Shown piece by piece: positions 1 through 64,000 of a stretch of 64,000 nucleotides of DNA; within the stretch, counting starts at the first letter, position 1, and the number at the start of each line of letters is the position of its first letter. The notes beneath the pieces are model-generated. The model was not told where the DNA came from, did no database searches, and saw only the letters and a program-made list of their open reading frames with translations. The DNA comes from Actinomycetota bacterium. GTDB lineage: Bacteria; Actinomycetota; Geothermincolia; Geothermincolales; RBG-13-55-18. A program made the translations under genes and the position numbers. The stretch covers positions 62,005 through 126,004 of the forward strand of contig JAXHVT010000023.1 in NCBI GenBank assembly GCA_034188985.1, read 5' to 3'.

Positions 1-1106
1 GGCGATAATCGGTCTACCGGCTCCCAGGTACTCGAAGATCTTGCCCCCGTACACGCCCTTGGTGTAGGGATCGTTCCACTGGAGTATCAACAGCGCCGTC
101 GATTCCTGCTGACGGCGTATCGATTCCGAGCGGCTTATAACGCCGCGGATCTCCACGATCTCCGGATGTTGGAGTGAGTTCCTCAATTGCGTCAATTTCG
201 GCTCGTAGGGACCGTAGAACCTGATGCCGACATCCCCGGGATCGACAAACCCCTCGTCTATCAACTGCTCGACGGCTTCGACCACCACGGTAGGATCGCG
301 CTTGAATCCGTAGAGCATGCCCGCGTAGGTAAGTATGAACCTGTCGGTCGTCGGGGTCATCTTCTCCTCGTAGTCATCGGGATCGAAACCGCTCATTATG
401 CAGCGAACGCCATGGGGCCTCTGGCCGTGAAGCTCCCGCAGGGCGTCGGCCCAGGGCCGGGTAACGGCGACAATCGCGCCGGCGCGAGAGAGGACGAATC
501 TCTCGAAACGTCGTTCTATGGAAAGCCTCAAGGGAGAGAGCTTCTCGGCCAGGAAGTCGTTCTGGGTCCAGGGATCGCGGAAATCCGCCACCCATGGCAA
601 GCCGCTAAGCCTCTGCAGGGCCGCGGCGACGACGTGGTTGGTGACGGGGGGAGAGGTGCTGTATAAGGCCCGGTAATCCCCCGAAAGAAGCTCCAGGCCC
701 CCCTTGAACAGGGCGAAGGGAAACCACAGGGAATAATCGTCGGGGAAGACGATCCATTGCCTGGCGCCCTTGCGTATACCCTGGAGGAAACGCCTGATCT
801 TTCTCTTGTACCCGGGCTCGTCCCCGCTCTCCACCAGCCCCTCTTCCTCGCCGGGATCCCAGGAAGGGAAGATCCCCATGGAGATCATCGTTCTCTTGGC
901 GGCCTGAATGATATCCGGAAAAGCGGCACGTATGACCTTGCACTCCGCGCCGTTTATCTCCGCAGGCTCCCCTTGCGCCCAGAAGGTCCTGTCCCTCTTT
1001 ACCGTCAAAACGGTCGGAACCCATCCGTGATCGGGCAGGTACTTGGCGAATTTCTGCGTACGTACGCCCCCCATGGTGCCGATGGGGGGGTAGACGTAAC
1101 TTACCA
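1..1106 (-). CDS. Glycosyltransferase family 4 (GT-B fold), 3'-truncated by window edge
   Basis: Manual minus-strand translation from the ATG at 1104-1106 gives an uninterrupted >360-aa frame (MVSYVYPPIGTMGGVRTQKFAKYLPDHGWVP...GGKIFEYLGAGRPIIA). The ORF track omits it because it has no stop inside the window. It has a GT4-like N-domain and an E-x7-E-type C-motif. Its ATG overlaps the upstream GT2 stop (TAATG). Confidence 0.55.
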
Positions 1107-2120
1107 TTAGGACCCGGCTCGCCACGGTGATCCCTTCCGGTAGGAGGTGCGCTGAGGATAAAATGCCGATGCAGCCGCCAATACCTGCATGCCCAGGGTG
1201 ATTACGAAAGCCGACAGAGTCAGGAAGGCGCTTGAATGCCGGTCGGGACGAGCCAGTCTGCAGAAGACGTAGCGGTAGCAATTATAGATCCAGTTATGAC
1301 CGCTCACTTTCTTGACGATCCGCCTGTTTCTGTAGAGGAACCTCCATGTGTTTACGAGGCGAAACAGGCTTATCGCCAATCTATCCCCGCCCAGTCGCCG
1401 GTGACCCCCGGTATCCCACGTATTGCCCCTCAAGTGGTAACATCTGGCGTCCGGGACATACACGAGGGTTTCACCGAGATCCAGCGCTCGGTAGTAGAAA
1501 TCCGTCTCCTCACGGAAGGAGTTCCACCTGTAACCGGGGTCGAAGGCCAGCTTCCCAAGCAGCGAGTTGTGGATCAACGCGATCGCGCACAGGTTGGGCG
1601 TCTCGACCGGTGTTTCCGAACCGGCTTCGAGTTCTAAGAATATACATCCGCCGACAGCCGGGTTCTCCCGTATCTCGAAATCCGTTATCTCCTTTTCGGC
1701 CAAGCCATGAGTACCCCCCGGGATATTTACATCGAGGCAATCGCCCGCCGCTATCGAGGCCCCTCTGGTCACGATGCTTTCGAGCAATAATTCGATATAA
1801 TCGTCCGCTAGAAGGACGTCGTCTTCACCGATGAGAACGTAATCGCCGACGGCCATGGATGCGCCGTCGTTCTTGGATATCTGTGAGCCCATTCTGCGAT
1901 CGTGCTTCAGGTACTTGATGGGCACGGGGCATTCAGCCCGCAATCCCGGTACCAGCTCTTCCATGTGGTCCGGGGACGCATCGTCAACGACGATTATCTC
2001 CACGACGTGAGGCTGGATGTACGATTTCAGGGTGTGGGAAAGGATGTCCGCGCGATTATAGGTTGGAATTATCACGGAAACAGAGTGCTCTCCCAGGGGC
2101 ATATTATTCTCCGTCGTCAT
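1107..2120 (-). CDS. Glycosyltransferase family 2
   Basis: 337-aa ORF. N-terminal VSVIIPTYNRADIL and a DDASPD-type motif are typical of GT-A/GT2 enzymes. Confidence 0.8.
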   Translation of the reverse strand: MTTENNMPLGEHSVSVIIPTYNRADILSHTLKSYIQPHVVEIIVVDDASPDHMEELVPGLRAECPVPIKYLKHDRRMGSQISKNDGASMAVGDYVLIGEDDVLLADDYIELLLESIVTRGASIAAGDCLDVNIPGGTHGLAEKEITDFEIRENPAVGGCIFLELEAGSETPVETPNLCAIALIHNSLLGKLAFDPGYRWNSFREETDFYYRALDLGETLVYVPDARCYHLRGNTWDTGGHRRLGGDRLAISLFRLVNTWRFLYRNRRIVKKVSGHNWIYNCYRYVFCRLARPDRHSSAFLTLSAFVITLGMQVLAAASAFYPQRTSYRKGSPWRAGS

Positions 2121-2407
2121 GGTGAGAATTATATACTTCCCCGTAAATCATATTCAATCGCTATGAGCGACGTATCCCGGCCGCGCGAGAGGGATTGATT
2201 ACTCATGAGGATGTCGCGATCTCCCGAGCCATGCACAGCCCGCTGCAACGCCCGCGCCATACGACAGGACGGGTGTCCACTCGGCGCGCCGCGGCGACGG
2301 CCCCACGGCCGCCGGCGCGGAGAACCGGGGCAGACCTAGCGGACGCTCGGGGCGGCGGCGACGGATATCGACAGCCGGTAAGCACCGGGAGGAGAGAGAT
2401 GTCCCGC

Positions 2408-2436
2408 TTTCCAGCCGGTGGTTATTCCAATAGAAT
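2408..2436 (+). promoter_or_regulatory. Candidate sigma70-like promoter (TTCCAG-16nt-TAGAAT) for wecB
   Basis: The track ORF 2195-2506 preceding wecB has low third-position GC, unlike true genes here, so it is read as non-coding. It contains a -10-like TAGAAT with a plausible -35. Confidence 0.25.
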
Positions 2437-2506
2437 TGTGCGTGTGCGAGAGATGCTATCGACAGCGATTACCGCTCGCACCGCGTCGTTTATATGCGTA
2501 GAAGGC

Positions 2507-3610
2507 ATGGTGAATGAATTGAAGATCGCCCTGATAGTCGGCGCACGGCCCAATTTCATAAAGATCGCCCCCATAGTCAGGGAGCTGGAAGAGCGACGCA
2601 TGGACTACACCCTGATACATACCGGCCAGCATTACGATTTCGAGATGAGCGAGACCTTCTTCGCATCCCTGGGCCTGCGGGAGCCCGATTACTATATCGG
2701 GATTGGATCGGGTACTAACAATTACCAGACGGCGAAGGCGATGCTCGGGCTCGAGGGGGTCCTCGACGAGACGGGGCCGGATCTCGTCGTGGTGGTCGGG
2801 GACGTGAACAGCACCCTCGCCGGTGCCCTGTCCGCGGTCAAACTAGGTATCGAGGTTGCTCACGTCGAGGCGGGCTTGAGAAGCTTCGACCGTTCCATGC
2901 CCGAGGAGATAAACAGGGTCCTCACCGACGCCATATCCGACCTGCTTTTCACCTCCTGCGAGGACGCCGACGAGAATCTCGCGAGAGAGGGTATCAGCAG
3001 GGACAAGATATTCTTCGTCGGCAATATCATGATAGATACGCTGGTGGACCTGATGCCCGAGATCAGGCGATCCACGATACTGGAGGAATTTGGCCTGAAG
3101 CGCGGGGAGTACGCATTCGTCACGTTGCACCGACCCAGCAACGTCGATGCCAGAGAGACGCTCGCCGAGATCGCCGGGGCGCTCGAGTCGATAGGAGGCA
3201 TGGGGCTTAGAATCGTTTTTCCGGTGCATCCGCGCACAAGACGGAGGATCGGGGATTTCGGATTAACGGGCAGGTTCGACGGGATTCAGAACCTGATACT
3301 ACTCGATCCTCTGGGTTACGTGGAGTCCATGGCCGCCACGTATTCGGCGCGGCTCGTACTCACCGATTCCGGGGGCTTGCAGGAGGAGACGACTTACCTC
3401 GGGATTCCCTGTCTGACGTTGAGGCCCAACACGGAACGCCCCGTTACTATCCGCATAGGGACCAACGTGTTGCTCGATAAAGGACCGTCGATGATACCCT
3501 CGGCGATGTCGACGATTCTCGAGGGCGGCGAAATACCACACCGGATTCCTGATCTATGGGACGGAAATACAGCGAAGAGGATAATCGAGACGGTGATCGA
3601 CCGCCTGTAG
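2507..3610 (+). CDS. wecB: UDP-N-acetylglucosamine 2-epimerase (non-hydrolysing)
   Basis: MVNELKIALIVGARPNFIKIAPI...HTGQHYD...HVEAGLRS... is the canonical WecB/MnaA signature. Start moved to the ATG at 2507. The ORF-track extension back to 2195 is Ala/Arg-rich with low GC3. Confidence 0.85.
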   Translation: MVNELKIALIVGARPNFIKIAPIVRELEERRMDYTLIHTGQHYDFEMSETFFASLGLREPDYYIGIGSGTNNYQTAKAMLGLEGVLDETGPDLVVVVGDVNSTLAGALSAVKLGIEVAHVEAGLRSFDRSMPEEINRVLTDAISDLLFTSCEDADENLAREGISRDKIFFVGNIMIDTLVDLMPEIRRSTILEEFGLKRGEYAFVTLHRPSNVDARETLAEIAGALESIGGMGLRIVFPVHPRTRRRIGDFGLTGRFDGIQNLILLDPLGYVESMAATYSARLVLTDSGGLQEETTYLGIPCLTLRPNTERPVTIRIGTNVLLDKGPSMIPSAMSTILEGGEIPHRIPDLWDGNTAKRIIETVIDRL

Positions 3611-3636
3611 AGCCCATTCACTCGCCCCGCCCGCGA

Positions 3637-3650
3637 TGACGTTTACGTCA
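3637..3650. promoter_or_regulatory. Perfect palindrome TGACGTTTACGTCA downstream of wecB
   Basis: 14-nt inverted repeat seen directly, followed by a GC-rich hairpin (CCGGCcgtGCCGG). Possible terminator or regulator site. Confidence 0.25.
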
Positions 3651-3874
3651 CCGGCCGTGCCGGTCGTCTCATTAGGCCACGGCTGGACGCCTGGAACGGC
3701 AAGGCGATCTTGAAGGTGAATTACCACACACGACGCCCTTATCAACCCGATAAGAGGTTGCAGGTTTCACCCCGGCCCGTGTTTTACGCCGCCCCAGAGG
3801 AACGACGCAACCCCGTGTATGCCTGTGAAGCAAGAACACATAACCATCCTGACCGGCCTGTCTTATAAAGTAGT

Positions 3875-3906
3875 ACACACTAAATACACATAAAGTGTGT
3901 TATAAT
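3875..3906 (+). promoter_or_regulatory. Extended -10 promoter (TGTTATAAT) with overlapping inverted repeat ACACACT-n12-AGTGTGT (candidate RHH operator)
   Basis: TATAAT at 3901-3906 is preceded by TG, an extended -10. A 7-bp inverted repeat at 3875-3881/3894-3900 lies immediately upstream of the RHH-domain gene. This is the typical arrangement for autoregulated antitoxin operons. Confidence 0.45.
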
Positions 3907-3937
3907 TTGCGTTAGCAATGATTTCGAAGGGAGCACG

Positions 3938-4597
3938 ATGGCGATCAGGGTGAACGTAACCATGCCCGAGAAGTTCCTCGAGGCGGTGGATGACGCGGCT
4001 AGGGAGGAACACCGCGGCCGCAGTGAGCTGATAAGAGAGGCACTCAGGTTGTACCTAAGCCGGGTCGGTGAAAGCGGCGGAGGGGCCGGGGAGGCGAAAC
4101 GGAAGGTGGAGGGAGATACTAAAGCGATGAACGCCGCCAGGGAGGCTGCGCCGGTATCCGGTACGCCCGGGACCGGCTCGCGCCAGGCGCTTCGCGATAT
4201 CCTCCGGGGGGATGGTGACGTGGAGTTGGCCTTTCTCTTGCCGCCCCCGGCTGCGGGTGGAGCGGGGATAGAGGGAGAGGCCCATTTAGCCGTGCTGTTA
4301 AAGAAGGACTTGACGGGAGGAACGCTCGAGCGGAAGCGGCTCGAACTGCGCCGGCTTGCCGCGGGGGCGGCGGGACCCGACGTTGCGGACGTAATCGTCC
4401 TCAACCGGGCGCCGCCGGGGCTTAGTTACGATGTGGCGGGGAAAGGAAGGGCCGCGTACGAAAAGGAGGATGGGGTGAGGCAGTCCTTCGAGGTGAGCGC
4501 GATAAACGGGTATCTCGATTTCGCGAAGGTGGAGAAGGAATACAACGCCCTCCTGGCCGAGAGGATAAAGAAAGGGGAGATGGTATCTGAACGCTAA
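3938..4597 (+). CDS. RHH (CopG/MetJ-like) DNA-binding domain fused to MntA-like minimal-nucleotidyltransferase-fold antitoxin with degenerate catalytic motif
   Basis: N-terminus MAIRVNVTMPEKFLEAVDDAAREEHRGRSELIREALRLYL is a ribbon-helix-helix. C-terminus VADVIVLNRAPPGLSYDVAGKGRAAYEKEDGVRQSFEVSAINGYLDF matches the MNT C-terminal helix region. The GS...DxD position reads LAFLLPPPAAGGAGIEGEAHLAVLL, giving GS->PP and DID->EAH. Confidence 0.65.
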   Translation: MAIRVNVTMPEKFLEAVDDAAREEHRGRSELIREALRLYLSRVGESGGGAGEAKRKVEGDTKAMNAAREAAPVSGTPGTGSRQALRDILRGDGDVELAFLLPPPAAGGAGIEGEAHLAVLLKKDLTGGTLERKRLELRRLAAGAAGPDVADVIVLNRAPPGLSYDVAGKGRAAYEKEDGVRQSFEVSAINGYLDFAKVEKEYNALLAERIKKGEMVSER

Positions 4598-5015
4598 ACC
4601 GATCTGGAGGCTTCTCGATCATCTCAGGGAGGTTCTTGGCGAGCTCTCGAGGCTGCATGCGTGGGGAGCGGCGGATCTCCGGGAGCAGCGGGATTTCAAG
4701 GAGGAGAGAGCCCTTGAGCGCTGCCTTTACCTGGCCATCCAGGACGTGCTGGATATCGGTTCCCACATCGTTTCCTCGCTGTCTCTGGGGATGCCCGAGT
4801 CCTACCGGGACATCGTGGATAAGCTGGGCGGCGAGGGGGTAGTCCCCATGGAGCTGGTGGAGCGCTTGAGGGAGCTGGCCTCCTTCAGGGACGTCCTGGA
4901 GCACGGGTACCTGGCGCTCGATGCCTCCCAGGTCCGCGAATATCTTGAGCGGGGTGGAGACATGGAGGAATTCGCCCGCTGCGTGGTGGACTTTCTCGAT
5001 GACCGCGGGACTTAA
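4587..5015 (+). CDS. hepT: HepT-like HEPN toxin (DUF86), start codon uncertain
   Basis: Rx4HxY HEPN motif (FRDVLEHGY). ORF track gives 4746-5015 from an internal GTG. The same frame is open back to 4569 and encodes a HepT-like N-terminus (IWRLLDHLREVLGELSRLHAWGAADLREQRDFKEERALERCLYLAIQD). That stretch has no in-frame ATG/GTG/TTG. It overlaps the mntA-like stop at 4595-4597. Confidence 0.55.
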   Translation: MNAKPIWRLLDHLREVLGELSRLHAWGAADLREQRDFKEERALERCLYLAIQDVLDIGSHIVSSLSLGMPESYRDIVDKLGGEGVVPMELVERLRELASFRDVLEHGYLALDASQVREYLERGGDMEEFARCVVDFLDDRGT

Positions 5016-5331
5016 GTGACTCGCGTCGTGACCGGCCGGCGCAATAGCTAAGCTAGGGGCGGGGAGGCCGGAAGGTTGATCGAAGATTTGGTTGGAGGTG
5101 CGGTAATGCGGGAGACGGGATGCGGGATCGACGGCGTGGAGCCCATATGGCGGCGGTATCAGCCCTCGATCGGGTCGAAAACCGAAGACCTCGGCGCGGA
5201 ACGTGAGATCGACGTGAGATACCGGGGGACCCGGGAGGCGGACCACGGCGTCGTAAGTCTGGGACATGGTTGTAGAATCGGGTATAGGCCCGGGTGGGTC
5301 GATGATAGCGATGCGAGGGAGGGACGTTGAT

Positions 5332-6147
5332 GTGAGAAGAGCGATACCGGCGTCCTTGGCCCTGCTGTTGGTGGCCGCTGTGGCCTGCTGGGGATGCGGC
5401 GGCGGAAAGGAGCCCCGGGCCTGGCTGGACGAGACCTCCCAGTCCGCGTCCCGATATATCGAGGATGGGGGCTATCTCCATTTCGGGGAGGAGGTTGAAT
5501 ACCGGCTGACCACCGGGGAATCCAGCGTGGAACAGTCGATCGAGATGGAGGGCGACAACATCTTCCCCTACCGCCAGCGTTACGATTACCGGGAGACGGT
5601 GATCAGCGCGGAGATGCCGGATCAACCCCAGGAGAACAGTTTCTCCTACTTGACCGTCGATGGCGGAGCGACGGCGTTCGTGGAGGGGGAGCGCCTCACG
5701 GAGCAGCTGGGAGTTATCGGATGGATACATTACACTCCCACCGAGGAGGAAAACCGTTTCTTCAACTACCCCGACCTGATAAAGACCCTTACCAGCACCG
5801 AGGACGAGGTGAGGAGCCTGGGTTATAAGGAAGTCGACGGGACGAGATGCGTCCATCTCCAGTACAAGGTCAGCGGGGAGGATCTGATGCGGATGCGCCT
5901 GCAGGAGGATCCCTCACTGCAGGAGAAATACCAGGACGTGGATATATCAGAGCTGTTCGATGACATGGAAGTAGAGCTGTGGATAGGCGAGGACGACGGC
6001 CTGCCCCGGCAGGTTGTCATGAGCCAGGTTATCCTCGAGGAGGAGCAGGCGAATGCCGAGATACGCTTTCATATCCTGCTGAGTGGATACGGTGAGGAGG
6101 CGCCTGTGCAGATTGAGCAACCCGCCTTCTTCACAGATGCCATGTGA
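5332..6147 (+). CDS. Lipoprotein of unknown function
   Basis: GTG start with an AGGGAGGGA SD. Signal peptide MRRAIPASLALLLVAAVAC has a lipobox (AVAC). The mature ~250-aa acidic domain has no recognised motif. Confidence 0.55.
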   Translation: MRRAIPASLALLLVAAVACWGCGGGKEPRAWLDETSQSASRYIEDGGYLHFGEEVEYRLTTGESSVEQSIEMEGDNIFPYRQRYDYRETVISAEMPDQPQENSFSYLTVDGGATAFVEGERLTEQLGVIGWIHYTPTEEENRFFNYPDLIKTLTSTEDEVRSLGYKEVDGTRCVHLQYKVSGEDLMRMRLQEDPSLQEKYQDVDISELFDDMEVELWIGEDDGLPRQVVMSQVILEEEQANAEIRFHILLSGYGEEAPVQIEQPAFFTDAM

Positions 6148-6183
6148 CTCGAGGGACCGGGTGCTGAAAATGGGATTTGCGGC

Positions 6184-6192
6184 TGGTATAAT
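6184..6192 (+). promoter_or_regulatory. Extended -10 element TGgTATAAT upstream of the 6251 operon
   Basis: TATAAT at 6187-6192 preceded by TG. Candidate promoter for the EamA-like/GT4/GT2/GT2/membrane-protein operon. Confidence 0.3.
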
Positions 6193-6250
6193 ACGCTAGA
6201 TTCTTTCATCAACCGGATATGGATTCCGTAACGCGGGGTTAGGAGGAGAT

Positions 6251-6661
6251 ATGCACGCAGCGATCAAGCCGACGTCTTTCGTTTTAATATTTTTCGCGGT
6301 GACCCTTGCCGTAGCGGGCCAGATCTGCCTCAGGCGGGGGATGAACACCCTGACGGAGAGGACGGGTCTGGAGGGCACCGACCTCCTCAAGCAGCCGATC
6401 ACATTCATAAAGGAGATCTGCAAGACCTGGGTGGTCTTGCTGGGACTGCTCTTCTTCGTCTCCTCTGCCTTCTTCTGGCTGATGGTACTGTCATCCGTAC
6501 CGCTGGGCGTGGCGTATCCCTTCGTAGCCCTTACCTATATCGCGGTCATGGTTTACGACAAGATATTCGAGAACTATCCCATCAACGCATGGAACTGGGT
6601 GGGGGTGTTCTTGATCGTCACGGGAGTGATCATGATATCGATGAGGGCCACTCCGGAATGA
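6251..6661 (+). CDS. Small 4-TM DMT/EamA-like membrane protein (ArnE/ArnF-like candidate lipid-linked sugar flippase subunit)
   Basis: 136 aa with four hydrophobic segments and an EamA-like C-terminal pattern (...GVAYPFVALTYIAVMVYDKIFENYPINAWNWVGVFLIVTGVIMIS). Confidence 0.6.
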   Translation: MHAAIKPTSFVLIFFAVTLAVAGQICLRRGMNTLTERTGLEGTDLLKQPITFIKEICKTWVVLLGLLFFVSSAFFWLMVLSSVPLGVAYPFVALTYIAVMVYDKIFENYPINAWNWVGVFLIVTGVIMISMRATPE

Positions 6662-6693
6662 CGCCTGTAAGGGAGGCTGGAGCTGAACTGAGG

Positions 6694-7854
6694 ATGAAGG
6701 TCGTATTCGACGGCACTCCTTTCCTGCTGGAGAAGACGGGGATAGGGCATTACACCGACAACATGATCGCCCAGCTCCTACGGGAGTCGGCGGGGCTGGA
6801 GATAAGCCTATTCACCATCTCTTTACGGGGCGGTCACCGCCTGAAACGATCCGCCCCCGCTATTCCCGGGGTGGAGGCTAGAGGCTATAACCTTCCAGCC
6901 AACTTCCTGTACTATCACTGGTGGAATAGGACTTCTCTTTTTCCCGCGGAGAGACTGGTGGGCGAGTTCGATATCTTCCATTCCACCAACTACCAGGCGC
7001 CGGTCCTGCGGGAGGCGCGACTGGTATCCACGGTACACGATATAAATTTCGTGCGCTTCCCGGAGATGCAGAGCAGGGGCATCAGGCGATTCATCAAGGC
7101 CCTGCCGCCCCTCCTGGAGAGGTCCAGCGCCGTCCTGGCCGACTCCCACTTTACAGCCGGGGAGCTGATGGAGGTCTACGGCCTGCCCGGGGATAAGCTG
7201 CGGGTGGTCTATCCTGGCCTGAACCCTGTTTTCAGGGACGAGCCCGGGGCGGAGGAGACGGAGACCTCGCTGCGCGCCTACTGCCTGGAACCCCCCTACC
7301 TCGCCTATATCGGCAGCCTGCATCCCCGCAAGAACCTGGCCACGCTGATCGAGGCCTATTCCATGTTGCGTGACCGGGGTCTGGAGCACCGCCTGGCGGT
7401 GATAGGCGGAGGGGGCTTGGGGCAGCTTCATAACGTCGAGTATCGCAAGCTCACCAGGCGGGTGAGGGAGCTGGGCCTGGAGGAAAACATAGTGTTCACC
7501 GGGTACGTACCCGACGAGCGCCTGAAATGCCTACTAGTCGCGGCGGACATGATGGTGTTCCCGTCCATCTACGAGGGATTCGGCCTGCCGCCGCTGGAGG
7601 CCATGGCCTGTGGCGTGCCCGTCATCACCTCGCGACGGGCCTCCCTGCCGGAGGTGGTGGGTGATGCCGCCCTGCTTCTGGAGGACCCCCTGGAACCCAC
7701 CGAGATAGCGGACAAGGCGGAGGCCCTGCTCTCCGATACCTCCCTTCGCTCCGAACTGGTGGAGCGGGGCCGCGAGCTATCGCGCCGTTTCACCTGGGCG
7801 AAGGCGGCCCGAGAAGTGCTGCAGGTCTACCGCCAGGTAATGGAGGGAGGATAG
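6694..7854 (+). CDS. Glycosyltransferase family 4
   Basis: Starts MKVVFDGTPFLL (GT4 N-domain). C-terminal EGFGLPPLEAMACGVPVITS is the E-x7-E motif. An alternative ATG at 6658 overlaps the upstream stop as ATGA. Confidence 0.8.
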   Translation: MKVVFDGTPFLLEKTGIGHYTDNMIAQLLRESAGLEISLFTISLRGGHRLKRSAPAIPGVEARGYNLPANFLYYHWWNRTSLFPAERLVGEFDIFHSTNYQAPVLREARLVSTVHDINFVRFPEMQSRGIRRFIKALPPLLERSSAVLADSHFTAGELMEVYGLPGDKLRVVYPGLNPVFRDEPGAEETETSLRAYCLEPPYLAYIGSLHPRKNLATLIEAYSMLRDRGLEHRLAVIGGGGLGQLHNVEYRKLTRRVRELGLEENIVFTGYVPDERLKCLLVAADMMVFPSIYEGFGLPPLEAMACGVPVITSRRASLPEVVGDAALLLEDPLEPTEIADKAEALLSDTSLRSELVERGRELSRRFTWAKAAREVLQVYRQVMEGG

Positions 7855-7858
7855 GGGT

Positions 7859-8833
7859 GTGTCGGGGGGAGAGGCTGACGACCGCCGCGATGCCGGGATC
7901 TCCTTGATAGCAACGCTGCTCGACGAGAAGGCGACCCTCGGGGAGTGGTGGCGGAGTATCATGGCCCAGACCCGGCCGCCGCGGGAGATAGTGGTGGTGG
8001 ACGGCGGGTCGAGGGACGGCACCCCCGGGATTCTACGCGAGATGGCCGAGGAAGCGCCCTTCCCGGTGCGTATCCACGAGGAGCCCGGCTGCAATATCGC
8101 CCGGGGAAGAAACCGCGCAATAGAGCTGGCCTCGCATCGCGTCATCGCCGTGACCGACGGCGGCTGCGTGCTGCATAAGCGCTGGCTGGAGAACCTGGTG
8201 CGTCCTATGCTGGACGATCCGGAGATCAACCTGGTGGCCGGTTTTTACCAGCCCCTGGAGGGCGACTGGTTCCAGGGGCTTTCCGCCTGCGCCACACTTC
8301 CCCTGCCCTGGGAGGTGAGGGCGGGCCGCTTCATGCCCTCCTCGCGCTCCATCGCCTTCCGGCGCGAGGTTTGGGAGGAGGTGGGCGGTTATCCGGAATG
8401 GCTGGATATAGGCGAGGATATGTACTTCAATCATGCCTGGAAGGTCTCCGGAATCAGCTTCGCCACGGCCAAGGGAGCCCTGGCTTACTGGAGGATGAGA
8501 AAGGACCTGGCCGGCCTGCTGAAACAATATTTCCTTTACGCCCGGGGGGACGGGGAATCCGGCATGTATCCCCAGCGCCACGCCATACGCTTCTCGGCCT
8601 ACGGCTGGCTGGTTCTGGCCGCGTTCTCGTGGCGCGGGTTCTTAGAACCCACCCTGGTCGCGGCGTCGCTTTACAGCGGCAGGCGCTGGCTGCGCGTCCC
8701 TTTCTATATGCGTAACGAGACCCCGCTGCGGCAGGCGGCGGCCTACGCGGCCCTCCCGCCACTCCTGGCGGCCATCGACGGCGCCAAGATGGCGGGATAT
8801 ATATGCGGTCTGCTCGGAGGGCGGCGGAGATGA
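7859..8833 (+). CDS. Glycosyltransferase family 2
   Basis: GTG start after a GGAGG SD. GISLIATLLDE...VVVDGGSRDGT... is GT-A/GT2-like. Confidence 0.75.
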   Translation: MSGGEADDRRDAGISLIATLLDEKATLGEWWRSIMAQTRPPREIVVVDGGSRDGTPGILREMAEEAPFPVRIHEEPGCNIARGRNRAIELASHRVIAVTDGGCVLHKRWLENLVRPMLDDPEINLVAGFYQPLEGDWFQGLSACATLPLPWEVRAGRFMPSSRSIAFRREVWEEVGGYPEWLDIGEDMYFNHAWKVSGISFATAKGALAYWRMRKDLAGLLKQYFLYARGDGESGMYPQRHAIRFSAYGWLVLAAFSWRGFLEPTLVAASLYSGRRWLRVPFYMRNETPLRQAAAYAALPPLLAAIDGAKMAGYICGLLGGRRR

Positions 8834-9702
8834 ACCTGGCTCTGATCATCGTCAACTACAACACCAGGGAAGATCTGCGCAAGTGCCTGCTGTCCCTGCG
8901 TGAAAAGCTGGACGAACCGTATACCGTGGTGGTTGACAACGGGTCTAGCGACGGCAGCAGGGAGATGGTCCTTGAGGATTTTCCCTGGGTCCGGTTGGTG
9001 GACAACCCCGGCAATCCCGGCTACGCTTCCGCCTGCAACCGGGGCCTGGCGGAGACGACCCAGCCCTACGTGCTCATACTCAACAGCGACGTGGAGTTCG
9101 AGGAGAACGGGCTGCGGGAAGTCCTGGCCTACCTGGAGCAAAACGAGGACGTGGGGGTCCTGGGACCCCTGGTCCTCAACAGCGACGGCTCCGTTCAGAT
9201 GTCCTGCCGGCGCTTTCCCTCCATGCGCCAGAACGTGGTCCACGGCTTCCTGGGGGATATCTGGCCCGACAATCGCCTCACCCGCTCCTACCAGATGAAG
9301 GAGCTCGAGCGGGACCGGCCCTGCGAGGTGGACTGGGTATCCGGCGCGGCCATATTTCTCAGGCGCAGCGCCGTCCGCGAGGTTGGCGGTTTCGACGAGG
9401 ACTATTTCATGTACGTGGAGGACGTGGACATCTGCTGGCGCCTGGCCCGGGCGGGTTTCAGGACGGTGTTCCACCCCGCCTTCAGCCTGGTCCATCACAT
9501 AGGCAGGACCAGCTCGCAGCAGTCCGTTCGTATGCTCTACCAGCACCACCGCAGCATGTACATTTTCTTCCGCCGCAGGTACGAGGGGTGGAGGGGTGCG
9601 GCGATGGCACCCGTGGTGATGGCCGGGCTGGCCGGCAGGTTCCTGCTTTCCCTGCTCATCCAGAGGTTACGAGCCCGGAGAGAAAGGGTGGGAGGGTCTT
9701 GA
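8830..9702 (+). CDS. Glycosyltransferase family 2 (rhamnosyltransferase-like)
   Basis: MNLALIIVNYNTREDLRKCL...VVVDNGSSDGS...DVDICWR; WbbL/GT2-like. Its ATG overlaps the previous stop (ATGA). Confidence 0.8.
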   Translation: MNLALIIVNYNTREDLRKCLLSLREKLDEPYTVVVDNGSSDGSREMVLEDFPWVRLVDNPGNPGYASACNRGLAETTQPYVLILNSDVEFEENGLREVLAYLEQNEDVGVLGPLVLNSDGSVQMSCRRFPSMRQNVVHGFLGDIWPDNRLTRSYQMKELERDRPCEVDWVSGAAIFLRRSAVREVGGFDEDYFMYVEDVDICWRLARAGFRTVFHPAFSLVHHIGRTSSQQSVRMLYQHHRSMYIFFRRRYEGWRGAAMAPVVMAGLAGRFLLSLLIQRLRARRERVGGS

Positions 9703-11906
9703 TCGCCCTCAAGGCCCTGGCCCTGGCGGCGTTCGTATTCGTCCCGGGGTGGTTGGCCGCGTCCCTTCTCGACGGCACCTGGGGTTGGCTGGATAACCGG
9801 GACAGGCTGTTTCTGGCTTTATGCCTGGGGGCCGGCGTGGTTTCCGCGGCGGCCCTGGCCCTCTCCCTGGCCTCCACCTACAGCCTGCCCAGGTTGCTTC
9901 TCCTGGTGGGTTTCGCCAGCGCCCTGCTGGTTATCGCTGCAGGGAAAAAGATATCCTGGATTAGGCGGGTACGGCCCGGTGACGTCCTCCTCGTCATCCT
10001 ATTCGTCATCGTAGGCCTTATCCTCTTCTCCCCACCCGGCCGCACCGTCTTCGGCTGGTCGGACGTGGGCATCTACCCTAATATATCCGCCAACGTGGTG
10101 CGGGAGGGGGGAGAAGTCATGGAGGCGACGACGGTGAGGGAGGTGTCACCCGAGCACCGCGAGCTTTTGTACATGCGGAACGACAACCCCGACGTTTCCT
10201 ACGAAGCCTACGAGAACAAAGCCTTTTTTATAACGGATTACGACAGTGGAAGGGTTATTCCCCAGTTCTACTTCCTCTGGCCGGCGTTTATGGCCGTCTT
10301 CGCCTCTTTCCTGGGATTGGAGGCGCAATTCTGGGCCGTAACGGCGATGGGGATCCTGGCCCTGATGGGGATCTATCTCCTGGCCCACAGGTTTCTGGGC
10401 TGGAGGTGGGGGTTGGCCGTCACCGTGCTGGGTGCGTTGTCGCCCCTGATGATCTATTTCACCCGCTATGCGTCGACGGAGATGATGAACATGGCCTTCT
10501 TCATCCCCGGGGCCTTTTGCCTGGTGGGGTACCTGCGGGCTGAGGGCGAGGGCATGAGGAGAACGGGTATGCGGCTGACAGTGGCCGCGTCCTTCTTTTT
10601 CACGCTGTGTTTTCTGTGCCGCATCGACTTCCTGCTCGTGCTCATCCCCATAGGCTTGAGCTATCTGGGAAGGCGGGTTTATAACGGCCTGTCAAGGGTC
10701 GACTGGTGGTTCCTGGGCCTGACCCTGGCCGGCGCGGTGCTCGCCGTCCTGGTGGGGGTGGTATATTCCGCGCCGTACTTCTATTCCATACTGGGCTCAT
10801 TTGCTAGTTTCCGGGATTTCATTTTCAATCCCTTCGCCCTGGCCTTCCTGGTGATAGCAATCGTCTTCATATTCGCACCTGGATTGAGGGGGGCGGCGAG
10901 GCGGCTGGCTGCCGCCCGCGGTCTTCTGCTGGCCGTTTTCTGGCTGGCGCTTGCAGGCGGCTTTATATTTCTATATTTCGTGCGGCCGTCCGGCGGGGAC
11001 CCGGTCATCGAGTACGGCATAATCAATCCCATCCAGGGCTCGTCCTACGTAAGCCAGACCATGGTGAGGTGGGGATGGTATTTCTCCTTCGTGGGCACCC
11101 TGGCCATATTCGCCGGCTACGGTCTGTGGTTTACACGGCGCAGGAGATTCGACCATATCACTGTGGGTATGATAGGGTTCGTTTTCACGCTGGTATACAG
11201 CTGGAGTATGCGCTGCACCCCCATGCATATTCTCACCATGCGACGCCTGGTTCCGGTTGTTCTGCCCATGGCGGTGATCATGATCGCCTATGCCCTGAAA
11301 AGCCTGGTGGAGGGTGCGAGCCGTGTCTCGAGGCGCGGATCGTGGGGGACGTGGACCGCCAGGCTGGCCGCCGCGGCCGTGCTGTTCTATCTCGTATGCT
11401 ACCTGGCGAATGCCTCCATACCCATAATGGGCCTGGAGGAGGGAGGCAACCAGTTGGAGCTTTGCGGGGAGATAGCGCGGGAGGCCGGGGAGGATGCCGT
11501 CGTGCTCATGGATTTCAACCTGGGCGATCTGTTCGGCCCACCGCTGCGCTGTTTCTACGGCGTGGAGAACGGGTGGATAATGGACAACGGGGATATGGAC
11601 ACGGAGGATTTCCGGGGACTGCTCGGCGACCTGGGATTCCCGAACAGGAAGGTGTGCATACTGTGGCGCCCCGGGTTGTCGGGAGAGCACGTGCCCCTTC
11701 CCGATAGCCTGGGCTACGATCTCGAGGGCGAATATGTTTCTAGGGAGGAGATGCTGGAGAAGAGCTTCGAGCACCGGCCGGACCGGAGGGAATACGAGCA
11801 AGAGGAGATATGGCTGCTGCGGTTGAAAGAGGAATACGGGGAGGGTGACGTGCCCAGCGGCGGCCTGGAGGCGCGCGGCCGGAATCTCGAGAATGCCCGC
11901 AGCTGA
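9699..11906 (+). CDS. Large polytopic membrane protein (~735 aa, >=12 TM), GT-C-like candidate glycosyltransferase/polymerase
   Basis: TTG start with a GGGAGGG SD, overlapping the upstream stop (TTGA). There are many hydrophobic helices, plus a large loop after TM3-4 and a C-terminal soluble domain. No confident family assignment. Confidence 0.55.
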   Translation: MIALKALALAAFVFVPGWLAASLLDGTWGWLDNRDRLFLALCLGAGVVSAAALALSLASTYSLPRLLLLVGFASALLVIAAGKKISWIRRVRPGDVLLVILFVIVGLILFSPPGRTVFGWSDVGIYPNISANVVREGGEVMEATTVREVSPEHRELLYMRNDNPDVSYEAYENKAFFITDYDSGRVIPQFYFLWPAFMAVFASFLGLEAQFWAVTAMGILALMGIYLLAHRFLGWRWGLAVTVLGALSPLMIYFTRYASTEMMNMAFFIPGAFCLVGYLRAEGEGMRRTGMRLTVAASFFFTLCFLCRIDFLLVLIPIGLSYLGRRVYNGLSRVDWWFLGLTLAGAVLAVLVGVVYSAPYFYSILGSFASFRDFIFNPFALAFLVIAIVFIFAPGLRGAARRLAAARGLLLAVFWLALAGGFIFLYFVRPSGGDPVIEYGIINPIQGSSYVSQTMVRWGWYFSFVGTLAIFAGYGLWFTRRRRFDHITVGMIGFVFTLVYSWSMRCTPMHILTMRRLVPVVLPMAVIMIAYALKSLVEGASRVSRRGSWGTWTARLAAAAVLFYLVCYLANASIPIMGLEEGGNQLELCGEIAREAGEDAVVLMDFNLGDLFGPPLRCFYGVENGWIMDNGDMDTEDFRGLLGDLGFPNRKVCILWRPGLSGEHVPLPDSLGYDLEGEYVSREEMLEKSFEHRPDRREYEQEEIWLLRLKEEYGEGDVPSGGLEARGRNLENARS

Positions 11907-11957
11907 TCCGGGGGGATGAGAGAGCGTGGGCTTCCCCGAGGCTGGAGATGGGATTAT

Positions 11958-13310
11958 ATGGGACGGAAGGGCGGTTTTTCCGTAAACCTGGTGCTCAACG
12001 TTCTCCTGGCCGCGGCCATCGCTTTGGCCCTGTGGGGATTCGCGGCCGACGTCGACAATACCCTGGATTACGGCGGCGTCGACTTGAGAAACCGGGTCGT
12101 AGGCGCCCGGGTAATGCTGGAGGACCAGGATCCCTACTACTATAAGTGGAGCGAGGGTCAGCCCTATACCCTCCTGGACCCCATCGACAACCTTGAGAAT
12201 CCCGTCTCCAGGATAACGGTTACCCCTACGGCCTTGATGCTGCACGCGCCTTTCGCGTGTATCCCCTACCGGGCCCAGAGGATCGCCTGGCTGGTGGGGC
12301 AATGGCTGCTGCTGCTGGCGAGCATCCTCCTCTTCGCGTCTCGTGCGGACAGCGGGATCAAGCGCAAGATTATATGGATTATCGGCCTGTTTTTCTCCGC
12401 CACGTATATATGGCGTTTTCACGTCGAGAGAGGCCAGATGTATATCCTCTACGTTTTTCTTATAGCCCTGTCCTTTTGGGTGGCGGACGGTTCGAGCAGG
12501 TATTCCGGTTTCGTGGGGGGGGTGGTGCTCGGCATCGCGGTCAGCCTGAGGCCCACGCTTGTGGTCATGGCCATACCCATATTGATCTACAGGAAGTGGT
12601 CGCTGGTGCTGGGGGTGGTCGCCGGGATGGTCATCTTCGTATCCCTCTCCCTGGCCGTTTTCGGGCTTCCCGCGTGGAGAAGCTATGCCTCGGCCATGCG
12701 CTATCATCAGAAACCGAACCTGGGAGAGGCGATCATGGAGAGCTTCGACCACCACGATGTCACCATCGAGGGGATGGACAACATCGATGACTACCTGCCC
12801 TTCCCGAATGTCAACACCTCGCTGCAATATACCTTCAGGCGCGCCTTCGACGTTAAAGTCTCCTCCACCGCCTTTCTCGTGGCGCTCTTCTTGATAACGC
12901 TGCTGATGTCCGTTTACCTGTTACGGTACCGCGAAGCCAGGCTTTCGCTGAGTGCGATCTTCGTAATCGGCTCGACAATGATGCTGGTGGCCGACTTCTT
13001 TCTACCGGCCATCAAGGCCTATTACTCCGATATCATGTGGTTGGTGCCCCTGGCGTTTGTCATCATCGAGGGGGACAAGCTGCTGTCCGTGAGCAGGATT
13101 ATCATCGGAACCTGCCTGTTTCTGCTTGTTACAGGGTTGTTTCTTTCCTTCTCCGTTTTGTGGGCCGGCTACGACGTCCTGCTGGGCGAGTGGTGTATTA
13201 TATTGTTTCTAATAGTGGTTTCGTGGTTCCTGCCGAGGTCGTACCGGGGTGCTACCGGGCCGGATAGCGAGGTGAGTGGGTACGGGCTGGAGACGAGCGG
13301 TGGCCCTTGA
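11958..13310 (+). CDS. Polytopic membrane protein (GT87/DUF2029-like or GT-C) with DPYYY first-loop motif
   Basis: 451 aa. TM1 is followed by the loop ...VMLEDQDPYYYKWSEGQPY..., then ~10 further TM segments. Confidence 0.55.
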   Translation: MGRKGGFSVNLVLNVLLAAAIALALWGFAADVDNTLDYGGVDLRNRVVGARVMLEDQDPYYYKWSEGQPYTLLDPIDNLENPVSRITVTPTALMLHAPFACIPYRAQRIAWLVGQWLLLLASILLFASRADSGIKRKIIWIIGLFFSATYIWRFHVERGQMYILYVFLIALSFWVADGSSRYSGFVGGVVLGIAVSLRPTLVVMAIPILIYRKWSLVLGVVAGMVIFVSLSLAVFGLPAWRSYASAMRYHQKPNLGEAIMESFDHHDVTIEGMDNIDDYLPFPNVNTSLQYTFRRAFDVKVSSTAFLVALFLITLLMSVYLLRYREARLSLSAIFVIGSTMMLVADFFLPAIKAYYSDIMWLVPLAFVIIEGDKLLSVSRIIIGTCLFLLVTGLFLSFSVLWAGYDVLLGEWCIILFLIVVSWFLPRSYRGATGPDSEVSGYGLETSGGP

Positions 13311-13457
13311 GGCCGGTGACCGAGGTCTTATATAAGGGTTAAAACCAGGCGCTCGACTCCAGGCGGCGGGGTTTGGCAATATGATTCGGGAAAGCGTTGT
13401 TCAGTAACGGATAAGCCGCATTGCCGGCGGGTTTATATACGGTGGTGAAAAGAGGAT

Positions 13458-14948
13458 ATGGTGATGTCCGGTTATCCCAGGTGGCGAAGGGCCAGGTTTG
13501 CCGTCACCATGCTGATCACCCTGGCGGTGATCGTTTTATTCCTGGTATTGATCTTCAAGAACGTGGCCCCCTTTGGGGCGTCGGTCGAATACCATATCGA
13601 TCTGGAAACGGGCGTCGGCGACAAAGCCTTGCCGTCTCCCCTGGAGCCATCGGCCGCCTTGGGGGTGGATGAAAACGGGGTAGCCTACCAGGTACCCCAG
13701 AGCATGATGACGAGCGATTTGTTGACCTTCGAACTCGAGATCCCCTACGAGAATTTCGATACCGCCGAGCTGACTATCAGGTACCAGGGTGATCCCGAGG
13801 AGTTCCTGTTCGGCCTCAGGGGGGATAAGGAGAGCGAGTATCGGTATAAGCCCATACACAACAGGTCCTTGAACGAGTTGGACTGGTTCAATACGGAGGA
13901 TGCCGGTATCACCCTGTGGGAGAGGCAGGAGGATTACGCGAGCGTCGAGGAGTTCATAAGCGATCCCCTGGTGACCTCGAGCGAAGACGGACAGGAGGCT
14001 GGTCGCGCTCTCGTAGCCAGCTATTACTACGAGGTCGAACAGCCTTACCCGGAGATCGACGCTTCCGGAATCGACAGCGGCACGCGGGTCGGATCGTTAC
14101 TGAGGGGATTGCATGTTTTCTACACCGTAGTGGGCGTGGAACCACTCAGCTTCTCCTTCGACAAGAGGGAGCTGAACTGGAAAGAGGGCCCGGATCCCCT
14201 GGGTGTATTCGTTTATTCCGGCTCGGAGCTGATATGGTCCACGAGTATACCCGATGACGGGGATGAATTCGAGAGCGGCGTCATATCGCCCGCCGTGGAG
14301 TTCGACCTCACTCTTCCGGACCTGCCGGAGGGAGTATACAGGATCGAGCTGTTCTGCGACACCGATGTGATAATCGAGAACTTGAGAGCCACTCAAGGAT
14401 ACCTGAGCTTCGTGGACAAGATATTCGTGGCCGATCACGAACTCTACGAAATCGCCCCGAGCAGGCCGCAGACTGTATTCACCAACGCCGAGGCACTGTA
14501 TGTATGGACCTGGCACCCCGAGGCCTATCAGACCATAGGCGTGGACGGGGAAGAGGAGATAGTGATGGAAGAGGCGGGAATCAAGACATTCGCCTTATTG
14601 CCATATGGTGTCAAGGAATTGCGGATGGAGATGGGCGATCTGTCTTTTCTCTCTAAGGAAAGCAGCTTCGCCTTTTCCAGGGCATCGTTTTTCGATCCCT
14701 ATCCCGTGAAGGTAAAGGAATACAGCAGGGAGATCCTATATTCCGATATCGAGTACGTGATCGCGGACTACACTGTCCCGGACGAAGAGGGGGAGTGGCT
14801 GACCAGAAAGTTGACCTTCGATCTGGAGGATATGGAGATCGAGGACAATAAACTCAGATGCACGCTATGGGCACCGAACCTGGCGGTTCTTGATGGAGAG
14901 ATCGTGCTCGGTTCCCTCGATATAAAGCTGCAAAAGGATGGATCGTGA
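13458..14948 (+). CDS. Membrane-anchored acidic extracytoplasmic protein, unknown function
   Basis: 496 aa. A single N-terminal TM (FAVTMLITLAVIVLFLVLIF) is followed by a ~460-aa Asp/Glu-rich domain without recognisable motifs. Good SD (AAGAGGA). Confidence 0.5.
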   Translation: MVMSGYPRWRRARFAVTMLITLAVIVLFLVLIFKNVAPFGASVEYHIDLETGVGDKALPSPLEPSAALGVDENGVAYQVPQSMMTSDLLTFELEIPYENFDTAELTIRYQGDPEEFLFGLRGDKESEYRYKPIHNRSLNELDWFNTEDAGITLWERQEDYASVEEFISDPLVTSSEDGQEAGRALVASYYYEVEQPYPEIDASGIDSGTRVGSLLRGLHVFYTVVGVEPLSFSFDKRELNWKEGPDPLGVFVYSGSELIWSTSIPDDGDEFESGVISPAVEFDLTLPDLPEGVYRIELFCDTDVIIENLRATQGYLSFVDKIFVADHELYEIAPSRPQTVFTNAEALYVWTWHPEAYQTIGVDGEEEIVMEEAGIKTFALLPYGVKELRMEMGDLSFLSKESSFAFSRASFFDPYPVKVKEYSREILYSDIEYVIADYTVPDEEGEWLTRKLTFDLEDMEIEDNKLRCTLWAPNLAVLDGEIVLGSLDIKLQKDGS

Positions 14949-15418
14949 TGGAGACGGGAGCGGACGACATGGCCTCCGGGCCGCGAGACGGCGGCCCGGC
15001 CGGTGGCGGACTCGCATATTATCTGAGGGGATCCCTCAAGTTTCTGCTCTACATAAACTGGAACGTCTTCGCGGCCTCCTTGAACGCGTATATCGTCCTG
15101 ATAGTGCTGGACAAGCTGAAATATGGTTTTGCCAGCTTTTTCTTCAACATGAATATATTGCTGGCCGTAGTCGTGGTCACGGGCTGCGTGGCCGTTTTAA
15201 CTTCGAGCCTTACGAGAGATAGGGGAACCGCGACGACCCCGGCCCTATCCTGGAACAAGGTCTGTATTGCGGTGGTATTTCTGGGCGTAGCCGGGGCGAT
15301 CATGATCTATTTCGGATCCGCCACGACGGGCGCGACCTTGATCGTGTCGCTGGTGGTGGGAGGGGTATTGATATACGTGCTGGCTCTGCTGCTGATTTTG
15401 GACCAGGCTCTATCCTGA
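14948..15418 (+). CDS. Small 4-TM membrane protein (GtrA-like flippase candidate)
   Basis: 156 aa and hydrophobic. Its ATG overlaps the upstream stop (GTGATG). Confidence 0.45.
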   Translation: METGADDMASGPRDGGPAGGGLAYYLRGSLKFLLYINWNVFAASLNAYIVLIVLDKLKYGFASFFFNMNILLAVVVVTGCVAVLTSSLTRDRGTATTPALSWNKVCIAVVFLGVAGAIMIYFGSATTGATLIVSLVVGGVLIYVLALLLILDQALS

Positions 15419-15435
15419 TTTCCGATCCCGCTCGT

Positions 15436-15449
15436 TTTGACGTCCGCAT
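15436..15449. promoter_or_regulatory. 14-mer TTTGACGTCCGCAT, exact copy of the motif at 19974-19987
   Basis: Exact 14-nt identity between two intergenic regions, each upstream of a glycosyltransferase operon. Contains the palindromic core GACGTC. Confidence 0.35.
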
Positions 15450-15683
15450 AAACACGCCGCGTCCTTTCCCGCCCCTTTGCGACGGTCCGGCACTTTGCCG
15501 TCACGAGCATGATGGTGGGGGTGTCTTCACAATCGGCCGCTCGCATGCGGAATCTTGACTGATCCATATCCGAACCGTAGGATGATATTTGGCATAATGG
15601 TAGGGATCAAAATTCAATGGACAGCTGTTTCCAGGCCAGCGTGATAGGGAAACAACAAAGGCTTCGTAGACAAGGGAGATGCG

Positions 15684-16853
15684 ATGAACGTCGTTATTAT
15701 GCAGAATGTTAGTCTGTGCACCCATCTGGCGCTGTCGACGTATCTGAGGAGCATCGCCAAGTACCTGGCGGCACGCGAGGAAGTGAACCTGTACCTGGTG
15801 GTACAGGGCCCGGTCGCGACCCTGCCGGAAGTGCCGCCGCGCAATATTTGCTTTATCGACGCCGATACCTATTCAATCAAGTCCAATTTCAGGTTCTCCT
15901 GGCTGTCGTATAAGGCCCTCAAGGAGCTGAACAGGGAGTCGAGTATAGACCTGATCCATTGCCTGTACCCCAATTCCTCGTTGATGGGAGCGGCCATGTT
16001 CAAGCACTTGTACTCGCCGGACGTGAAGATAATCTACGATGTCCGGAGCCCCTGGATAGAGGCGAGTATCGGCAGGTTGTCCCTGGGCCTGGAATCGATA
16101 CTGTACCGCAAGATCGCCTATGCCGGCGAGGGCTTCCTGGGCCGCTTCGTGGACGGGTACATATTCATCACCAGGGGGCTGAAGGATATCTACGAGGAGA
16201 TGCTGAAGGGAGACCTGGAGCCCTCGATACTCATCCCCTCGGGCGTGGACCTCGACATCTTCGCGCGCATGGATTCGTCATCGGTCAGGGACAGTTACCG
16301 TATCGATGATGACGATATCCTGATAGGATACGTGGGGGTCCTGTCGAGGGAGAGAGAGCTGGATTTCTCCATCAGGGCGCTGCACGAGCTGAGCGATGAA
16401 GATGATAGATATAAATTGATGTTCGTAGGTCGTGGAGACGACCAGGACAGGCTGCGGCATATCTCCAGGGAGCTGGGCATCCAGGAGAAGATCATCTTCA
16501 CCGGGAGCGTGGATTACGAAATGGTTCCACAGTTCATCTCCGCCTTCGATTTCGGCTTATGCCATCTTCCGGACAAGCTGTTTTTCCGCCACAGCTTTCC
16601 CATGAAAGTCCTTGAGTACATCGCCTGCGGAACGCCGGTTCTCGCGTCCAACATAGCGGCACACCGCGATATCGCCGAGGATATCCCCATGAGCTTGTAC
16701 GGCAACGGTAGCCCGTCCGAACTGGCGCGGAAGGTGATGGAACTCAATGGCGACAACGCGGAGGCAGAGGATAACATACACATGTTCGCCTGGCCCAATA
16801 TAGCCAGCGACCTGGTTGAATACTACAGGGATATGACGGGATCCCAAGCCTGA
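15684..16853 (+). CDS. Glycosyltransferase family 4
   Basis: GT-B architecture. ...FPMKVLEYIACGTPVLAS is the E-x7-E motif. Confidence 0.8.
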   Translation: MNVVIMQNVSLCTHLALSTYLRSIAKYLAAREEVNLYLVVQGPVATLPEVPPRNICFIDADTYSIKSNFRFSWLSYKALKELNRESSIDLIHCLYPNSSLMGAAMFKHLYSPDVKIIYDVRSPWIEASIGRLSLGLESILYRKIAYAGEGFLGRFVDGYIFITRGLKDIYEEMLKGDLEPSILIPSGVDLDIFARMDSSSVRDSYRIDDDDILIGYVGVLSRERELDFSIRALHELSDEDDRYKLMFVGRGDDQDRLRHISRELGIQEKIIFTGSVDYEMVPQFISAFDFGLCHLPDKLFFRHSFPMKVLEYIACGTPVLASNIAAHRDIAEDIPMSLYGNGSPSELARKVMELNGDNAEAEDNIHMFAWPNIASDLVEYYRDMTGSQA

Positions 16854-16859
16854 TGCCAA

Positions 16860-18350
16860 ATGGATGCGGTTGAAGGGCTGAGACCCGAGGAAAAACCCGG
16901 ATTACCACCCTTATTGAGGCGGATTCCCGCTGATACATGTATATATGTCGTCCTGGTTCTCGTCCTGGTAGCATTCTCGGTATTCGTCCTCATCGAGGTA
17001 TACAGCGTGGACGGCCTTTTCTCATACGACCCTTACTATCACATGCACCTGTCCGAGTTGATGGAACGGGAAGGGGATCTGGTAACCGAGATCCAGTTCT
17101 ACGAAACCGAAGAGGCTCCTCAATACGTGAGCAGCATGAGATCGCTCACGGCTCTGATACACGAATATACCGGCATTTCGTATTTAAATATCTATAAGGG
17201 GTTCGGTCTTTTCTGTAGGATTTTCACCGCGCTGGCCCTGTTCATCACCGCCGCTTATTTCCTGCGAAGCAAGAAATACGCCCTGATCGCGGTGATCCTC
17301 TTTCTGTCGTCGCCGTACATCATTTACAGGAGCTTCATCACCTTCCCTGAGAACCTGGTTATGCCCTTCCATATCCTCATCTTCTATTCCCTGATAAAGA
17401 GCCTGAGGGAGAAAAAGGCGGACCATATTCTGCCCGTATTGATCGCCGCTTCTCTTTACATCCATTACAGGTCGATTATCGTGCCGGCGGTTCTGGTACT
17501 GGTATTTCTGCTCTTCTGGAGGAGGATAAGATACACCGTCGGTCTGCTGGCGAGCATGGCGATTCTCGCCGCCCCCATACTGGTAAGCGCGGTGGAGCAA
17601 TACGTGGCATATCTGCAGGTGAACGTAGGACCCAGCGCGGCCTGGAAACCTTATACAGTGGCCGATCCCAGCTATACCGTCCCCACGCTCAGTGGTTATC
17701 AATCTCAACTCGGAGCCCTTCTATTGCTCTTCTCCCTGCTGGGCATCCCCTTTCTCATACGCAAGATCAACGCCCAGAAATTCCTGCTGCTGGTATGGCT
17801 GGTATTCACTTTCGCGCTTACCAGGGGAAAGGCGATCGGCCTGTATGTACCCCCGGACAGGATGCTGGCGTATCTCTGCATGCCGGCCGCGCTGACGGCC
17901 GCGGTATTCTTCAAGGAGATAGTCGGACTTGAGGTTCTCACCTCGCGGGCCAGATACGTATTCGTGGCGGCGGTAACGGTGGTCCTGATCTTCTTCTTAT
18001 TCGTAAACCTGCCCTCCGTACACGGCTGGGTCGGCGTGGGAGCGGACGAGCTGAACACGTCCGAATGGCTCAACGACAACGTGTCGCAGGACGCGGTGAT
18101 TCTGCCCTTCGACCTGGACCTTATAACCATCGGTCTCGAGAGCTATAAGAACGTGGACGGCTTGAGCTATGGCGATTGGACGGAGATCTTCAGCCATCCG
18201 CTGGGCGTGAAGGACAGACTGAGGCAGTTGTATCCCGACAAGCGGATATATATCGTGACCGGAAACAAGGTTTTCTCGCTACATGACGCGGAGATCGTCT
18301 TCAGCGAGGGCGATATGAGAGTCTATACTTACTGGGATGAAGGAACATGA
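16860..18350 (+). CDS. GT-C fold polytopic membrane protein with STT3/AglB-like first-loop motif (candidate polyprenol-linked glycan transferase)
   Basis: 496 aa. TM1 is followed by ...YSVDGLFSYDPYYHMHLSELMEREGD... (compare eukaryotic STT3 HEFDPYFNYR). About 11 TM follow, then a ~110-aa C-terminal soluble domain. No WWDYG motif. Confidence 0.55.
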   Translation: MDAVEGLRPEEKPGLPPLLRRIPADTCIYVVLVLVLVAFSVFVLIEVYSVDGLFSYDPYYHMHLSELMEREGDLVTEIQFYETEEAPQYVSSMRSLTALIHEYTGISYLNIYKGFGLFCRIFTALALFITAAYFLRSKKYALIAVILFLSSPYIIYRSFITFPENLVMPFHILIFYSLIKSLREKKADHILPVLIAASLYIHYRSIIVPAVLVLVFLLFWRRIRYTVGLLASMAILAAPILVSAVEQYVAYLQVNVGPSAAWKPYTVADPSYTVPTLSGYQSQLGALLLLFSLLGIPFLIRKINAQKFLLLVWLVFTFALTRGKAIGLYVPPDRMLAYLCMPAALTAAVFFKEIVGLEVLTSRARYVFVAAVTVVLIFFLFVNLPSVHGWVGVGADELNTSEWLNDNVSQDAVILPFDLDLITIGLESYKNVDGLSYGDWTEIFSHPLGVKDRLRQLYPDKRIYIVTGNKVFSLHDAEIVFSEGDMRVYTYWDEGT

Positions 18351-18441
18351 ATACCCGCCAGCCTGTAGATGGGTTCCATACGAGGCGGTCCGGCGTGGAC
18401 GGCTGCATGGAAAGGCGCGTTATTAATCGGGGAGGACAGCC

Positions 18442-19584
18442 TTGAAGGTACTCTTCGTAACGAGTGAGCTGTATCCCTGGAAGACGGGCGGAGTGCAGAA
18501 CGTGGTTTATAACCTCGCCGCCCGGCTGGGGGAAGAGATCGATCTGGAGATGATCTGTATTCACCTCGGCGACGGCGAAGAGGGCCTGGACGGCTACGGC
18601 GACGGAGTCACCTTTCGCTTTATCGAGGACCGGGGAGCCGGCCCCCTCAAGTACCTGTACCGCAACCTGGCCTACATCCGGGCCGACGGTGGCCTGGAGG
18701 ATTTCGATATCGTGCATTTCCATATCCTCCCAGGCGCTAACTGCGCGTTTCTTCCCCGCCATATCAAAAGGCGTTCGGAGGCCAGGCTCCTGCTCTCCGT
18801 GTATGATTGGATTCCCGATGAGCTGGAGTTCTATGATACGGGCGAGAAGGTGAGGCATCTTATGCATTGGGCGGCCGCGAAGCGGGGTCTCAAGAATTTC
18901 GACGGCTATATCGTGAACAGTTCATACGTAAAGGACATTGTCGAATCCTACGGCCTTACCGGGGTGACGATAATGCCCAACGGTATCGATATGGATGAAT
19001 GGAGGACCTCGAGAAGGCTGGCCTTGCGAGGATCGACGAACATCCTGTTCTGGGGACGGCTGTTTCCCAAGAAAGGCGTGGATCACCTTATCAAGGCCTT
19101 TGCCGTGGTGACGCGGCGGTACAGGGACATTCATCTCTATATCGGAGGAGAGGGCCCCCACGAATGTCACTACCGGAAGCTATGCCGCCGTCTAGGCCTG
19201 GAAAACAGGACGACCTTTCTGGGAGGGTTGAGCAAGGATGACCTGAAGGCTTACCTGAATTCATGTGACTTCTGCGTCTTTCCTTCCATCTACGAGGGTT
19301 TCGGGATAGCGGTACTGGAGGCCATGGCGGCCTCCAGACCGGTCATCGTCTCCGAGAGGGGTGGGCAGGTCGATTTCGCCAGGCATGCATTCAACGCCTT
19401 ACTGGTCGACCTCGACAAGCCCGACCAGTTGCCCCACGCGATCCAGAGCCTGGCCACGGATGAGCGCCTGAGGCGGGAATTGGGCGAAAACGCCGCGAGG
19501 ACCGCCACCGAGTATAACTGGCGCGATATCGCCGGGCGTTATGTCGAACTGTACGAGAGCATGTTATCGAAGGGTGGGATATAA
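18442..19584 (+). CDS. Glycosyltransferase family 4
   Basis: TTG start with a GGGGAGGA SD. MKVLFVTSELYPWKTGGVQNVVYNLA...FPSIYEGFGIAVLEAMAASRPVIVS. Confidence 0.8.
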   Translation: MKVLFVTSELYPWKTGGVQNVVYNLAARLGEEIDLEMICIHLGDGEEGLDGYGDGVTFRFIEDRGAGPLKYLYRNLAYIRADGGLEDFDIVHFHILPGANCAFLPRHIKRRSEARLLLSVYDWIPDELEFYDTGEKVRHLMHWAAAKRGLKNFDGYIVNSSYVKDIVESYGLTGVTIMPNGIDMDEWRTSRRLALRGSTNILFWGRLFPKKGVDHLIKAFAVVTRRYRDIHLYIGGEGPHECHYRKLCRRLGLENRTTFLGGLSKDDLKAYLNSCDFCVFPSIYEGFGIAVLEAMAASRPVIVSERGGQVDFARHAFNALLVDLDKPDQLPHAIQSLATDERLRRELGENAARTATEYNWRDIAGRYVELYESMLSKGGI

Positions 19585-19586
19585 AT

Positions 19587-19913
19587 ATGGCGTTTCTCGA
19601 CGGCCTCAGGTCCATAGCGGCACTGCTGTTTCTGATTTTCATTCCGGGCTTCGCCTGGACCTTGGTCTTTTTTAAAGAGAGGGAGGTGGACATTCTGGAG
19701 AGGTTCGTCTATTCCATCGCCCTCTCCATCGCCCTGATGGCCATAGCCCTGTTCTTCGCGAACCGGCTCCTGGGCGTGAGGATCAACGTTCCCAACTCCT
19801 TTGCAATCGTCGTGGTGCTGACCGCGATACCGTTCATCCATAGATTTTTAAGCAAGCGGGGACACTACGACAGATTGCGCCTGAGGAGGTCGCGGAACGG
19901 CTTGAAGACCTGA
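19587..19913 (+). CDS. Small 3-TM membrane protein, unknown
   Basis: 108 aa and hydrophobic. Its ATG sits 2 nt after the upstream stop. Confidence 0.45.
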   Translation: MAFLDGLRSIAALLFLIFIPGFAWTLVFFKEREVDILERFVYSIALSIALMAIALFFANRLLGVRINVPNSFAIVVVLTAIPFIHRFLSKRGHYDRLRLRRSRNGLKT

Positions 19914-19973
19914 GGTATTCATGCCACGATAGCTTTGCGTCGACTCCGTTATTCTCGCGGGAATCAGGTTATC

Positions 19974-20002
19974 TTTGACGTCCGCATTTGGGAATCTATA
20001 AA
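19974..20002 (+). promoter_or_regulatory. Promoter TTGACG-16nt-TATAAA containing the shared 14-mer TTTGACGTCCGCAT
   Basis: The -35 TTGACG (19975-19980) and -10 TATAAA (19997-20002) lie upstream of the GtrB-like gene. Confidence 0.45.
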
Positions 20003-20058
20003 ATGGGTGGCGAATTTATGAGATATCTAGCGGAATCAGTTGATTAGGGGGTATTTTC

Positions 20059-20919
20059 TTGAAGGTAAGCCTGGTGATACCGGCCTACAACGAGGAAAAG
20101 GCCATCCCCGGCGTCATAAGGGAAGCCGTGGAGGTCTTGGAGGCCAGCCCGTACGAATGGGAGATAGTAGTGGTGGATGACGGATCCAGTGATGGCACCG
20201 CGGATATCGCGGTCTCCTTCCCCGAGGTGAACCTGGTGAGACACCCGTACAACATGGGAGGCGGCAGGGCTCGAAACTCCGGGATCGACAAGGCCACGGG
20301 GGACGTGGTCGTGATAACGGATGGAGATGGCACCTATCCCATGCAGGACATCCCCAGACTGGTGGAGGAGCTGGAAGACTGCGACATGGTCGTCGGGGCC
20401 CGCACCAGGGAGGCGGGGACGATGAAAGCGTTGCGGATCCCCGCCAAGTTCGTTATCCGCAAGCTGGCGGAGTTCATAAGTGGTTCCAAGATTCCGGACC
20501 TGAACTCCGGCATGAGAGCCATGCGCAAGGAGATCATGCTTCCATATTTACACATGCTGCCGCCCGGCCATTCCTGGGTGAGCACCATAACCCTGATTCT
20601 CTTGAACAGCGGTCGCAGCGTCAAATACGTGCCTATCGCCTACTATCCCCGCAAGGGCAAATCGACCTTTCATCCCATAAGGGATACTGGAAGCTATCTC
20701 ATGACCATATTCCGTACAATAACCTGGTTCAGCCCGCTGAAGATATTCCTGCCGCTGGGCCTGCTGCTGCTTCTGGGGGGCTTCGCAAAGCTGATAGCTG
20801 ATTTCGTGCGATATAACTGGTCCGTTACCCCGAGCACGGTGATCCTGCTGTTGGGAGGCTTGCAGATACTCGTTTTGGGCTTGATAGCCGATCTGATCGT
20901 AAAAAGGAGTGGGCCATGA
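20059..20919 (+). CDS. GT2 polyprenyl-phosphate hexose synthase (GtrB/DPM1/ArnC-like) with C-terminal TM helices
   Basis: TTG start. MKVSLVIPAYNEEKAIPGVIRE...VVVDDGSSDGT...VITDGDGTYP plus two C-terminal TM segments is the typical Und-P/Dol-P sugar synthase layout. Confidence 0.8.
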   Translation: MKVSLVIPAYNEEKAIPGVIREAVEVLEASPYEWEIVVVDDGSSDGTADIAVSFPEVNLVRHPYNMGGGRARNSGIDKATGDVVVITDGDGTYPMQDIPRLVEELEDCDMVVGARTREAGTMKALRIPAKFVIRKLAEFISGSKIPDLNSGMRAMRKEIMLPYLHMLPPGHSWVSTITLILLNSGRSVKYVPIAYYPRKGKSTFHPIRDTGSYLMTIFRTITWFSPLKIFLPLGLLLLLGGFAKLIADFVRYNWSVTPSTVILLLGGLQILVLGLIADLIVKRSGP

Positions 20920-21890
20920 GCGATAAAGTACTCATTACCGGAGCGGACGGTTTCGTGGGAAGGCATCTGGCGGCGTATCTTGCCGACGAGGTGGGGACGG
21001 AGGTGTTGGGCCTCGACCTGAAACCGGCCAGGTTCCCCGAGCCCTGGGACAGGTGTGGCTACGGGGAGTGCGACGTTCTGGATCGCGACAAGGTCTTCTC
21101 CTACGTGCATGGATTCAAGCCGGATTACGTGTTCCACCTGGCCGCCCAGAGCTCCGTACGCCTGTCCTGGGAGGAACCCCAGCTCACATACAATATCGCC
21201 CTTACCGGGCAGGCCAACATCTTCGACGCGGTAAGGGATACGGGCAGGGATGCGGTTCTGCACGTAGCCTGCTCGGCCGAGGAATACGGCCGGGTGAGCG
21301 AGGACGATCTCCCCATAACCGAGCGGCAGCCCTTGAGGCCGGCGAGCCCCTATGCCCTGAGCAAGGTGATGCAGTATTACCATGCCGTTTTCAACCACCA
21401 GGCTTACGGTACCCGGGTCGTTATCACCCGAGCCTTCAACCAGACCGGCCCGGGGCAGGCCCCCGAGTTCGTGGTCTCCGACTTCGCCAGGCAGATAGCC
21501 GAGGCGGAGGCGGGCGACAGGACCCCGGTAATAAGGGTGGGCAACCTGGAGGCCAGAAGGGACTTCTCCGACGTGCGCGACCTGGTGGGCGCCTACTGGC
21601 TCCTGGTCCAGAAGGGGAAGCCGGGGGAGGTGTACAACGTATGCTCCGGCTGCGATTATTCCATAAGGGAGATCCTGGACATGCTGCTGTCCCACAGCAA
21701 GGTTCCCATCAGGGTGGAGGTGGACCCCACGCGTATGCGCAAGGCGGATATCCCCGTTCTGAAGGGGGACAACACCAAGATGAGGGAGCTGGTGGACTGG
21801 GCCCCGGTGTGCGCCCTGGACAGGACCCTGGAGGATGTACTGGAATGGTGGCGGGAGGAGATACGGTCGAGGAAGGAAGGCGGCAAATAG
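20916..21890 (+). CDS. NAD(P)-dependent extended SDR, GDP-4-keto-6-deoxy-D-mannose reductase (Rmd)-like
   Basis: ITGADGFVGRHL and a YxxxK motif (YALSK). Homologous to the gmd-like gene downstream (shared FN.TGP....FV...F.RQ.A block). ATGA overlap with the upstream stop. Confidence 0.65.
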   Translation: MSDKVLITGADGFVGRHLAAYLADEVGTEVLGLDLKPARFPEPWDRCGYGECDVLDRDKVFSYVHGFKPDYVFHLAAQSSVRLSWEEPQLTYNIALTGQANIFDAVRDTGRDAVLHVACSAEEYGRVSEDDLPITERQPLRPASPYALSKVMQYYHAVFNHQAYGTRVVITRAFNQTGPGQAPEFVVSDFARQIAEAEAGDRTPVIRVGNLEARRDFSDVRDLVGAYWLLVQKGKPGEVYNVCSGCDYSIREILDMLLSHSKVPIRVEVDPTRMRKADIPVLKGDNTKMRELVDWAPVCALDRTLEDVLEWWREEIRSRKEGGK

Positions 21891-21994
21891 CCCGCGGGGC
21901 ACGGCGCGTCCGGACCGGAGGCCCGCCGCCTGTAGACCGGGATGGAGAGCACCTACGACGGCGGAGAGGCGGAGACTGATACGGAGGTCTATAA

Positions 21995-23107
21995 ATGCAG
22001 GCTGTGATACTGGTAGGGGGGCAGGGAACGCGGCTGAGGCCGCTCACTCTGACCGTCCCCAAACCCATGCTGCCCCTGATGAACAGACCCTTTCTCGAGT
22101 TCCAGGTCCAGCTGTGCCTGCGGCACGGCATCTCCGACATCATTATGAGCACGGCCTACCTGCCAGAGGTCTTCGAGGAGCATTTCGGGGACGGCAGCGG
22201 CCTGGGGGCGAAGATGACCTACGTCACCGAGGACGAGCCCCTGGATACGTGCGGCGCGGTCAAGAACGTGGAGGAGTATATCAAGGGCCCTTTCCTGGTG
22301 TTCAACGGTGATATCCTGACCGATCTCGACCTGACCAACCTTATCGCCTATCACCGCGAGAAGGGCTCGAAAGCCACCATCTCGCTGACCAGGGTGGAGG
22401 ATCCCACCGCCTACGGACTGGTGCCCCTGGACCGGTCCGGGCGTATAAATGAGTTTCTGGAGAAGCCGAGCTGGGAACAGGTGGTCACCGACCTGATCAA
22501 CGCCGGGACCTACGTGATGGAACCCGAGCTCCTGGACAGAGTGCCGCGAGGTGAGCGCTACTCCTTCGAGCGGCAGCTTTTTCCCCAGCTGCTGGAGGAC
22601 GGGGTGCCCATGTACGGCTTCGCAACCGATGCCTACTGGATGGACATCGGCACGCCGGCCAAGTACCTGCAGGCGCATTACGACATACTGGGCCGGATGA
22701 TCCCCTTCGATTTCGCGGGAGACGAGATAAAGCCCTCGGTCTGGGCGGAGGAGGGGGCGGAGATATCCCCCGAGGCCTCCGTTTTCGGCCCCACCATAAT
22801 CGGCTCCGGATGCCGTATAGCTCCCCATGCCATCGTATCCAGCCGATGTGTATTGGGTCCCGATTGCGAGCTGGGTGAGGGCGTGCACGCGGAGGGGGTG
22901 GTGATGCACTCCGGCTGCAAGGTGGGAGAGGAGAGCGTATTGAGCCGCTGCGTCATCTCCAGCGACGTGGAGATCGAGGAGAAGGTACACGTCGCCGATC
23001 AGTCCGTGCTGGGCGGGAGAGTAGTGGTGGAGAGGGAAAACGACCTGAAATGCGGCATCAGGGTATGGCCGGAGGCCCATATCCCGCCCTCCACATTGCA
23101 CTTCTAG
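21995..23107 (+). CDS. manC: Mannose-1-phosphate guanylyltransferase (NDP-sugar pyrophosphorylase with LbH C-domain)
   Basis: MQAVILVGGQGTRLRPLT...PKPMLPL... N-terminal NTP-transferase signature, plus C-terminal hexapeptide repeats. Confidence 0.8.
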   Translation: MQAVILVGGQGTRLRPLTLTVPKPMLPLMNRPFLEFQVQLCLRHGISDIIMSTAYLPEVFEEHFGDGSGLGAKMTYVTEDEPLDTCGAVKNVEEYIKGPFLVFNGDILTDLDLTNLIAYHREKGSKATISLTRVEDPTAYGLVPLDRSGRINEFLEKPSWEQVVTDLINAGTYVMEPELLDRVPRGERYSFERQLFPQLLEDGVPMYGFATDAYWMDIGTPAKYLQAHYDILGRMIPFDFAGDEIKPSVWAEEGAEISPEASVFGPTIIGSGCRIAPHAIVSSRCVLGPDCELGEGVHAEGVVMHSGCKVGEESVLSRCVISSDVEIEEKVHVADQSVLGGRVVVERENDLKCGIRVWPEAHIPPSTLHF

Positions 23108-23196
23108 CGGGCTCTGGAAAAAGAGGCGGTTTACAGTCATAATATTACGGATGATGTAAGAGACTGCGTATTGATACGCCGACAAAGGAGGAAGGC

Positions 23197-24150
23197 TTGC
23201 GGATTCTTATAACGGGAATAACCGGCTTTGTGGGCAGCCATCTGGCGGAATATACTTTTAGCAAGGACGGCGTAGAGGTTTACGGGACCGTCCGCTGGAG
23301 ATCCCGTATGGAGAACGTCGAGCATATCCTGGACCGGATTAATCTCGTCGACTGCGACCTGCGCGATGCCGCGGCGGTCAGGAACACTCTGGACGAGGTG
23401 AGGCCGGATTTTATCTTTCACCTGGCGGCGCAGAGCTTCGTGCCCACCTCCTGGAAGGCGCCGGAGGAGACCCTGACCACCAACATCATCTCCGAGCTGC
23501 ACCTGCTGGAGGCCATGCGCGAGTCGAAGCTGGATTGCCGCATACAGGTGGCAGGCTCCAGCGAGGAATACGGCCTGGTACGCGAGGAAGAAGCCCCGAT
23601 TACCGAGGACAACCCGCTGCGGCCTTTGTCCCCCTACGCGGTGAGCAAGGTGGCCCAGGACTTGCTGGCTTACCAGTACCATAAGAGTTACGGCCTCTTT
23701 ACCGTGCGCACCCGCGCCTTCAACCACACCGGCCCCAGGCGTGGACACGTCTTCGTCACCAGCAACTTCACCCGCCAGGTGGCCATGATAGAGCGGGGAA
23801 AGAAAGAACCGGTTATCGAGGTGGGCAACCTGGAGGCCAGGAGGGACTTCACGGACGTCAGGGACATCGTGCGCGCCTACTGGCTCAGCCTGGAGAAGGG
23901 GGAGCCGGGGGAGGTATATAATATCGGCTCCGGCAAGGCCATCACCATCCGGGAGCTCCTGGACCTCATCCTCTCCATGACCGACGTGGAGATAGAGGTG
24001 AGACAGGACCCCGCGCGCATGCGACCCTCGGACGTCATGCTCCTGCTCACCGACTACGGCAAGTTCAACAGGGCCACGGGATGGAAGCCCGAGATACCCC
24101 TGGATAAAACGGTCGGGGACCTCCTCGACTACTGGCGCGAGAGGGTCTGA
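23197..24150 (+). CDS. gmd: GDP-mannose 4,6-dehydratase (short form)
   Basis: TTG start. ITGITGFVGSHL...VRWRSRMENVEHI...FNHTGPRRGHVFVTSNFTRQVA matches the Gmd block [22 protein letters not shown]. Confidence 0.7.
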   Translation: MRILITGITGFVGSHLAEYTFSKDGVEVYGTVRWRSRMENVEHILDRINLVDCDLRDAAAVRNTLDEVRPDFIFHLAAQSFVPTSWKAPEETLTTNIISELHLLEAMRESKLDCRIQVAGSSEEYGLVREEEAPITEDNPLRPLSPYAVSKVAQDLLAYQYHKSYGLFTVRTRAFNHTGPRRGHVFVTSNFTRQVAMIERGKKEPVIEVGNLEARRDFTDVRDIVRAYWLSLEKGEPGEVYNIGSGKAITIRELLDLILSMTDVEIEVRQDPARMRPSDVMLLLTDYGKFNRATGWKPEIPLDKTVGDLLDYWRERV

Positions 24151-24363
24151 CCCCGTCCCGTACGGCCCGGCGCGGTTTAATAAGCCGGGTAAGCCGCTCG
24201 CTTACGATTGATTCTATATGGAGCATATGCGAACTGGACTCTGTTCCTTTACCGCCGAGCACTCCGCAGATGTGACGGGCCAGGGATTGTTCCTCGAGGT
24301 CAGGCGCCATACTTCGATGACGGCGGGACCGGATCGGCCCCCGTGATGTCCCCCCGTAGATAC

Positions 24364-26988
24364 CTACTCGCTGGGAGTGTATATCTGTTCGTCCTCGCTC
24401 CAGGCCTCGTACCAGCCGGAGTCGTAGCCCTCGCGGTAGCCGTCGATGTAGCCGAAGATGTATTCCTCGTTGGGGCCTACGGCGTCGAAGGGTTCCGAGT
24501 AATAGGGCGTCCCTGCGTAGTAGTCGCTGTACCCCATGCTATGTCCCTCCGCGAACCCCGTGTTGTAGCCGTAGTCGTAATCGGTCATGGTCCAGCCGTC
24601 GTCCTGCGGCACGGGGGCCGGCTCGGGCTGTGGTGCCGGGGCCTCCGGCTGGGGCTTCGCCGGCTGCGGTTCCGGCTCGGGCTGTGGCTCCTCCCCAGTC
24701 TCTTCCTCCTCCCCGTCCGGCTCCTCCCAGGCTACGGCCATCGTCTCCGGATTGACGGCCGTAATCCCCTCGCCGTCGGTCTTGAGCAGCCAGGCGTCTC
24801 TCATGCCGCTGCCGAAGGATACGGTATAGCCGGCCAGGATATAACCGCCATCCGGTGTCTGCCGCAGGGAATTGAAGCCGTCCTCGTAATCCCCCCCATA
24901 AACCTCGCTCCACATGTACTCACCGTCGCCGTCGGTTTTCACCAGCCAGCCGTCGCCGCCCTCGCCGTAGGAATCGCTCTGGCCGGCGAGAGCGTATCCA
25001 CCATCCGACGTCTGCACTACGCTTTTCGCGCTGTCGCTTTCCGGCCCGCCGTAATTACGGCTCCACAACTCGTTGCCGTCGTCGTCGGTCTTGACTATCC
25101 AGGCATCCCTGCCTTCCCCCATGGAGTCGGTATAACCCGCCAGGATATAGCCGCCGTCGGAGGTCTGTTGAAGCGAGCTGGCCAGATCCGATTTAGTGCC
25201 ACCGTAGGTATGGCTCCAGAGCTGGGTTCCCTCGGAGTCGGTTTTCACCAGCCAGGCGTCCCTCATATCACTGTCGGAGGATTGGGTATAGCCCGCCATG
25301 GCGTAACCTCCGTCGGAGGTCTGAACGGCGGTGGAGAAACGGTCGGTATTCTCCCCGCCGTAGTCCTGCCTCCAGAGCTCCTCGCCGTCCACGTCGGTCT
25401 TTATCAGGAAGCCGTCCCCGGCCTTGTCGGAGGACTCGGTATAGCCCGCCAGGATATAGCCGCCGCCGGAGGTCTGTTGGACCGAATTGGAGAGATAGGC
25501 CACCTCGCCACCGTAGGTCCGATCCCAGAATTGGGATCCCCGGGAATCGACCTTGATCATCCTGGCGTCGTTCTCCCCGCCCGAGGAGGGCGGCGTGAAG
25601 ACAGCGACGGCATACCCGCCGTCGGAGGTCTGCTGGACGGAGGTGGCGGCGTCGTCTTTCTCCCCGCCACAGGCGCTGTCCCATACCAGGTTGCCCTGCG
25701 CGTCCGTCTTGACCACCAGGGCATCGCTTTTGCCGGAGTCGGAGGAGAGCGCTTTACCGCCCAGTATGTATCCGCCGTCCGCTGTTTCCCCCACCGACAT
25801 GAAGGCATCGTCCAGCTTCCCGCCGAAGACCTTCTGGAAAGTGATCGTGGCCCCTCCGTCTCCCTTGAACGCGAAAACCAGGCCGATCGCCGCTCCGCCG
25901 GCGATCAACAGGGAGAGGACCACGACGAGCCACAGCTTGCCGCGTTTCCTGGCGGGTTTCTCCAGCCCCGGGATACCGGGGGCCGTCATCTCACCGGCGG
26001 CGGCGGCCGATACGGCCTGGTCGGGGGGCAGTCCGGGAGCCGCCGGTGCGGCCGTTATCGCCGTCGTTTCCACGCCGACTTGCGGCAGTGGAGCCTGCGT
26101 CTTGATGGTAGGCGGGGAAGGGGGCGGTACCACGACCGTGGGAGGAGAAACGGCCGCCGCGGTCTCCGGGGAGGCCTTTATTTTCTCGAGGTCCTCTTTC
26201 ATCTCCCGGATATCCTGGTAGCGGTCCTCCTTCTTCTTGGCAAGGGTCCTGTCGACGACCGCCTGCAGGTGGGAGGGCAGGGAGGAATCGTGATCGCTTA
26301 AGGGCCGCGGTTGGTCGTGGACTACCTTATACATGGCCGAGGGGAGGCTGTCGGACAGAAAGGGATTGACGCCGGTGAGCATCTCGTAAAGGAGCGCGCC
26401 GGTGGAGAAGATGTCGGTGCGCCAGTCGGTCTTCTCGCCCCGTACTTGCTCGGGGCTCATGTAACCCGGGCTGCCCATAACCGTGCCAACCCTGGTCATG
26501 GTGGAGGAGCTCATGATGCGGGCGATGCCGAAGTCGGTTATCTTGGCCCGCCCGTCGAAGAGAAGGAAGATGTTGTCCGGCTTGACGTCACGGTGGGCTA
26601 TGTCGTGGTCGTGGGCATAGGCCAGGGCATCGCATATCTGGCAGGCGATGTCCATGGCGCGCTCGGGCTCCATGGCGCCTTCCTGCAGGGCCTTGTGGAG
26701 GGTGATGCCCTCCAGGAACTCCATGACGATGAAAGGGGTGCCGTCTGCCTTCTCCACCCCGTACACAGTAACGATATTGGGGTGGGAAAGTCCGCCCGCC
26801 GCCTGGGCCTCGCGCGTGAAGCGCTCGAAGGCATCCTCTATCTCCTCCGGGCTGAGGCCGTCGGGAAGGACGAGTTCCTTCACGGCCACGTTGCGTTTGA
26901 TGACCTCGTCGTAGGAGAGATAAACACGGCCCATAGCGCCGCGCCCTATCTCCCTGAGCACGCTGTAGTTGCCGATATTCTCGCGCAT
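24364..26988 (-). CDS. Ser/Thr protein kinase with TM helix and 7-repeat beta-propeller-like extracellular domain
   Basis: Hanks kinase motifs (VAVKEL, HRDVKPDNIF, DFGIA, SPGYMSPE). It has a Pro-rich linker, one TM (LWLVVVLSLLIAGGAAIGLVFAF), and seven ~48-aa repeats (..QTSDGGYILAGYT...DAWLVKTD..G..LW..TYGG). The tail is acidic Pro-rich, then Tyr/Gly-rich. Confidence 0.8.
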   Translation of the reverse strand: MRENIGNYSVLREIGRGAMGRVYLSYDEVIKRNVAVKELVLPDGLSPEEIEDAFERFTREAQAAGGLSHPNIVTVYGVEKADGTPFIVMEFLEGITLHKALQEGAMEPERAMDIACQICDALAYAHDHDIAHRDVKPDNIFLLFDGRAKITDFGIARIMSSSTMTRVGTVMGSPGYMSPEQVRGEKTDWRTDIFSTGALLYEMLTGVNPFLSDSLPSAMYKVVHDQPRPLSDHDSSLPSHLQAVVDRTLAKKKEDRYQDIREMKEDLEKIKASPETAAAVSPPTVVVPPPSPPTIKTQAPLPQVGVETTAITAAPAAPGLPPDQAVSAAAAGEMTAPGIPGLEKPARKRGKLWLVVVLSLLIAGGAAIGLVFAFKGDGGATITFQKVFGGKLDDAFMSVGETADGGYILGGKALSSDSGKSDALVVKTDAQGNLVWDSACGGEKDDAATSVQQTSDGGYAVAVFTPPSSGGENDARMIKVDSRGSQFWDRTYGGEVAYLSNSVQQTSGGGYILAGYTESSDKAGDGFLIKTDVDGEELWRQDYGGENTDRFSTAVQTSDGGYAMAGYTQSSDSDMRDAWLVKTDSEGTQLWSHTYGGTKSDLASSLQQTSDGGYILAGYTDSMGEGRDAWIVKTDDDGNELWSRNYGGPESDSAKSVVQTSDGGYALAGQSDSYGEGGDGWLVKTDGDGEYMWSEVYGGDYEDGFNSLRQTPDGGYILAGYTVSFGSGMRDAWLLKTDGEGITAVNPETMAVAWEEPDGEEEETGEEPQPEPEPQPAKPQPEAPAPQPEPAPVPQDDGWTMTDYDYGYNTGFAEGHSMGYSDYYAGTPYYSEPFDAVGPNEEYIFGYIDGYREGYDSGWYEAWSEDEQIYTPSE
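24756..25851. repeat. Intragenic tandem repeat (~144-nt units x7) encoding the kinase ectodomain blades
   Basis: Periodic protein repeat seen directly. It also creates the long spurious antisense ORF 24208-26301. Confidence 0.6.
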
Positions 26989-27149
26989 ATCTCACCCCGT
27001 CGCTCCATACTCCCCGTTTATCGACGTTTGTCGATTATGATATCACGAGGGGGACCTTAAGGTCGTAGGCGGGGGTTTCTTGAGATAGTCGGGCCGTGGA
27101 ATTATACTTCTAGGGATATGGACGAGAGGGATAAACCAAGGAGTGTGAT

Positions 27150-28406
27150 ATGGATTACGATGTGAGATACCTGGGTAAGGCCGATGAGGGAAGGCTAAGG
27201 ACAGAGTGGGCGGAACGGGACATGCCCGTAATGCGCATGATAAAGGAGCGCTTCGAGCGAGAGAAGCCCCTGGAGGGCGTGAAGGTGGGAGCGTGCCTTC
27301 ACGTCACCACGGAGACCGCCAACCTGGCCATAACCCTGAAGGCGGGAGGGGCCCAGGTGGCCCTTTGCGCTTCGAACCCGCTTTCCACCCAGGACGACGT
27401 GGCGGCCTCGCTGGTCAAGCACAGTGAGATACCGGTTTTTGCCATCAAGGGGGAGGATAACGATACCTACTACGAGCATATAAACGCCGTTCTGGACAGC
27501 TCGCCCCAGATGACCCTGGACGACGGCGCGGACCTCATATCCACCCTGCACGCGGACAGAGAGGATCAGGCCCGGCAGGTGTGGGCAGGGGCGGAGGAGA
27601 CCACCACCGGCGTCATCCGCTTGAGGAGCATGGCTGAAAAGGGGGTGCTTCTCTACCCGGTTATCGCGGTGAATAACGCCATGACCAAGCATCTCTTTGA
27701 CAACCGCTTCGGCACCGGGCAGTCCACCCTGGATGGCATAATGCGCGCCACCAACGTCCTGTTCGCGGGAAGGCGGGTGGTGGTATGCGGTTACGGAATG
27801 TGCGGCAGGGGGGTGGCGTCCCGGGTGCGCGGGCTGGGGGCCAACGTCACAGTGGTGGAGGCCGAGCCGCTGAAGGCGCTGGAGGCCGTCATGGAGGGCT
27901 TCGATGTCTGCGGAGGCCTGGCCGCGGCGGAGAAGGGAGATATCTTTATAACCGTGACCGGGGATATCCACGTCCTGAGGCGTGAGCATTTCGAGAGGAT
28001 GAAGGACGGGGCCATAATGTCGAACTCCGGCCATTTCAACGTGGAGATAGATATCCCGGTCCTGGAGGAGATGGCCAAATCCAAACGCAGGGTGAGGGAG
28101 AACGTCGAGGAATTCGTCATGCCCGACGGCAGAAAGCTCTACCTGCTGGCCGAGGGAAGGCTGGTCAACCTGGCATCCGCTGAAGGCCATCCCGCCTCGG
28201 TTATGGACATGAGCTTCGCCAACCAGGCCCTTTGCGTGGAGTACGTCAAGGATCAGCACAAGTCGCTCGACCGGGTTGTATACGACGTGCCCGAGAAGGT
28301 GGACTCGGAGATAGCGCGCCTGAAACTGGAGAGCATGGGCATAGAGATAGACGATCTCACCGAGGAGCAGGACGAATACCTGCACTCCTGGGAGATGGGT
28401 ACCTAG
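27150..28406 (+). CDS. ahcY: Adenosylhomocysteinase
   Basis: The 418-aa protein matches SAH hydrolase throughout, including the NAD-binding segment GYGMCGRGVASRVRGLGANVTVVE and the downstream HFNVEID motif. Confidence 0.9.
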   Translation: MDYDVRYLGKADEGRLRTEWAERDMPVMRMIKERFEREKPLEGVKVGACLHVTTETANLAITLKAGGAQVALCASNPLSTQDDVAASLVKHSEIPVFAIKGEDNDTYYEHINAVLDSSPQMTLDDGADLISTLHADREDQARQVWAGAEETTTGVIRLRSMAEKGVLLYPVIAVNNAMTKHLFDNRFGTGQSTLDGIMRATNVLFAGRRVVVCGYGMCGRGVASRVRGLGANVTVVEAEPLKALEAVMEGFDVCGGLAAAEKGDIFITVTGDIHVLRREHFERMKDGAIMSNSGHFNVEIDIPVLEEMAKSKRRVRENVEEFVMPDGRKLYLLAEGRLVNLASAEGHPASVMDMSFANQALCVEYVKDQHKSLDRVVYDVPEKVDSEIARLKLESMGIEIDDLTEEQDEYLHSWEMGT

Positions 28407-28528
28407 CTGCCGGAAACGGCCCGGGAGCGTAATCGTAGGGGCTCAACACCGTTGAGCCCGCAAGCAGCGAGGCCGGACAGTGGCTGGCGTCCATAAAGGC
28501 GCCGTTAGAGGAGTGACATCATAATCCC

Positions 28529-29557
28529 ATGAGCGGTTTCAAGGCTGTGGATTGGAAGGACGGGAAGATGGTTCTTCTCGACCAGACGGCGTTGCCCTCG
28601 CGAGAGGAGTACCTGAGCCTTGATGACTGGAGGGACGTGGCGGAGGCCATTCGAACCATGCGGGTACGAGGTGCCCCGGCCATCGGTATAGCCGCGGCAT
28701 ATGGGGTGGCGCTGGCGGCCCGTTCTTCTGGTAACCCCGATGAGGAAGTGCTCCGCGCCTGCGAGGGGCTGTCGGGTACCAGGCCCACGGCCGTCAATCT
28801 CTTCTGGGCCCTGGAGCGTATGAGGCGAGCGGCGGTGATGGCGAAAGGACGGGAGATGGGAGAGGTCCTGCTGGCCGAGGCGAGGGCTATCGCCGAGGAG
28901 CAGGATGAAGCCGACCGTGCCATCGGAGAACTGGGCGCGGAGCTGCTGTCCCCGAGGTGCCGGATTCTGACCCACTGCAACGCGGGAGGTCTGGCCACCC
29001 ATTCCCTTGGCACCGCGCTGGGGGTGATAAAGACCGCGCATCGTGCCGGCAAGGAGATATTCGTGTGGGTGGACGAGACCAGGCCGCTTCTGCAGGGAGC
29101 ACGCCTCACCGCCTGGGAGCTGCGGCGGGAAGAAATCGAGATGGCGGTTATCTGCGACAACATGGCCGGCCATATCATGTCAAGGGGAGAGGTGGACGCG
29201 GTGGTGGTGGGGGCCGACCGTATAGCCGCCAACGGGGACACCGCCAACAAGATAGGTACGTACACCCTGGCCGTTCTGGCCGAACGGCACCGCATACCAT
29301 TCTACGTCGCCGCCCCCTCCTCAACCCTGGACTCGGAGCTCGGGCAAGGTTCCGATATACCCATAGAGGAACGGGATCCCGGAGAGGTCACCGAAGTCGG
29401 GGGGCTCGCGGTTACGCCGCAGGGAACCCGGGCTCGTAATTTCGCCTTCGACGTTACGCCCTCTGGGCTGATTTCGGCTATTATTACCGAGGAAGGAGTC
29501 GCACGCCAGCCTTTCCGGGAGGCACTGAGGCGGTTCGTGAAGAAAGGCAGACGATGA
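28529..29557 (+). CDS. mtnA: Methylthioribose-1-phosphate isomerase (eIF-2B alpha/beta/delta family)
   Basis: VRGAPAIGIAAAYG...THCNAGGLAT...GADRIAANGDTANKIGTY is the MtnA signature. Confidence 0.85.
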   Translation: MSGFKAVDWKDGKMVLLDQTALPSREEYLSLDDWRDVAEAIRTMRVRGAPAIGIAAAYGVALAARSSGNPDEEVLRACEGLSGTRPTAVNLFWALERMRRAAVMAKGREMGEVLLAEARAIAEEQDEADRAIGELGAELLSPRCRILTHCNAGGLATHSLGTALGVIKTAHRAGKEIFVWVDETRPLLQGARLTAWELRREEIEMAVICDNMAGHIMSRGEVDAVVVGADRIAANGDTANKIGTYTLAVLAERHRIPFYVAAPSSTLDSELGQGSDIPIEERDPGEVTEVGGLAVTPQGTRARNFAFDVTPSGLISAIITEEGVARQPFREALRRFVKKGRR

Positions 29558-30711
29558 AGGCGATGATATTGGCGGCGGGTCTGGGAACGCGGCTGCGCCC
29601 CCTGACGGTGGAGATATCCAAGCCCATGGTGCCCATCGTGAACCGCCCGGTGATGGAGCATATAGTGGAACTGCTGTACCGGCACGGCTTCCGGGACATA
29701 TACGTCAACCTTCACTGGCACCCGGACGTGATTACCAGCCATTTCGGCGATGGAGCGAAATGGGGGGTCTCTCTCTCCTACTCCTACGAGGAGAAACTTC
29801 TGGGCACGGCGGGAGGGGTGAAGAAACTGGAAGGCGAGCTGGGCGACGGGACCTTCCTGGTCATAAGCGGCGATGCCCTGACCGACCTGGACCTGACCGC
29901 GCTGGTCGATTTCCACCGCGGGCACGGCGCGATCGCGACCCTGGTTACAACCCCTGTGAGCGACCCCTCCAAATACGGAGTGGTGATTACCGACGAGGAG
30001 GGTCGTATCACCGGTTTCCAGGAGAAGCCCAAGCGAGAGGAGGCCAGGAGCTACGTGGCCAACAGCGGCATATACGTATTCGAGCCCGGGGTGCTAGAGA
30101 TGATGCCGGAGGGTTCCTTCTACGATTTCGGCTCGCAGCTCTTCCCGCGCTTCCTGGAAGAAGGGCTGGATTTCTATGGCTACATACACTTGGATTACTG
30201 GAACGACGTGGGTAGCCTGGAGGAATACAAGGCGGGCAATTTCGATGCCCTGAATGGTAAGGTGGATATCAAGATACCCGGCGTACGCATCGGCGAGGAT
30301 GTGTGGATCGGAGACGAGACGGTGATAGAGGAAGATGTAGTCATGATGGGGCCCATCTGCGTCGGTTCCAACTGCCAAGTCAAGCGAGGGGCCAGACTTT
30401 TCGGCCCCCTGGTGGTGGGGGACAAGACGGTTATCGACCAGGGCGCCATCCTTTATCGCGGCATCAAGTGGGGCGACAGCTATATCGGTAAGGACGCTCA
30501 TCTCATGGACAGTATCGTGGGGCTCAAGACGGAGATAGGGGAGGGTGCGGCCGTGCTCTCCGATACGGTGGTGGGACACCGCAGTATCATCGGTGACGGC
30601 AGTATCATCCATCCCAGCGTTAGCATCATGCCCGGCTCCGTTATCGAGAAAGACCTCCACTTCAAGGGGGAGGAAGACCGAAAAGACGGGGGCAAAGACC
30701 CCGAGCGATAA
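29554..30711 (+). CDS. NDP-sugar pyrophosphorylase (mannose-1-phosphate guanylyltransferase-like) with LbH domain
   Basis: MKAMILAAGLGTRLRPLT...SKPMVPI... Second manC-like paralog. ATGA overlap with the mtnA stop. Confidence 0.75.
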   Translation: MKAMILAAGLGTRLRPLTVEISKPMVPIVNRPVMEHIVELLYRHGFRDIYVNLHWHPDVITSHFGDGAKWGVSLSYSYEEKLLGTAGGVKKLEGELGDGTFLVISGDALTDLDLTALVDFHRGHGAIATLVTTPVSDPSKYGVVITDEEGRITGFQEKPKREEARSYVANSGIYVFEPGVLEMMPEGSFYDFGSQLFPRFLEEGLDFYGYIHLDYWNDVGSLEEYKAGNFDALNGKVDIKIPGVRIGEDVWIGDETVIEEDVVMMGPICVGSNCQVKRGARLFGPLVVGDKTVIDQGAILYRGIKWGDSYIGKDAHLMDSIVGLKTEIGEGAAVLSDTVVGHRSIIGDGSIIHPSVSIMPGSVIEKDLHFKGEEDRKDGGKDPER

Positions 30712-30724
30712 CAACCCCAACCCT

Positions 30725-30769
30725 AAAACATCGGAAGATGGGGTCAGGCACTGACATCGGACATTTTCG
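30725..30769. repeat. Dispersed palindromic repeat family, copy A
   Basis: aaaacatcggaagatggggtcaggcactgacatcggacattttcg shares the GTCAGAAGACGGGGTCA...CATCGGACATTTTCG core with copies at 41.8, 50.3 and 59.7 kb. Confidence 0.5.
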
Positions 30770-30974
30770 TCCGAGCCCTCGTGACTGACCGGCAGCCCCC
30801 ACACGATAAGGCCTCGGTTATAAGCGATAGATCCATATGGGCAACCCGCCTCGGGGCGGGAGCGTTTGGGTCACTTCGTCGGCGCGGGCGCCTCCTCGCG
30901 ATGACGGTCACGTGATTTGAGACCCCATCCGGTGCTTTTCGGATAGAGTTATCCCCACTGGCACCGAGAATCGG

Positions 30975-31003
30975 TTGACTTTAATAGTTAACTATTATAT
31001 GTT
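30975..31003 (+). promoter_or_regulatory. Sigma70-like promoter TTGACT-15/16nt-TATATG with 10-bp palindrome TAGTTAACTA in the spacer
   Basis: AT-rich island in otherwise GC-rich DNA, immediately upstream of comF. The perfect palindrome at 30985-30994 is a candidate operator. Confidence 0.4.
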
Positions 31004-31028
31004 ATAGAACATGATTAACTATGGCAAT

Positions 31029-31733
31029 ATGGCGGAACTGTTCTTCCCCACGCGCTGCGCCGGCTGCGGAAGGTATTCCGGCAGGCCGCTTTGCCTGGAG
31101 TGCACCGCCTCGCTTCCCCTGATAAGAGGCCCGGTATGCAGCCTCTGCGGCAAGCCCACGCTCTATGACGTGGAGGACTGCCTCGAATGCCGGGGCAGGA
31201 TAAGATACCTGGATGCGACCGTGGCCCTGGCCGTCTACGAAGAGCCCTTGAGGTCGATGATCCACAAGTTGAAATATCGCAATGGGTGGAGGCTGGCGAT
31301 GCCCCTCGGGGCCATGGCCGCCGTGCGGCTGGCTCCAATGCTCGGCGGGGACGAGCCTGTCGTTACCTACGTGCCCATGTACCGCCGTAATCGCAAGGCA
31401 CGCGGCTACGATCATGCGGAGGAGCTGGCCCGAGGCGTGGCAAGGGCTCTAGGCTTGAAGGTTGAAACGCTCCTGGGCAGGACGCGCCCCTGCAAAGCCC
31501 AGAGCGGTCTGACCCATGAAGACAGGAGAGTGAACGTACTGGGGGCCTTCCAGGAGCGAGCCACGGCGGCACATGTGAGGGAGGCCGTGCTGGTGGACGA
31601 CGTACTGACCACCGGTTATACACTGCGCGAGTGCGCTGGTGCGTTGAAGAAAGCGGGAGTGGAAAGGGTGATCGCCTGCGTTCTGGCCAGGGATCTGCTG
31701 GGCGAACCCACCCGCCGTCATGGTACGGGATAA
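31029..31733 (+). CDS. comF: ComF-family phosphoribosyltransferase (competence protein ComFC-like)
   Basis: N-terminal Cys-rich zinc-finger-like CAGCG...CLEC...CSLCG, then a PRTase fold (VLVDDVLTTGYTL). Confidence 0.7.
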   Translation: MAELFFPTRCAGCGRYSGRPLCLECTASLPLIRGPVCSLCGKPTLYDVEDCLECRGRIRYLDATVALAVYEEPLRSMIHKLKYRNGWRLAMPLGAMAAVRLAPMLGGDEPVVTYVPMYRRNRKARGYDHAEELARGVARALGLKVETLLGRTRPCKAQSGLTHEDRRVNVLGAFQERATAAHVREAVLVDDVLTTGYTLRECAGALKKAGVERVIACVLARDLLGEPTRRHGTG

Positions 31734-31814
31734 ATTGCAGCGCCTTTTTTTCGCGTAAATAGAACCCCCCGGGATGACGATAAAAATCATAGAGCCTAAG
31801 GAGGCAAGTGAGGC

Positions 31815-32069
31815 ATGCGAATATCGGACAGAGAGATAGAGAACTCGCTGCGGTTTTTATCCCAGGAGCCCTTCGCATCGGGCGGAAAGCCGCACATTGC
31901 GCAGGATATAGAGCAGATGGTGCTGGGGCAGCTGAGGGAGATGCCGGATGTCCGGATGGACAGGGTGCTATCACTACGCACCGCCATCCAGGAGAAACGC
32001 TATTCGGTGTCCAGCGAGGACGTGGCCAAGAAGATACTTGGCCGCTGCGTTGCCGATCATATCCGTTGA
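31815..32069 (+). CDS. flgM: FlgM-family anti-sigma-28 factor (orphan)
   Basis: 84 aa. C-terminus RVLSLRTAIQEKRYSVSSEDVAKKIL resembles the FlgM sigma-28-binding helix. Strong SD (AAGGAGG). No flagellar genes in the window. Confidence 0.45.
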   Translation: MRISDREIENSLRFLSQEPFASGGKPHIAQDIEQMVLGQLREMPDVRMDRVLSLRTAIQEKRYSVSSEDVAKKILGRCVADHIR

Positions 32070-32138
32070 CGTGCAAGAGATGGTGCTCAGAAGAAAGGCG
32101 GCCCCTGCGGGGGCCGCCTTTGATATCGGTAGGGTCCG

Positions 32139-33330
32139 TAGCTGAATGGCCTCGATAAGGTTGGCTCCCTCCTGTACGCCGCCGCACAGGGTAGCCATAT
32201 CGTACCTGGCGCCTTTCTCCTTGAGGATGCGGGCCAGGGAGCAGGTGAGCATGGGCCCGGAACAGGCCAGGGGGTGGCCTATGGCGATAGTGCCCCCTTG
32301 ACGTTGACCTTCTCCGGGCCCAGTCCCAGCTCCCTGATGCCGTACAGGGTGATCACGGCGAAGGTCTCGTTTATCTCTCAGTACTCGATATCGCCAATAT
32401 CCATCGCAGCTTTCTACAGAGTCATCCTGGAGGCGGGGAACGGACCCACGCCCATTAAACCGGGATCGACGCCCGTCCATTCCATGGATACGACCCTCGC
32501 CAGGGGCTTGAGTCCCAGTGAATCGGCCTTGTTCTCGTTCATAAGGAGCACCGCGGTGGCCCCGGCGTTCAGGGATGAGGAGTTTCCGGCCGTTATCTGA
32601 CCATCGGGCTTGAAGGCCGGCTTGAGCTCGGCCAGCTTCTCCATGGTGGTGCTGGCGCGCATGGAGAGATCGGTGTCGAAGCGCTGCACGCTTCCGTCCT
32701 CCTGCTCCACCTCGACTGGAAGGATCTCGCCCGCGAAATAGCCCTCCTTTACCGCCCTTGCGGCTCTCTGGTGGCTGAACAGGGACCACTCGTCCATCTC
32801 CTCCCTGGTGATGCCAGACTGGCCATGGAGCTTCTCGGCGGTCAGCCCCATGCTCATAGCGGTCTGGAAATCGAGCTGCTTCAGGCTCTCGTCCTGGAAG
32901 AACCTGGGGTTTATAGCCATGAGGTCGGTGCTCCCCGGCGGATCCAGGGGAACGTGAGTCATGTGCTCCATGCCGCAGACCAGAACTAGGTCGGAACAAC
33001 CGAGAATTTTATCCATGGAACCCTGGTGGAGGGCGGACACCCCGGAGATACATACCCGGTCCATTCCCTGTGCCGGGGTGGTCACGGGCAGGCCGGCCAG
33101 GAAGGCAATGGTTCGACCGCCCATGAGGTAGTACGCATCTGCAGGGCGCAGCCCACCAGGAGGTCGTCGATATCCTCCGGGTTCACCTGGTTGCGGGACA
33201 GTATCTCCTTCACCAACAGAGACAGCGCATCGTCCATCCTCAACTTGTTGAAGGCGTCTCTCTCCGGTTGACGGGACCTGGATCTGGAGTAGGGGGCTCT
33301 GAGCATGTCCACGATAACCGCTTCGGTCAT
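32139..33330 (-). pseudogene. Acetyl-CoA acetyltransferase (thiolase) pseudogene with multiple lesions
   Basis: Thiolase homology is spread over three frames: N-terminus 33330-33130, middle 33124-32417, C-terminal fragments 32376-32139 (contains GHPLACSG). There is a frameshift near 33125-33135. In-frame TAG at 32414-32416 (GPFPASRMTL*KA). In-frame TGA at 32378-32380 (DIEY*EINETF). A frameshift sits in the C5 run at 32294-32298 (KGG/TIAIGHP). The native stop after ...IEAIQL is absent. Confidence 0.6.
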
Positions 33331-34219
33331 CTTTTCCTACTTTGGTTACGTTTCCCAGAATATATTAATCGTAGGTTAATACTATTGTGGTTCCGTATGT
33401 CTTAACGGAACTTAGGCCCGGGCATAGCATATATAGATGCCGTAATGGCTCTCGCGCGACCCAAGGCCCGCTTATGAGCCGAGAGGTTCCGGGATCCGAG
33501 ACCTTGCGGCTCTCCTTGAACGGTTGGGCTTGCCACCTGGGACCCGTTCGGATCATTCCAGCCTTATCCTGGGCATGAAGAGGGAGAGGGCGAAGGCCAG
33601 ACCAGCCACCACCACCGCCGTAAACACATGTGGCTTCAACAGGGTCGGTGCCGGCCCTTCAGACTCGGGCCGAAGAGACTTATAATAATGGTGGAAGGTT
33701 TCGGCCCGGGTCTGTGGTTGAAAGTCGATGCTAGCCGCAGGCGAAACGACCCACGTAAGCCAACTTTTTGTTGGTGAGCATGGTGCGGCTTAGGGGTAAG
33801 ACCTGCCCGGCTCAGATCCGGAGAAGCGCAATAGTGGCGGGCATTCCGGTAACCCTTGAAGGGCGGATTCCCGCTGCGAGCCGCTCAGCAGGCGAGTGTG
33901 GGGTCAAAGACCAGGTCAGCCGGGTTCGAAACCTTTTAATAAAAACGATGCTCCCCGCGGTTATACGCGGAGGCCTGGTGGGGGCCCCGCCGGAAGGGAA
34001 ACGACGGACGGGGACCCTGCGATGAGACGGCGTATCGAAAAGCGAGTGGGATTCGAGGGATTGTGTGGAGGCCCGGAAACGCGGGGTTCATATGGTGGTG
34101 GACTTTCTTGGCACAGGAATAAACCTGTGGTAGGCTTATGCGAGTCAAAAACGAGATAAACCGGGGCAGCCCCGGGTATTCGATGAGCTTATATAGCTTA
34201 TTTATAGGGATCGAGGTCG

Positions 34220-34254
34220 GCCCATACCGCACCTTGTAAGGGTATGGGCTTTTG
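34220..34254 (+). terminator. Intrinsic-terminator-like hairpin (9-bp stem GCCCATACC/GGTATGGGC, 12-nt loop) followed by TTTT
   Basis: Seen directly. It lies 26 nt upstream of the hpf start, at the end of a 0.9-kb ORF-free region. Confidence 0.4.
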
Positions 34255-34279
34255 CACGGAAGAGAAGGGAGCAAAGGTT

Positions 34280-34834
34280 ATGCAGATCATCGTGAAAGGC
34301 AAGCACCTTGAGATGACGGATGCCCTGCGGAGCTATGCGGAGGAAAAGGTGGGCAAGGTAGAGAAGTACTTCGACCGCATACTCAAGACGGAGATCGAGA
34401 TGAGTGTGGAGCGTAACCCCAAGATCTCGGATAACCAGGTAGTGGAGGTTACCATCTTTACCTCCGGACCGGTAATCAGGGCAAAGGAAAGCGCTTCGGA
34501 TATGTACCAGGCTATAGACCTGGTCACCAGCAAGTTGGAGCGCCAGGCCAGGAAGGCGAAGAAGAAGATGATAGACAGGTCTCATCATGCTAAGAATCCC
34601 TTCAAGGAGCCATCATCCCTGCACCTGGAGGAGGAGGAGGAGGAAGAGGAAGAAGCCTTGATCGTAAAGACCAAGAGCTTCCCGCTCAAGCCCATGATAC
34701 CCGAGGAAGCCTGCCTGCAGATGGACCTGGTGGGACACGATTTCTTCGTCTTTATAAATGCCGATACGGAGGAGACTAACGTGGTTTATAGAAGAAAAGA
34801 TGGGAACTACGGCTTGATAGAGCCAGGAGGTTGA
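34280..34834 (+). CDS. hpf: Ribosome hibernation promoting factor (long HPF)
   Basis: MQIIVKGKHLEMTDALRSYAEEKVGKVEKYFDRI... is the RaiA/HPF N-domain. C-terminal extension carries a poly-Glu linker. Confidence 0.85.
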   Translation: MQIIVKGKHLEMTDALRSYAEEKVGKVEKYFDRILKTEIEMSVERNPKISDNQVVEVTIFTSGPVIRAKESASDMYQAIDLVTSKLERQARKAKKKMIDRSHHAKNPFKEPSSLHLEEEEEEEEEALIVKTKSFPLKPMIPEEACLQMDLVGHDFFVFINADTEETNVVYRRKDGNYGLIEPGG

Positions 34835-34941
34835 TATGCGCAAGTTCCTGGACATGGTGCGGCAGGTGCTCGATTACGTGATACGACGCGGGGCCTCGAT
34901 GCGCCTTTGAGATCCCGTCGGAGAAGAGTAGAAAGGCAATC

Positions 34942-36564
34942 ATGAACAGGCGAGTTACAACCCTGGGCGCCCCGTTCCTGGTGGGCTCGTTGGGGGTCAT
35001 ACTCTACCTTACCTTGGTCTCCGACCAGCCTATATTCTGGTTCTCGGTGATCCTTCTGGGGATGCTGATCGTAATCTGCGAGACTCTGGGCGAGAAAATG
35101 GTATCGGGAGGCAGGTCCACCTACGGTATCATAGCGCTTTTCGGTGCTATCGCAGCTCTCAATACACCCTCGGCCATGATAGTCGCGCTGCTCGGTTCGT
35201 TACATCTGCTTCTTATACGTCGCAAAGACGAGCCGGGGAATATGCTCTATAGCGGCGCGGTTTATGCCATAGGTACCTGGGCGGCGGCCGCTCTCTATCA
35301 CGCCCTGGGCGGGACCTCACGCCTGTTCACGTTCGGTGACGGAATGCGTTCCATAGCGCCTCTCCTGGCGGCGGCGGCGGCCTTCTGGGTCATAAACACC
35401 GTTTTCGTTGCCGTGGCCCTGCATTGGTCGAAGGGGGTGAAACCCAGGGATTTCCTGGCCTCGGACGCCTTGAGGCTGCTCCCCAACCAGCTCATATACG
35501 CCCTGGTGGGGTTGGGAGTGGGAGTTATATATGCCCAGAACGCCTTTCACCTGGACCCTCTCAGTGGAATGATTGTGGGCTCCACGGCCGAATCGCTGCG
35601 CGGCCTCTTCGCCGTGCTGTGCCTGATCGCGCTTCTCGGTGTGGCCTGGTATTTCAGCGGCAAGAACATCGAGCTCCTGGAGGCTTATGACCGCAGCATA
35701 GAGGTTCTGGTTACCCACCTGGAGAAGAGGGAGCCCTACCTCGACGGCCACGCCGTGCGGGTGGCGGAATACGCATCCATGATCGCCAGTGATATGCATC
35801 TGCCCTTTTATGAGGTCAACCGCATACGACACGCTGCCTTGCTGCATGACCTGGGGCGCCCGGCGATACCCCGCGAGATACTGCTGAGGCGTGGAGCCTT
35901 GAGCGAGGAGGAATTCGAGAAGGTCAAGACGCATCCTCTGGAGGGAAGCACGCTGCTCGAAGAGGTGGAGTATCTCTCCGATATGGCGGAGGCGGTGCGT
36001 CACCACCACGAGTATTACGACGGTGGAGGCTATATAGACCATATCTCCGCCGACACCATACCGCTGAGCGCCCGCATTATCGCGGTGGCCGACGCTTACG
36101 ACGCTATGCTTCACCACAGGCCCTGGAGGGATGCCAAGGGCCCGAAAGGAGCGGCGGCGGAGTTGAGGCAGAACAGCGGCAGGCAGTTCGACCCCGATGT
36201 AGTGGAGCATTTCCTATCCTCCCTGGAGCGGTCCGCGGTGGTGGAGGAGGCCGGTGCCGAGACCATGGGGCGGGCGCCGGTCGAGGCGGAGCCGCGGGAC
36301 AAAGCCGAACCTCGTCCTAGGGGGCGCAGGACGAAGCGGCGCGAGGAGATGCTGCGCGCCCGCCGGGAGGCGAGGGAGCGTATAGAGCGAGAGGCCTTGC
36401 AGGCCCTGGAGGAGCCACGGGATACGGAGAAGGAGGAAATGTATTCAGGCGGCGGAGCCGGCGATTACGCGGATACCACGGGTCGGGATCCCGGGCCCGT
36501 TGAGCCGGAGGAGAACCCGCCTCCGGAGGATAGGCCACCCGATGAGGGGGGTGAGAGGCCGTGA
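34942..36564 (+). CDS. 7TM-sensor membrane protein with HD-GYP-type phosphodiesterase domain (variant HHExxDGGGYI)
   Basis: ~8 N-terminal TM segments, then an HD domain (LLHDLGRPAI...HHHEYYDGGGYIDH). Arg/Glu-rich low-complexity tail. Confidence 0.7.
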   Translation: MNRRVTTLGAPFLVGSLGVILYLTLVSDQPIFWFSVILLGMLIVICETLGEKMVSGGRSTYGIIALFGAIAALNTPSAMIVALLGSLHLLLIRRKDEPGNMLYSGAVYAIGTWAAAALYHALGGTSRLFTFGDGMRSIAPLLAAAAAFWVINTVFVAVALHWSKGVKPRDFLASDALRLLPNQLIYALVGLGVGVIYAQNAFHLDPLSGMIVGSTAESLRGLFAVLCLIALLGVAWYFSGKNIELLEAYDRSIEVLVTHLEKREPYLDGHAVRVAEYASMIASDMHLPFYEVNRIRHAALLHDLGRPAIPREILLRRGALSEEEFEKVKTHPLEGSTLLEEVEYLSDMAEAVRHHHEYYDGGGYIDHISADTIPLSARIIAVADAYDAMLHHRPWRDAKGPKGAAAELRQNSGRQFDPDVVEHFLSSLERSAVVEEAGAETMGRAPVEAEPRDKAEPRPRGRRTKRREEMLRARREARERIEREALQALEEPRDTEKEEMYSGGGAGDYADTTGRDPGPVEPEENPPPEDRPPDEGGERP

Positions 36565-37931
36565 AATTCGACCGCGAGAAGGCGTTGCGCTGGTTGTCCA
36601 GCATCCTGTGCCTGTTGGTACTGGCGGCCTGCATACCTTTCATAAAGTGGGGCGACCTGGATCCGGGAAGAACCCTGGGGCTGGTGGCCATACTGGCCTT
36701 CTTCGAGACGTGGCGTATCCAGTATCGTTGGGGAAGGCCGCTGCGCCTGGGCATGGCCGTCACCCTATGCGTCATGGCCATAAGGCCCCTCCCGGAGGCG
36801 GTCTGGATATTCTTCCTGGGAAGCATGCTGGGCCGGGGGGTCTCAATGGCCATCCACAAGGAGGAGGAGAGCGATTTCTTCCACATCGTGCAGCGTACCT
36901 ATATCGTGGCCTTGACCGCCCTGGTCTACCAGGTGATTATCAACCTGGGATGGAATTTCACCTGGAATCCCTACCCGCCCAATTTCTTCGGGCCGGGACC
37001 GGCCAGCGCCACGGAGTTCTTCACCTATTACAATCCCGCCGTGCTCCAACGCGCCCTGGTCTTTCCCATCGCCTTTATCGTTATGGCCGTAATCTTCTAT
37101 CTGGGCGAGGTCTTCACGTCTTCGGTGGAGACGGGGATGACGCTCTCCGGCAGCTGGAGGGTAATCCTCCCCCAGCATATGCGGCAGACCTTTCCCGCCT
37201 ACCTCGCCATCTCGGGGGCGGGCGCCCTCATGGCCCTGTATTTTCCCCGCATCGCCTGGTTCAACTTTCTGATCTTTTTCATACCCTTGTTGCTGGTACG
37301 CCTGGAATCCAACCGGGACAAGGAGCTGGACGAGAGATATTTCCAGACCATGCGCATCATTGGCGATGCCTTCGACCTGGCCAGGGGCCTTCCCGGTCAT
37401 TCCGGCCGGGTGAGCAACCTGTCCGCGGAGGTTGCCAGGGAGATGGGCGTGGCCAGGGACCTGACCCGCAATATCCGCTACGCAGCCGCGCTGCACGATA
37501 TCGGCCGCGTCGAGTTCGAGGGCGATGAGGAGGCCAAGGGACACGCGGAGCGGGGCGCGGAGGTGCTCGAGCAGGTACCTCGCCTCCAGCCTATCGCGGA
37601 TATTGTGCGTTACCACCATCCCGGTCCAGGTGATGAGGCTGGAACCCAGCGCCTGGAGATGGGGTCGAAGATTATCGGAGTGGTCAGCGACTACGACCTG
37701 CTGACCAACCGGGCCTCCAACAAGCTCTCCTCGGAGGAAGCATTGAAGGAGATGAGCGTGGAGCGAGGAAAGCTCTACGATTCCAAGGTGCTGCGAACCC
37801 TGGCCCAGGTGGTGGAGACGCAGGCCATGGCGCGTCGCCGCCCGGAGAGGGAGATCCAGCAAAGAGCCAAGGTCCTCGAGAAGGAGGAGCTGGGGGAGAG
37901 CCTGGAGGAGATATTCCGGGATAAGGAGTAG
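36561..37931 (+). CDS. 7TM-sensor membrane protein with divergent HD domain (paralog of upstream gene; HHP, no GYP)
   Basis: GTG start overlapping the upstream stop (GTGA). It has the same architecture as its upstream neighbour. HD is present (LHDIGRVEF), but the metal-binding HHE is replaced by [11 protein letters not shown] and the GYP motif is absent. Confidence 0.65.
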
Positions 37932-37938
37932 ATGCCTG

Positions 37939-40599
37939 ATGCTCAAAGCACTGGGCAAAGTCCTGCGCATGGGGGAGCGCAAGCGGCTGGAACAATTTAT
38001 GGAGATGGCCCAGGTCGTAAACGACCTGGAACCGGAGGTCAAGAAGCTAGGCGACCAGGAGCTCAAGGCCAAGACGGATGAGTTCAGGTCGAGGCTGGAT
38101 AAGGGCCAATCGCAGGACGACATCCTTCCCGAGGCATACGCGGTGGTAAGGGAGGCGGCGGTCCGAACCCTGGGGCAGAGGCACTTCGACGTCCAGGTCG
38201 TGGGGGGCATAGTCCTGCACCAGGGCAAGATAGCGGAGATGAAGACCGGGGAGGGTAAGACCCTGGTTTCCACGCTTCCCGCCTACCTCGACGCCCTGCA
38301 GGGGAAGGGCGTACATATAGTAACCGTAAACGATTACCTGGCCCGACGCGATAGCGAGTGGATGGGAACCATCTACAGGTTTCTGGGTCTGGAGGTGGGG
38401 CTTATACAGGCCCAGATGCCCAAGGATATCAGGAAAGTGGCCTACGGGGCGGATATCACCTACGGTACCAACAACGAGTTCGGTTTCGATTACCTCCGCG
38501 ACAACCTGGAGGCGAATCCCGAGCGCATGGTACAGCGCGGTCACAATTACGCCATCGTGGACGAGGTCGACTCCATCCTGATAGACGAGGCCAGAACCCC
38601 GCTCATAATATCCGGTGCCTCGGAGGAATCCGCCCGCCTCTACCGCCAGTTCTCGGGGGTGGCCCCGCGCCTGAAGGAAGGCCAGGACTACGAGGTGGAG
38701 GAGAAATCCCGCACCGTGGCCGTGACCGAGGAGGGCATCCGCAAGGTGGAGGGTATCCTGGGGCTGGATAACCTCTACGATCACGTCAACACGCCCCTGG
38801 TTCATCACCTGCAGAACGCCCTCAAGGCCAAGGAGCTCTACCGGCGTGACGTGGATTACGTGGTCAAGGAAGGGCAGGTGGTCATCGTGGACGAGTTCAC
38901 CGGCCGCCTCATGCCGGGCCGCAGGTGGAGCGATGGCCTGCACCAGTCCGTGGAGGCCAAAGAGAACCTCAAGGTCAGGCAGGAGAACCAGACCCTGGCT
39001 ACTATCACCCTGCAGAACTACTTCCGTATGTACGACAAGCTGGCCGGCATGACCGGCACGGCGGCCACGGAGGCGGGCGAGTTCGAGGAGATATACGACC
39101 TGGAGGTGGTGGTTATCCCCACCAACGAGCCCATGATACGCGAGGACAACAACGACGTCATCTACAAGAACGAGGAGGCCAAGTTCAACTCCGTGGTGGA
39201 GGATATCGCATCCTGCTACGAGAGGGGCCAGCCGGTCCTGGTGGGAACCATATCCATCGAGAAGTCGGAGATCCTCTCGGATATGCTCAAGAAGAGAGGC
39301 ATCAAGCACCAGGTCCTCAACGCCAAGCAACACGCCAGGGAGGCGGAGATAGTGGCCCAGGCCGGGCGCCTGGGAACGGTTACCATAGCGACCAACATGG
39401 CCGGACGGGGTACGGATATCATGCTCGGGGGCAACCCAGAGAAGATGGCCCGTAAAACAATCACCGGCAGGTTTATAGACAGCGAGGAGGAATGGGAGGG
39501 CATCCTCGAGGAGGTAGGCGAGGAGGAGTGGAACCAGGTTTACCGGGAGACACTCGGTGAATGCGAGGAGGAGAAGAGCAAGGTAATCGAGTTGGGGGGC
39601 CTGTACGTTCTGGGCACGGAACGCCACGAGGCCAGGCGCATCGACAACCAGTTGCGGGGCCGTTCCGGCCGGCAGGGGGATCCCGGGTCCTCACGATTTT
39701 ACCTGTCCTTGGAGGACGACCTGATGAGGGTCTTCGCCGCTAGCGCCGTATCCTCCCTGATGGAGAGGTTCCGTTTTCCCGAGGACGTCCCCATCGAGAA
39801 CAAGATGGTTACCAAGGCCATAGAGACGTCGCAGAAGAACGTGGAGGCCAACAACTTCGAGACAAGGAAGAACCTTCTCAAGTACGACGATGTCATGAAC
39901 ACTCAGCGAGAGGTTATCTACGAGGAGAGGGATAAGATACTGCTGGGTCAGGATCTCCAAGCCCAGGTGGAGGAGATCATACCCGACGTGATAGAGGACG
40001 TCCTGATGAGGTATATCGATCCCCAGGCGGATCCCTCGGACTGGGATCTCGAGGGCCTCTTTCTGTACATAAAAGGGCTATTCCCGGCCAGCTTCGATAT
40101 CGGGGATATCGACATGGAGGTGGTGAGCCCGGAGGGTCTCAAGGAAGCCCTGGTGGAAGACGCTACGGAGGCTTATTCCAGGAGGGAGGAGGAGTTCGCC
40201 GAATCCGGCGAGGACATAAGGGACCTGGAGCGGCTGGTAATGCTCAGGGTCGTCGACAACCGCTGGAGGGATCACCTCTACGATATGGATCATCTCCGGG
40301 ACTCCGTAGGCCTGCGTTCCATGGCTGGTCGCGACCCGCTTATCGAGTACCAGAACGAGGCCTTCAGTACCTTCCAGGAGCTCACCTTCAACATCCAGGA
40401 GGAGTTCCTACGCTACATGTATCACGTCAAGGTGGTCAAGGCGGAGGAGCGACCATCCCTCCACCTGGTGGAGGAAGGTATAGGGGGAGAGAAGAAGAAG
40501 AAGCCCGCGCAGGCCCGCTCCCAGAAGGTGGGGAGAAACGCTCCATGCCCCTGTGGGAGCGGAAAGAAGTACAAGCACTGCTGCGGCAAGAGCGTTTGA
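37939..40599 (+). CDS. secA: Preprotein translocase ATPase SecA
   Basis: 886 aa. N-terminus [37 protein letters not shown]..., Walker [10 protein letters not shown]-terminal zinc finger [14 protein letters not shown]. Confidence 0.95.
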
Positions 40600-40698
40600 T
40601 TATCATGGGAAGACGCCGCCGGTCTCCGGGGCTTACCGGAGGCGGCACAGCTGGATTGTGAGATCGGATAGGGACTTGGATAATGCGAGGTTGATAGG

Positions 40699-41803
40699 AT
40701 GCTTGGCGATCATGTAAGCGAACTGGAGGGGTTGGCCGGCAGGCTCGTGAAGATAAAGGAGTATCTTTGACATAGAAGGTAAAAGGAGCCGGGTGGCCGA
40801 GCTCGAGAAACAGAGCGCCAGGCCCGATCTCTGGGATGACCAGGAGAATGCCCGGCGCCTGTTGGGGGAGCTCTCCAATACCAAGGAACTGGTGGATAGC
40901 TGGGAGAGGCTATCGGGGGACAGCGGGGAGTTGGGCGAGTTGATCCAGTTGGCAAGGGAGGAGGATGACTCCAGCCTCAGCGAAGAGATAATCCAGGGCG
41001 TGGAAAGGCTGCGACGTGAGGTGAATCGGCTGGAGGAGGAGAGTCTCCTGGGCGGAGAGCTTGACTCCCACGACGCCATCGTCAGCATCCATCCTGGAGC
41101 GGGTGGGCTGGAATCCCAGGACTGGGCTGAGATCATGCTGCGGATGTACCTGCGTTGGGCGGAGTCGAGGGGGTTCAAGGTGGATCTCAACGACGTGCAG
41201 CCCGGGGATGGAGGCGGGATTAAGAGTGCCACCTTTACCATTCATGGCCACAACGCATACGGTCTTTTCATGTCTGAGAAAGGCGTTCACCGCCTGGTGC
41301 GCATCTCCCCCTTCGACGCCTCGCATCGCCGCCACACCTCCTTCGCCTCACTGGACGTGATCCCCATGCTGCAGGAGACGGGCGAGATCGAAATAGACCC
41401 CAAGGATCTCCGCGTGGAGACCTACAGGTCGAGCGGGGCCGGGGGGCAGCACGTTAACGTCACCGATTCGGCCGTGCGCATCACCCACGAACCCACGGGC
41501 ATTGTCGTTTCCTGCCAGAACGAGCGTTCTCAGATATCCAATCGTCAGACGGCCATGCGCATATTGGAGGCACGGCTGGCTGAGCGGGTGCGGCAGGAGC
41601 GGGAAAAGAGGATAGAGAAGCTGCGGGGCGAGAGGAAGGATATCGGCTTCGGGAGCCAGATACGCTCCTACGTACTCCATCCCTATCGCATGGCCAAGGA
41701 CCACCGAACCGATCTGGAGATAGGCAACGCGGACGCCGTGCTGGACGGCGACCTGGACGACCTCGTCGACTCCTACCTGCGCTGGAAGGCCACCCCCGAC
41801 TAA
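40699..41803 (+). CDS. prfB: Peptide chain release factor 2, programmed +1 frameshift at CTT TGA C (40765-40771)
   Basis: Frame 0 runs ATG 40699...AAGGAG TAT CTT TGA (40768-40770). The +1 frame continues GAC ATA GAA GGT... into the RF2 body. GGQ appears as SSGAGGQHVNVTDSAVRITH. ORF track only reports 40793-41803. Confidence 0.9.
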
Positions 41804-41817
41804 GATGAGGCCAGGCG

Positions 41818-41836
41818 CTTACATCGGACATTTTCA
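41818..41836. repeat. Dispersed repeat family, partial copy B1 (CTTACATCGGACATTTTC)
   Basis: Matches the 3' arm of copies A and D. Confidence 0.4.
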
Positions 41837-41925
41837 TATCGAAAGCGTGGGAAAACACCCGTCCTCGAGCCTGAGGGGCACCAAAGGACAGCGGCGCCAT
41901 CGCAACCGTTTTTACTCTGGACCTG

Positions 41926-41966
41926 CAAAATGTCAGATGTGAGTGACCCCGTCTTCTGAGGTTTTT
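41926..41966. repeat. Dispersed repeat family, copy B2 (inverted orientation)
   Basis: Its reverse complement, aaaaacctcagaagacggggtcactcacatctgacattttg, aligns with copy D. Confidence 0.5.
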
Positions 41967-42007
41967 GGGTGCAGGTGTTAGTATAATAGGCGCTTTGAAA
42001 GGAGAAG

Positions 42008-42763
42008 GTGACGGTGAACGAAAAGCGTGGCTACGACATCAAGGTGGATCTGCACGTTCATACCATTTCAAGCGGGCACGCCTATTCCACGGTGGAGGAG
42101 TGTGTGCGAAGCGCCTCGGAGAAGGGGCTGGAGGCTATCGCCATCTCCGATCACGGGCCGGCTATACCCGGATCCGGCAACCTTTATCATTTCCGGAACA
42201 TGAAGGTGTTGCCGCGTTGCTGGCATGGCATATGGGTATTGCGTTCAGTCGAGGCAAACATACTGGATACGGAGGGAAACCTGGACCTGCCGGACAAGGT
42301 CCTCAACAGCCTGGACGTGGTTCAGGCCGGCCTTCATCCCTATACCGGATACCAGGGTGAGAGCCGGGAGGAGAATACGGAGGCCCTTATAGGCGCCCTG
42401 TCACATCCTCTGGTGGATGTCATCGCACACCCCGACAATCCCAACTATCCCGTGGACATGGAGAGAGTGGTGGAGGCGGCGGTCGGTGAGGGCAAGGCAC
42501 TGGAGATAAACAACAGCTCCTTTGTATATACCCGCGACGGCAGTGAGGAGATATGCTTGGAGATGGCTCGGGAAATAAAGCGAAAAGGAGGGTACGTAAC
42601 GGTGGGAAGCGACGCTCATGTGGCCACTTTTGCAGGAGAATTTTCGCGGGCGGTAGAAATATTACTCGAAACTGACATAGCTCCTCATAGCGTGATAAAC
42701 TACTCCATCGGGAGGCTGGCGGATTTTCTGCGGTCAAGGGGCAGGGAGCTTATCCTGGAGTGA
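42008..42763 (+). CDS. PHP-domain phosphoesterase (YcdX/histidinol-phosphatase family)
   Basis: VDLHVHTISSGHAYSTVEE...ISDHGP...DVIAHP...GSDAHV metal-binding motifs. GTG start. A TATAAT -10 sits at 41982-41987. Confidence 0.7.
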   Translation: MTVNEKRGYDIKVDLHVHTISSGHAYSTVEECVRSASEKGLEAIAISDHGPAIPGSGNLYHFRNMKVLPRCWHGIWVLRSVEANILDTEGNLDLPDKVLNSLDVVQAGLHPYTGYQGESREENTEALIGALSHPLVDVIAHPDNPNYPVDMERVVEAAVGEGKALEINNSSFVYTRDGSEEICLEMAREIKRKGGYVTVGSDAHVATFAGEFSRAVEILLETDIAPHSVINYSIGRLADFLRSRGRELILE

Positions 42764-42797
42764 GGGAGAGAGGTAGCGAAGAGGGAAGGAAGTCGAT

Positions 42798-43670
42798 ATG
42801 AGCGTCGATACGAGAGGATCGGAAGGTGTCGGTTTGAGGGAAGGCGAAGCGAGGGAGATGCAGGGCAAGCTGGAATCTGTTTCCAGAGATATCCGTTGGG
42901 ATATAGTCCGCATGATAGGGCTAGCTGGAAGCGGGCATCCCGGTGGCTCCCTCTCCTGCGTGGAGATACTCGTATCTCTCTATCTCTATAAGATGAACCA
43001 CAACCCCAAGAAGCCGGACTGGCGCCTTCGCGACCGTTTCGTACTCTCCAAGGGACATGCGGCTCCCGCCCTCTACGCCGTGCTGGCCAGGTGCGGATAT
43101 TTCGATCGCGAGGAGCTGTGGAAATTGAGACAGCTCGGTTCCATCCTGCAGGGTCACCCGGACAGGATCGGCACACCGGGGGTGGAGATATCTACGGGAT
43201 CCCTGGGACAGGGGCTCTCCGCCGCCTGCGGCATGGCCCTGGGATTGCGCATGGAGGATATGACCTCGATGGTCTATGCGCTGGTCGGCGACGGAGAGAG
43301 CCAGGAGGGGAATATCTGGGAGGCGGCCATGCTGTCGGCCCACCATTGTCTGGACAACCTGGTGGTGATCACCGATCGTAACAACATGCAGATCGACGGC
43401 AGGTGCTGCGAGGTGGTCAGCATGGATGGATTGGCCGACAGGTGGAGTTCCTTCGGCTGGGATGTCCAGGAGGTGGACGGCCATGACGTTCTGGCGCTCT
43501 GCGACGCGCTGGACCGCGCCGGTGGGACTCCGGACCAGCCGAGCATGATAATAGCCGATACCGTGAAGGGAAAAGGCGTTTCCTTCATGGAAAATGTCCT
43601 GGAGTTCCACGGCAAGGCTCCCACCCTCGAGCAGATGGAAGAGGCTCTGAAGGAGATCGAGCGCTCTTGA
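42798..43670 (+). CDS. Transketolase, N-terminal subunit
   Basis: GSGHPGGSLS...GHAAPALYA...GSLGQGL...GDGESQEGNIWEA thiamine-diphosphate-binding motifs. Split-gene form. Confidence 0.85.
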   Translation: MSVDTRGSEGVGLREGEAREMQGKLESVSRDIRWDIVRMIGLAGSGHPGGSLSCVEILVSLYLYKMNHNPKKPDWRLRDRFVLSKGHAAPALYAVLARCGYFDREELWKLRQLGSILQGHPDRIGTPGVEISTGSLGQGLSAACGMALGLRMEDMTSMVYALVGDGESQEGNIWEAAMLSAHHCLDNLVVITDRNNMQIDGRCCEVVSMDGLADRWSSFGWDVQEVDGHDVLALCDALDRAGGTPDQPSMIIADTVKGKGVSFMENVLEFHGKAPTLEQMEEALKEIERS

Positions 43671-44614
43671 TACCCGATAGAGGCAGTAAACACACCCGCG
43701 AGGGATACGCGGAGGCTCTCCTGGAGCTGGGAGAAAAGGATCCCCGTATAGTGGTGCTCGATGCCGACCTGGCCAAGTCCACGAAGACCGAGAAATTCGC
43801 ACAACGTTTTCCCGAGCGCTTCGTGGACTGCGGCGTGGCCGAGCAGAACCTCATGACCACCGCCGCCGGATTGGCGGCCACCGACAAGATCGTTTTCGCC
43901 TCCACCTTCGCCATGTTCGCTACCGGGCGCGCCTACGACCAGGTACGCAACACTATCTCTTATTCGAGGCTCAACGTGAAGATATGTGCTACCCACGGCG
44001 GTATAACTGTGGGCGAGGACGGCTCGTCCCATCAGGCGCTGGAGGATGTAGCTCTGATGAGATTGATACCGGGCATGCAGGTGGTTGTTCCCGCGGACTA
44101 TATCGAGGCCCGCGAGGCGGTGAAGGCGGTGGCCTATATCGACGGGCCCTTCTATGTGCGGCTGGGTCGGCCGAGCGTGCCCGTTCTCTACGATGACGAT
44201 TACCGTTTCGACTTCGGAAGGGCCGTCAGCATGCGTTCCGGGAAGGACGTGAGCATCATGGCCTGCGGGCTGATGGTCTATAAAGCCCTGGTGGCGGCCG
44301 AACAGCTGGCGGACGAAGGTATAGAGGCCGAAGTCTTGAACGTGCATACCATCAAACCCCTGGACGAGCAAGGCCTGCTGGAATCGGTATCGATAACCGG
44401 AAGGGTGGTTACCTGCGAAGATCATACCGTTTTGGGGGGTTTGGGCGGGGCGGTGGCCGAGTTGCTGGGAGAGAGGATGCCCGCGCCCATGCGCCGAATA
44501 GGGATAAGGAATCATTTCGGCGTCTCCGGCAAGGCGGATGAGCTGGTGGAACATTTCGGCCTCAGCCCCCGTCACATCGCCGAGGCGGCACGTGACCTGT
44601 GCGAGTCGGGATAG
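43667..44614 (+). CDS. Transketolase, C-terminal subunit
   Basis: TTG start overlapping the upstream stop (TTGA). Pyrimidine-binding and C-terminal domains (...EDGSSHQALEDVALMRLIPGM...). Confidence 0.85.
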   Translation: MIPDRGSKHTREGYAEALLELGEKDPRIVVLDADLAKSTKTEKFAQRFPERFVDCGVAEQNLMTTAAGLAATDKIVFASTFAMFATGRAYDQVRNTISYSRLNVKICATHGGITVGEDGSSHQALEDVALMRLIPGMQVVVPADYIEAREAVKAVAYIDGPFYVRLGRPSVPVLYDDDYRFDFGRAVSMRSGKDVSIMACGLMVYKALVAAEQLADEGIEAEVLNVHTIKPLDEQGLLESVSITGRVVTCEDHTVLGGLGGAVAELLGERMPAPMRRIGIRNHFGVSGKADELVEHFGLSPRHIAEAARDLCESG

Positions 44615-44657
44615 GATCGAAAGAGCGGATCGAGAGAATACGAGGAGATGATGACGC

Positions 44658-45341
44658 GTGATCCGTATGAGAAGGGTCACCAAGGTATATAAGGGCAACG
44701 TATTCGCACTGGAGGACGTTACCCTGGACATCGAGAAAGGGGAGTTCGCCTTCCTGGTGGGACCCTCCGGCTCTGGAAAGACGACCTTCATAAAGCTTCT
44801 GATCAAGGAGGAGGAACCCACCCAGGGGCAGATATACATTGCGGATACCAATATCGGCCAGATGCGCAAGTGGAAGGTACCCTACCTGAGGCGTAAGATG
44901 GGAACGGTTTTCCAGGATTTCAAGCTGTTGCCCCACAAGACCGTATTCCAGAACGTGGGATACGCCATGGAGGTGACGGGGAAGAGCCGGCGCCTCATCG
45001 ACCAGCAGGTACCGGAGGTTCTCAAGCTGGTGGGACTGGGCCACAAGCTGGATTCCTTCCCGGACGAGCTCTCCGGCGGCGAGCAGCAGCGTGTGGCTAT
45101 AGCCAGGGCTTTCATCAACCGCCCTCCTATCCTACTGGCCGACGAGCCCACCGGGAACGTCGATCCCTCCCTGGCCGAGGGTATCGTGCGCCTGCTTGAG
45201 AAGATCAATTCCGGCGGCACCACGGTGATCATGGCCACCCATGACAAGCAGATAGTCAACGCCTTCCGCAAGCGGGTGATCGCCATGGAAAACGGGCGTA
45301 TAATCCGCGACCAGGACAGGGGCGTGTACGGATATGAATAG
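44658..45341 (+). CDS. ftsE: Cell-division ABC transporter ATP-binding protein FtsE
   Basis: GTG start. Walker A GPSGSGKTT, signature LSGGEQQRVAIARA, Walker B ILLADEPTGN. Confidence 0.9.
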   Translation: MIRMRRVTKVYKGNVFALEDVTLDIEKGEFAFLVGPSGSGKTTFIKLLIKEEEPTQGQIYIADTNIGQMRKWKVPYLRRKMGTVFQDFKLLPHKTVFQNVGYAMEVTGKSRRLIDQQVPEVLKLVGLGHKLDSFPDELSGGEQQRVAIARAFINRPPILLADEPTGNVDPSLAEGIVRLLEKINSGGTTVIMATHDKQIVNAFRKRVIAMENGRIIRDQDRGVYGYE

Positions 45342-46233
45342 CGTAAAGTACTTCACCTCCGAGACCTGGGCTTCCCTGCGCAAGAACATCATCCTGGCCG
45401 TGGCCGCCATAGCCGTGGTCTGCGTTTCCCTGGCCATCCTCGGGCTGGTGGTCATGGGATGGGACATGTTCAGCAACATGATAAAAAACGCCGAGCGCAA
45501 AGTGGGGGAGATCGACATATACCTGACGGACCTGACCATGGAGGAGGAACGCCAGGCCATACAGGATTTTATCATCTCCATACCGGAGGTTGATCCCAAC
45601 ACGGTGGTTTACAAGACCAAGGGAGAGGCGCTGGAGGAGTTCAAGGAGCGCTTCTCCGACCAGCCGGAGCTGTGGGAATACATACAGGAAAACCCCCTGC
45701 CCAACTCCTTCGAACTCATGACCAAGGACCCCAAGAACGTGGGCGTGGTAGTCAGCAAAATCGATGTCGAGTCGCCGTACAGGGAACGCATCGAGGATAT
45801 CCGTTCGGCCAGTTCGGCCATCGAGAAGCTGGAGAATATCTTCGACAAGTTTCGCCAGATAGGCATCGTGGCCGTGGTGGCGCTGGCCGTGGTGGCCATA
45901 CTGCTGGTGTCGGTAACCATACAGGTGGCCATCTTCGCCCGCCGCAGGGAGATCGGCATCATGAAACTGGTGGGCGCCACCAACTGGTTCATCCGCTGGC
46001 CTTTCCTCCTGGAGGGGGTTTTCGAGGGGCTGGTGGGTTCGCTGGTGGCCGTCCTGGTGGCGCTGGCCGTAAAGGTGTGGATCCTGGACAGGCTTGTCGA
46101 GAACCTGGCATTCTTAAGGCTGTCTTTCTCATCGGGCCTGCTCGCGGTGCTCATCCCCTGCATGCTGGTGGGGGGTATAGTTATCGGCGCGCTGGGCAGC
46201 GCCTACGCTCTGGGGCGTTTCCTGGAGGTGTGA
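45334..46233 (+). CDS. ftsX: Cell-division ABC transporter permease FtsX
   Basis: 4-TM FtsX topology with a large periplasmic loop. 8-nt overlap with ftsE. Confidence 0.85.
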   Translation: MNSVKYFTSETWASLRKNIILAVAAIAVVCVSLAILGLVVMGWDMFSNMIKNAERKVGEIDIYLTDLTMEEERQAIQDFIISIPEVDPNTVVYKTKGEALEEFKERFSDQPELWEYIQENPLPNSFELMTKDPKNVGVVVSKIDVESPYRERIEDIRSASSAIEKLENIFDKFRQIGIVAVVALAVVAILLVSVTIQVAIFARRREIGIMKLVGATNWFIRWPFLLEGVFEGLVGSLVAVLVALAVKVWILDRLVENLAFLRLSFSSGLLAVLIPCMLVGGIVIGALGSAYALGRFLEV

Positions 46234-46273
46234 TCCTCCTCATCAGGTACAATAGAACTGGCGAGATAATCCC

Positions 46274-47551
46274 ATGAGAGAAAAAATGACCCGCCGCGAG
46301 AGGAATATCCTCATCCTGGTGGTCGCCCTGTCCCTGATAGTGGTGGCCTCCTGTTTCGCCTTGCCCTATATCCTGCGATCCAGGGATTCCTCCACCTCTT
46401 CGTCGGGCGAATCGGGCCCGGAATCCGAAAACCTCGTGGAGCTGCTTGAGGGCAGCGAGGCCTACCGCGACGCGCGGGACATCGTGGAGAGAAATTACGT
46501 GGAGGAGGTGGACGGCGACGATCTTCTCGAGGCGGCGGAGAAGGGCATGCGCAGGATGGCCGAGGAGGGCTACGACGATGAGGAGCTGGTGGAAAGGGGC
46601 ATCGTGGCCATGATAGATTCCCTGGAGGATCCCTTCTCGTCCTACATGGACGCCAGGCAGGTGGAGATGCTGGATACCCAGCTCGCCGGGCATTTCTCGG
46701 GTATCGGGGTGGCCATGCAATCGGTGAAGAACGAGATCCGTGTGGTGGAGGTGCTCAAGAATACTCCGGCCGAGGAGGTCGGCCTGCAGGAGGGAGATAT
46801 CATCAGGGAGGTTGACGGTGCCGACGTGACGGATATGGCGCTGGACGAAGTGGTGATGCTTATCAGGGGCCCCGAGGGTACGACCGTGAACCTGGGGATC
46901 TTGAGGGCACCCTCCTCCAGCCTCGAGTATTACGATATCGTCAGGCGGGAGATAGAGCTGCCGGTCATAGAATACGAGATGAAGGAGGGAGACATAGGGT
47001 ACCTCAGGCTGACGGACTGGACCGAGGACGTTGATGCAAAGCTCACGGAGGTATTGAGGGAACTCAAGTCCCAGGGGGCCAAGGGCCTGGTGCTGGACCT
47101 GCGGGGAAACACGGGGGGCTATATGGATCCGGCCATCCGGGCGGCGGACCTCTTTCTGCACGGCGGCGTGATAGTGACCAGCAAAGGCCGCATCGGGGGC
47201 GCGTCCAACGAGTACGAGGTGGACGACGCGGTGGAGTGGGACCTGCCCGTCGTGCTCCTGGTGAACCGGGGCTCGGCCAGCTCGTCTGAGATCTTCTCCG
47301 CCGCCCTGCGCGATAACGACCGCTGCCTCCTGGTGGGCGAGACCACTTTCGGCAAAGGCTCTATCCAGAAGTTATACCGGCAGGATGACGGGACCGCACT
47401 GAAGCTGACCATCGCCCTCTACTACACTCCCTCGGGGATCAACATCACCGACGAGGGCATAGAGCCGGACGTGTTCGTCAAGAACCCAGTGGTGGGGGAT
47501 GAGGATCTGCAACTGCGGGAAGCCCTCGAGTTGGTCTCAACAGAGATTTGA
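46274..47551 (+). CDS. ctpA: Carboxyl-terminal processing protease (S41) with PDZ domain
   Basis: PDZ (GDIIREVDGADV), catalytic Ser context LVNRGSASSSEIFSAAL, and the Lys region. Confidence 0.85.
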   Translation: MREKMTRRERNILILVVALSLIVVASCFALPYILRSRDSSTSSSGESGPESENLVELLEGSEAYRDARDIVERNYVEEVDGDDLLEAAEKGMRRMAEEGYDDEELVERGIVAMIDSLEDPFSSYMDARQVEMLDTQLAGHFSGIGVAMQSVKNEIRVVEVLKNTPAEEVGLQEGDIIREVDGADVTDMALDEVVMLIRGPEGTTVNLGILRAPSSSLEYYDIVRREIELPVIEYEMKEGDIGYLRLTDWTEDVDAKLTEVLRELKSQGAKGLVLDLRGNTGGYMDPAIRAADLFLHGGVIVTSKGRIGGASNEYEVDDAVEWDLPVVLLVNRGSASSSEIFSAALRDNDRCLLVGETTFGKGSIQKLYRQDDGTALKLTIALYYTPSGINITDEGIEPDVFVKNPVVGDEDLQLREALELVSTEI

Positions 47552-47555
47552 TCGC

Positions 47556-47768
47556 TCAGTTGGAGGGCGGGGATTCCACGGCTACATTCAGTATAAACTG
47601 GAACTCCGTCAGCTCCCTTTCCCTTACCGAGCCCCTCTGTTCCGCCACCTGGAAGAAATGCACCTTGTCATCCGATGCGACATTTCCTCCGCCGCGCCCC
47701 TCACCGCCTCGGAATAACCTATGGGCGATGTGTCGGATACCTCCCTGAATACGAGCATTTTCACCCTC
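47556..47768 (-). pseudogene. Dodecin-family flavin-binding protein, disrupted by a 1-nt frameshift
   Basis: Minus-strand ATG at 47768 with SD GGAGGGTG. Frame 1 gives MLVFREVSDTSPIGYSEAVRGAAEEMSHRM, then stops. The +1 frame continues DKVHFFQVAEQRGSVRERELTEFQFILNVAVESPPSN*. Junction at ATGAC, inferred ancestral ATGGAC, near 47655. Confidence 0.5.
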
Positions 47769-48289
47769 CTTTTCTTCTCCCTGTTCGGATACTCACCCGC
47801 GAAGGCGGTGAAAAGGTTGCCGTCGCGAGTGAGCGCCGTTGAGGACCGGCCGCTCGAAGAGCCGGTCTACGATATTGTTCCCTCTTGATCGCGATGAAAA
47901 CCAGTTGGCCCATCCACCGCGAATACGGGCATGCCGGTGCTGGTGATGCAGCGCCCCTGCGAAGAGCTGGTTGAAATCCAGGCGTCATGTAAGGGGCGAA
48001 AGAGGGGTTAGCAGACGGTCGGGATTATCGTATTCGAACTGCAATAGGATAGAATTGCCGTAAGACTTGACGCGGTGAGCATGAACGAGATAGCCTTACG
48101 GCTTATGGCGCGCAGGACCCCGTGGCAGCCCGAGTAGCGATGGAACGTCGCGGGGGTGCGCCGTCCGTTGAAATCCTCGTGGGCGGCGGGGGTCCGTCGG
48201 GCTGGAGAGAAGTTCCGGGGCGACTCGAGGACGTTGGGGTAGAGAGAGCGGAACGCAATCAGGAGGTAATGGGGTTGACCGGAGGCTGC

Positions 48290-50281
48290 ATGGGAGAGGT
48301 ACTGGTGGTGAACCTGTCCGATTGCGACAGCGAGAAGCAGGAGGTACCCGAGGATGTTTACCGGGATTTCATAGGGGGCTATGGGCTGGGCGCATGGTAT
48401 ATATATCGTGGCCAGCCCAAGGGAGTTGATCCCATGGGCGATAAGGCCGTCCTGGGTTTCCTCCCCGGACTTCTGGGGGGTACCTCCGTGCCCTTCAGCG
48501 GCAGGTTCATGATAGCGGGCAAGTCCCCCCTTACGGGTGGATGGGGCGACTCGAACGGCGGAGGTCATCTCTCCCCCGCCATAAAGGCCGCGGGATACGA
48601 CGGGATATTTGTCACGGGCGTTTCGCCGGATCCCGTGTATGTAGTGATCAGAGGAAAAAAAGTAGAGATAAAGAGCGCCTCCCATCTCTGGGGAAAGGAT
48701 ACGGTGGAGACGGAGGAGATAATCCGGAGAGAGACCGGAGACCCCAGGCTGCGCGTGGCCTGCATAGGACCGGCGGGTGAGAAGAGGTCGCTACTGTCGG
48801 GGGTGGTTACTGAGGGAGGAAAGAGCGCCTCCGGCTCGGGGCTTGGGGCGGTGATGGGCTCCAAGGGACTCAAGGCCCTGGCGGTAAGCGGCAGACGGGA
48901 GACGCCCCTGGCTCGGGCCTTGGAGCTCGGAGAGCTCAACCGCCATTACCTGGACGGTTACGGCCGTTCCTCGTATCTGGGTCGAGCGGCTGCCAGGAGG
49001 ATAAGGATTCTCAGCAGCCTGCCGCGTTTCGTGCCCTCCAGGCTGTGGCGCAAAGCGCCGGTTCTAAAGGAGCTGTTACGGGCTTACGGCACGGCCGCCT
49101 GGACGACCGCCGCGGTGGGTCTGGGCGACTGCCCGGTAGGGAATTTCGCCGGCGGAGGCTTTGTCGATTTTCCCTTCAATGGCAGGGCGGGGGCCGTAAG
49201 CGGATGGGAGCTCGAGCGTTACCGCGTCAGGAGATACCACTGCCACGATTGCCCCCTGGGCTGCGGTGGCATATACGTTCTGGAGGAGGGTCCTTACGCG
49301 GTGGAGCAGTCCCTTGGGCCAGGATACCGGGCACTGGCCGCCTTGGGGCCCGACTGCATGTGCTCCGACCTCAAGGCTATCTTGTACATGAACGACCTGC
49401 TCAACCGGGCGTGTATGGACGTTGAGGCCGCCGGGGTGGTCCTGTCCTTTGCCATGGAATGTTTCGAGAAGGGCGTTATATCCACTGCGGATACCGGGGG
49501 CCTCGAGCTGACCTGGGGAAACAGCCGGGCCATGGTCGAGATGGCAAGGAAGATGATCAGGAGGGAGGGGCTGGGAGAGATCCTGGCGGATGGAGTCGAC
49601 AGAGCGGCCCTGAGCCTGGGAAAGGGATGCGAGGAATGGGCCATGAGCGCCGGCGGCAATGAGCTGGCCATGCACGACCCCCGACGCGACCCCGCGGTGG
49701 GCCTGTCCTACGTCGTGGAGCCCGTGCCCGGACGTGTCGGTATATATGGCGCTCCACGTGCCGAAGTACAGGAGCTGGAATTCGATATGGAGGAGGCCGG
49801 CGGGCTTGCCCCGGAGTTCACCGGGGGGGGCGGAGGTGAACGGGAGGGGTCGGGTAGAGCGCTCGCTTTACGTAATCACTGGTCGCGGCTGCTGGACTGC
49901 TCAGGGCTCTGCCGCCTCGGAGCGGCCACCAGCGAGCTTCCGCTGGTGGAGTGGTTGAACGCCGTGACGGGCTGGGATCGTGATTTCGCCTTCTATCTGG
50001 AGGCGGGGGAGAGGATAGACGCCATCAGGCAGTGTTTCAATGCTAGGGAGGGCATAAGGCCGGAGAATATCGGCCTGCCAAACCGGGCCAGGGGAGTACC
50101 GCCCCTGGAAAAGGGACCCCTGGCGGGCGTGACCATCGATATCGAGTCCTCGCTGCATGCTTATCACGAGGCCATAGAATACGATCCAGAAAAAGGTTGG
50201 CCAAGCGAGAGGAAGCTGCGCCGGCTGGGCATGGTCTGGTGCCTGCCGGGCAAAGGCCAGAGGATGCAGTTCTTCCGCTAG
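48290..50281 (+). CDS. Aldehyde:ferredoxin oxidoreductase (tungsten-type AOR family)
   Basis: MGEVLVVNLSD...KSPLTGGWGDSNGGGHLSPAIKAAGYDGIFVTG... aligns with AOR N-terminal and catalytic domains. In-frame TTG 48275 or ATG 48269 are alternative starts. Confidence 0.85.
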   Translation: MGEVLVVNLSDCDSEKQEVPEDVYRDFIGGYGLGAWYIYRGQPKGVDPMGDKAVLGFLPGLLGGTSVPFSGRFMIAGKSPLTGGWGDSNGGGHLSPAIKAAGYDGIFVTGVSPDPVYVVIRGKKVEIKSASHLWGKDTVETEEIIRRETGDPRLRVACIGPAGEKRSLLSGVVTEGGKSASGSGLGAVMGSKGLKALAVSGRRETPLARALELGELNRHYLDGYGRSSYLGRAAARRIRILSSLPRFVPSRLWRKAPVLKELLRAYGTAAWTTAAVGLGDCPVGNFAGGGFVDFPFNGRAGAVSGWELERYRVRRYHCHDCPLGCGGIYVLEEGPYAVEQSLGPGYRALAALGPDCMCSDLKAILYMNDLLNRACMDVEAAGVVLSFAMECFEKGVISTADTGGLELTWGNSRAMVEMARKMIRREGLGEILADGVDRAALSLGKGCEEWAMSAGGNELAMHDPRRDPAVGLSYVVEPVPGRVGIYGAPRAEVQELEFDMEEAGGLAPEFTGGGGGEREGSGRALALRNHWSRLLDCSGLCRLGAATSELPLVEWLNAVTGWDRDFAFYLEAGERIDAIRQCFNAREGIRPENIGLPNRARGVPPLEKGPLAGVTIDIESSLHAYHEAIEYDPEKGWPSERKLRRLGMVWCLPGKGQRMQFFR

Positions 50282-50295
50282 CGAACGATATCACC

Positions 50296-50430
50296 AAGAA
50301 TGTCAGAAGACGCGGTCAGCCCCGAAAATCTGACATTTTCGTGAATCGGGAAGTGAATGATCCAGACGATATCGCTCTCTTGCGATAAGCCTCAGGCATG
50401 TATCCAGGCCTGATCCCGGTGCCTAAGGCA
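50296..50430. repeat. Dispersed repeat family, copy C (long form)
   Basis: aagaatgtcagaagacgcggtcagccccgaaaatctgacattttcgtgaatcgggaagtgaatgatccagacgatatcgctctcttgcgataagcctcaggcatg... aligns over ~130 nt with copy D. Confidence 0.5.
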
Positions 50431-50562
50431 TGGCGCGAACGCTGAGGTTGTTCGCGGCAATCCATGATTCCCGTGATAAAGCATGAATATGGCCATAGCT
50501 CAACCCCGCTAGTTTGGCAATTTGTGGGTGATAATTTAAGATAAAAGATGCGACCCCACAAA

Positions 50563-51812
50563 TATTTCACATCGGGTTGCATCAGTAAGCGGGGACTATT
50601 GAAAGGGCATTCACCGGGCAGATCGAAACACATACACCGCAACGTTCGCAGAGTTCGAGCTCTATTTCCGGCTTGTCCCGGTTCACGGTAACCGCTCCGT
50701 AGATACAGGCGGAGCATTTACCGCAACCGTCGCACTTGTCCTAGCTCAAAACCAGGCGAAGGGTATCGGGCTCGGCGGCTGAGGCCATGAAACGGGAGAG
50801 GAACTCATCGAGGTTATATATTTGGGGCAAGGCGAGTCCGATCATATCCGGAACCCGCTCGTAGCCTTTTCTATTTATGAAGCGCCCGACGCCTACGATC
50901 GTATCCGTAAGAGCCTTGTAGCCCTTGTATTGGACCGCGCTCTCGAGGGCGGCCACAGTCGCCCCGAACATCAGGCGTTCGACGGCGTCCTTCCAGGTCC
51001 AGATGCCACGCTGCTGATGATGTGCAACTCGGTTCCATTGGCCGAGAGGTAGGCGACGTAATTTCCGAGACCTCTCAACCAGCGTCCGTAGCCGAAAGGG
51101 ACGTTGATGGGAGGGCTAGCCGTCTGCATATCCAGAGAAGTGATCCGGAAATCGCTGTAGACGTGTAGCGCTCCCGCGCCCCGGTCCCACATCTCGGCGA
51201 TATAGCGGTTCCAGTATACGTCGTGGTTAAACCCGAGTTTCAACCGGAAGGGAATCCCGAGGTGACCGTCGAGCGCCTCTAACGCCAGAGGAACGGCACT
51301 CTCGAGGAAGGTGGCGGTGTCACTGGGGGACAGGGACATGCCGCAGGTCCCTCGATGGCATCCGAGCCGGCTTCCTCGAGCTGCGTTATCATCACCCTCA
51401 GGGCTACCTCCGCTGGCGGCGATATCTCCTCGCAGGGGGACAGGCCGCTCCAGGGGTTGACCATGAATACGCCTCCTACGATCCGCGCGTCCTCACTCTC
51501 GGCCGGATCCTTGGAAGCGCTTACGCATTCGACGGCTTTCTCCAGGGGCAGAAGCCCCGAGTAATAGTTCATGAGAGTGCAGCGGTCGCCTATACCATAG
51601 TAAAACCAGTTGTCCGGACGGGGCGGAAGCTGCGCCAGTGGATCCAGACAGACGTGTTTTAGAACCAGCGCGCCTACGCCGGCTTCGATACAGCACTTGA
51701 TGGTATACGGTGCCGAGGCGATGGGACCCGCCGCATCTGCTATCGAATTCTTGAAACGCATCCCCGAGAACTCGACTTCCATTTCAGGCATTGTGTCGTA
51801 GCTCCACTTCAC
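50563..51812 (-). pseudogene. PreA/dihydroorotate-dehydrogenase-like flavoprotein with C-terminal 2x[4Fe-4S] ferredoxin domain, fragmented
   Basis: Four consecutive minus-strand pieces. 51812-51279 is a DHOD-like TIM-barrel N-terminus (VEFSGMRFKNSIADAAGPIA...). 51339-50974 and 50971-50744 are in other frames. The ferredoxin segment DKCDGCGKCSAC...CERCGVCVSICP (50738-50563) follows an in-frame TAG at 50741-50743. The pieces sum to ~420 aa, typical for PreA. Confidence 0.45.
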
Positions 51813-52026
51813 TTGCCTTACATCCCGGTGCTATCCCCCTTCAGGCTGGGGGTTGACGGCGGCCAGGAGCGTCTCAATACGGGATTTGTAACAAGCCCAC
51901 GATTCGTCCCCGGATCTAATCCGTGTCATCTTATTGTTCATGAACGCGGTCAGCCCGTCGAATGACGAGTATCCGTCAATATAATGACAATGTGTTCGAT
52001 ATTCGACAGGCTGACCCAATAAAAAA

Positions 52027-52374
52027 TGGTGGAGGCGGGGGGAGTCGAACCCCCGTCCAGAAACCCGGCCCAGTGGGCTCTACGAGTGTATTCGCCGGTT
52101 ACATTCGCCCCCGGGAAGCCCGGCGAAAGGCTGACCCGGTGACTATCCCGTTAAGGATGTCCCTAAGCCCTTACGGGAGTCGGGCTTCGGTGATCCCGCT
52201 AAACGACGCCCCTTCCCCGGTCGCGGGCCTCCCGGAGAGGAACGGGTCGCGTTATTACGCGGCCAGAGCTAACTCGCTGTCAGCATCTATTGGTTTTCCC
52301 GATTCTTAACGGGGTTCGGGGCCCCGGCTCGCTCCCGCTCGAACCGCCGATCCCTGTCGAAGCCGTTTCGCCCC
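52027..52374 (-). ncRNA. ssrA: tmRNA (SsrA)
   Basis: Minus strand reads 5'-GGGGGCGAAACGGCUUCGACAGGG...GGACGGGGGUUCGACUCCCCCCGCCUCCACCA-3'. Acceptor stem has a G3:U70 pair. Tag ORF GCT GAC AGC GAG TTA GCT CTG GCC GCG TAA TAA encodes ADSELALAA. Lies downstream of smpB. Confidence 0.85.
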
Positions 52375-52497
52375 CACGTTTTCAATGTCCAATGGATAAT
52401 CGATATCCTACCAATATTTTAGCACCTGAAGTCCGAGGCTGTATCGCACACGACCATGGCGGGCACGATCGCCGGGCATACCCCGGCGCTAAGTTCT

Positions 52498-52974
52498 CTA
52501 CCTTTCCCGGCCCTTCTTACTGCCAGTTTTCAAGGTTCTCTCCATGTCCCGCCGGGCCTCCCTTTCCATGATGTCGCGCCGGCGGTCGGCCTTCAGTTTT
52601 CCTTTGGCCAGCCCGAGTTCAACCTTTATCTTTCCCCGGTCGGTCGTGTACAGGCTGAGCGGGATCAGGGTATACCCCTTCTCGGCCACCTTGCCCTCCA
52701 GGCGGCGTATCTCATGTTTGTGCATGAGAAGCTTCTTGTCCCTCAAGGGCTGGTGGTCGAAGGCGCCGCCGTGGCTGTAGGGGGCGACGTGCATATTCTC
52801 CAGGAACAGCTCTCCGCCCTTGATCCTGGCGAAACTGTCCCTGAGATTGGCCCTGCCCTCACGGATGGACTTGACCTCGGAACCCAGCAGGGACAGGCCC
52901 GCCTCGAATTTTTCCTCTATATGGTAGTCATGCCTGGCCTTGCGATTCTCGGCCAGCGTTTTCAACCTGCTCAT
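52498..52974 (-). CDS. smpB: SsrA-binding protein
   Basis: MSRLKTLAENRKARHDYHIEEKFEAGLSLLGSEVKS... Start moved to the ATG at 52974 with a GGAGG SD; the ORF track starts at an upstream TTG. Confidence 0.9.
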   Translation of the reverse strand: MSRLKTLAENRKARHDYHIEEKFEAGLSLLGSEVKSIREGRANLRDSFARIKGGELFLENMHVAPYSHGGAFDHQPLRDKKLLMHKHEIRRLEGKVAEKGYTLIPLSLYTTDRGKIKVELGLAKGKLKADRRRDIMEREARRDMERTLKTGSKKGRER

Positions 52975-53138
52975 GATTCCTCCACGCAAGGGTCTTTGTG
53001 ACTATGATAACCCAGCCCGTGGTGGCTTGTAAGATACCCGGGCGGATTCCACATGCTGTTGGACGGGATCGCCCCATCCACGATACTCCTTCGAGGCGAG
53101 TCGGCCCTTTCGAGATCCCTGCTGCGTAACAGGCCGGC

Positions 53139-53858
53139 CTAGCCCTTTTCCGATAAGGGCCAGAGTTTGCCGTCGCGGTACAGGTCTCGGAAGATAGGTC
53201 CCGCGCTGGCCAGGATGGGATAACCGTGACCCGGCAGAAGGATATCGAAATCGTAGTCCGCTATGCGGTGCAGGGAGCGAACGGCGGCGGCGGGGTCGGG
53301 GGTGAACTGGGGCGGCGGACCCTCCATGACGCCGTTCTCGTTGCGTATGAGATCGCCGCTGAAGAGAATTTTCTTCTCACGGTTGTAGAGGCATATGCTG
53401 CCCACGGTATGTCCCGGGGTATGTACGACCTCCAGGCCTCCCAGGATGTCCAGGGCGTCGCCGTCCCGCAAAGAACGGTCCACGGAGAAGTGCCGGTAGC
53501 GGAAAAAGGGCCAGAGAAAGGTGTAGAAGACCAGCCGGGAGGTCGCAACCTCGAACCTCTCGTAAGGACGTTCCCCGCAGGCGAAGGGCACATCCTCCTC
53601 GTACATGGCGATGCGCGTCCCGTAGCGCCTCTTAATCCCGGCCATCGTCCCCACGTGATCTCCATGATAATGGGTGGCTACCATGAGGTTTATATCCCGG
53701 GGCCTGGCTCCGAGCCCCCTCAGCCCGAGGTGTATACAGGGCAGATCGACGGGGAAACCGGCATCAATCAGCGTCAATCCATTATCGGTGACCAGATAGA
53801 TGTTGGATCCGAAAGATCCCTTCACATGGTACAGGTTTTCCGCCAGATTGGTCGGCAT
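53139..53858 (-). CDS. MBL-fold metallo-hydrolase
   Basis: HYHGDHVG and TPGHTVGS/ LPGHG motifs. Start ambiguous between 53858 and 53879. Confidence 0.7.
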   Translation of the reverse strand: MPTNLAENLYHVKGSFGSNIYLVTDNGLTLIDAGFPVDLPCIHLGLRGLGARPRDINLMVATHYHGDHVGTMAGIKRRYGTRIAMYEEDVPFACGERPYERFEVATSRLVFYTFLWPFFRYRHFSVDRSLRDGDALDILGGLEVVHTPGHTVGSICLYNREKKILFSGDLIRNENGVMEGPPPQFTPDPAAAVRSLHRIADYDFDILLPGHGYPILASAGPIFRDLYRDGKLWPLSEKG

Positions 53859-54228
53859 TGTCCGCTTTTCTCCTCTCATTCAACCAGAGTTCTCGATGAC
53901 GCGGGACTTAAAAGGCCGCCGCCCACCCCCCTTCCGCAAACGCGGGGATACGACCTCCCACCGGGTGGCATATCCCGCATTATAGTCCCTGGACGGCGGT
54001 ATGCGCCAAGACATCATCTCATGCTGGAAAGGGCGGGGGTACGCGGGTGAGGCGGGCGAACCGCCGGAGGCGCTTGAATCTCGACCCGAGAGGCTTATGC
54101 GTACCGCGGCTCGATCCCCGATGAGGCCTTCAGATCGCGCTCCCGGGGACGCGCGGGAAGGAAGGCTATATGTCCGCGATATGTCCGCGGGGCGGTTGAT
54201 CCAGGGCGGTATAGGGGGTAGGCCGGGC

Positions 54229-55848
54229 CTATTCCCTCTCGGCCAGGCGCCTTGTCAGGGAGACTCGCTCGGCCCGCAGGCGATTCCGGAGCCTCCTGAG
54301 GCGCCCGGGGTACTGCTGGTCGAAGGAACCCTGGCAAAGGCGTTCATCTATGAAGCCGGCGGTACGCAGGGCCAGGGCCATGGTAGTCAACTGGGGATTT
54401 ACGCCGAGGGAAGTGGGAAGCACGCTGGCGTCGCATATGAAGAGGTTCTCCACCTCCCAGGTCTCACCGGATGGCTGTACCACGGACCAATCCGGATCGG
54501 AACCCATACTGCAGGTTCCCATGGGATGATAGGCGGTCAGGCCATAGATGCTGGCGCGCTTGATAGAGATGCGCGCCAGGCGCTGCAAGTCCTTGGGACT
54601 GGACAGTTCCTTGAAGCCGTCGATGGGCGTCTGTACGCTCCTGGCACCCGCGGCGAACCAGATCTCGGCCAGGAGCAGAATGGAGCGCTTTACCCTGTCC
54701 AGGTCCTCGCGACCTATCTGGTACAGGGTCAGGGGCTGCCTGGCGGAGGGTCCTGCCACCACCTTGCCCACCGAGTCGTGCTCGCAGATCATGGAGCCGA
54801 AACTGCCACAATAGGGGTAGTCGAGCATGGCCCTGGAATGGCGCCTGCCCACCCAGGGTATGGAGATGGCATAGACGAAAGGCGGCAGGGTAACCCCCTC
54901 CAGCATGATGCCCTCGGGGGCGAACTCGTCGACGTAGGTGCTCTGGGGTATACCCTTGGGGTTACCCAGCTTCTCATCCAGGATAGCCGTGACGCAGGCA
55001 CAGGGGTGGATAGACAGGTTCTTTCCCACCTGTCCCGATGAGAGGCAGAGGCGGTTGTGCATGAGCAGGGAGGGAGACTGTACGGCCCCACCTGCCAGTA
55101 CCACCACCGCGGCCTCCACCTCGATACGGTGGCTTTTCCTGCGCGTGACGGGATCGATAAACCGGCCCCGTACGCCCACCGCACGTCCGGAGCGTACCAG
55201 GATACGCTCGGCACGGCAATTGGTGTATACATCCGCTCCCGCTTTGACGGCGTCGGGTATGTAGGAGACGTTCACGCTTTGCTTGGCGCCGGAGGGACAC
55301 CCGTAGGCGCAGACACCGTATCCCTCGCAGTCCTTGGCATTGCGAGGCAGAAAGCCACCGGAGTAACCCAGTCCCTCCGCCGCTTCCAGGAATATTAGGG
55401 CGTTCTTCCCGGCGACCTCGGGATCGGCGCGCTTGACAAAGAGGTATTCCTCCACCGCGCTGTAGAGAAGATTGAGTTCGTCCTCGCTTATGTCTCTCAG
55501 CCCACGCTCCAGGTGCCAGCGCTTGAGGACATGGCGGGGTATGCGCAGGCAGGTGCCCGAGTTCACGGTAGTGGTGCCGCCCACGGTCTTACCCTGGGGC
55601 AGGAGGACAACCGGGAGTCCCAGGGTCACGGTCTGGCCGCCGTCGCGGTAGAAGCGGGTGAAGGCCGCTCCGGCCCGGAAATCAAAGTCCTCCCTGGTGA
55701 AACAGCCGCCTTCCTCCAGCACCACAACACTGTAGCCCTCCTCGGCCAGCTCCTTGGCTATGGGGCCGCCTCCCGCTCCGGAGCCGATGATTACCACGTC
55801 GGCGTCCCTGCTTATGTTGCCCGGTACCTCCCTCGGTTTTATTATCAA
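54229..55848 (-). CDS. GMC-family FAD-dependent oxidoreductase
   Basis: N-terminal Rossmann motif DVVIIGSGAGGG, and a C-terminal GMC block with the His active-site region (AYHPMGTCSMG). Confidence 0.8.
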   Translation of the reverse strand: MIIKPREVPGNISRDADVVIIGSGAGGGPIAKELAEEGYSVVVLEEGGCFTREDFDFRAGAAFTRFYRDGGQTVTLGLPVVLLPQGKTVGGTTTVNSGTCLRIPRHVLKRWHLERGLRDISEDELNLLYSAVEEYLFVKRADPEVAGKNALIFLEAAEGLGYSGGFLPRNAKDCEGYGVCAYGCPSGAKQSVNVSYIPDAVKAGADVYTNCRAERILVRSGRAVGVRGRFIDPVTRRKSHRIEVEAAVVVLAGGAVQSPSLLMHNRLCLSSGQVGKNLSIHPCACVTAILDEKLGNPKGIPQSTYVDEFAPEGIMLEGVTLPPFVYAISIPWVGRRHSRAMLDYPYCGSFGSMICEHDSVGKVVAGPSARQPLTLYQIGREDLDRVKRSILLLAEIWFAAGARSVQTPIDGFKELSSPKDLQRLARISIKRASIYGLTAYHPMGTCSMGSDPDWSVVQPSGETWEVENLFICDASVLPTSLGVNPQLTTMALALRTAGFIDERLCQGSFDQQYPGRLRRLRNRLRAERVSLTRRLAERE

Positions 55849-56267
55849 CGCGTTACCTCCCTCTTGGCCGCTTCCTCGCGTAGGGCTTCTACCTCGAACC
55901 CCAGATATATCTGTACGTCGTCACGGTTGTAGTGGGACATGTAGATGGGGGTACCCAGAAGCATCGGTATAGCACTTACGGTGGCGAAACGGCTGGAGAA
56001 AAGGGACTGGATAAAATCCTCCGCCTCCTCTTGCGGCAATGCGTACAGGGACTTCCCGCGCAAGAGCAGGCAGAGCCCCTGCAGGATCAGGATGAGAAAG
56101 AAGTAGAGCAAACGGTAAGCGGGCGTCCCATTTGTAAAGAACTCCTCTCCGAACTCATGTAGTTCGCGCGGGTCCGGCTGTGGCATTCCCGGCTGTGGAG
56201 AGATAAAATAGGGCGCGAGCGCGTTCATTCTCTGCAGGCAATAGCTCTTCATTCCTTCCACCTTCAT
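55845..56267 (-). CDS. Small subunit associated with GMC oxidoreductase (gluconate 2-dehydrogenase subunit 3-like)
   Basis: 140 aa, directly upstream with a 4-nt overlap. One hydrophobic segment. Confidence 0.45.
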   Translation of the reverse strand: MKVEGMKSYCLQRMNALAPYFISPQPGMPQPDPRELHEFGEEFFTNGTPAYRLLYFFLILILQGLCLLLRGKSLYALPQEEAEDFIQSLFSSRFATVSAIPMLLGTPIYMSHYNRDDVQIYLGFEVEALREEAAKREVTR

Positions 56268-56513
56268 GTATAATCCCGGTTATCCAGGTCAAACCTCTTT
56301 CTCCACTGAACATTCTAGCTGTTCCCTGTATAAGGGGTCAATGAAGCATCGCCGCTCAGCCCAGGCGCGTGGCGGGATTGCCGGGCCCCCGCGCTGTGCT
56401 ACAATTTATTGAAATCCGGATGCGGGAAAAGGGCAATGCCGCGCCCGGCGCGAACATGTGATATCCTCCTTGGAAGTGCTAATCGATACAATGGTCTGGG
56501 AGGGCGACAGGTT

Positions 56514-57332
56514 TTGAACGAGTCCCCGATAGGAGTATTCGATTCGGGCGTCGGCGGCCTCACGGTCGTAAAAGCCATGATGAGCAGGCTGCCGCGGGAA
56601 TCTATCTGTTATTTCGGAGATAACCAACGCGGTCCTTACGGCCCCAGGAACCTGGGGGAGATACGGGATTTCGCTCATGAGATCGCCGCTTTCCTGGAGA
56701 GCATGGGAGTCAAACTCATCGTCATCGCCTGCAACTCCGCCACCTCGGCCGGCTTGCTGGACGTGCAGCGCGAATGCCGGGTGCCGGTGTTGGGCGTAGT
56801 CGAGCCCGGGGCCAGAGGAGCCGTGCAGGCCACTGTAAACCGCTGTATCGGGGTTATAGGAACCACGGCCACCATCAAAAGCCGAGCCTACCAGAGGGGG
56901 ATACGCGTCCTGGACGCCGGGGCGCATGTACATTCCCGCGCCTGCCCCACCCTGGTGGAATTCGTGGAGAGAGGTGAGGTGAACGGTCCCGGTATAGAGG
57001 GGGAGATAAGGCAATACGTCAGGCCGCTCGTAAGGCGTGGCGTGGATACCCTCGTCCTGGGTTGTACCCATTACCCCCTCCTACGCGAGGTAATCGGCGA
57101 GGTGATGGGAGAGGACGTGCGCCTGATCAGCTCTGACGAGGAGGTGGCCAGGGAGGTAGAGGAGAACCTGGTGCGGCGTGGCTACCTGAGGGAATCGAAG
57201 TCACCGCCGGCGCACCGCTTCCTGTGCTCGGGCAGCGTGGAGCAGGCCATAAGCCTCGGCCGCATGTTTCTGGGGCCGGAGGTGGAGAGGGTTGAGAAGG
57301 TGGATCTGTCGTTGCAAGGGGTGAGATTATGA
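56514..57332 (+). CDS. murI: Glutamate racemase
   Basis: IGVFDSGVGGLTV...VIACNSAT...LGCTHYP motifs. TTG 56514 with a GGGAGGG SD is the likely start; the ORF track starts at 56409. Confidence 0.8.
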   Translation: MNESPIGVFDSGVGGLTVVKAMMSRLPRESICYFGDNQRGPYGPRNLGEIRDFAHEIAAFLESMGVKLIVIACNSATSAGLLDVQRECRVPVLGVVEPGARGAVQATVNRCIGVIGTTATIKSRAYQRGIRVLDAGAHVHSRACPTLVEFVERGEVNGPGIEGEIRQYVRPLVRRGVDTLVLGCTHYPLLREVIGEVMGEDVRLISSDEEVAREVEENLVRRGYLRESKSPPAHRFLCSGSVEQAISLGRMFLGPEVERVEKVDLSLQGVRL

Positions 57333-58105
57333 GGTTGGTGATACTGGGTTCCTCCGGGACCTATCCGCGACCCGGCGGTGCATGCAACGGCTTCCTCATC
57401 CAGGAAGGGGAAACGAACCTGATACTGGATTTGGGTAACGGGTGCCTCTCCAATTTCCTCCTGGAAGCGGACCTTACTTCGTTGGACGTGGTGGCTGTAT
57501 CCCATATGCATATAGATCATTTCGGCGATCTCTACCCCCTCTATTACGGCCTGCGTTTTCACCCTGACAAGCCTTGGGGGATGCGCCTGCTCATACCGGA
57601 GAGAGGACTGGATATCATGGGCCGTCTTCTGAGCGAGGACGCGAGAGCCTATCTTACGAGGATATACGAGGCGGAAACGGTGGCGGCCGGAAGGGAATAC
57701 ACGGTGGGAGATATGAAGCTGACATTCCACCCCACGCGACATCCCGTGGAGAGCTATGGTATAAGAGTGGAGGGGGAGGACTGGGTGCTGGCATATTCCT
57801 CGGATACCTCTCCCTGCGCGGGGCTGGATGAAGCGGCCAGGGGGGCGGACGTGTTCATATGCGAGGCGACGATGTCCCCGGAGAACGCCGACAAGGCGGA
57901 GGAGTACGGCCATATGACCGCGGCCCAGGCCGGGGAAGCGGCGGAAAGAGCGGGGGTGGGCCTTCTCATGCTCACCCATGTATGGCCTACCCGGGATCCG
58001 GCGGACGCGGTGAGGGAGGCCGGGAAGGCTTATTCGGGAAGGGTCCTGTACGAGCCGGAGGGCTGGTCGATGCATTGGGGAGGTGACTCTGATGCCCAGG
58101 AATGA
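57329..58105 (+). CDS. MBL-fold metallo-hydrolase
   Basis: HMHIDH motif. ATGA overlap with the murI stop. Confidence 0.7.
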   Translation: MRLVILGSSGTYPRPGGACNGFLIQEGETNLILDLGNGCLSNFLLEADLTSLDVVAVSHMHIDHFGDLYPLYYGLRFHPDKPWGMRLLIPERGLDIMGRLLSEDARAYLTRIYEAETVAAGREYTVGDMKLTFHPTRHPVESYGIRVEGEDWVLAYSSDTSPCAGLDEAARGADVFICEATMSPENADKAEEYGHMTAAQAGEAAERAGVGLLMLTHVWPTRDPADAVREAGKAYSGRVLYEPEGWSMHWGGDSDAQE

Positions 58106-58838
58106 AGGAAGAAAGGCGCGGGATATGCGGCCTATGAAGATCGTGCGCAACTGCATGATGTATGCGGAGGGATCCGCCCGGGTGGAGATGGGCAATACCA
58201 TCGTGATATGCACCGCCAGCTTGGAATATCGCGTACCCCAGTTCCTGAGGGGCACTGGGAAAGGATGGGTGACGGCGGAATACTCCATGCTTCCCCGCTC
58301 CACCCAGGAGAGAATCAACAGGGAGTCCTCGATCGGAAGGCAAGGGGGCAGAACCCTGGAGATACAGAGGCTTATAGGCCGATCCCTGAGGGCGGTAACC
58401 GATCTGGAGGCACTGGATGAATATACCCTTTGGATCGACTGCGACGTTATCCAGGCCGATGGGGGCACCAGGACGGCGGCGATAAACGGCGCCTACGTCG
58501 CTCTGCACGACGCCTTTCGGGGCATGGTCGAGAACAGGAAGTTGAAGGAGCTTCCCCTCTCCGATTTCGTAGCGGCCGTGAGCGTGGGCATGGTCGACGA
58601 ACGGCCTCTCCTGGACCTCGATTTCGAGGAGGATTCACGGGCGGACGTGGACATGAACGTGGTCATGACCGGCGACGAAAGGCTGATAGAGATACAGGGA
58701 ACAGCGGAGAAAAAGGCCTTTACCCGTGGGGAGCTCGACGAGATGCTGCAGCTAGCCCAGGAGGGCATCCAGAAAATGATTGATCTGCAGAAGCGGGTTT
58801 TGATGTCCGAGAACGGGATCGCCGCTTCGGGGGATTGA
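58092..58838 (+). CDS. rph: Ribonuclease PH
   Basis: ...RNCMMYAEGSARVEMGNTIVICTAS...DCDVIQADGGTRTAAINGA... is the RNase PH signature. ATG 58092 follows a GGAGG SD. Confidence 0.9.
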   Translation: MPRNEGRKARDMRPMKIVRNCMMYAEGSARVEMGNTIVICTASLEYRVPQFLRGTGKGWVTAEYSMLPRSTQERINRESSIGRQGGRTLEIQRLIGRSLRAVTDLEALDEYTLWIDCDVIQADGGTRTAAINGAYVALHDAFRGMVENRKLKELPLSDFVAAVSVGMVDERPLLDLDFEEDSRADVDMNVVMTGDERLIEIQGTAEKKAFTRGELDEMLQLAQEGIQKMIDLQKRVLMSENGIAASGD

Positions 58839-59464
58839 AAGTGATCCGTAAACGGCTGGTTTTAGCCACCCGCAACGCCGGAAAGATAAAGGAATTGCGG
58901 GACCTTCTGAGGGATATGCCCGTCGATATCCTTACCCACCGTGATCTCGATGGATGGCCCGATATGGAGGAAACAGGCGATACCTTCGAGGAGAATGCGG
59001 CCATCAAGGCCGAGACCATGGCGGCGTGGAGCGGCTTTCCAGCCCTGGCGGACGACTCGGGGCTGGAGGTGGAGGCGCTGGGAGGCGCCCCGGGGGTTAT
59101 AAGTGCTCGCTATAGCGGGAGCGAGGGGGGTGATGCCGCGAATATCGCCCACCTGCTGTGGGAACTGGAGGGGATACCGCAGGGAAAGAGGGGTGCCCGT
59201 TTCGCCTGCGTGCTCACCCTGGCGTATCCCCCCGAAGCCTCCCTGGAGGTCAGGGACATATGCGAGGGGGATATTATGCAGGAGCCAAGGGGTGAGGGCG
59301 GTTTCGGTTACGACCCCGTATTCCTGCCGAGGGGCATGAGCCGCACCATGGCCGAGCTCACCCGTGAGGAGAAGAACGCCATCAGCCACCGCGGGAAGGC
59401 GCTGCGCCGCCTGCGCGCGCTACTGGAGGCGGGCCAGCCCGCATGGTTCTGGGAAAAAGGCTGA
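58835..59464 (+). CDS. rdgB: dITP/XTP pyrophosphatase (RdgB/Ham1)
   Basis: LVLATRNAGKIKEL...FGYDPVF...EKNAISHRGKA motifs. Classic rph-rdgB pair. Confidence 0.85.
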   Translation: MKVIRKRLVLATRNAGKIKELRDLLRDMPVDILTHRDLDGWPDMEETGDTFEENAAIKAETMAAWSGFPALADDSGLEVEALGGAPGVISARYSGSEGGDAANIAHLLWELEGIPQGKRGARFACVLTLAYPPEASLEVRDICEGDIMQEPRGEGGFGYDPVFLPRGMSRTMAELTREEKNAISHRGKALRRLRALLEAGQPAWFWEKG

Positions 59465-59489
59465 AGGCCTGGGCCCTCAGCCTTAGCTT

Positions 59490-59565
59490 TGGAGCGGGAG
59501 ACGGGATTCGAACCCGCGACACCGAGCTTGGAAGGCTCGTACTCTACCAACTGAGCTACTCCCGC
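59490..59565 (-). tRNA. tRNA-Gly(TCC)
   Basis: Reverse complement GCGGGAGUAGCUCAGUUGGUAGAGUACGAGCCUUCCAAGCUCGGUGUCGCGGGUUCGAAUCCCGUCUCCCGCUCCA folds as a cloverleaf. Anticodon loop CUUCCAA. Confidence 0.85.
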
Positions 59566-59656
59566 ATGATGACAGACCATATTTTATCATAGCAGCACCC
59601 GATGTCCGATGCCGGTGAACGAACCCATCCCCGTGGATCATGAGCGCCCAGAACCC

Positions 59657-59780
59657 AAAACGTCAGAAGACGGGGTCACTAACATCGGACGTTTTCGGGG
59701 ACTGGAACATGAATGGCCTCAACCGTATCGCTATCCTGCGATGAGCTCCAGGCATCAGGCCGTGGCTGACCCCGGTGCAT
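59657..59780. repeat. Dispersed repeat family, copy D (long form) between tRNA-Gly and tRNA-Pro
   Basis: aaaacgtcagaagacggggtcactaacatcggacgttttcgg has terminal inverted arms AAAACGTC/GACGTTTT. It is followed by ~80 nt alignable with copy C. Confidence 0.5.
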
Positions 59781-59801
59781 GGGGTGATATAATCTTGGCG
59801 T

Positions 59802-59879
59802 CGGGGTGTAGCGCAGCTTGGTTAGCGCGCATGCTTTGGGAGCATGAGGTCGGCGGTTCAAGTCCGCCCACCCCGACCA
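59802..59879 (+). tRNA. tRNA-Pro(TGG)
   Basis: CGGGGUGUAGCGCAGCUUGGUUAGCGCGCAUGCUUUGGGAGCAUGAGGUCGGCGGUUCAAGUCCGCCCACCCCGACCA; anticodon loop UUUGGGA. A TATAAT lies at 59787-59792. Confidence 0.85.
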
Positions 59880-59933
59880 GATTTTGAGGCCATGAACACC
59901 GGTGCTCTTGATCGATGTTTAGGGGGGAGAGAG

Positions 59934-60560
59934 ATGCCCGAGGAAACAGGCTGGTTTGTACCGACCATACAGTTTGGAAAGGAGGACGTTTTTCTCTTTG
60001 AGGATTGGGAGGAAACGCCGGTAGGGCCTTACAGGGCCGTCTTTCATTTCAACCCCGACGATTTCCGCACCCTCTACGCCTCCACGCCGGAGGGTGGGGA
60101 TTTCGTCTCGAGCGTTCACCGCTTCGACGAAAAAAACGTAGTCGAGGTGAAATCGAGGCGAAACGGCGGCAGGTGGACCATAGAGGCGGACACGGGGGAT
60201 AAGGGCCCGCTGAAGATAGAGATAGACTACCGCGAGACCGGCCTGCTCAAGCTGGTGAATCCCATCGCTGCATATACTCCGAAGGCGATCGCCCGCAATG
60301 CCCTGTACTGCCGGCTGCTTCCCCGTATCGCCGGCCCCATGCTGGGGATTGACTCCGACCAGAAGATCGCGGCGGAGACGGAGATGGGACGTAAGGGCTG
60401 TTTCCAGATGTACAGGATCTACAGGGTTATCGCCGCCACCTGCACCTGGGGCGACAGGGATATGGGCCCCCTCGAGGATTGCTGCTACGATCACGACATA
60501 GGCGGTTTTAAGTTAACCACCAAGCCCATTATCAGTTATCTCACCCTCTATCTGGACTAG
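59934..60560 (+). CDS. Hypothetical protein
   Basis: 208-aa ORF after a GGGGGGAGAGAG SD. The ORF-track start (59844) would overlap tRNA-Pro. No recognised motif. Confidence 0.45.
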   Translation: MPEETGWFVPTIQFGKEDVFLFEDWEETPVGPYRAVFHFNPDDFRTLYASTPEGGDFVSSVHRFDEKNVVEVKSRRNGGRWTIEADTGDKGPLKIEIDYRETGLLKLVNPIAAYTPKAIARNALYCRLLPRIAGPMLGIDSDQKIAAETEMGRKGCFQMYRIYRVIAATCTWGDRDMGPLEDCCYDHDIGGFKLTTKPIISYLTLYLD

Positions 60561-60715
60561 CCCGCCTCCGCGCGAGAAAGACAGGGGAGGTCGGGAACTT
60601 GTCGGCAGGGCATAGCGGAGATATCATTAACCACTGAGCAATCAGCGATCAGGCTCGACCCATGTGGGCGTGTATCACGGGGACGGGTCGATGTTGGTCG
60701 AGGGGAGCCGGTGGG

Positions 60716-62218
60716 ATGCTCAAACCTACTCGGAAGGATCTGCGCAACATCTTCCACAACGTGGGGGGAGTCCTCATGCTGCTCGGATTATGCATGCTGG
60801 TCCCCCTCATCATCAGCGTGGTCGCGAAGGAATGGGGGACGGTCATCGATTTCGCCATCTCCGCTTTCGTCACCGTCGGGGTGGGCAACCTGCTCTATTT
60901 CGGCCTGCGTTCCCGCGGCAGGGTCACCTGGAACCAGGGCCTGGTTATCGTGGCTCTCTCCTGGTTTCTGGCCATGCTCTTCTCCGCCATCCCCCTCTAC
61001 CTGTCTGGCCATTTCGCCTCCTATCTCGACGCCTGTTTCGATTCCATGTCCGGCCTGGCCACCACCGGCCTGGCCCTTATCCACGACCTGGATCACCTTG
61101 CTTACGGCATGAACTTCTGGCGCCATCTAATCATGTTCCTGGGTGGCCAGGGGATCGTCATCCTGGTCATAGCCTACTTCGTCGCCGGCTCCAGCACCGC
61201 GACTCAGATGTACACGGGCGAGGGCCGGGAGAGCATCATGCCCAACGTTATCGAGAGTTCCCGCTTCATATGGAAGGTCAGCGTCATCTACTTGGCCGTA
61301 GGCACCATTTCGCTGGGCCTCTGTCTGCTCTTCCAGGGCATGGCGCCCGTGCGGTCCTTCTTCCAGTCTTCCTGCTTATTCATGGCCGGATTCGATACCG
61401 GGGGCTTCACCCCCCAGGCACTGAGCATCATCTATTACCACAGCATGCCGGTGGAGTTGATCACCATAGCCTTCATGCTCCTGGGCATGTTCAATTTCGC
61501 CGTGCAGTACGAGGTATGGAACCGCCGTCCCCGCGAACTGGTCAGGAACATCGAGACGCGGACTCTTACCTTCACCGTCCTGGCCACCATGGTGCTGGTG
61601 ATAGCCGGCTTGTGCATAGTGGGGGCCTTCGGCTCCTTCGAGGCCACCCTGCGCCGGGGTGCCTACCAGCTAATATCGGGCCACAGCGGTACCGGATTCA
61701 TGACCGTATACGGCACCCAGATGGGGATGCGCTGGGGCGAGATAGCGCTCTTCGGGCTGATTATAGCCATGGGCCTGGGGGGCTGCGCCTGCTCGACATC
61801 CGGGGCTATCAAGGCTTTCCGGGTGGGGGTGGTGTTCAAGTGGCTGAAGCTCAAGATAAAGCAGGCCCTGTCCCCGGCCTCCGCGGTGGTCATAGAGCGC
61901 ATCCACCACGTAAAGGATTTTACCATGACCGAGGGGCTGGTCGGCGCCGCTCTGCTGACCACCCTGCTCTACATCGGGCTCTACCTGCTAGGGGCCCTGG
62001 TAGGTCTATTCTACGGCTACGGCTTTACCGCCTCCGCCTTCGAGTCGGTATCCGCGGCGGGCAATGTGGGCATGACCACCGGCGTTACCCATTACACCAT
62101 GCCGGTATTTCTAAAGATCGTATATATAGTCGAGATGTGGGCCGGAAGGCTGGAGATACTGGCCGTGGTGGCCATGTTCGCCTACTTCTTTAACTTCCTG
62201 AGGAGGGGGCGGCGTTGA
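60716..62218 (+). CDS. trkH: TrkH/KtrB-family cation (K+) transporter
   Basis: 500 aa polytopic; repeated M-P-M units with SGLATTG-type selectivity motifs. Confidence 0.8.
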   Translation: MLKPTRKDLRNIFHNVGGVLMLLGLCMLVPLIISVVAKEWGTVIDFAISAFVTVGVGNLLYFGLRSRGRVTWNQGLVIVALSWFLAMLFSAIPLYLSGHFASYLDACFDSMSGLATTGLALIHDLDHLAYGMNFWRHLIMFLGGQGIVILVIAYFVAGSSTATQMYTGEGRESIMPNVIESSRFIWKVSVIYLAVGTISLGLCLLFQGMAPVRSFFQSSCLFMAGFDTGGFTPQALSIIYYHSMPVELITIAFMLLGMFNFAVQYEVWNRRPRELVRNIETRTLTFTVLATMVLVIAGLCIVGAFGSFEATLRRGAYQLISGHSGTGFMTVYGTQMGMRWGEIALFGLIIAMGLGGCACSTSGAIKAFRVGVVFKWLKLKIKQALSPASAVVIERIHHVKDFTMTEGLVGAALLTTLLYIGLYLLGALVGLFYGYGFTASAFESVSAAGNVGMTTGVTHYTMPVFLKIVYIVEMWAGRLEILAVVAMFAYFFNFLRRGRR

Positions 62219-62805
62219 AGAAGATAATCCTGCTCCTGATGCTGGCGGTGGCCGTCATGGCCCTCTTCACCGTCCCGGCGACGGCGCGGGGGGAGGGGAC
62301 CGAGGTCACTGTCTCTCAACTGTTGGAGGACTGGGAGGAATACGACGGGCGTGAGGTTATCCTGTGCGGCGAGGTGGTGGGGGACGTCATGGCCAGGGGC
62401 GAATACGCCTGGATAACCGTAAACGACGATACCTACAGCCGCCAGGCCCTGCATGAGGAGGGAACCCTGGACGGGCAGAACAGCGGCATCGGGGTGTGGC
62501 TCCCGACCGGCGAGGCGGAGAAGATAGGGCGGCTGGGCAGGTACGGGAGCATGGGCGATTTCGTAGAGGTGCGGGGTATATTCCGTGCCGATGACGAGCA
62601 GCACGGCGGGGATTTCGATATCCAGGGCCAGTCATTGACTATCCTGGAGAAGGGGCGGTCGGTGGACACTTCCCCAGACGGCTGGGAGTACTTCGCGCTG
62701 GGAGCGGCACTGCTGTTTCTACTGGTAAGCCTGACCCCCATCCTCAAGCGGAGGGCGCTCGAGATGCAGAGAGCCAAGGCTCTCCTGGCCCGTGAGGAGG
62801 ACTAA
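62215..62805 (+). CDS. Secreted OB-fold (YgiW/BOF-like) protein with C-terminal TM anchor
   Basis: TTG start overlapping the trkH stop (TTGA). Signal peptide MKKIILLLMLAVAVMALFTVPATA, BOF-like TVSQLLEDWEEYDGREVILCGEVV, C-terminal hydrophobic helix. Confidence 0.45.
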   Translation: MKKIILLLMLAVAVMALFTVPATARGEGTEVTVSQLLEDWEEYDGREVILCGEVVGDVMARGEYAWITVNDDTYSRQALHEEGTLDGQNSGIGVWLPTGEAEKIGRLGRYGSMGDFVEVRGIFRADDEQHGGDFDIQGQSLTILEKGRSVDTSPDGWEYFALGAALLFLLVSLTPILKRRALEMQRAKALLAREED

Positions 62806-62839
62806 GCCGTCACCCGTTACCGGTCTTACTTAAAAAAAA

Positions 62840-62916
62840 TGGGGTGAGGGACGGGACTTGAACCCGCGACCTCTGGGGCCACAACCCAGTGCTCTACCTG
62901 CTGAGCTACCCCCACC
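62840..62916 (-). tRNA. tRNA-His(GTG)
   Basis: Reverse complement GGUGGGGGUAGCUCAGCAGGUAGAGCACUGGGUUGUGGCCCCAGAGGUCGCGGGUUCAAGUCCCGUCCCUCACCCCA. Has the extra 5' G(-1) typical of tRNA-His. Anticodon loop UUGUGGC. Confidence 0.85.
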
Positions 62917-62928
62917 ATATTATTATCC

Positions 62929-63004
<76 letters not shown>

Positions 63005-63238
63005 ATATCATACCGGGGGAAATATCCCTCCCGACAAGGTGAATTATAGCATGGGACAGCCTCGCATTGTCTCGTTGCCGGAGCAAGTTGCCGTGATAGA
63101 ATGAGGTCATATCGGAGCGCCCAGCGGCTTGCTTCCAACGTATTCTCAGGCCGCGGAAGCCATGCCCTTTGTCTTGGGCTTTGACGTTTGCCATGCCCCT
63201 TTCCCTGTAGTAGCATTAATTACGTTCCACCGGGACGG

Positions 63239-63323
63239 GCGAGAGTGGCGGAATAGGCAGACGCGCTGGGTTTAGGACCCAGTGGGTAAAACCGTGGGGG
63301 TTCGAATCCCCCCTCTCGCACCA
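63239..63323 (+). tRNA. tRNA-Leu(TAG), long variable arm
   Basis: GCGAGAGUGGCGGAAUAGGCAGACGCGCUGGGUUUAGGACCCAGUGGGUAAAACCGUGGGGGUUCGAAUCCCCCCUCUCGCACCA. Anticodon loop UUUAGGA. Confidence 0.8.
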
Positions 63324-63407
63324 AGCTTTCCTGCACCTGATATCGGGTGGGGATTATTTATCAGACATCGAGTGTAAGTGAATGATAGATGGGAAGGAGC
63401 TCTAGAG

Positions 63408-64000
63408 GTGGCAGTAAAGGCAGAGAAGGAAGTGCTGGAGGGTAACAAGGTGAAGATCAAGGTGGAGGTTCCCGCCGAGGAAGTGGACGGAGCCATCGAC
63501 CGCGCCTTCCGCGATATCTCCAGAGAGGTTTTCATCCCCGGATTCCGTAAGGGGAAGGTCCCGAAGAGGGTGCTGCAGGCCAGGCTGGGCATGGACGCCA
63601 TTTACGAAGAGGTAAAGCAGTCCAACCTGCCAGATTACTATGCCGAAGCACTGGACCAGCTGGGTATAAAGCCCATAGATGAGCCCGATATAGACATCGA
63701 AGAGCTCGAGATCGAGGAGGGTAAGCCCCTGGTCTTCGAGGCCGAGGTGGAGATAAAGCCCCAGGTGGAGCTGGAGGGGTATATAGGGATAGAGGTCGAG
63801 AAGCCTGACGAGGAAGTTGCCGACGAAGATATCGACAAAGCCCTGGAGAGCGTGAGGGAGAATTTCGCTCAGCTGGAGGTGGCCTCGGGGAAGGCATTGG
63901 ACGACGGCGATTACGCCCTCATCGACTACACCGGTACCGTCAACGGCGAGCCCTTCGGGGGCAGCAACGCTAAGGATATGATGCTGGAGTTGGGCACCGA
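63408..64000 (+). CDS. tig: Trigger factor, 3'-truncated by window edge
   Basis: GTG start after a GGAAGGAG SD. VAVKAEKEVLEGNKVKIKVEVPAEEVDGAIDRAFRDISREVFIPGFRKGKVPKRVLQARLG... is the canonical TF N-terminus. Runs off the window, so absent from the ORF track. Confidence 0.85.
   Translation, partial: MAVKAEKEVLEGNKVKIKVEVPAEEVDGAIDRAFRDISREVFIPGFRKGKVPKRVLQARLGMDAIYEEVKQSNLPDYYAEALDQLGIKPIDEPDIDIEELEIEEGKPLVFEAEVEIKPQVELEGYIGIEVEKPDEEVADEDIDKALESVRENFAQLEVASGKALDDGDYALIDYTGTVNGEPFGGSNAKDMMLELGT

Follow-up and report, generated by a model that had tools for sequence, protein, structure and literature searches.

Two disrupted genes and an open aldehyde:ferredoxin oxidoreductase frame stripped of catalytic residues adjoin the tmRNA gene of an uncultured Actinomycetota

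Bacterial genes that erode under relaxed selection are recognised by colinear homology running across several reading frames, by lesions of mixed type and by surplus substitutions at conserved sites, while ribosome-binding sites and codon bias are kept and the housekeeping neighbours stay intact. Three kinds of redox protein are relevant to the locus described here. The tungsten aldehyde:ferredoxin oxidoreductase (AOR) of Pyrococcus furiosus (PfAOR, PDB 1AOR) represents the WOR family and combines the AFOR_N and AFOR_C domains with CxxCxxxC...C cysteine ligands and a DxxGLC second pterin motif. Its conserved second-shell catalytic residues are Thr243, Glu313, Tyr427 and His448 (PMC12096430, PMC13328260), among which Glu313 and His448 have been described as universally conserved (PMC12096430). 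Escherichia coli PreA, a subunit of NAD-dependent dihydropyrimidine dehydrogenase, joins a C-terminal 2x[4Fe-4S] ferredoxin domain to a class-1 DHOD-like TIM barrel, and bacterial dodecins have been solved from Streptomyces (6r1e, 6ri3), Thermus (2vyx, 2v18) and M. tuberculosis (3oqt).

Relatives of all three occur side by side in a 4.5-kb stretch adjoining the tmRNA gene in a metagenome-assembled genome of an uncultured Actinomycetota (locus tags SWK76_), which was analysed as part of a window, that is, the whole stretch of DNA studied, of 64,000 nucleotides. The block is bounded by ctpA and ssrA and is laid out as follows.

47556-47764, minus strand: dodecin pseudogene, with an ATG start at 47758, an intact ribosome-binding site (AAGGAGG) and a net -1 frameshift at 47667-47668
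47765-48274: divergent spacer of 510 bp between the dodecin and AOR genes
48275-50281, plus strand: AOR-family gene (MDY6794653.1), an open frame of 668 codons with an intact ribosome-binding site (AGGAGG, 48261-48266)
50582-51791, minus strand: PreA-like pseudogene (DHOD-like barrel plus 2x[4Fe-4S]), with homologues of ~405 aa that are 51-59% identical
52027-52375, minus strand: tmRNA gene (ssrA), with its 3' end facing the cluster

The erosion of these three redox genes is most probably ordinary gene decay, with assembly error and recoding as very improbable causes. With a probability of roughly 80%, the dodecin, AOR and PreA-like genes are unrelated accessory genes that are all eroding through ordinary mutation without selective upkeep. 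The phenomenon is already known and nothing essential sets this case apart from ordinary bacterial pseudogenes, the sole twist being an AOR whose reading frame is intact and which carries the substitution signature of decay.

The minus-strand dodecin frame changes only once, and one base inserted between ATG (47671-47669) and AAG (47666-47664) restores a protein of 67 aa. Like the solved bacterial dodecins in length, the repaired protein passes the Pfam dodecin threshold (PF07311, 34.1 bits against 22.5) and aligns without gaps to 6r1e, 6ri3 and 2vyx over residues 5-60. However, it misses the NCBIfam dodecin equivalog cut-off (31.5 vs 75), has Asp in place of the GTS-motif Gly and, when aligned to 6r1e and 2v18, has Phe (HFFQV) for the DWFEV Trp that stacks on the flavin. 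The gene has neither this Trp nor an intact frame. No database protein shares enough 5-residue words with it to serve as a close homologue, and its divergence is thus without calibration. The original prediction of a 1-nt deletion holds as far as the single net -1 frameshift is concerned; the specific change given, ATGGAC to ATGAC, is just one among several equivalent repairs. In the neighbouring spacer, no gene relic was found by Pfam searches of six-frame peptides, no RNA element was detected (Rfam at E<=1; fold z-score -0.44), and comparison with the sequences upstream in relatives revealed nothing similar.

The PreA-like gene is more heavily damaged. A tblastn search with the intact SURF_21 homologue recovered three segments that are colinear but lie in three frames (51791-51351, 51348-51010 and 51007-50588; joint E 8.6e-138), and codon-level comparison with homologues positioned the lesions as listed.

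51349-51350, minus strand: frameshift 1, a 7-nt deletion (homologues GAG GTG GTC TGC ACC, window GAG GG ACC)
51008-51009, minus strand: frameshift 2, loss of 1 nt from the codon for the first Gly in the conserved motif SSGGIW (AGC AGC G-T GGC)
50741-50743, minus strand: in-frame TAG, a GAG-to-TAG nonsense change where homologues have GAG, GAC, GAA or GTC (Glu, Asp or Val)
50585-50740, minus strand: stranded C-terminal 2x[4Fe-4S] ferredoxin domain (Fer4 families, colinear alignment)

The gene is indeed split into four pieces, with the TAG directly before the ferredoxin domain, as had been noticed from the reading frames; the lesion sites suggested at 50965-50975 and 51280-51340 are ORF ends, and the frameshifts lie elsewhere. 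In the NCBI annotation the pseudogene appears as three hypothetical proteins (SWK76_05135, SWK76_05140 and SWK76_05145). It belongs to a small, uncharacterised family (24 hits) with eight invariant ferredoxin cysteines, and at nine positions that do not vary among 19 homologues it has changes of its own, compared with 0-2 in close homologues. The family resembles E. coli PreA in domain order and length (~405-411 aa), but both the repaired window protein (85.6 bits) and the intact homologue P0002 (117.5 bits) fall far under the cut-off of the PreA equivalog NF006183 (335 bits), and no PreT-type partner gene was found adjacent in the window or in the related contigs L015, L016 and L017. In SURF_21, the neighbours of the homologue are a 388-aa Cys-rich Fer4 protein and ATC_hydrolase. 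Both the dodecin gene, with one frameshift, and the PreA-like gene, with two deletions and one nonsense codon, are probably already dead, and the retention of their ribosome-binding sites, codon bias and third-position GC content suggests that they were inactivated recently.

The AOR-family gene had been described as intact and tungsten-type. Its reading frame is open, and it has what defines the WOR family, namely AFOR_N (224.7 bits), AFOR_C (287.8 bits) and four [4Fe-4S] cysteine ligands, since CHDCPLGC and DCSGLC align to Cys288, 291, 295 and 494 of 1AOR in columns that are invariant among homologues; the DxxGLC motif is also shared with 1AOR. The 'tungsten-type' label would follow from family membership, as the sequence does not identify the metal. 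The description as intact does not hold for the catalytic and cofactor motifs, which have changed from HKPEYET to LGPGYRA, from GRH to GRV and from TIS to VEA, along with R183K, R187G and G380C, all by point substitution and without hidden frameshifts. In the alignment with 1AOR, E352R falls on Glu313, and H488V falls on His448 if the alignment is gapless. Thus, of the second-shell residues, Thr243 is kept, Tyr427 is His as throughout the subfamily, Glu313 is Arg and His448 is Val, the equivalents of the latter two being invariant in 118 of 118 homologues. In addition, Lys and Gly replace the equivalents of Arg182 and Arg186, and a Gly of the first pterin motif is Cys, whereas the other 118 members examined of this ~660-aa subfamily keep those residues.

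These losses are accompanied by a marked rate asymmetry. Among 138 AOR sites invariant in 15 outgroups, 16 are lost in the window, the equivalents of PfAOR Glu313 and His448 among them, and 2 in each sister (p=0.0013), and Tajima-type counts of ~94 vs ~38 (relative-rate, p ~1e-6) correspond to a rate ~2.5x that of the sisters. The window protein is also an outlier in the set of 119 formed with 118 homologues: columns that are otherwise invariant show 20 singleton deviations, of which it supplies 6, and 105 sequences supply none. Of the 10 syntenic orthologues shared by the window and the relative L018, the AOR shows the lowest conservation (57% vs 64-81%), whereas between L018 and a second relative, L022, it is average (84.6% vs 83-90%). 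The neighbouring GMC oxidoreductase gene, used as a control, evolves symmetrically (24 vs 21 and similar, p 0.2-1) and shows 0 changes at 45 invariant sites. Judged from these alignments, the protein has most likely ceased to function as an aldehyde:ferredoxin oxidoreductase, and a gene-specific relaxation of constraint probably allowed the replacement of the second-shell Glu and His and of several pterin-binding residues.

It is conceivable, though doubtful, that only the two neighbours are pseudogenes and that the AOR is a neofunctionalised or non-catalytic protein (a pseudoenzyme) kept under selection with a remodelled active site. The 668 codons are open behind an intact ribosome-binding site and start. 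Under strict neutrality, the ~56 extra substitutions would be expected to produce 2.2-2.9 nonsense codons, with a probability of none of 0.06-0.11 that falls further when frameshifts are counted, and scaling from the PreA-like gene gives ~3.6 expected disruptions (probability of none ~0.03-0.06). That the frame has stayed open is thus slightly unexpected, and some altered function may have been retained. Furthermore, replacing the catalytic residues took two nucleotide substitutions per codon, which suggests that the changes are not very recent, and the [4Fe-4S] cysteines, Thr243 and most glycines have been kept. However, the surplus substitutions are spread almost evenly over all conservation classes, as relaxed selection predicts, without focus on particular sites, and Arg, Gly and Ser of the pterin motifs were lost as well as the Glu and His. 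The changes recur in none of the 118 homologues, such variants therefore form no family, and the flanking genes on both sides are dead.

The PreA-like pseudogene raises a separate question, that of how it came to lie beside ssrA. The relevant features are these.

50282-52026: segment of 1745 bp that separates the AOR stop from the tmRNA 3' end, absent in syntenic relatives
50310-50322, plus strand: left copy of a 13-nt perfect direct repeat, ACGCGGTCAGCCC
51944-51956, plus strand: right copy, overlapping one arm of a 21-nt inverted repeat (51948-51968 / 51996-52016)

In L018 and L022, only 33 bp and 72 bp separate the stop codon of the AOR gene from the 3' end of the tmRNA gene, which places the pseudogene within a lineage-specific 1.7-kb segment and suggests that the site behaves as an indel-prone variable region. 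The 3' ends of ssrA genes are known integration hot spots. The segment could accordingly be what is left of an integrative or mobile element directed at the flank of ssrA, with the 13-nt repeats as a target duplication or att sites: it is missing in the syntenic relatives exactly from the AOR stop to the tmRNA 3' end, and the repeat brackets the PreA-like gene and has only two copies in the 64 kb (0.17 expected with <=1 mismatch). Such an origin is nevertheless unlikely. The searches turned up no integrase, no transposase and no terminal inverted repeats, and the repeat lies 70 nt beyond ssrA, outside the gene and without overlap, so that extra DNA relative to relatives is the one hallmark of an ssrA-targeted island that is present. 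Moreover, third-position GC content is inside the host range, homology to other PreA-like loci ends at the ends of the coding sequence, and 1 of 100 shuffles also gives two repeat copies. Gain here and deletion in the relatives are equally possible, and any role for the repeat is putative. Less credible still is a joint reading, in which the AOR was selectively kept as a pseudoenzyme or an enzyme of new chemistry (Glu313 to Arg, His448 to Val and an altered pterin pocket, with the fold and FeS site kept) and the PreA-like gene arrived beside ssrA as a cassette of one gene with the 13-bp repeats at its bounds. On the favoured explanation, ordinary decay, selection on the three accessory genes between ctpA and ssrA would have been relaxed, the 1.7-kb segment would have been gained here and not deleted in the relatives, and the ssrA 3' flank would be an indel-prone variable region where dispensable DNA arrives and decays.

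One further decayed gene lies elsewhere in the window.

~33330-32142, minus strand: thiolase pseudogene, with two frameshifts, a TAG at 32414-32416 and a TGA at 32378-32380

The repaired thiolase matches Thiolase_N (200 bits) and Thiolase_C (113 bits), which confirms the decay noted earlier. In the dodecin and PreA-like genes the lesions are defined against intact homologues, and the decay is most probably real. The other seemingly split ORF pairs are separate genes. The original prediction took the decayed genes as a sign of the ongoing loss of a redox/fermentation module. This idea found no support, as the three genes are syntenic in no relative, the PreA-like segment is lineage-specific, and the thiolase lies ~15 kb from the cluster with housekeeping genes in between. 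The genes form no conserved module and are unrelated to one another; they are accessory genes undergoing erosion where the genome is variable.

It is very improbable that the genes are intact in the organism and that the frameshifts and the stop stem from errors in sequencing or assembly, or from the consensus of a minority strain. The source is a metagenome-assembled genome, and in two of the three single-gene frameshifts one nucleotide beside a G was lost, but the Logan contig L013, an independent assembly of the same run (SRR24907504) from which the window also derives, is 100% identical over 39654-52056 (12,403 bp), and the lesions are thus not artefacts of one assembler, although intact alleles may exist as a minority. 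Locally poor assembly, which had been offered as an explanation, is also made unlikely by the presence of a 7-nt deletion and a G>T substitution, by the four lesions of mixed type in the thiolase, by the ~43 other window genes without breaks, and by the many surplus amino-acid changes at invariant sites of the broken genes, which indel errors cannot produce. Programmed recoding, with pyrrolysine or read-through at the TAG and ribosomal frameshifting at the shift sites, has nothing in its favour beyond the in-frame TAG and the frame changes and can be dismissed, as was anticipated, because every homologue has Glu, Asp or Val where the TAG stands and TAG is a normal terminator, neither specially placed nor depleted (43 intact window genes end in TGA 24, TAG 14 and TAA 5 times), while direct reading found no slippery motif (X_XXY_YYZ or homopolymer) at any frameshift site, frameshift 1 removes conserved codons, and no Pyl or Sec genes or tRNAs were found within the window.

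The locus adds nothing new on recoding, tungsten enzymology or mobile elements, and its main value concerns annotation quality. Because the PreA-like pieces are entered at NCBI as three independent hypothetical proteins, and the AOR as an ordinary enzyme, metabolic reconstructions would overcount the redox functions of this genome. More generally, an open reading frame adjacent to pseudogenes may itself be functionally dead, and a relative-rate test combined with a neighbouring-gene control offers a simple way to expose it.

The disruptions in the cluster are very probably genuine, and the broken dodecin and PreA-like genes are ordinary pseudogenes beside the tmRNA gene ssrA. The PreA-like gene was recovered by tblastn with an intact homologue as three colinear segments in three frames (joint E 8.6e-138), and its lesions were placed by comparing its codons with those of five or six homologous loci:

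51791-51351, 51348-51010 and 51007-50588, minus strand: segments matched with the intact homologue as query
51349-51350, minus strand: 7-nt deletion, GAG GTG GTC TGC ACC changed to GAG GG ACC
51008-51009, minus strand: 1-nt deletion within the conserved SSGGIW motif, in its first Gly codon
50741-50743, minus strand: in-frame TAG, in homologues GAG, GAC, GAA or GTC

Frames and codon comparison agree that the gene is broken, TAG included, as was expected from the sequence alone. The family is small (24 matches among 5.8 billion proteins), and these homologues, of ~405 aa and at most 59% identity, can be aligned over their full length with the repaired protein. The window copy carries 9 private changes at sites that 19 homologues leave invariant, and close homologues carry 0–2; indel errors are ruled out as the cause of such changes. 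Against a PreA cut-off of 335 bits the repaired protein scores 85.6 and an intact homologue 117.5, and no PreT partner was found; judged by its sequence, the protein has PreA architecture, but no PreA membership. In Actinobacteria bacterium SURF_21 (L015 8001-11169), an intact PreA-like gene is followed by genes for a Cys-rich 2x[4Fe-4S] protein of 388 aa and an ATC_hydrolase, with a TetR regulator ahead; the locus has the look of a flavo-FeS system that is uncharacterised and differs from PreAT. Downstream of the window gene, a remnant of the partner gene known from SURF_21 was considered and dismissed, as only ferredoxin-domain similarity was seen.

The frame of dodecin (minus strand) starts at ATG 47758 behind the RBS AAGGAGG and meets a stop, and the C-terminal two thirds are read in a different frame, to the stop at 47556. 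Adding one base between ATG 47671-47669 and AAG 47666-47664 restores a 67-aa dodecin that passes Pfam (34.1 bits, threshold 22.5), which confirms the disruption. No gaps are needed to align the repaired protein with bacterial dodecins of solved structure, and in this alignment the flavin-stacking Trp is Phe. In a large protein database no other protein shared enough 5-residue words with it, its own fragment being the sole match, and by these comparisons the window dodecin is very divergent.

The thiolase, also predicted to be decayed, indeed carries both stop types (TAG 32414-32416, TGA 32378-32380) and two frameshifts; once repaired, its two thiolase domains score 200 and 113 bits. A raiA RNA motif lies a few hundred bases from this pseudogene (33701-33928, plus strand; Rfam RF03072, 169.9 bits). 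Two further candidate split genes, at 3884-5015 and 6200-7854, were rejected, both ORF pairs being separate genes. The latter encodes a small membrane protein and, after it, a glycosyltransferase, while the former consists of overlapping ORFs with no frameshift (3938-4597 and about 4590-5015, plus strand) that, on a reading of the translations only, resemble an RHH-nucleotidyltransferase (MNT-like) and HepT/DUF86-like toxin-antitoxin pair.

The AOR (aldehyde ferredoxin oxidoreductase family) had been called intact and tungsten-type. Its frame is open (668 codons, RBS AGGAGG at 48261-48266) and the CxxCxxxC...C cluster ligands are retained along with both AOR domains, but its catalytic and pterin motifs are mutated. 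It was aligned with 15 outgroups and two sister AORs (P0043 and P0044, 57% identical): 16 of the 138 outgroup-invariant sites are changed in the window AOR and two in each sister (p=0.0013), and Tajima-type counts give ~94 changes specific to the window vs ~38 specific to the sister (p about 1e-6). The window AOR is also the outlier in a set of 119 subfamily members. Of 20 singleton deviations at columns that are otherwise invariant it holds 6, and 105 sequences have none. The altered motifs are:

LGPGYRA in place of HKPEYET
GRV in place of GRH
R183K and R187G
first pterin motif: G380C, and TIS changed to VEA

A hidden compensated frameshift behind these changes was excluded, since the motifs differ by point substitutions, with two in the same codon in many cases. 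E352R corresponds to Glu313 of the Pyrococcus furiosus enzyme in the 1AOR alignment, and H488V to His448 in gapless register; the literature describes both as universally conserved residues of the second shell, forming a proton relay (PMC12096430, PMC13328260). The window AOR is very probably devoid of canonical activity, and the 'tungsten-type' label derives solely from family membership. At residues about 505-545 (49790-49900), the Lys/Arg-rich loop of the sisters, ARKKRRYKWEGWGKD, gives way in the window AOR to a Gly/Glu-rich stretch, EFTGGGGGEREGSGRA, with no nucleotide-level alignment to L018, a syntenic relative.

Two syntenic relatives, L018 (JGI 3300068092, 66-kb contig) and L022, provided a control for rate. 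Identity of the window to L018 is 64-81% for nine neighbouring orthologues and lowest, at 57%, for AOR, while between L018 and L022 AOR is average (84.6% against 83-90%). The adjacent GMC oxidoreductase, for which an exhaustive search supplied 15 outgroups, shows symmetric rates (e.g. 24 against 21, p 0.2-1) and 0 changes at 45 invariant sites. By these comparisons the acceleration is specific to AOR. The excess is about uniform over conservation classes (+9, +11, +20, +13 and +8 percentage points), a pattern that a period of relaxed selection would produce. Alternatively, the window AOR may hold a retained, altered function: with ~56 extra substitutions, strict neutrality would lead one to expect 2.2-2.9 nonsense codons (probability of none 0.06-0.11), plus indels, which makes the open frame mildly surprising.

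From the AOR stop to the tmRNA 3' end there are 33 bp in L018, 72 bp in L022 and 1745 bp in the window, and because the gap is short in the relatives, the PreA-like pseudogene lies in a lineage-specific segment. This 1.7-kb segment may equally have been gained in the window lineage or lost in L018/L022. A perfect 13-nt direct repeat, ACGCGGTCAGCCC (50310-50322 and 51944-51956), absent elsewhere in the window, brackets the pseudogene; of the two copies, the right-hand one overlaps with a 21-nt inverted repeat (51948-51968 / 51996-52016). Neither an integrase nor a transposase was found, and a search for an att site in the form of a duplicated ssrA 3' end gave no direct repeat of it. Foreign composition was likewise discarded, since GC3 (0.70-0.745 vs 0.766+/-0.044 in other genes) is within the host range and not distinctive. 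Likeness to other PreA-like loci stops at the CDS. The three spacers of the cluster gave no significant Pfam or Rfam match to gene relics or RNA motifs (Moco-type riboswitch included), and their folding is ordinary; a B12-binding match upstream of AOR (E 0.047) was weak, and tblastn with the L018 B12 protein did not support it.

Upstream of AOR synteny stops, and the relatives have a 361-aa gene and methylmalonyl-CoA mutase genes in place of dodecin, ctpA and ftsX. No AOR or dodecin was found near PreA-like genes elsewhere, and their joint occurrence is absent in nine PreA-like loci. The proposed loss of a redox/fermentation module is therefore left without a conserved grouping, and the cluster is a variable region beside ssrA. 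L018 alone has a 282-aa gene (13142-13990) between smpB and a metallo-beta-lactamase gene, absent from the window and L022, which marks the smpB/ssrA neighbourhood as indel-prone in the lineage. In many Actinobacteria smpB and ssrA run in the same direction as ftsE-ftsX-ctpA; here smpB (52498-52989, minus strand) and ssrA (52027-52375, minus strand) are convergent with them. The window shares its tmRNA tag, ADSELALAA, with L018, L019 and L022.

Locally poor assembly, the other explanation in the original prediction, is very unlikely on several lines of evidence. The 12,403-bp Logan contig L013, assembled from the same run (SRR24907504), is 100% identical to 39654-52056, and the breaks are thus independent of any one assembler. 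Furthermore, the lesions are of mixed type, with a 7-nt deletion and substitutions included, ~43 other window genes are unbroken, and the private changes at invariant sites also speak against it. Logan contig breaks near ssrA were uninformative as a sign of strain variation because such breaks are frequent throughout the sample. Pyrrolysine or selenocysteine recoding, already thought unlikely, is rejected: homologues have Glu, Asp or Val at the TAG position, intact window genes use all three stops normally (TGA 24, TAG 14, TAA 5), the window tRNAs are limited to Gly, Pro, His, Arg and Leu, and none of the frameshift sites has a slippery motif.

By exact protein matches, the window is part of a 130,414-bp contig of the 'Actinomycetota bacterium' MAG from run SRR24907504 (locus tags SWK76_, proteins MDY67946xx), and a literature search with the run accession returned no papers. 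AOR is recorded at NCBI as MDY6794653.1, and the PreA-like gene as three separate hypothetical-protein fragments (SWK76_05135, 05140 and 05145). Pseudogene formation of this type is already known, and the practical worth of the case is the correction of the annotation.
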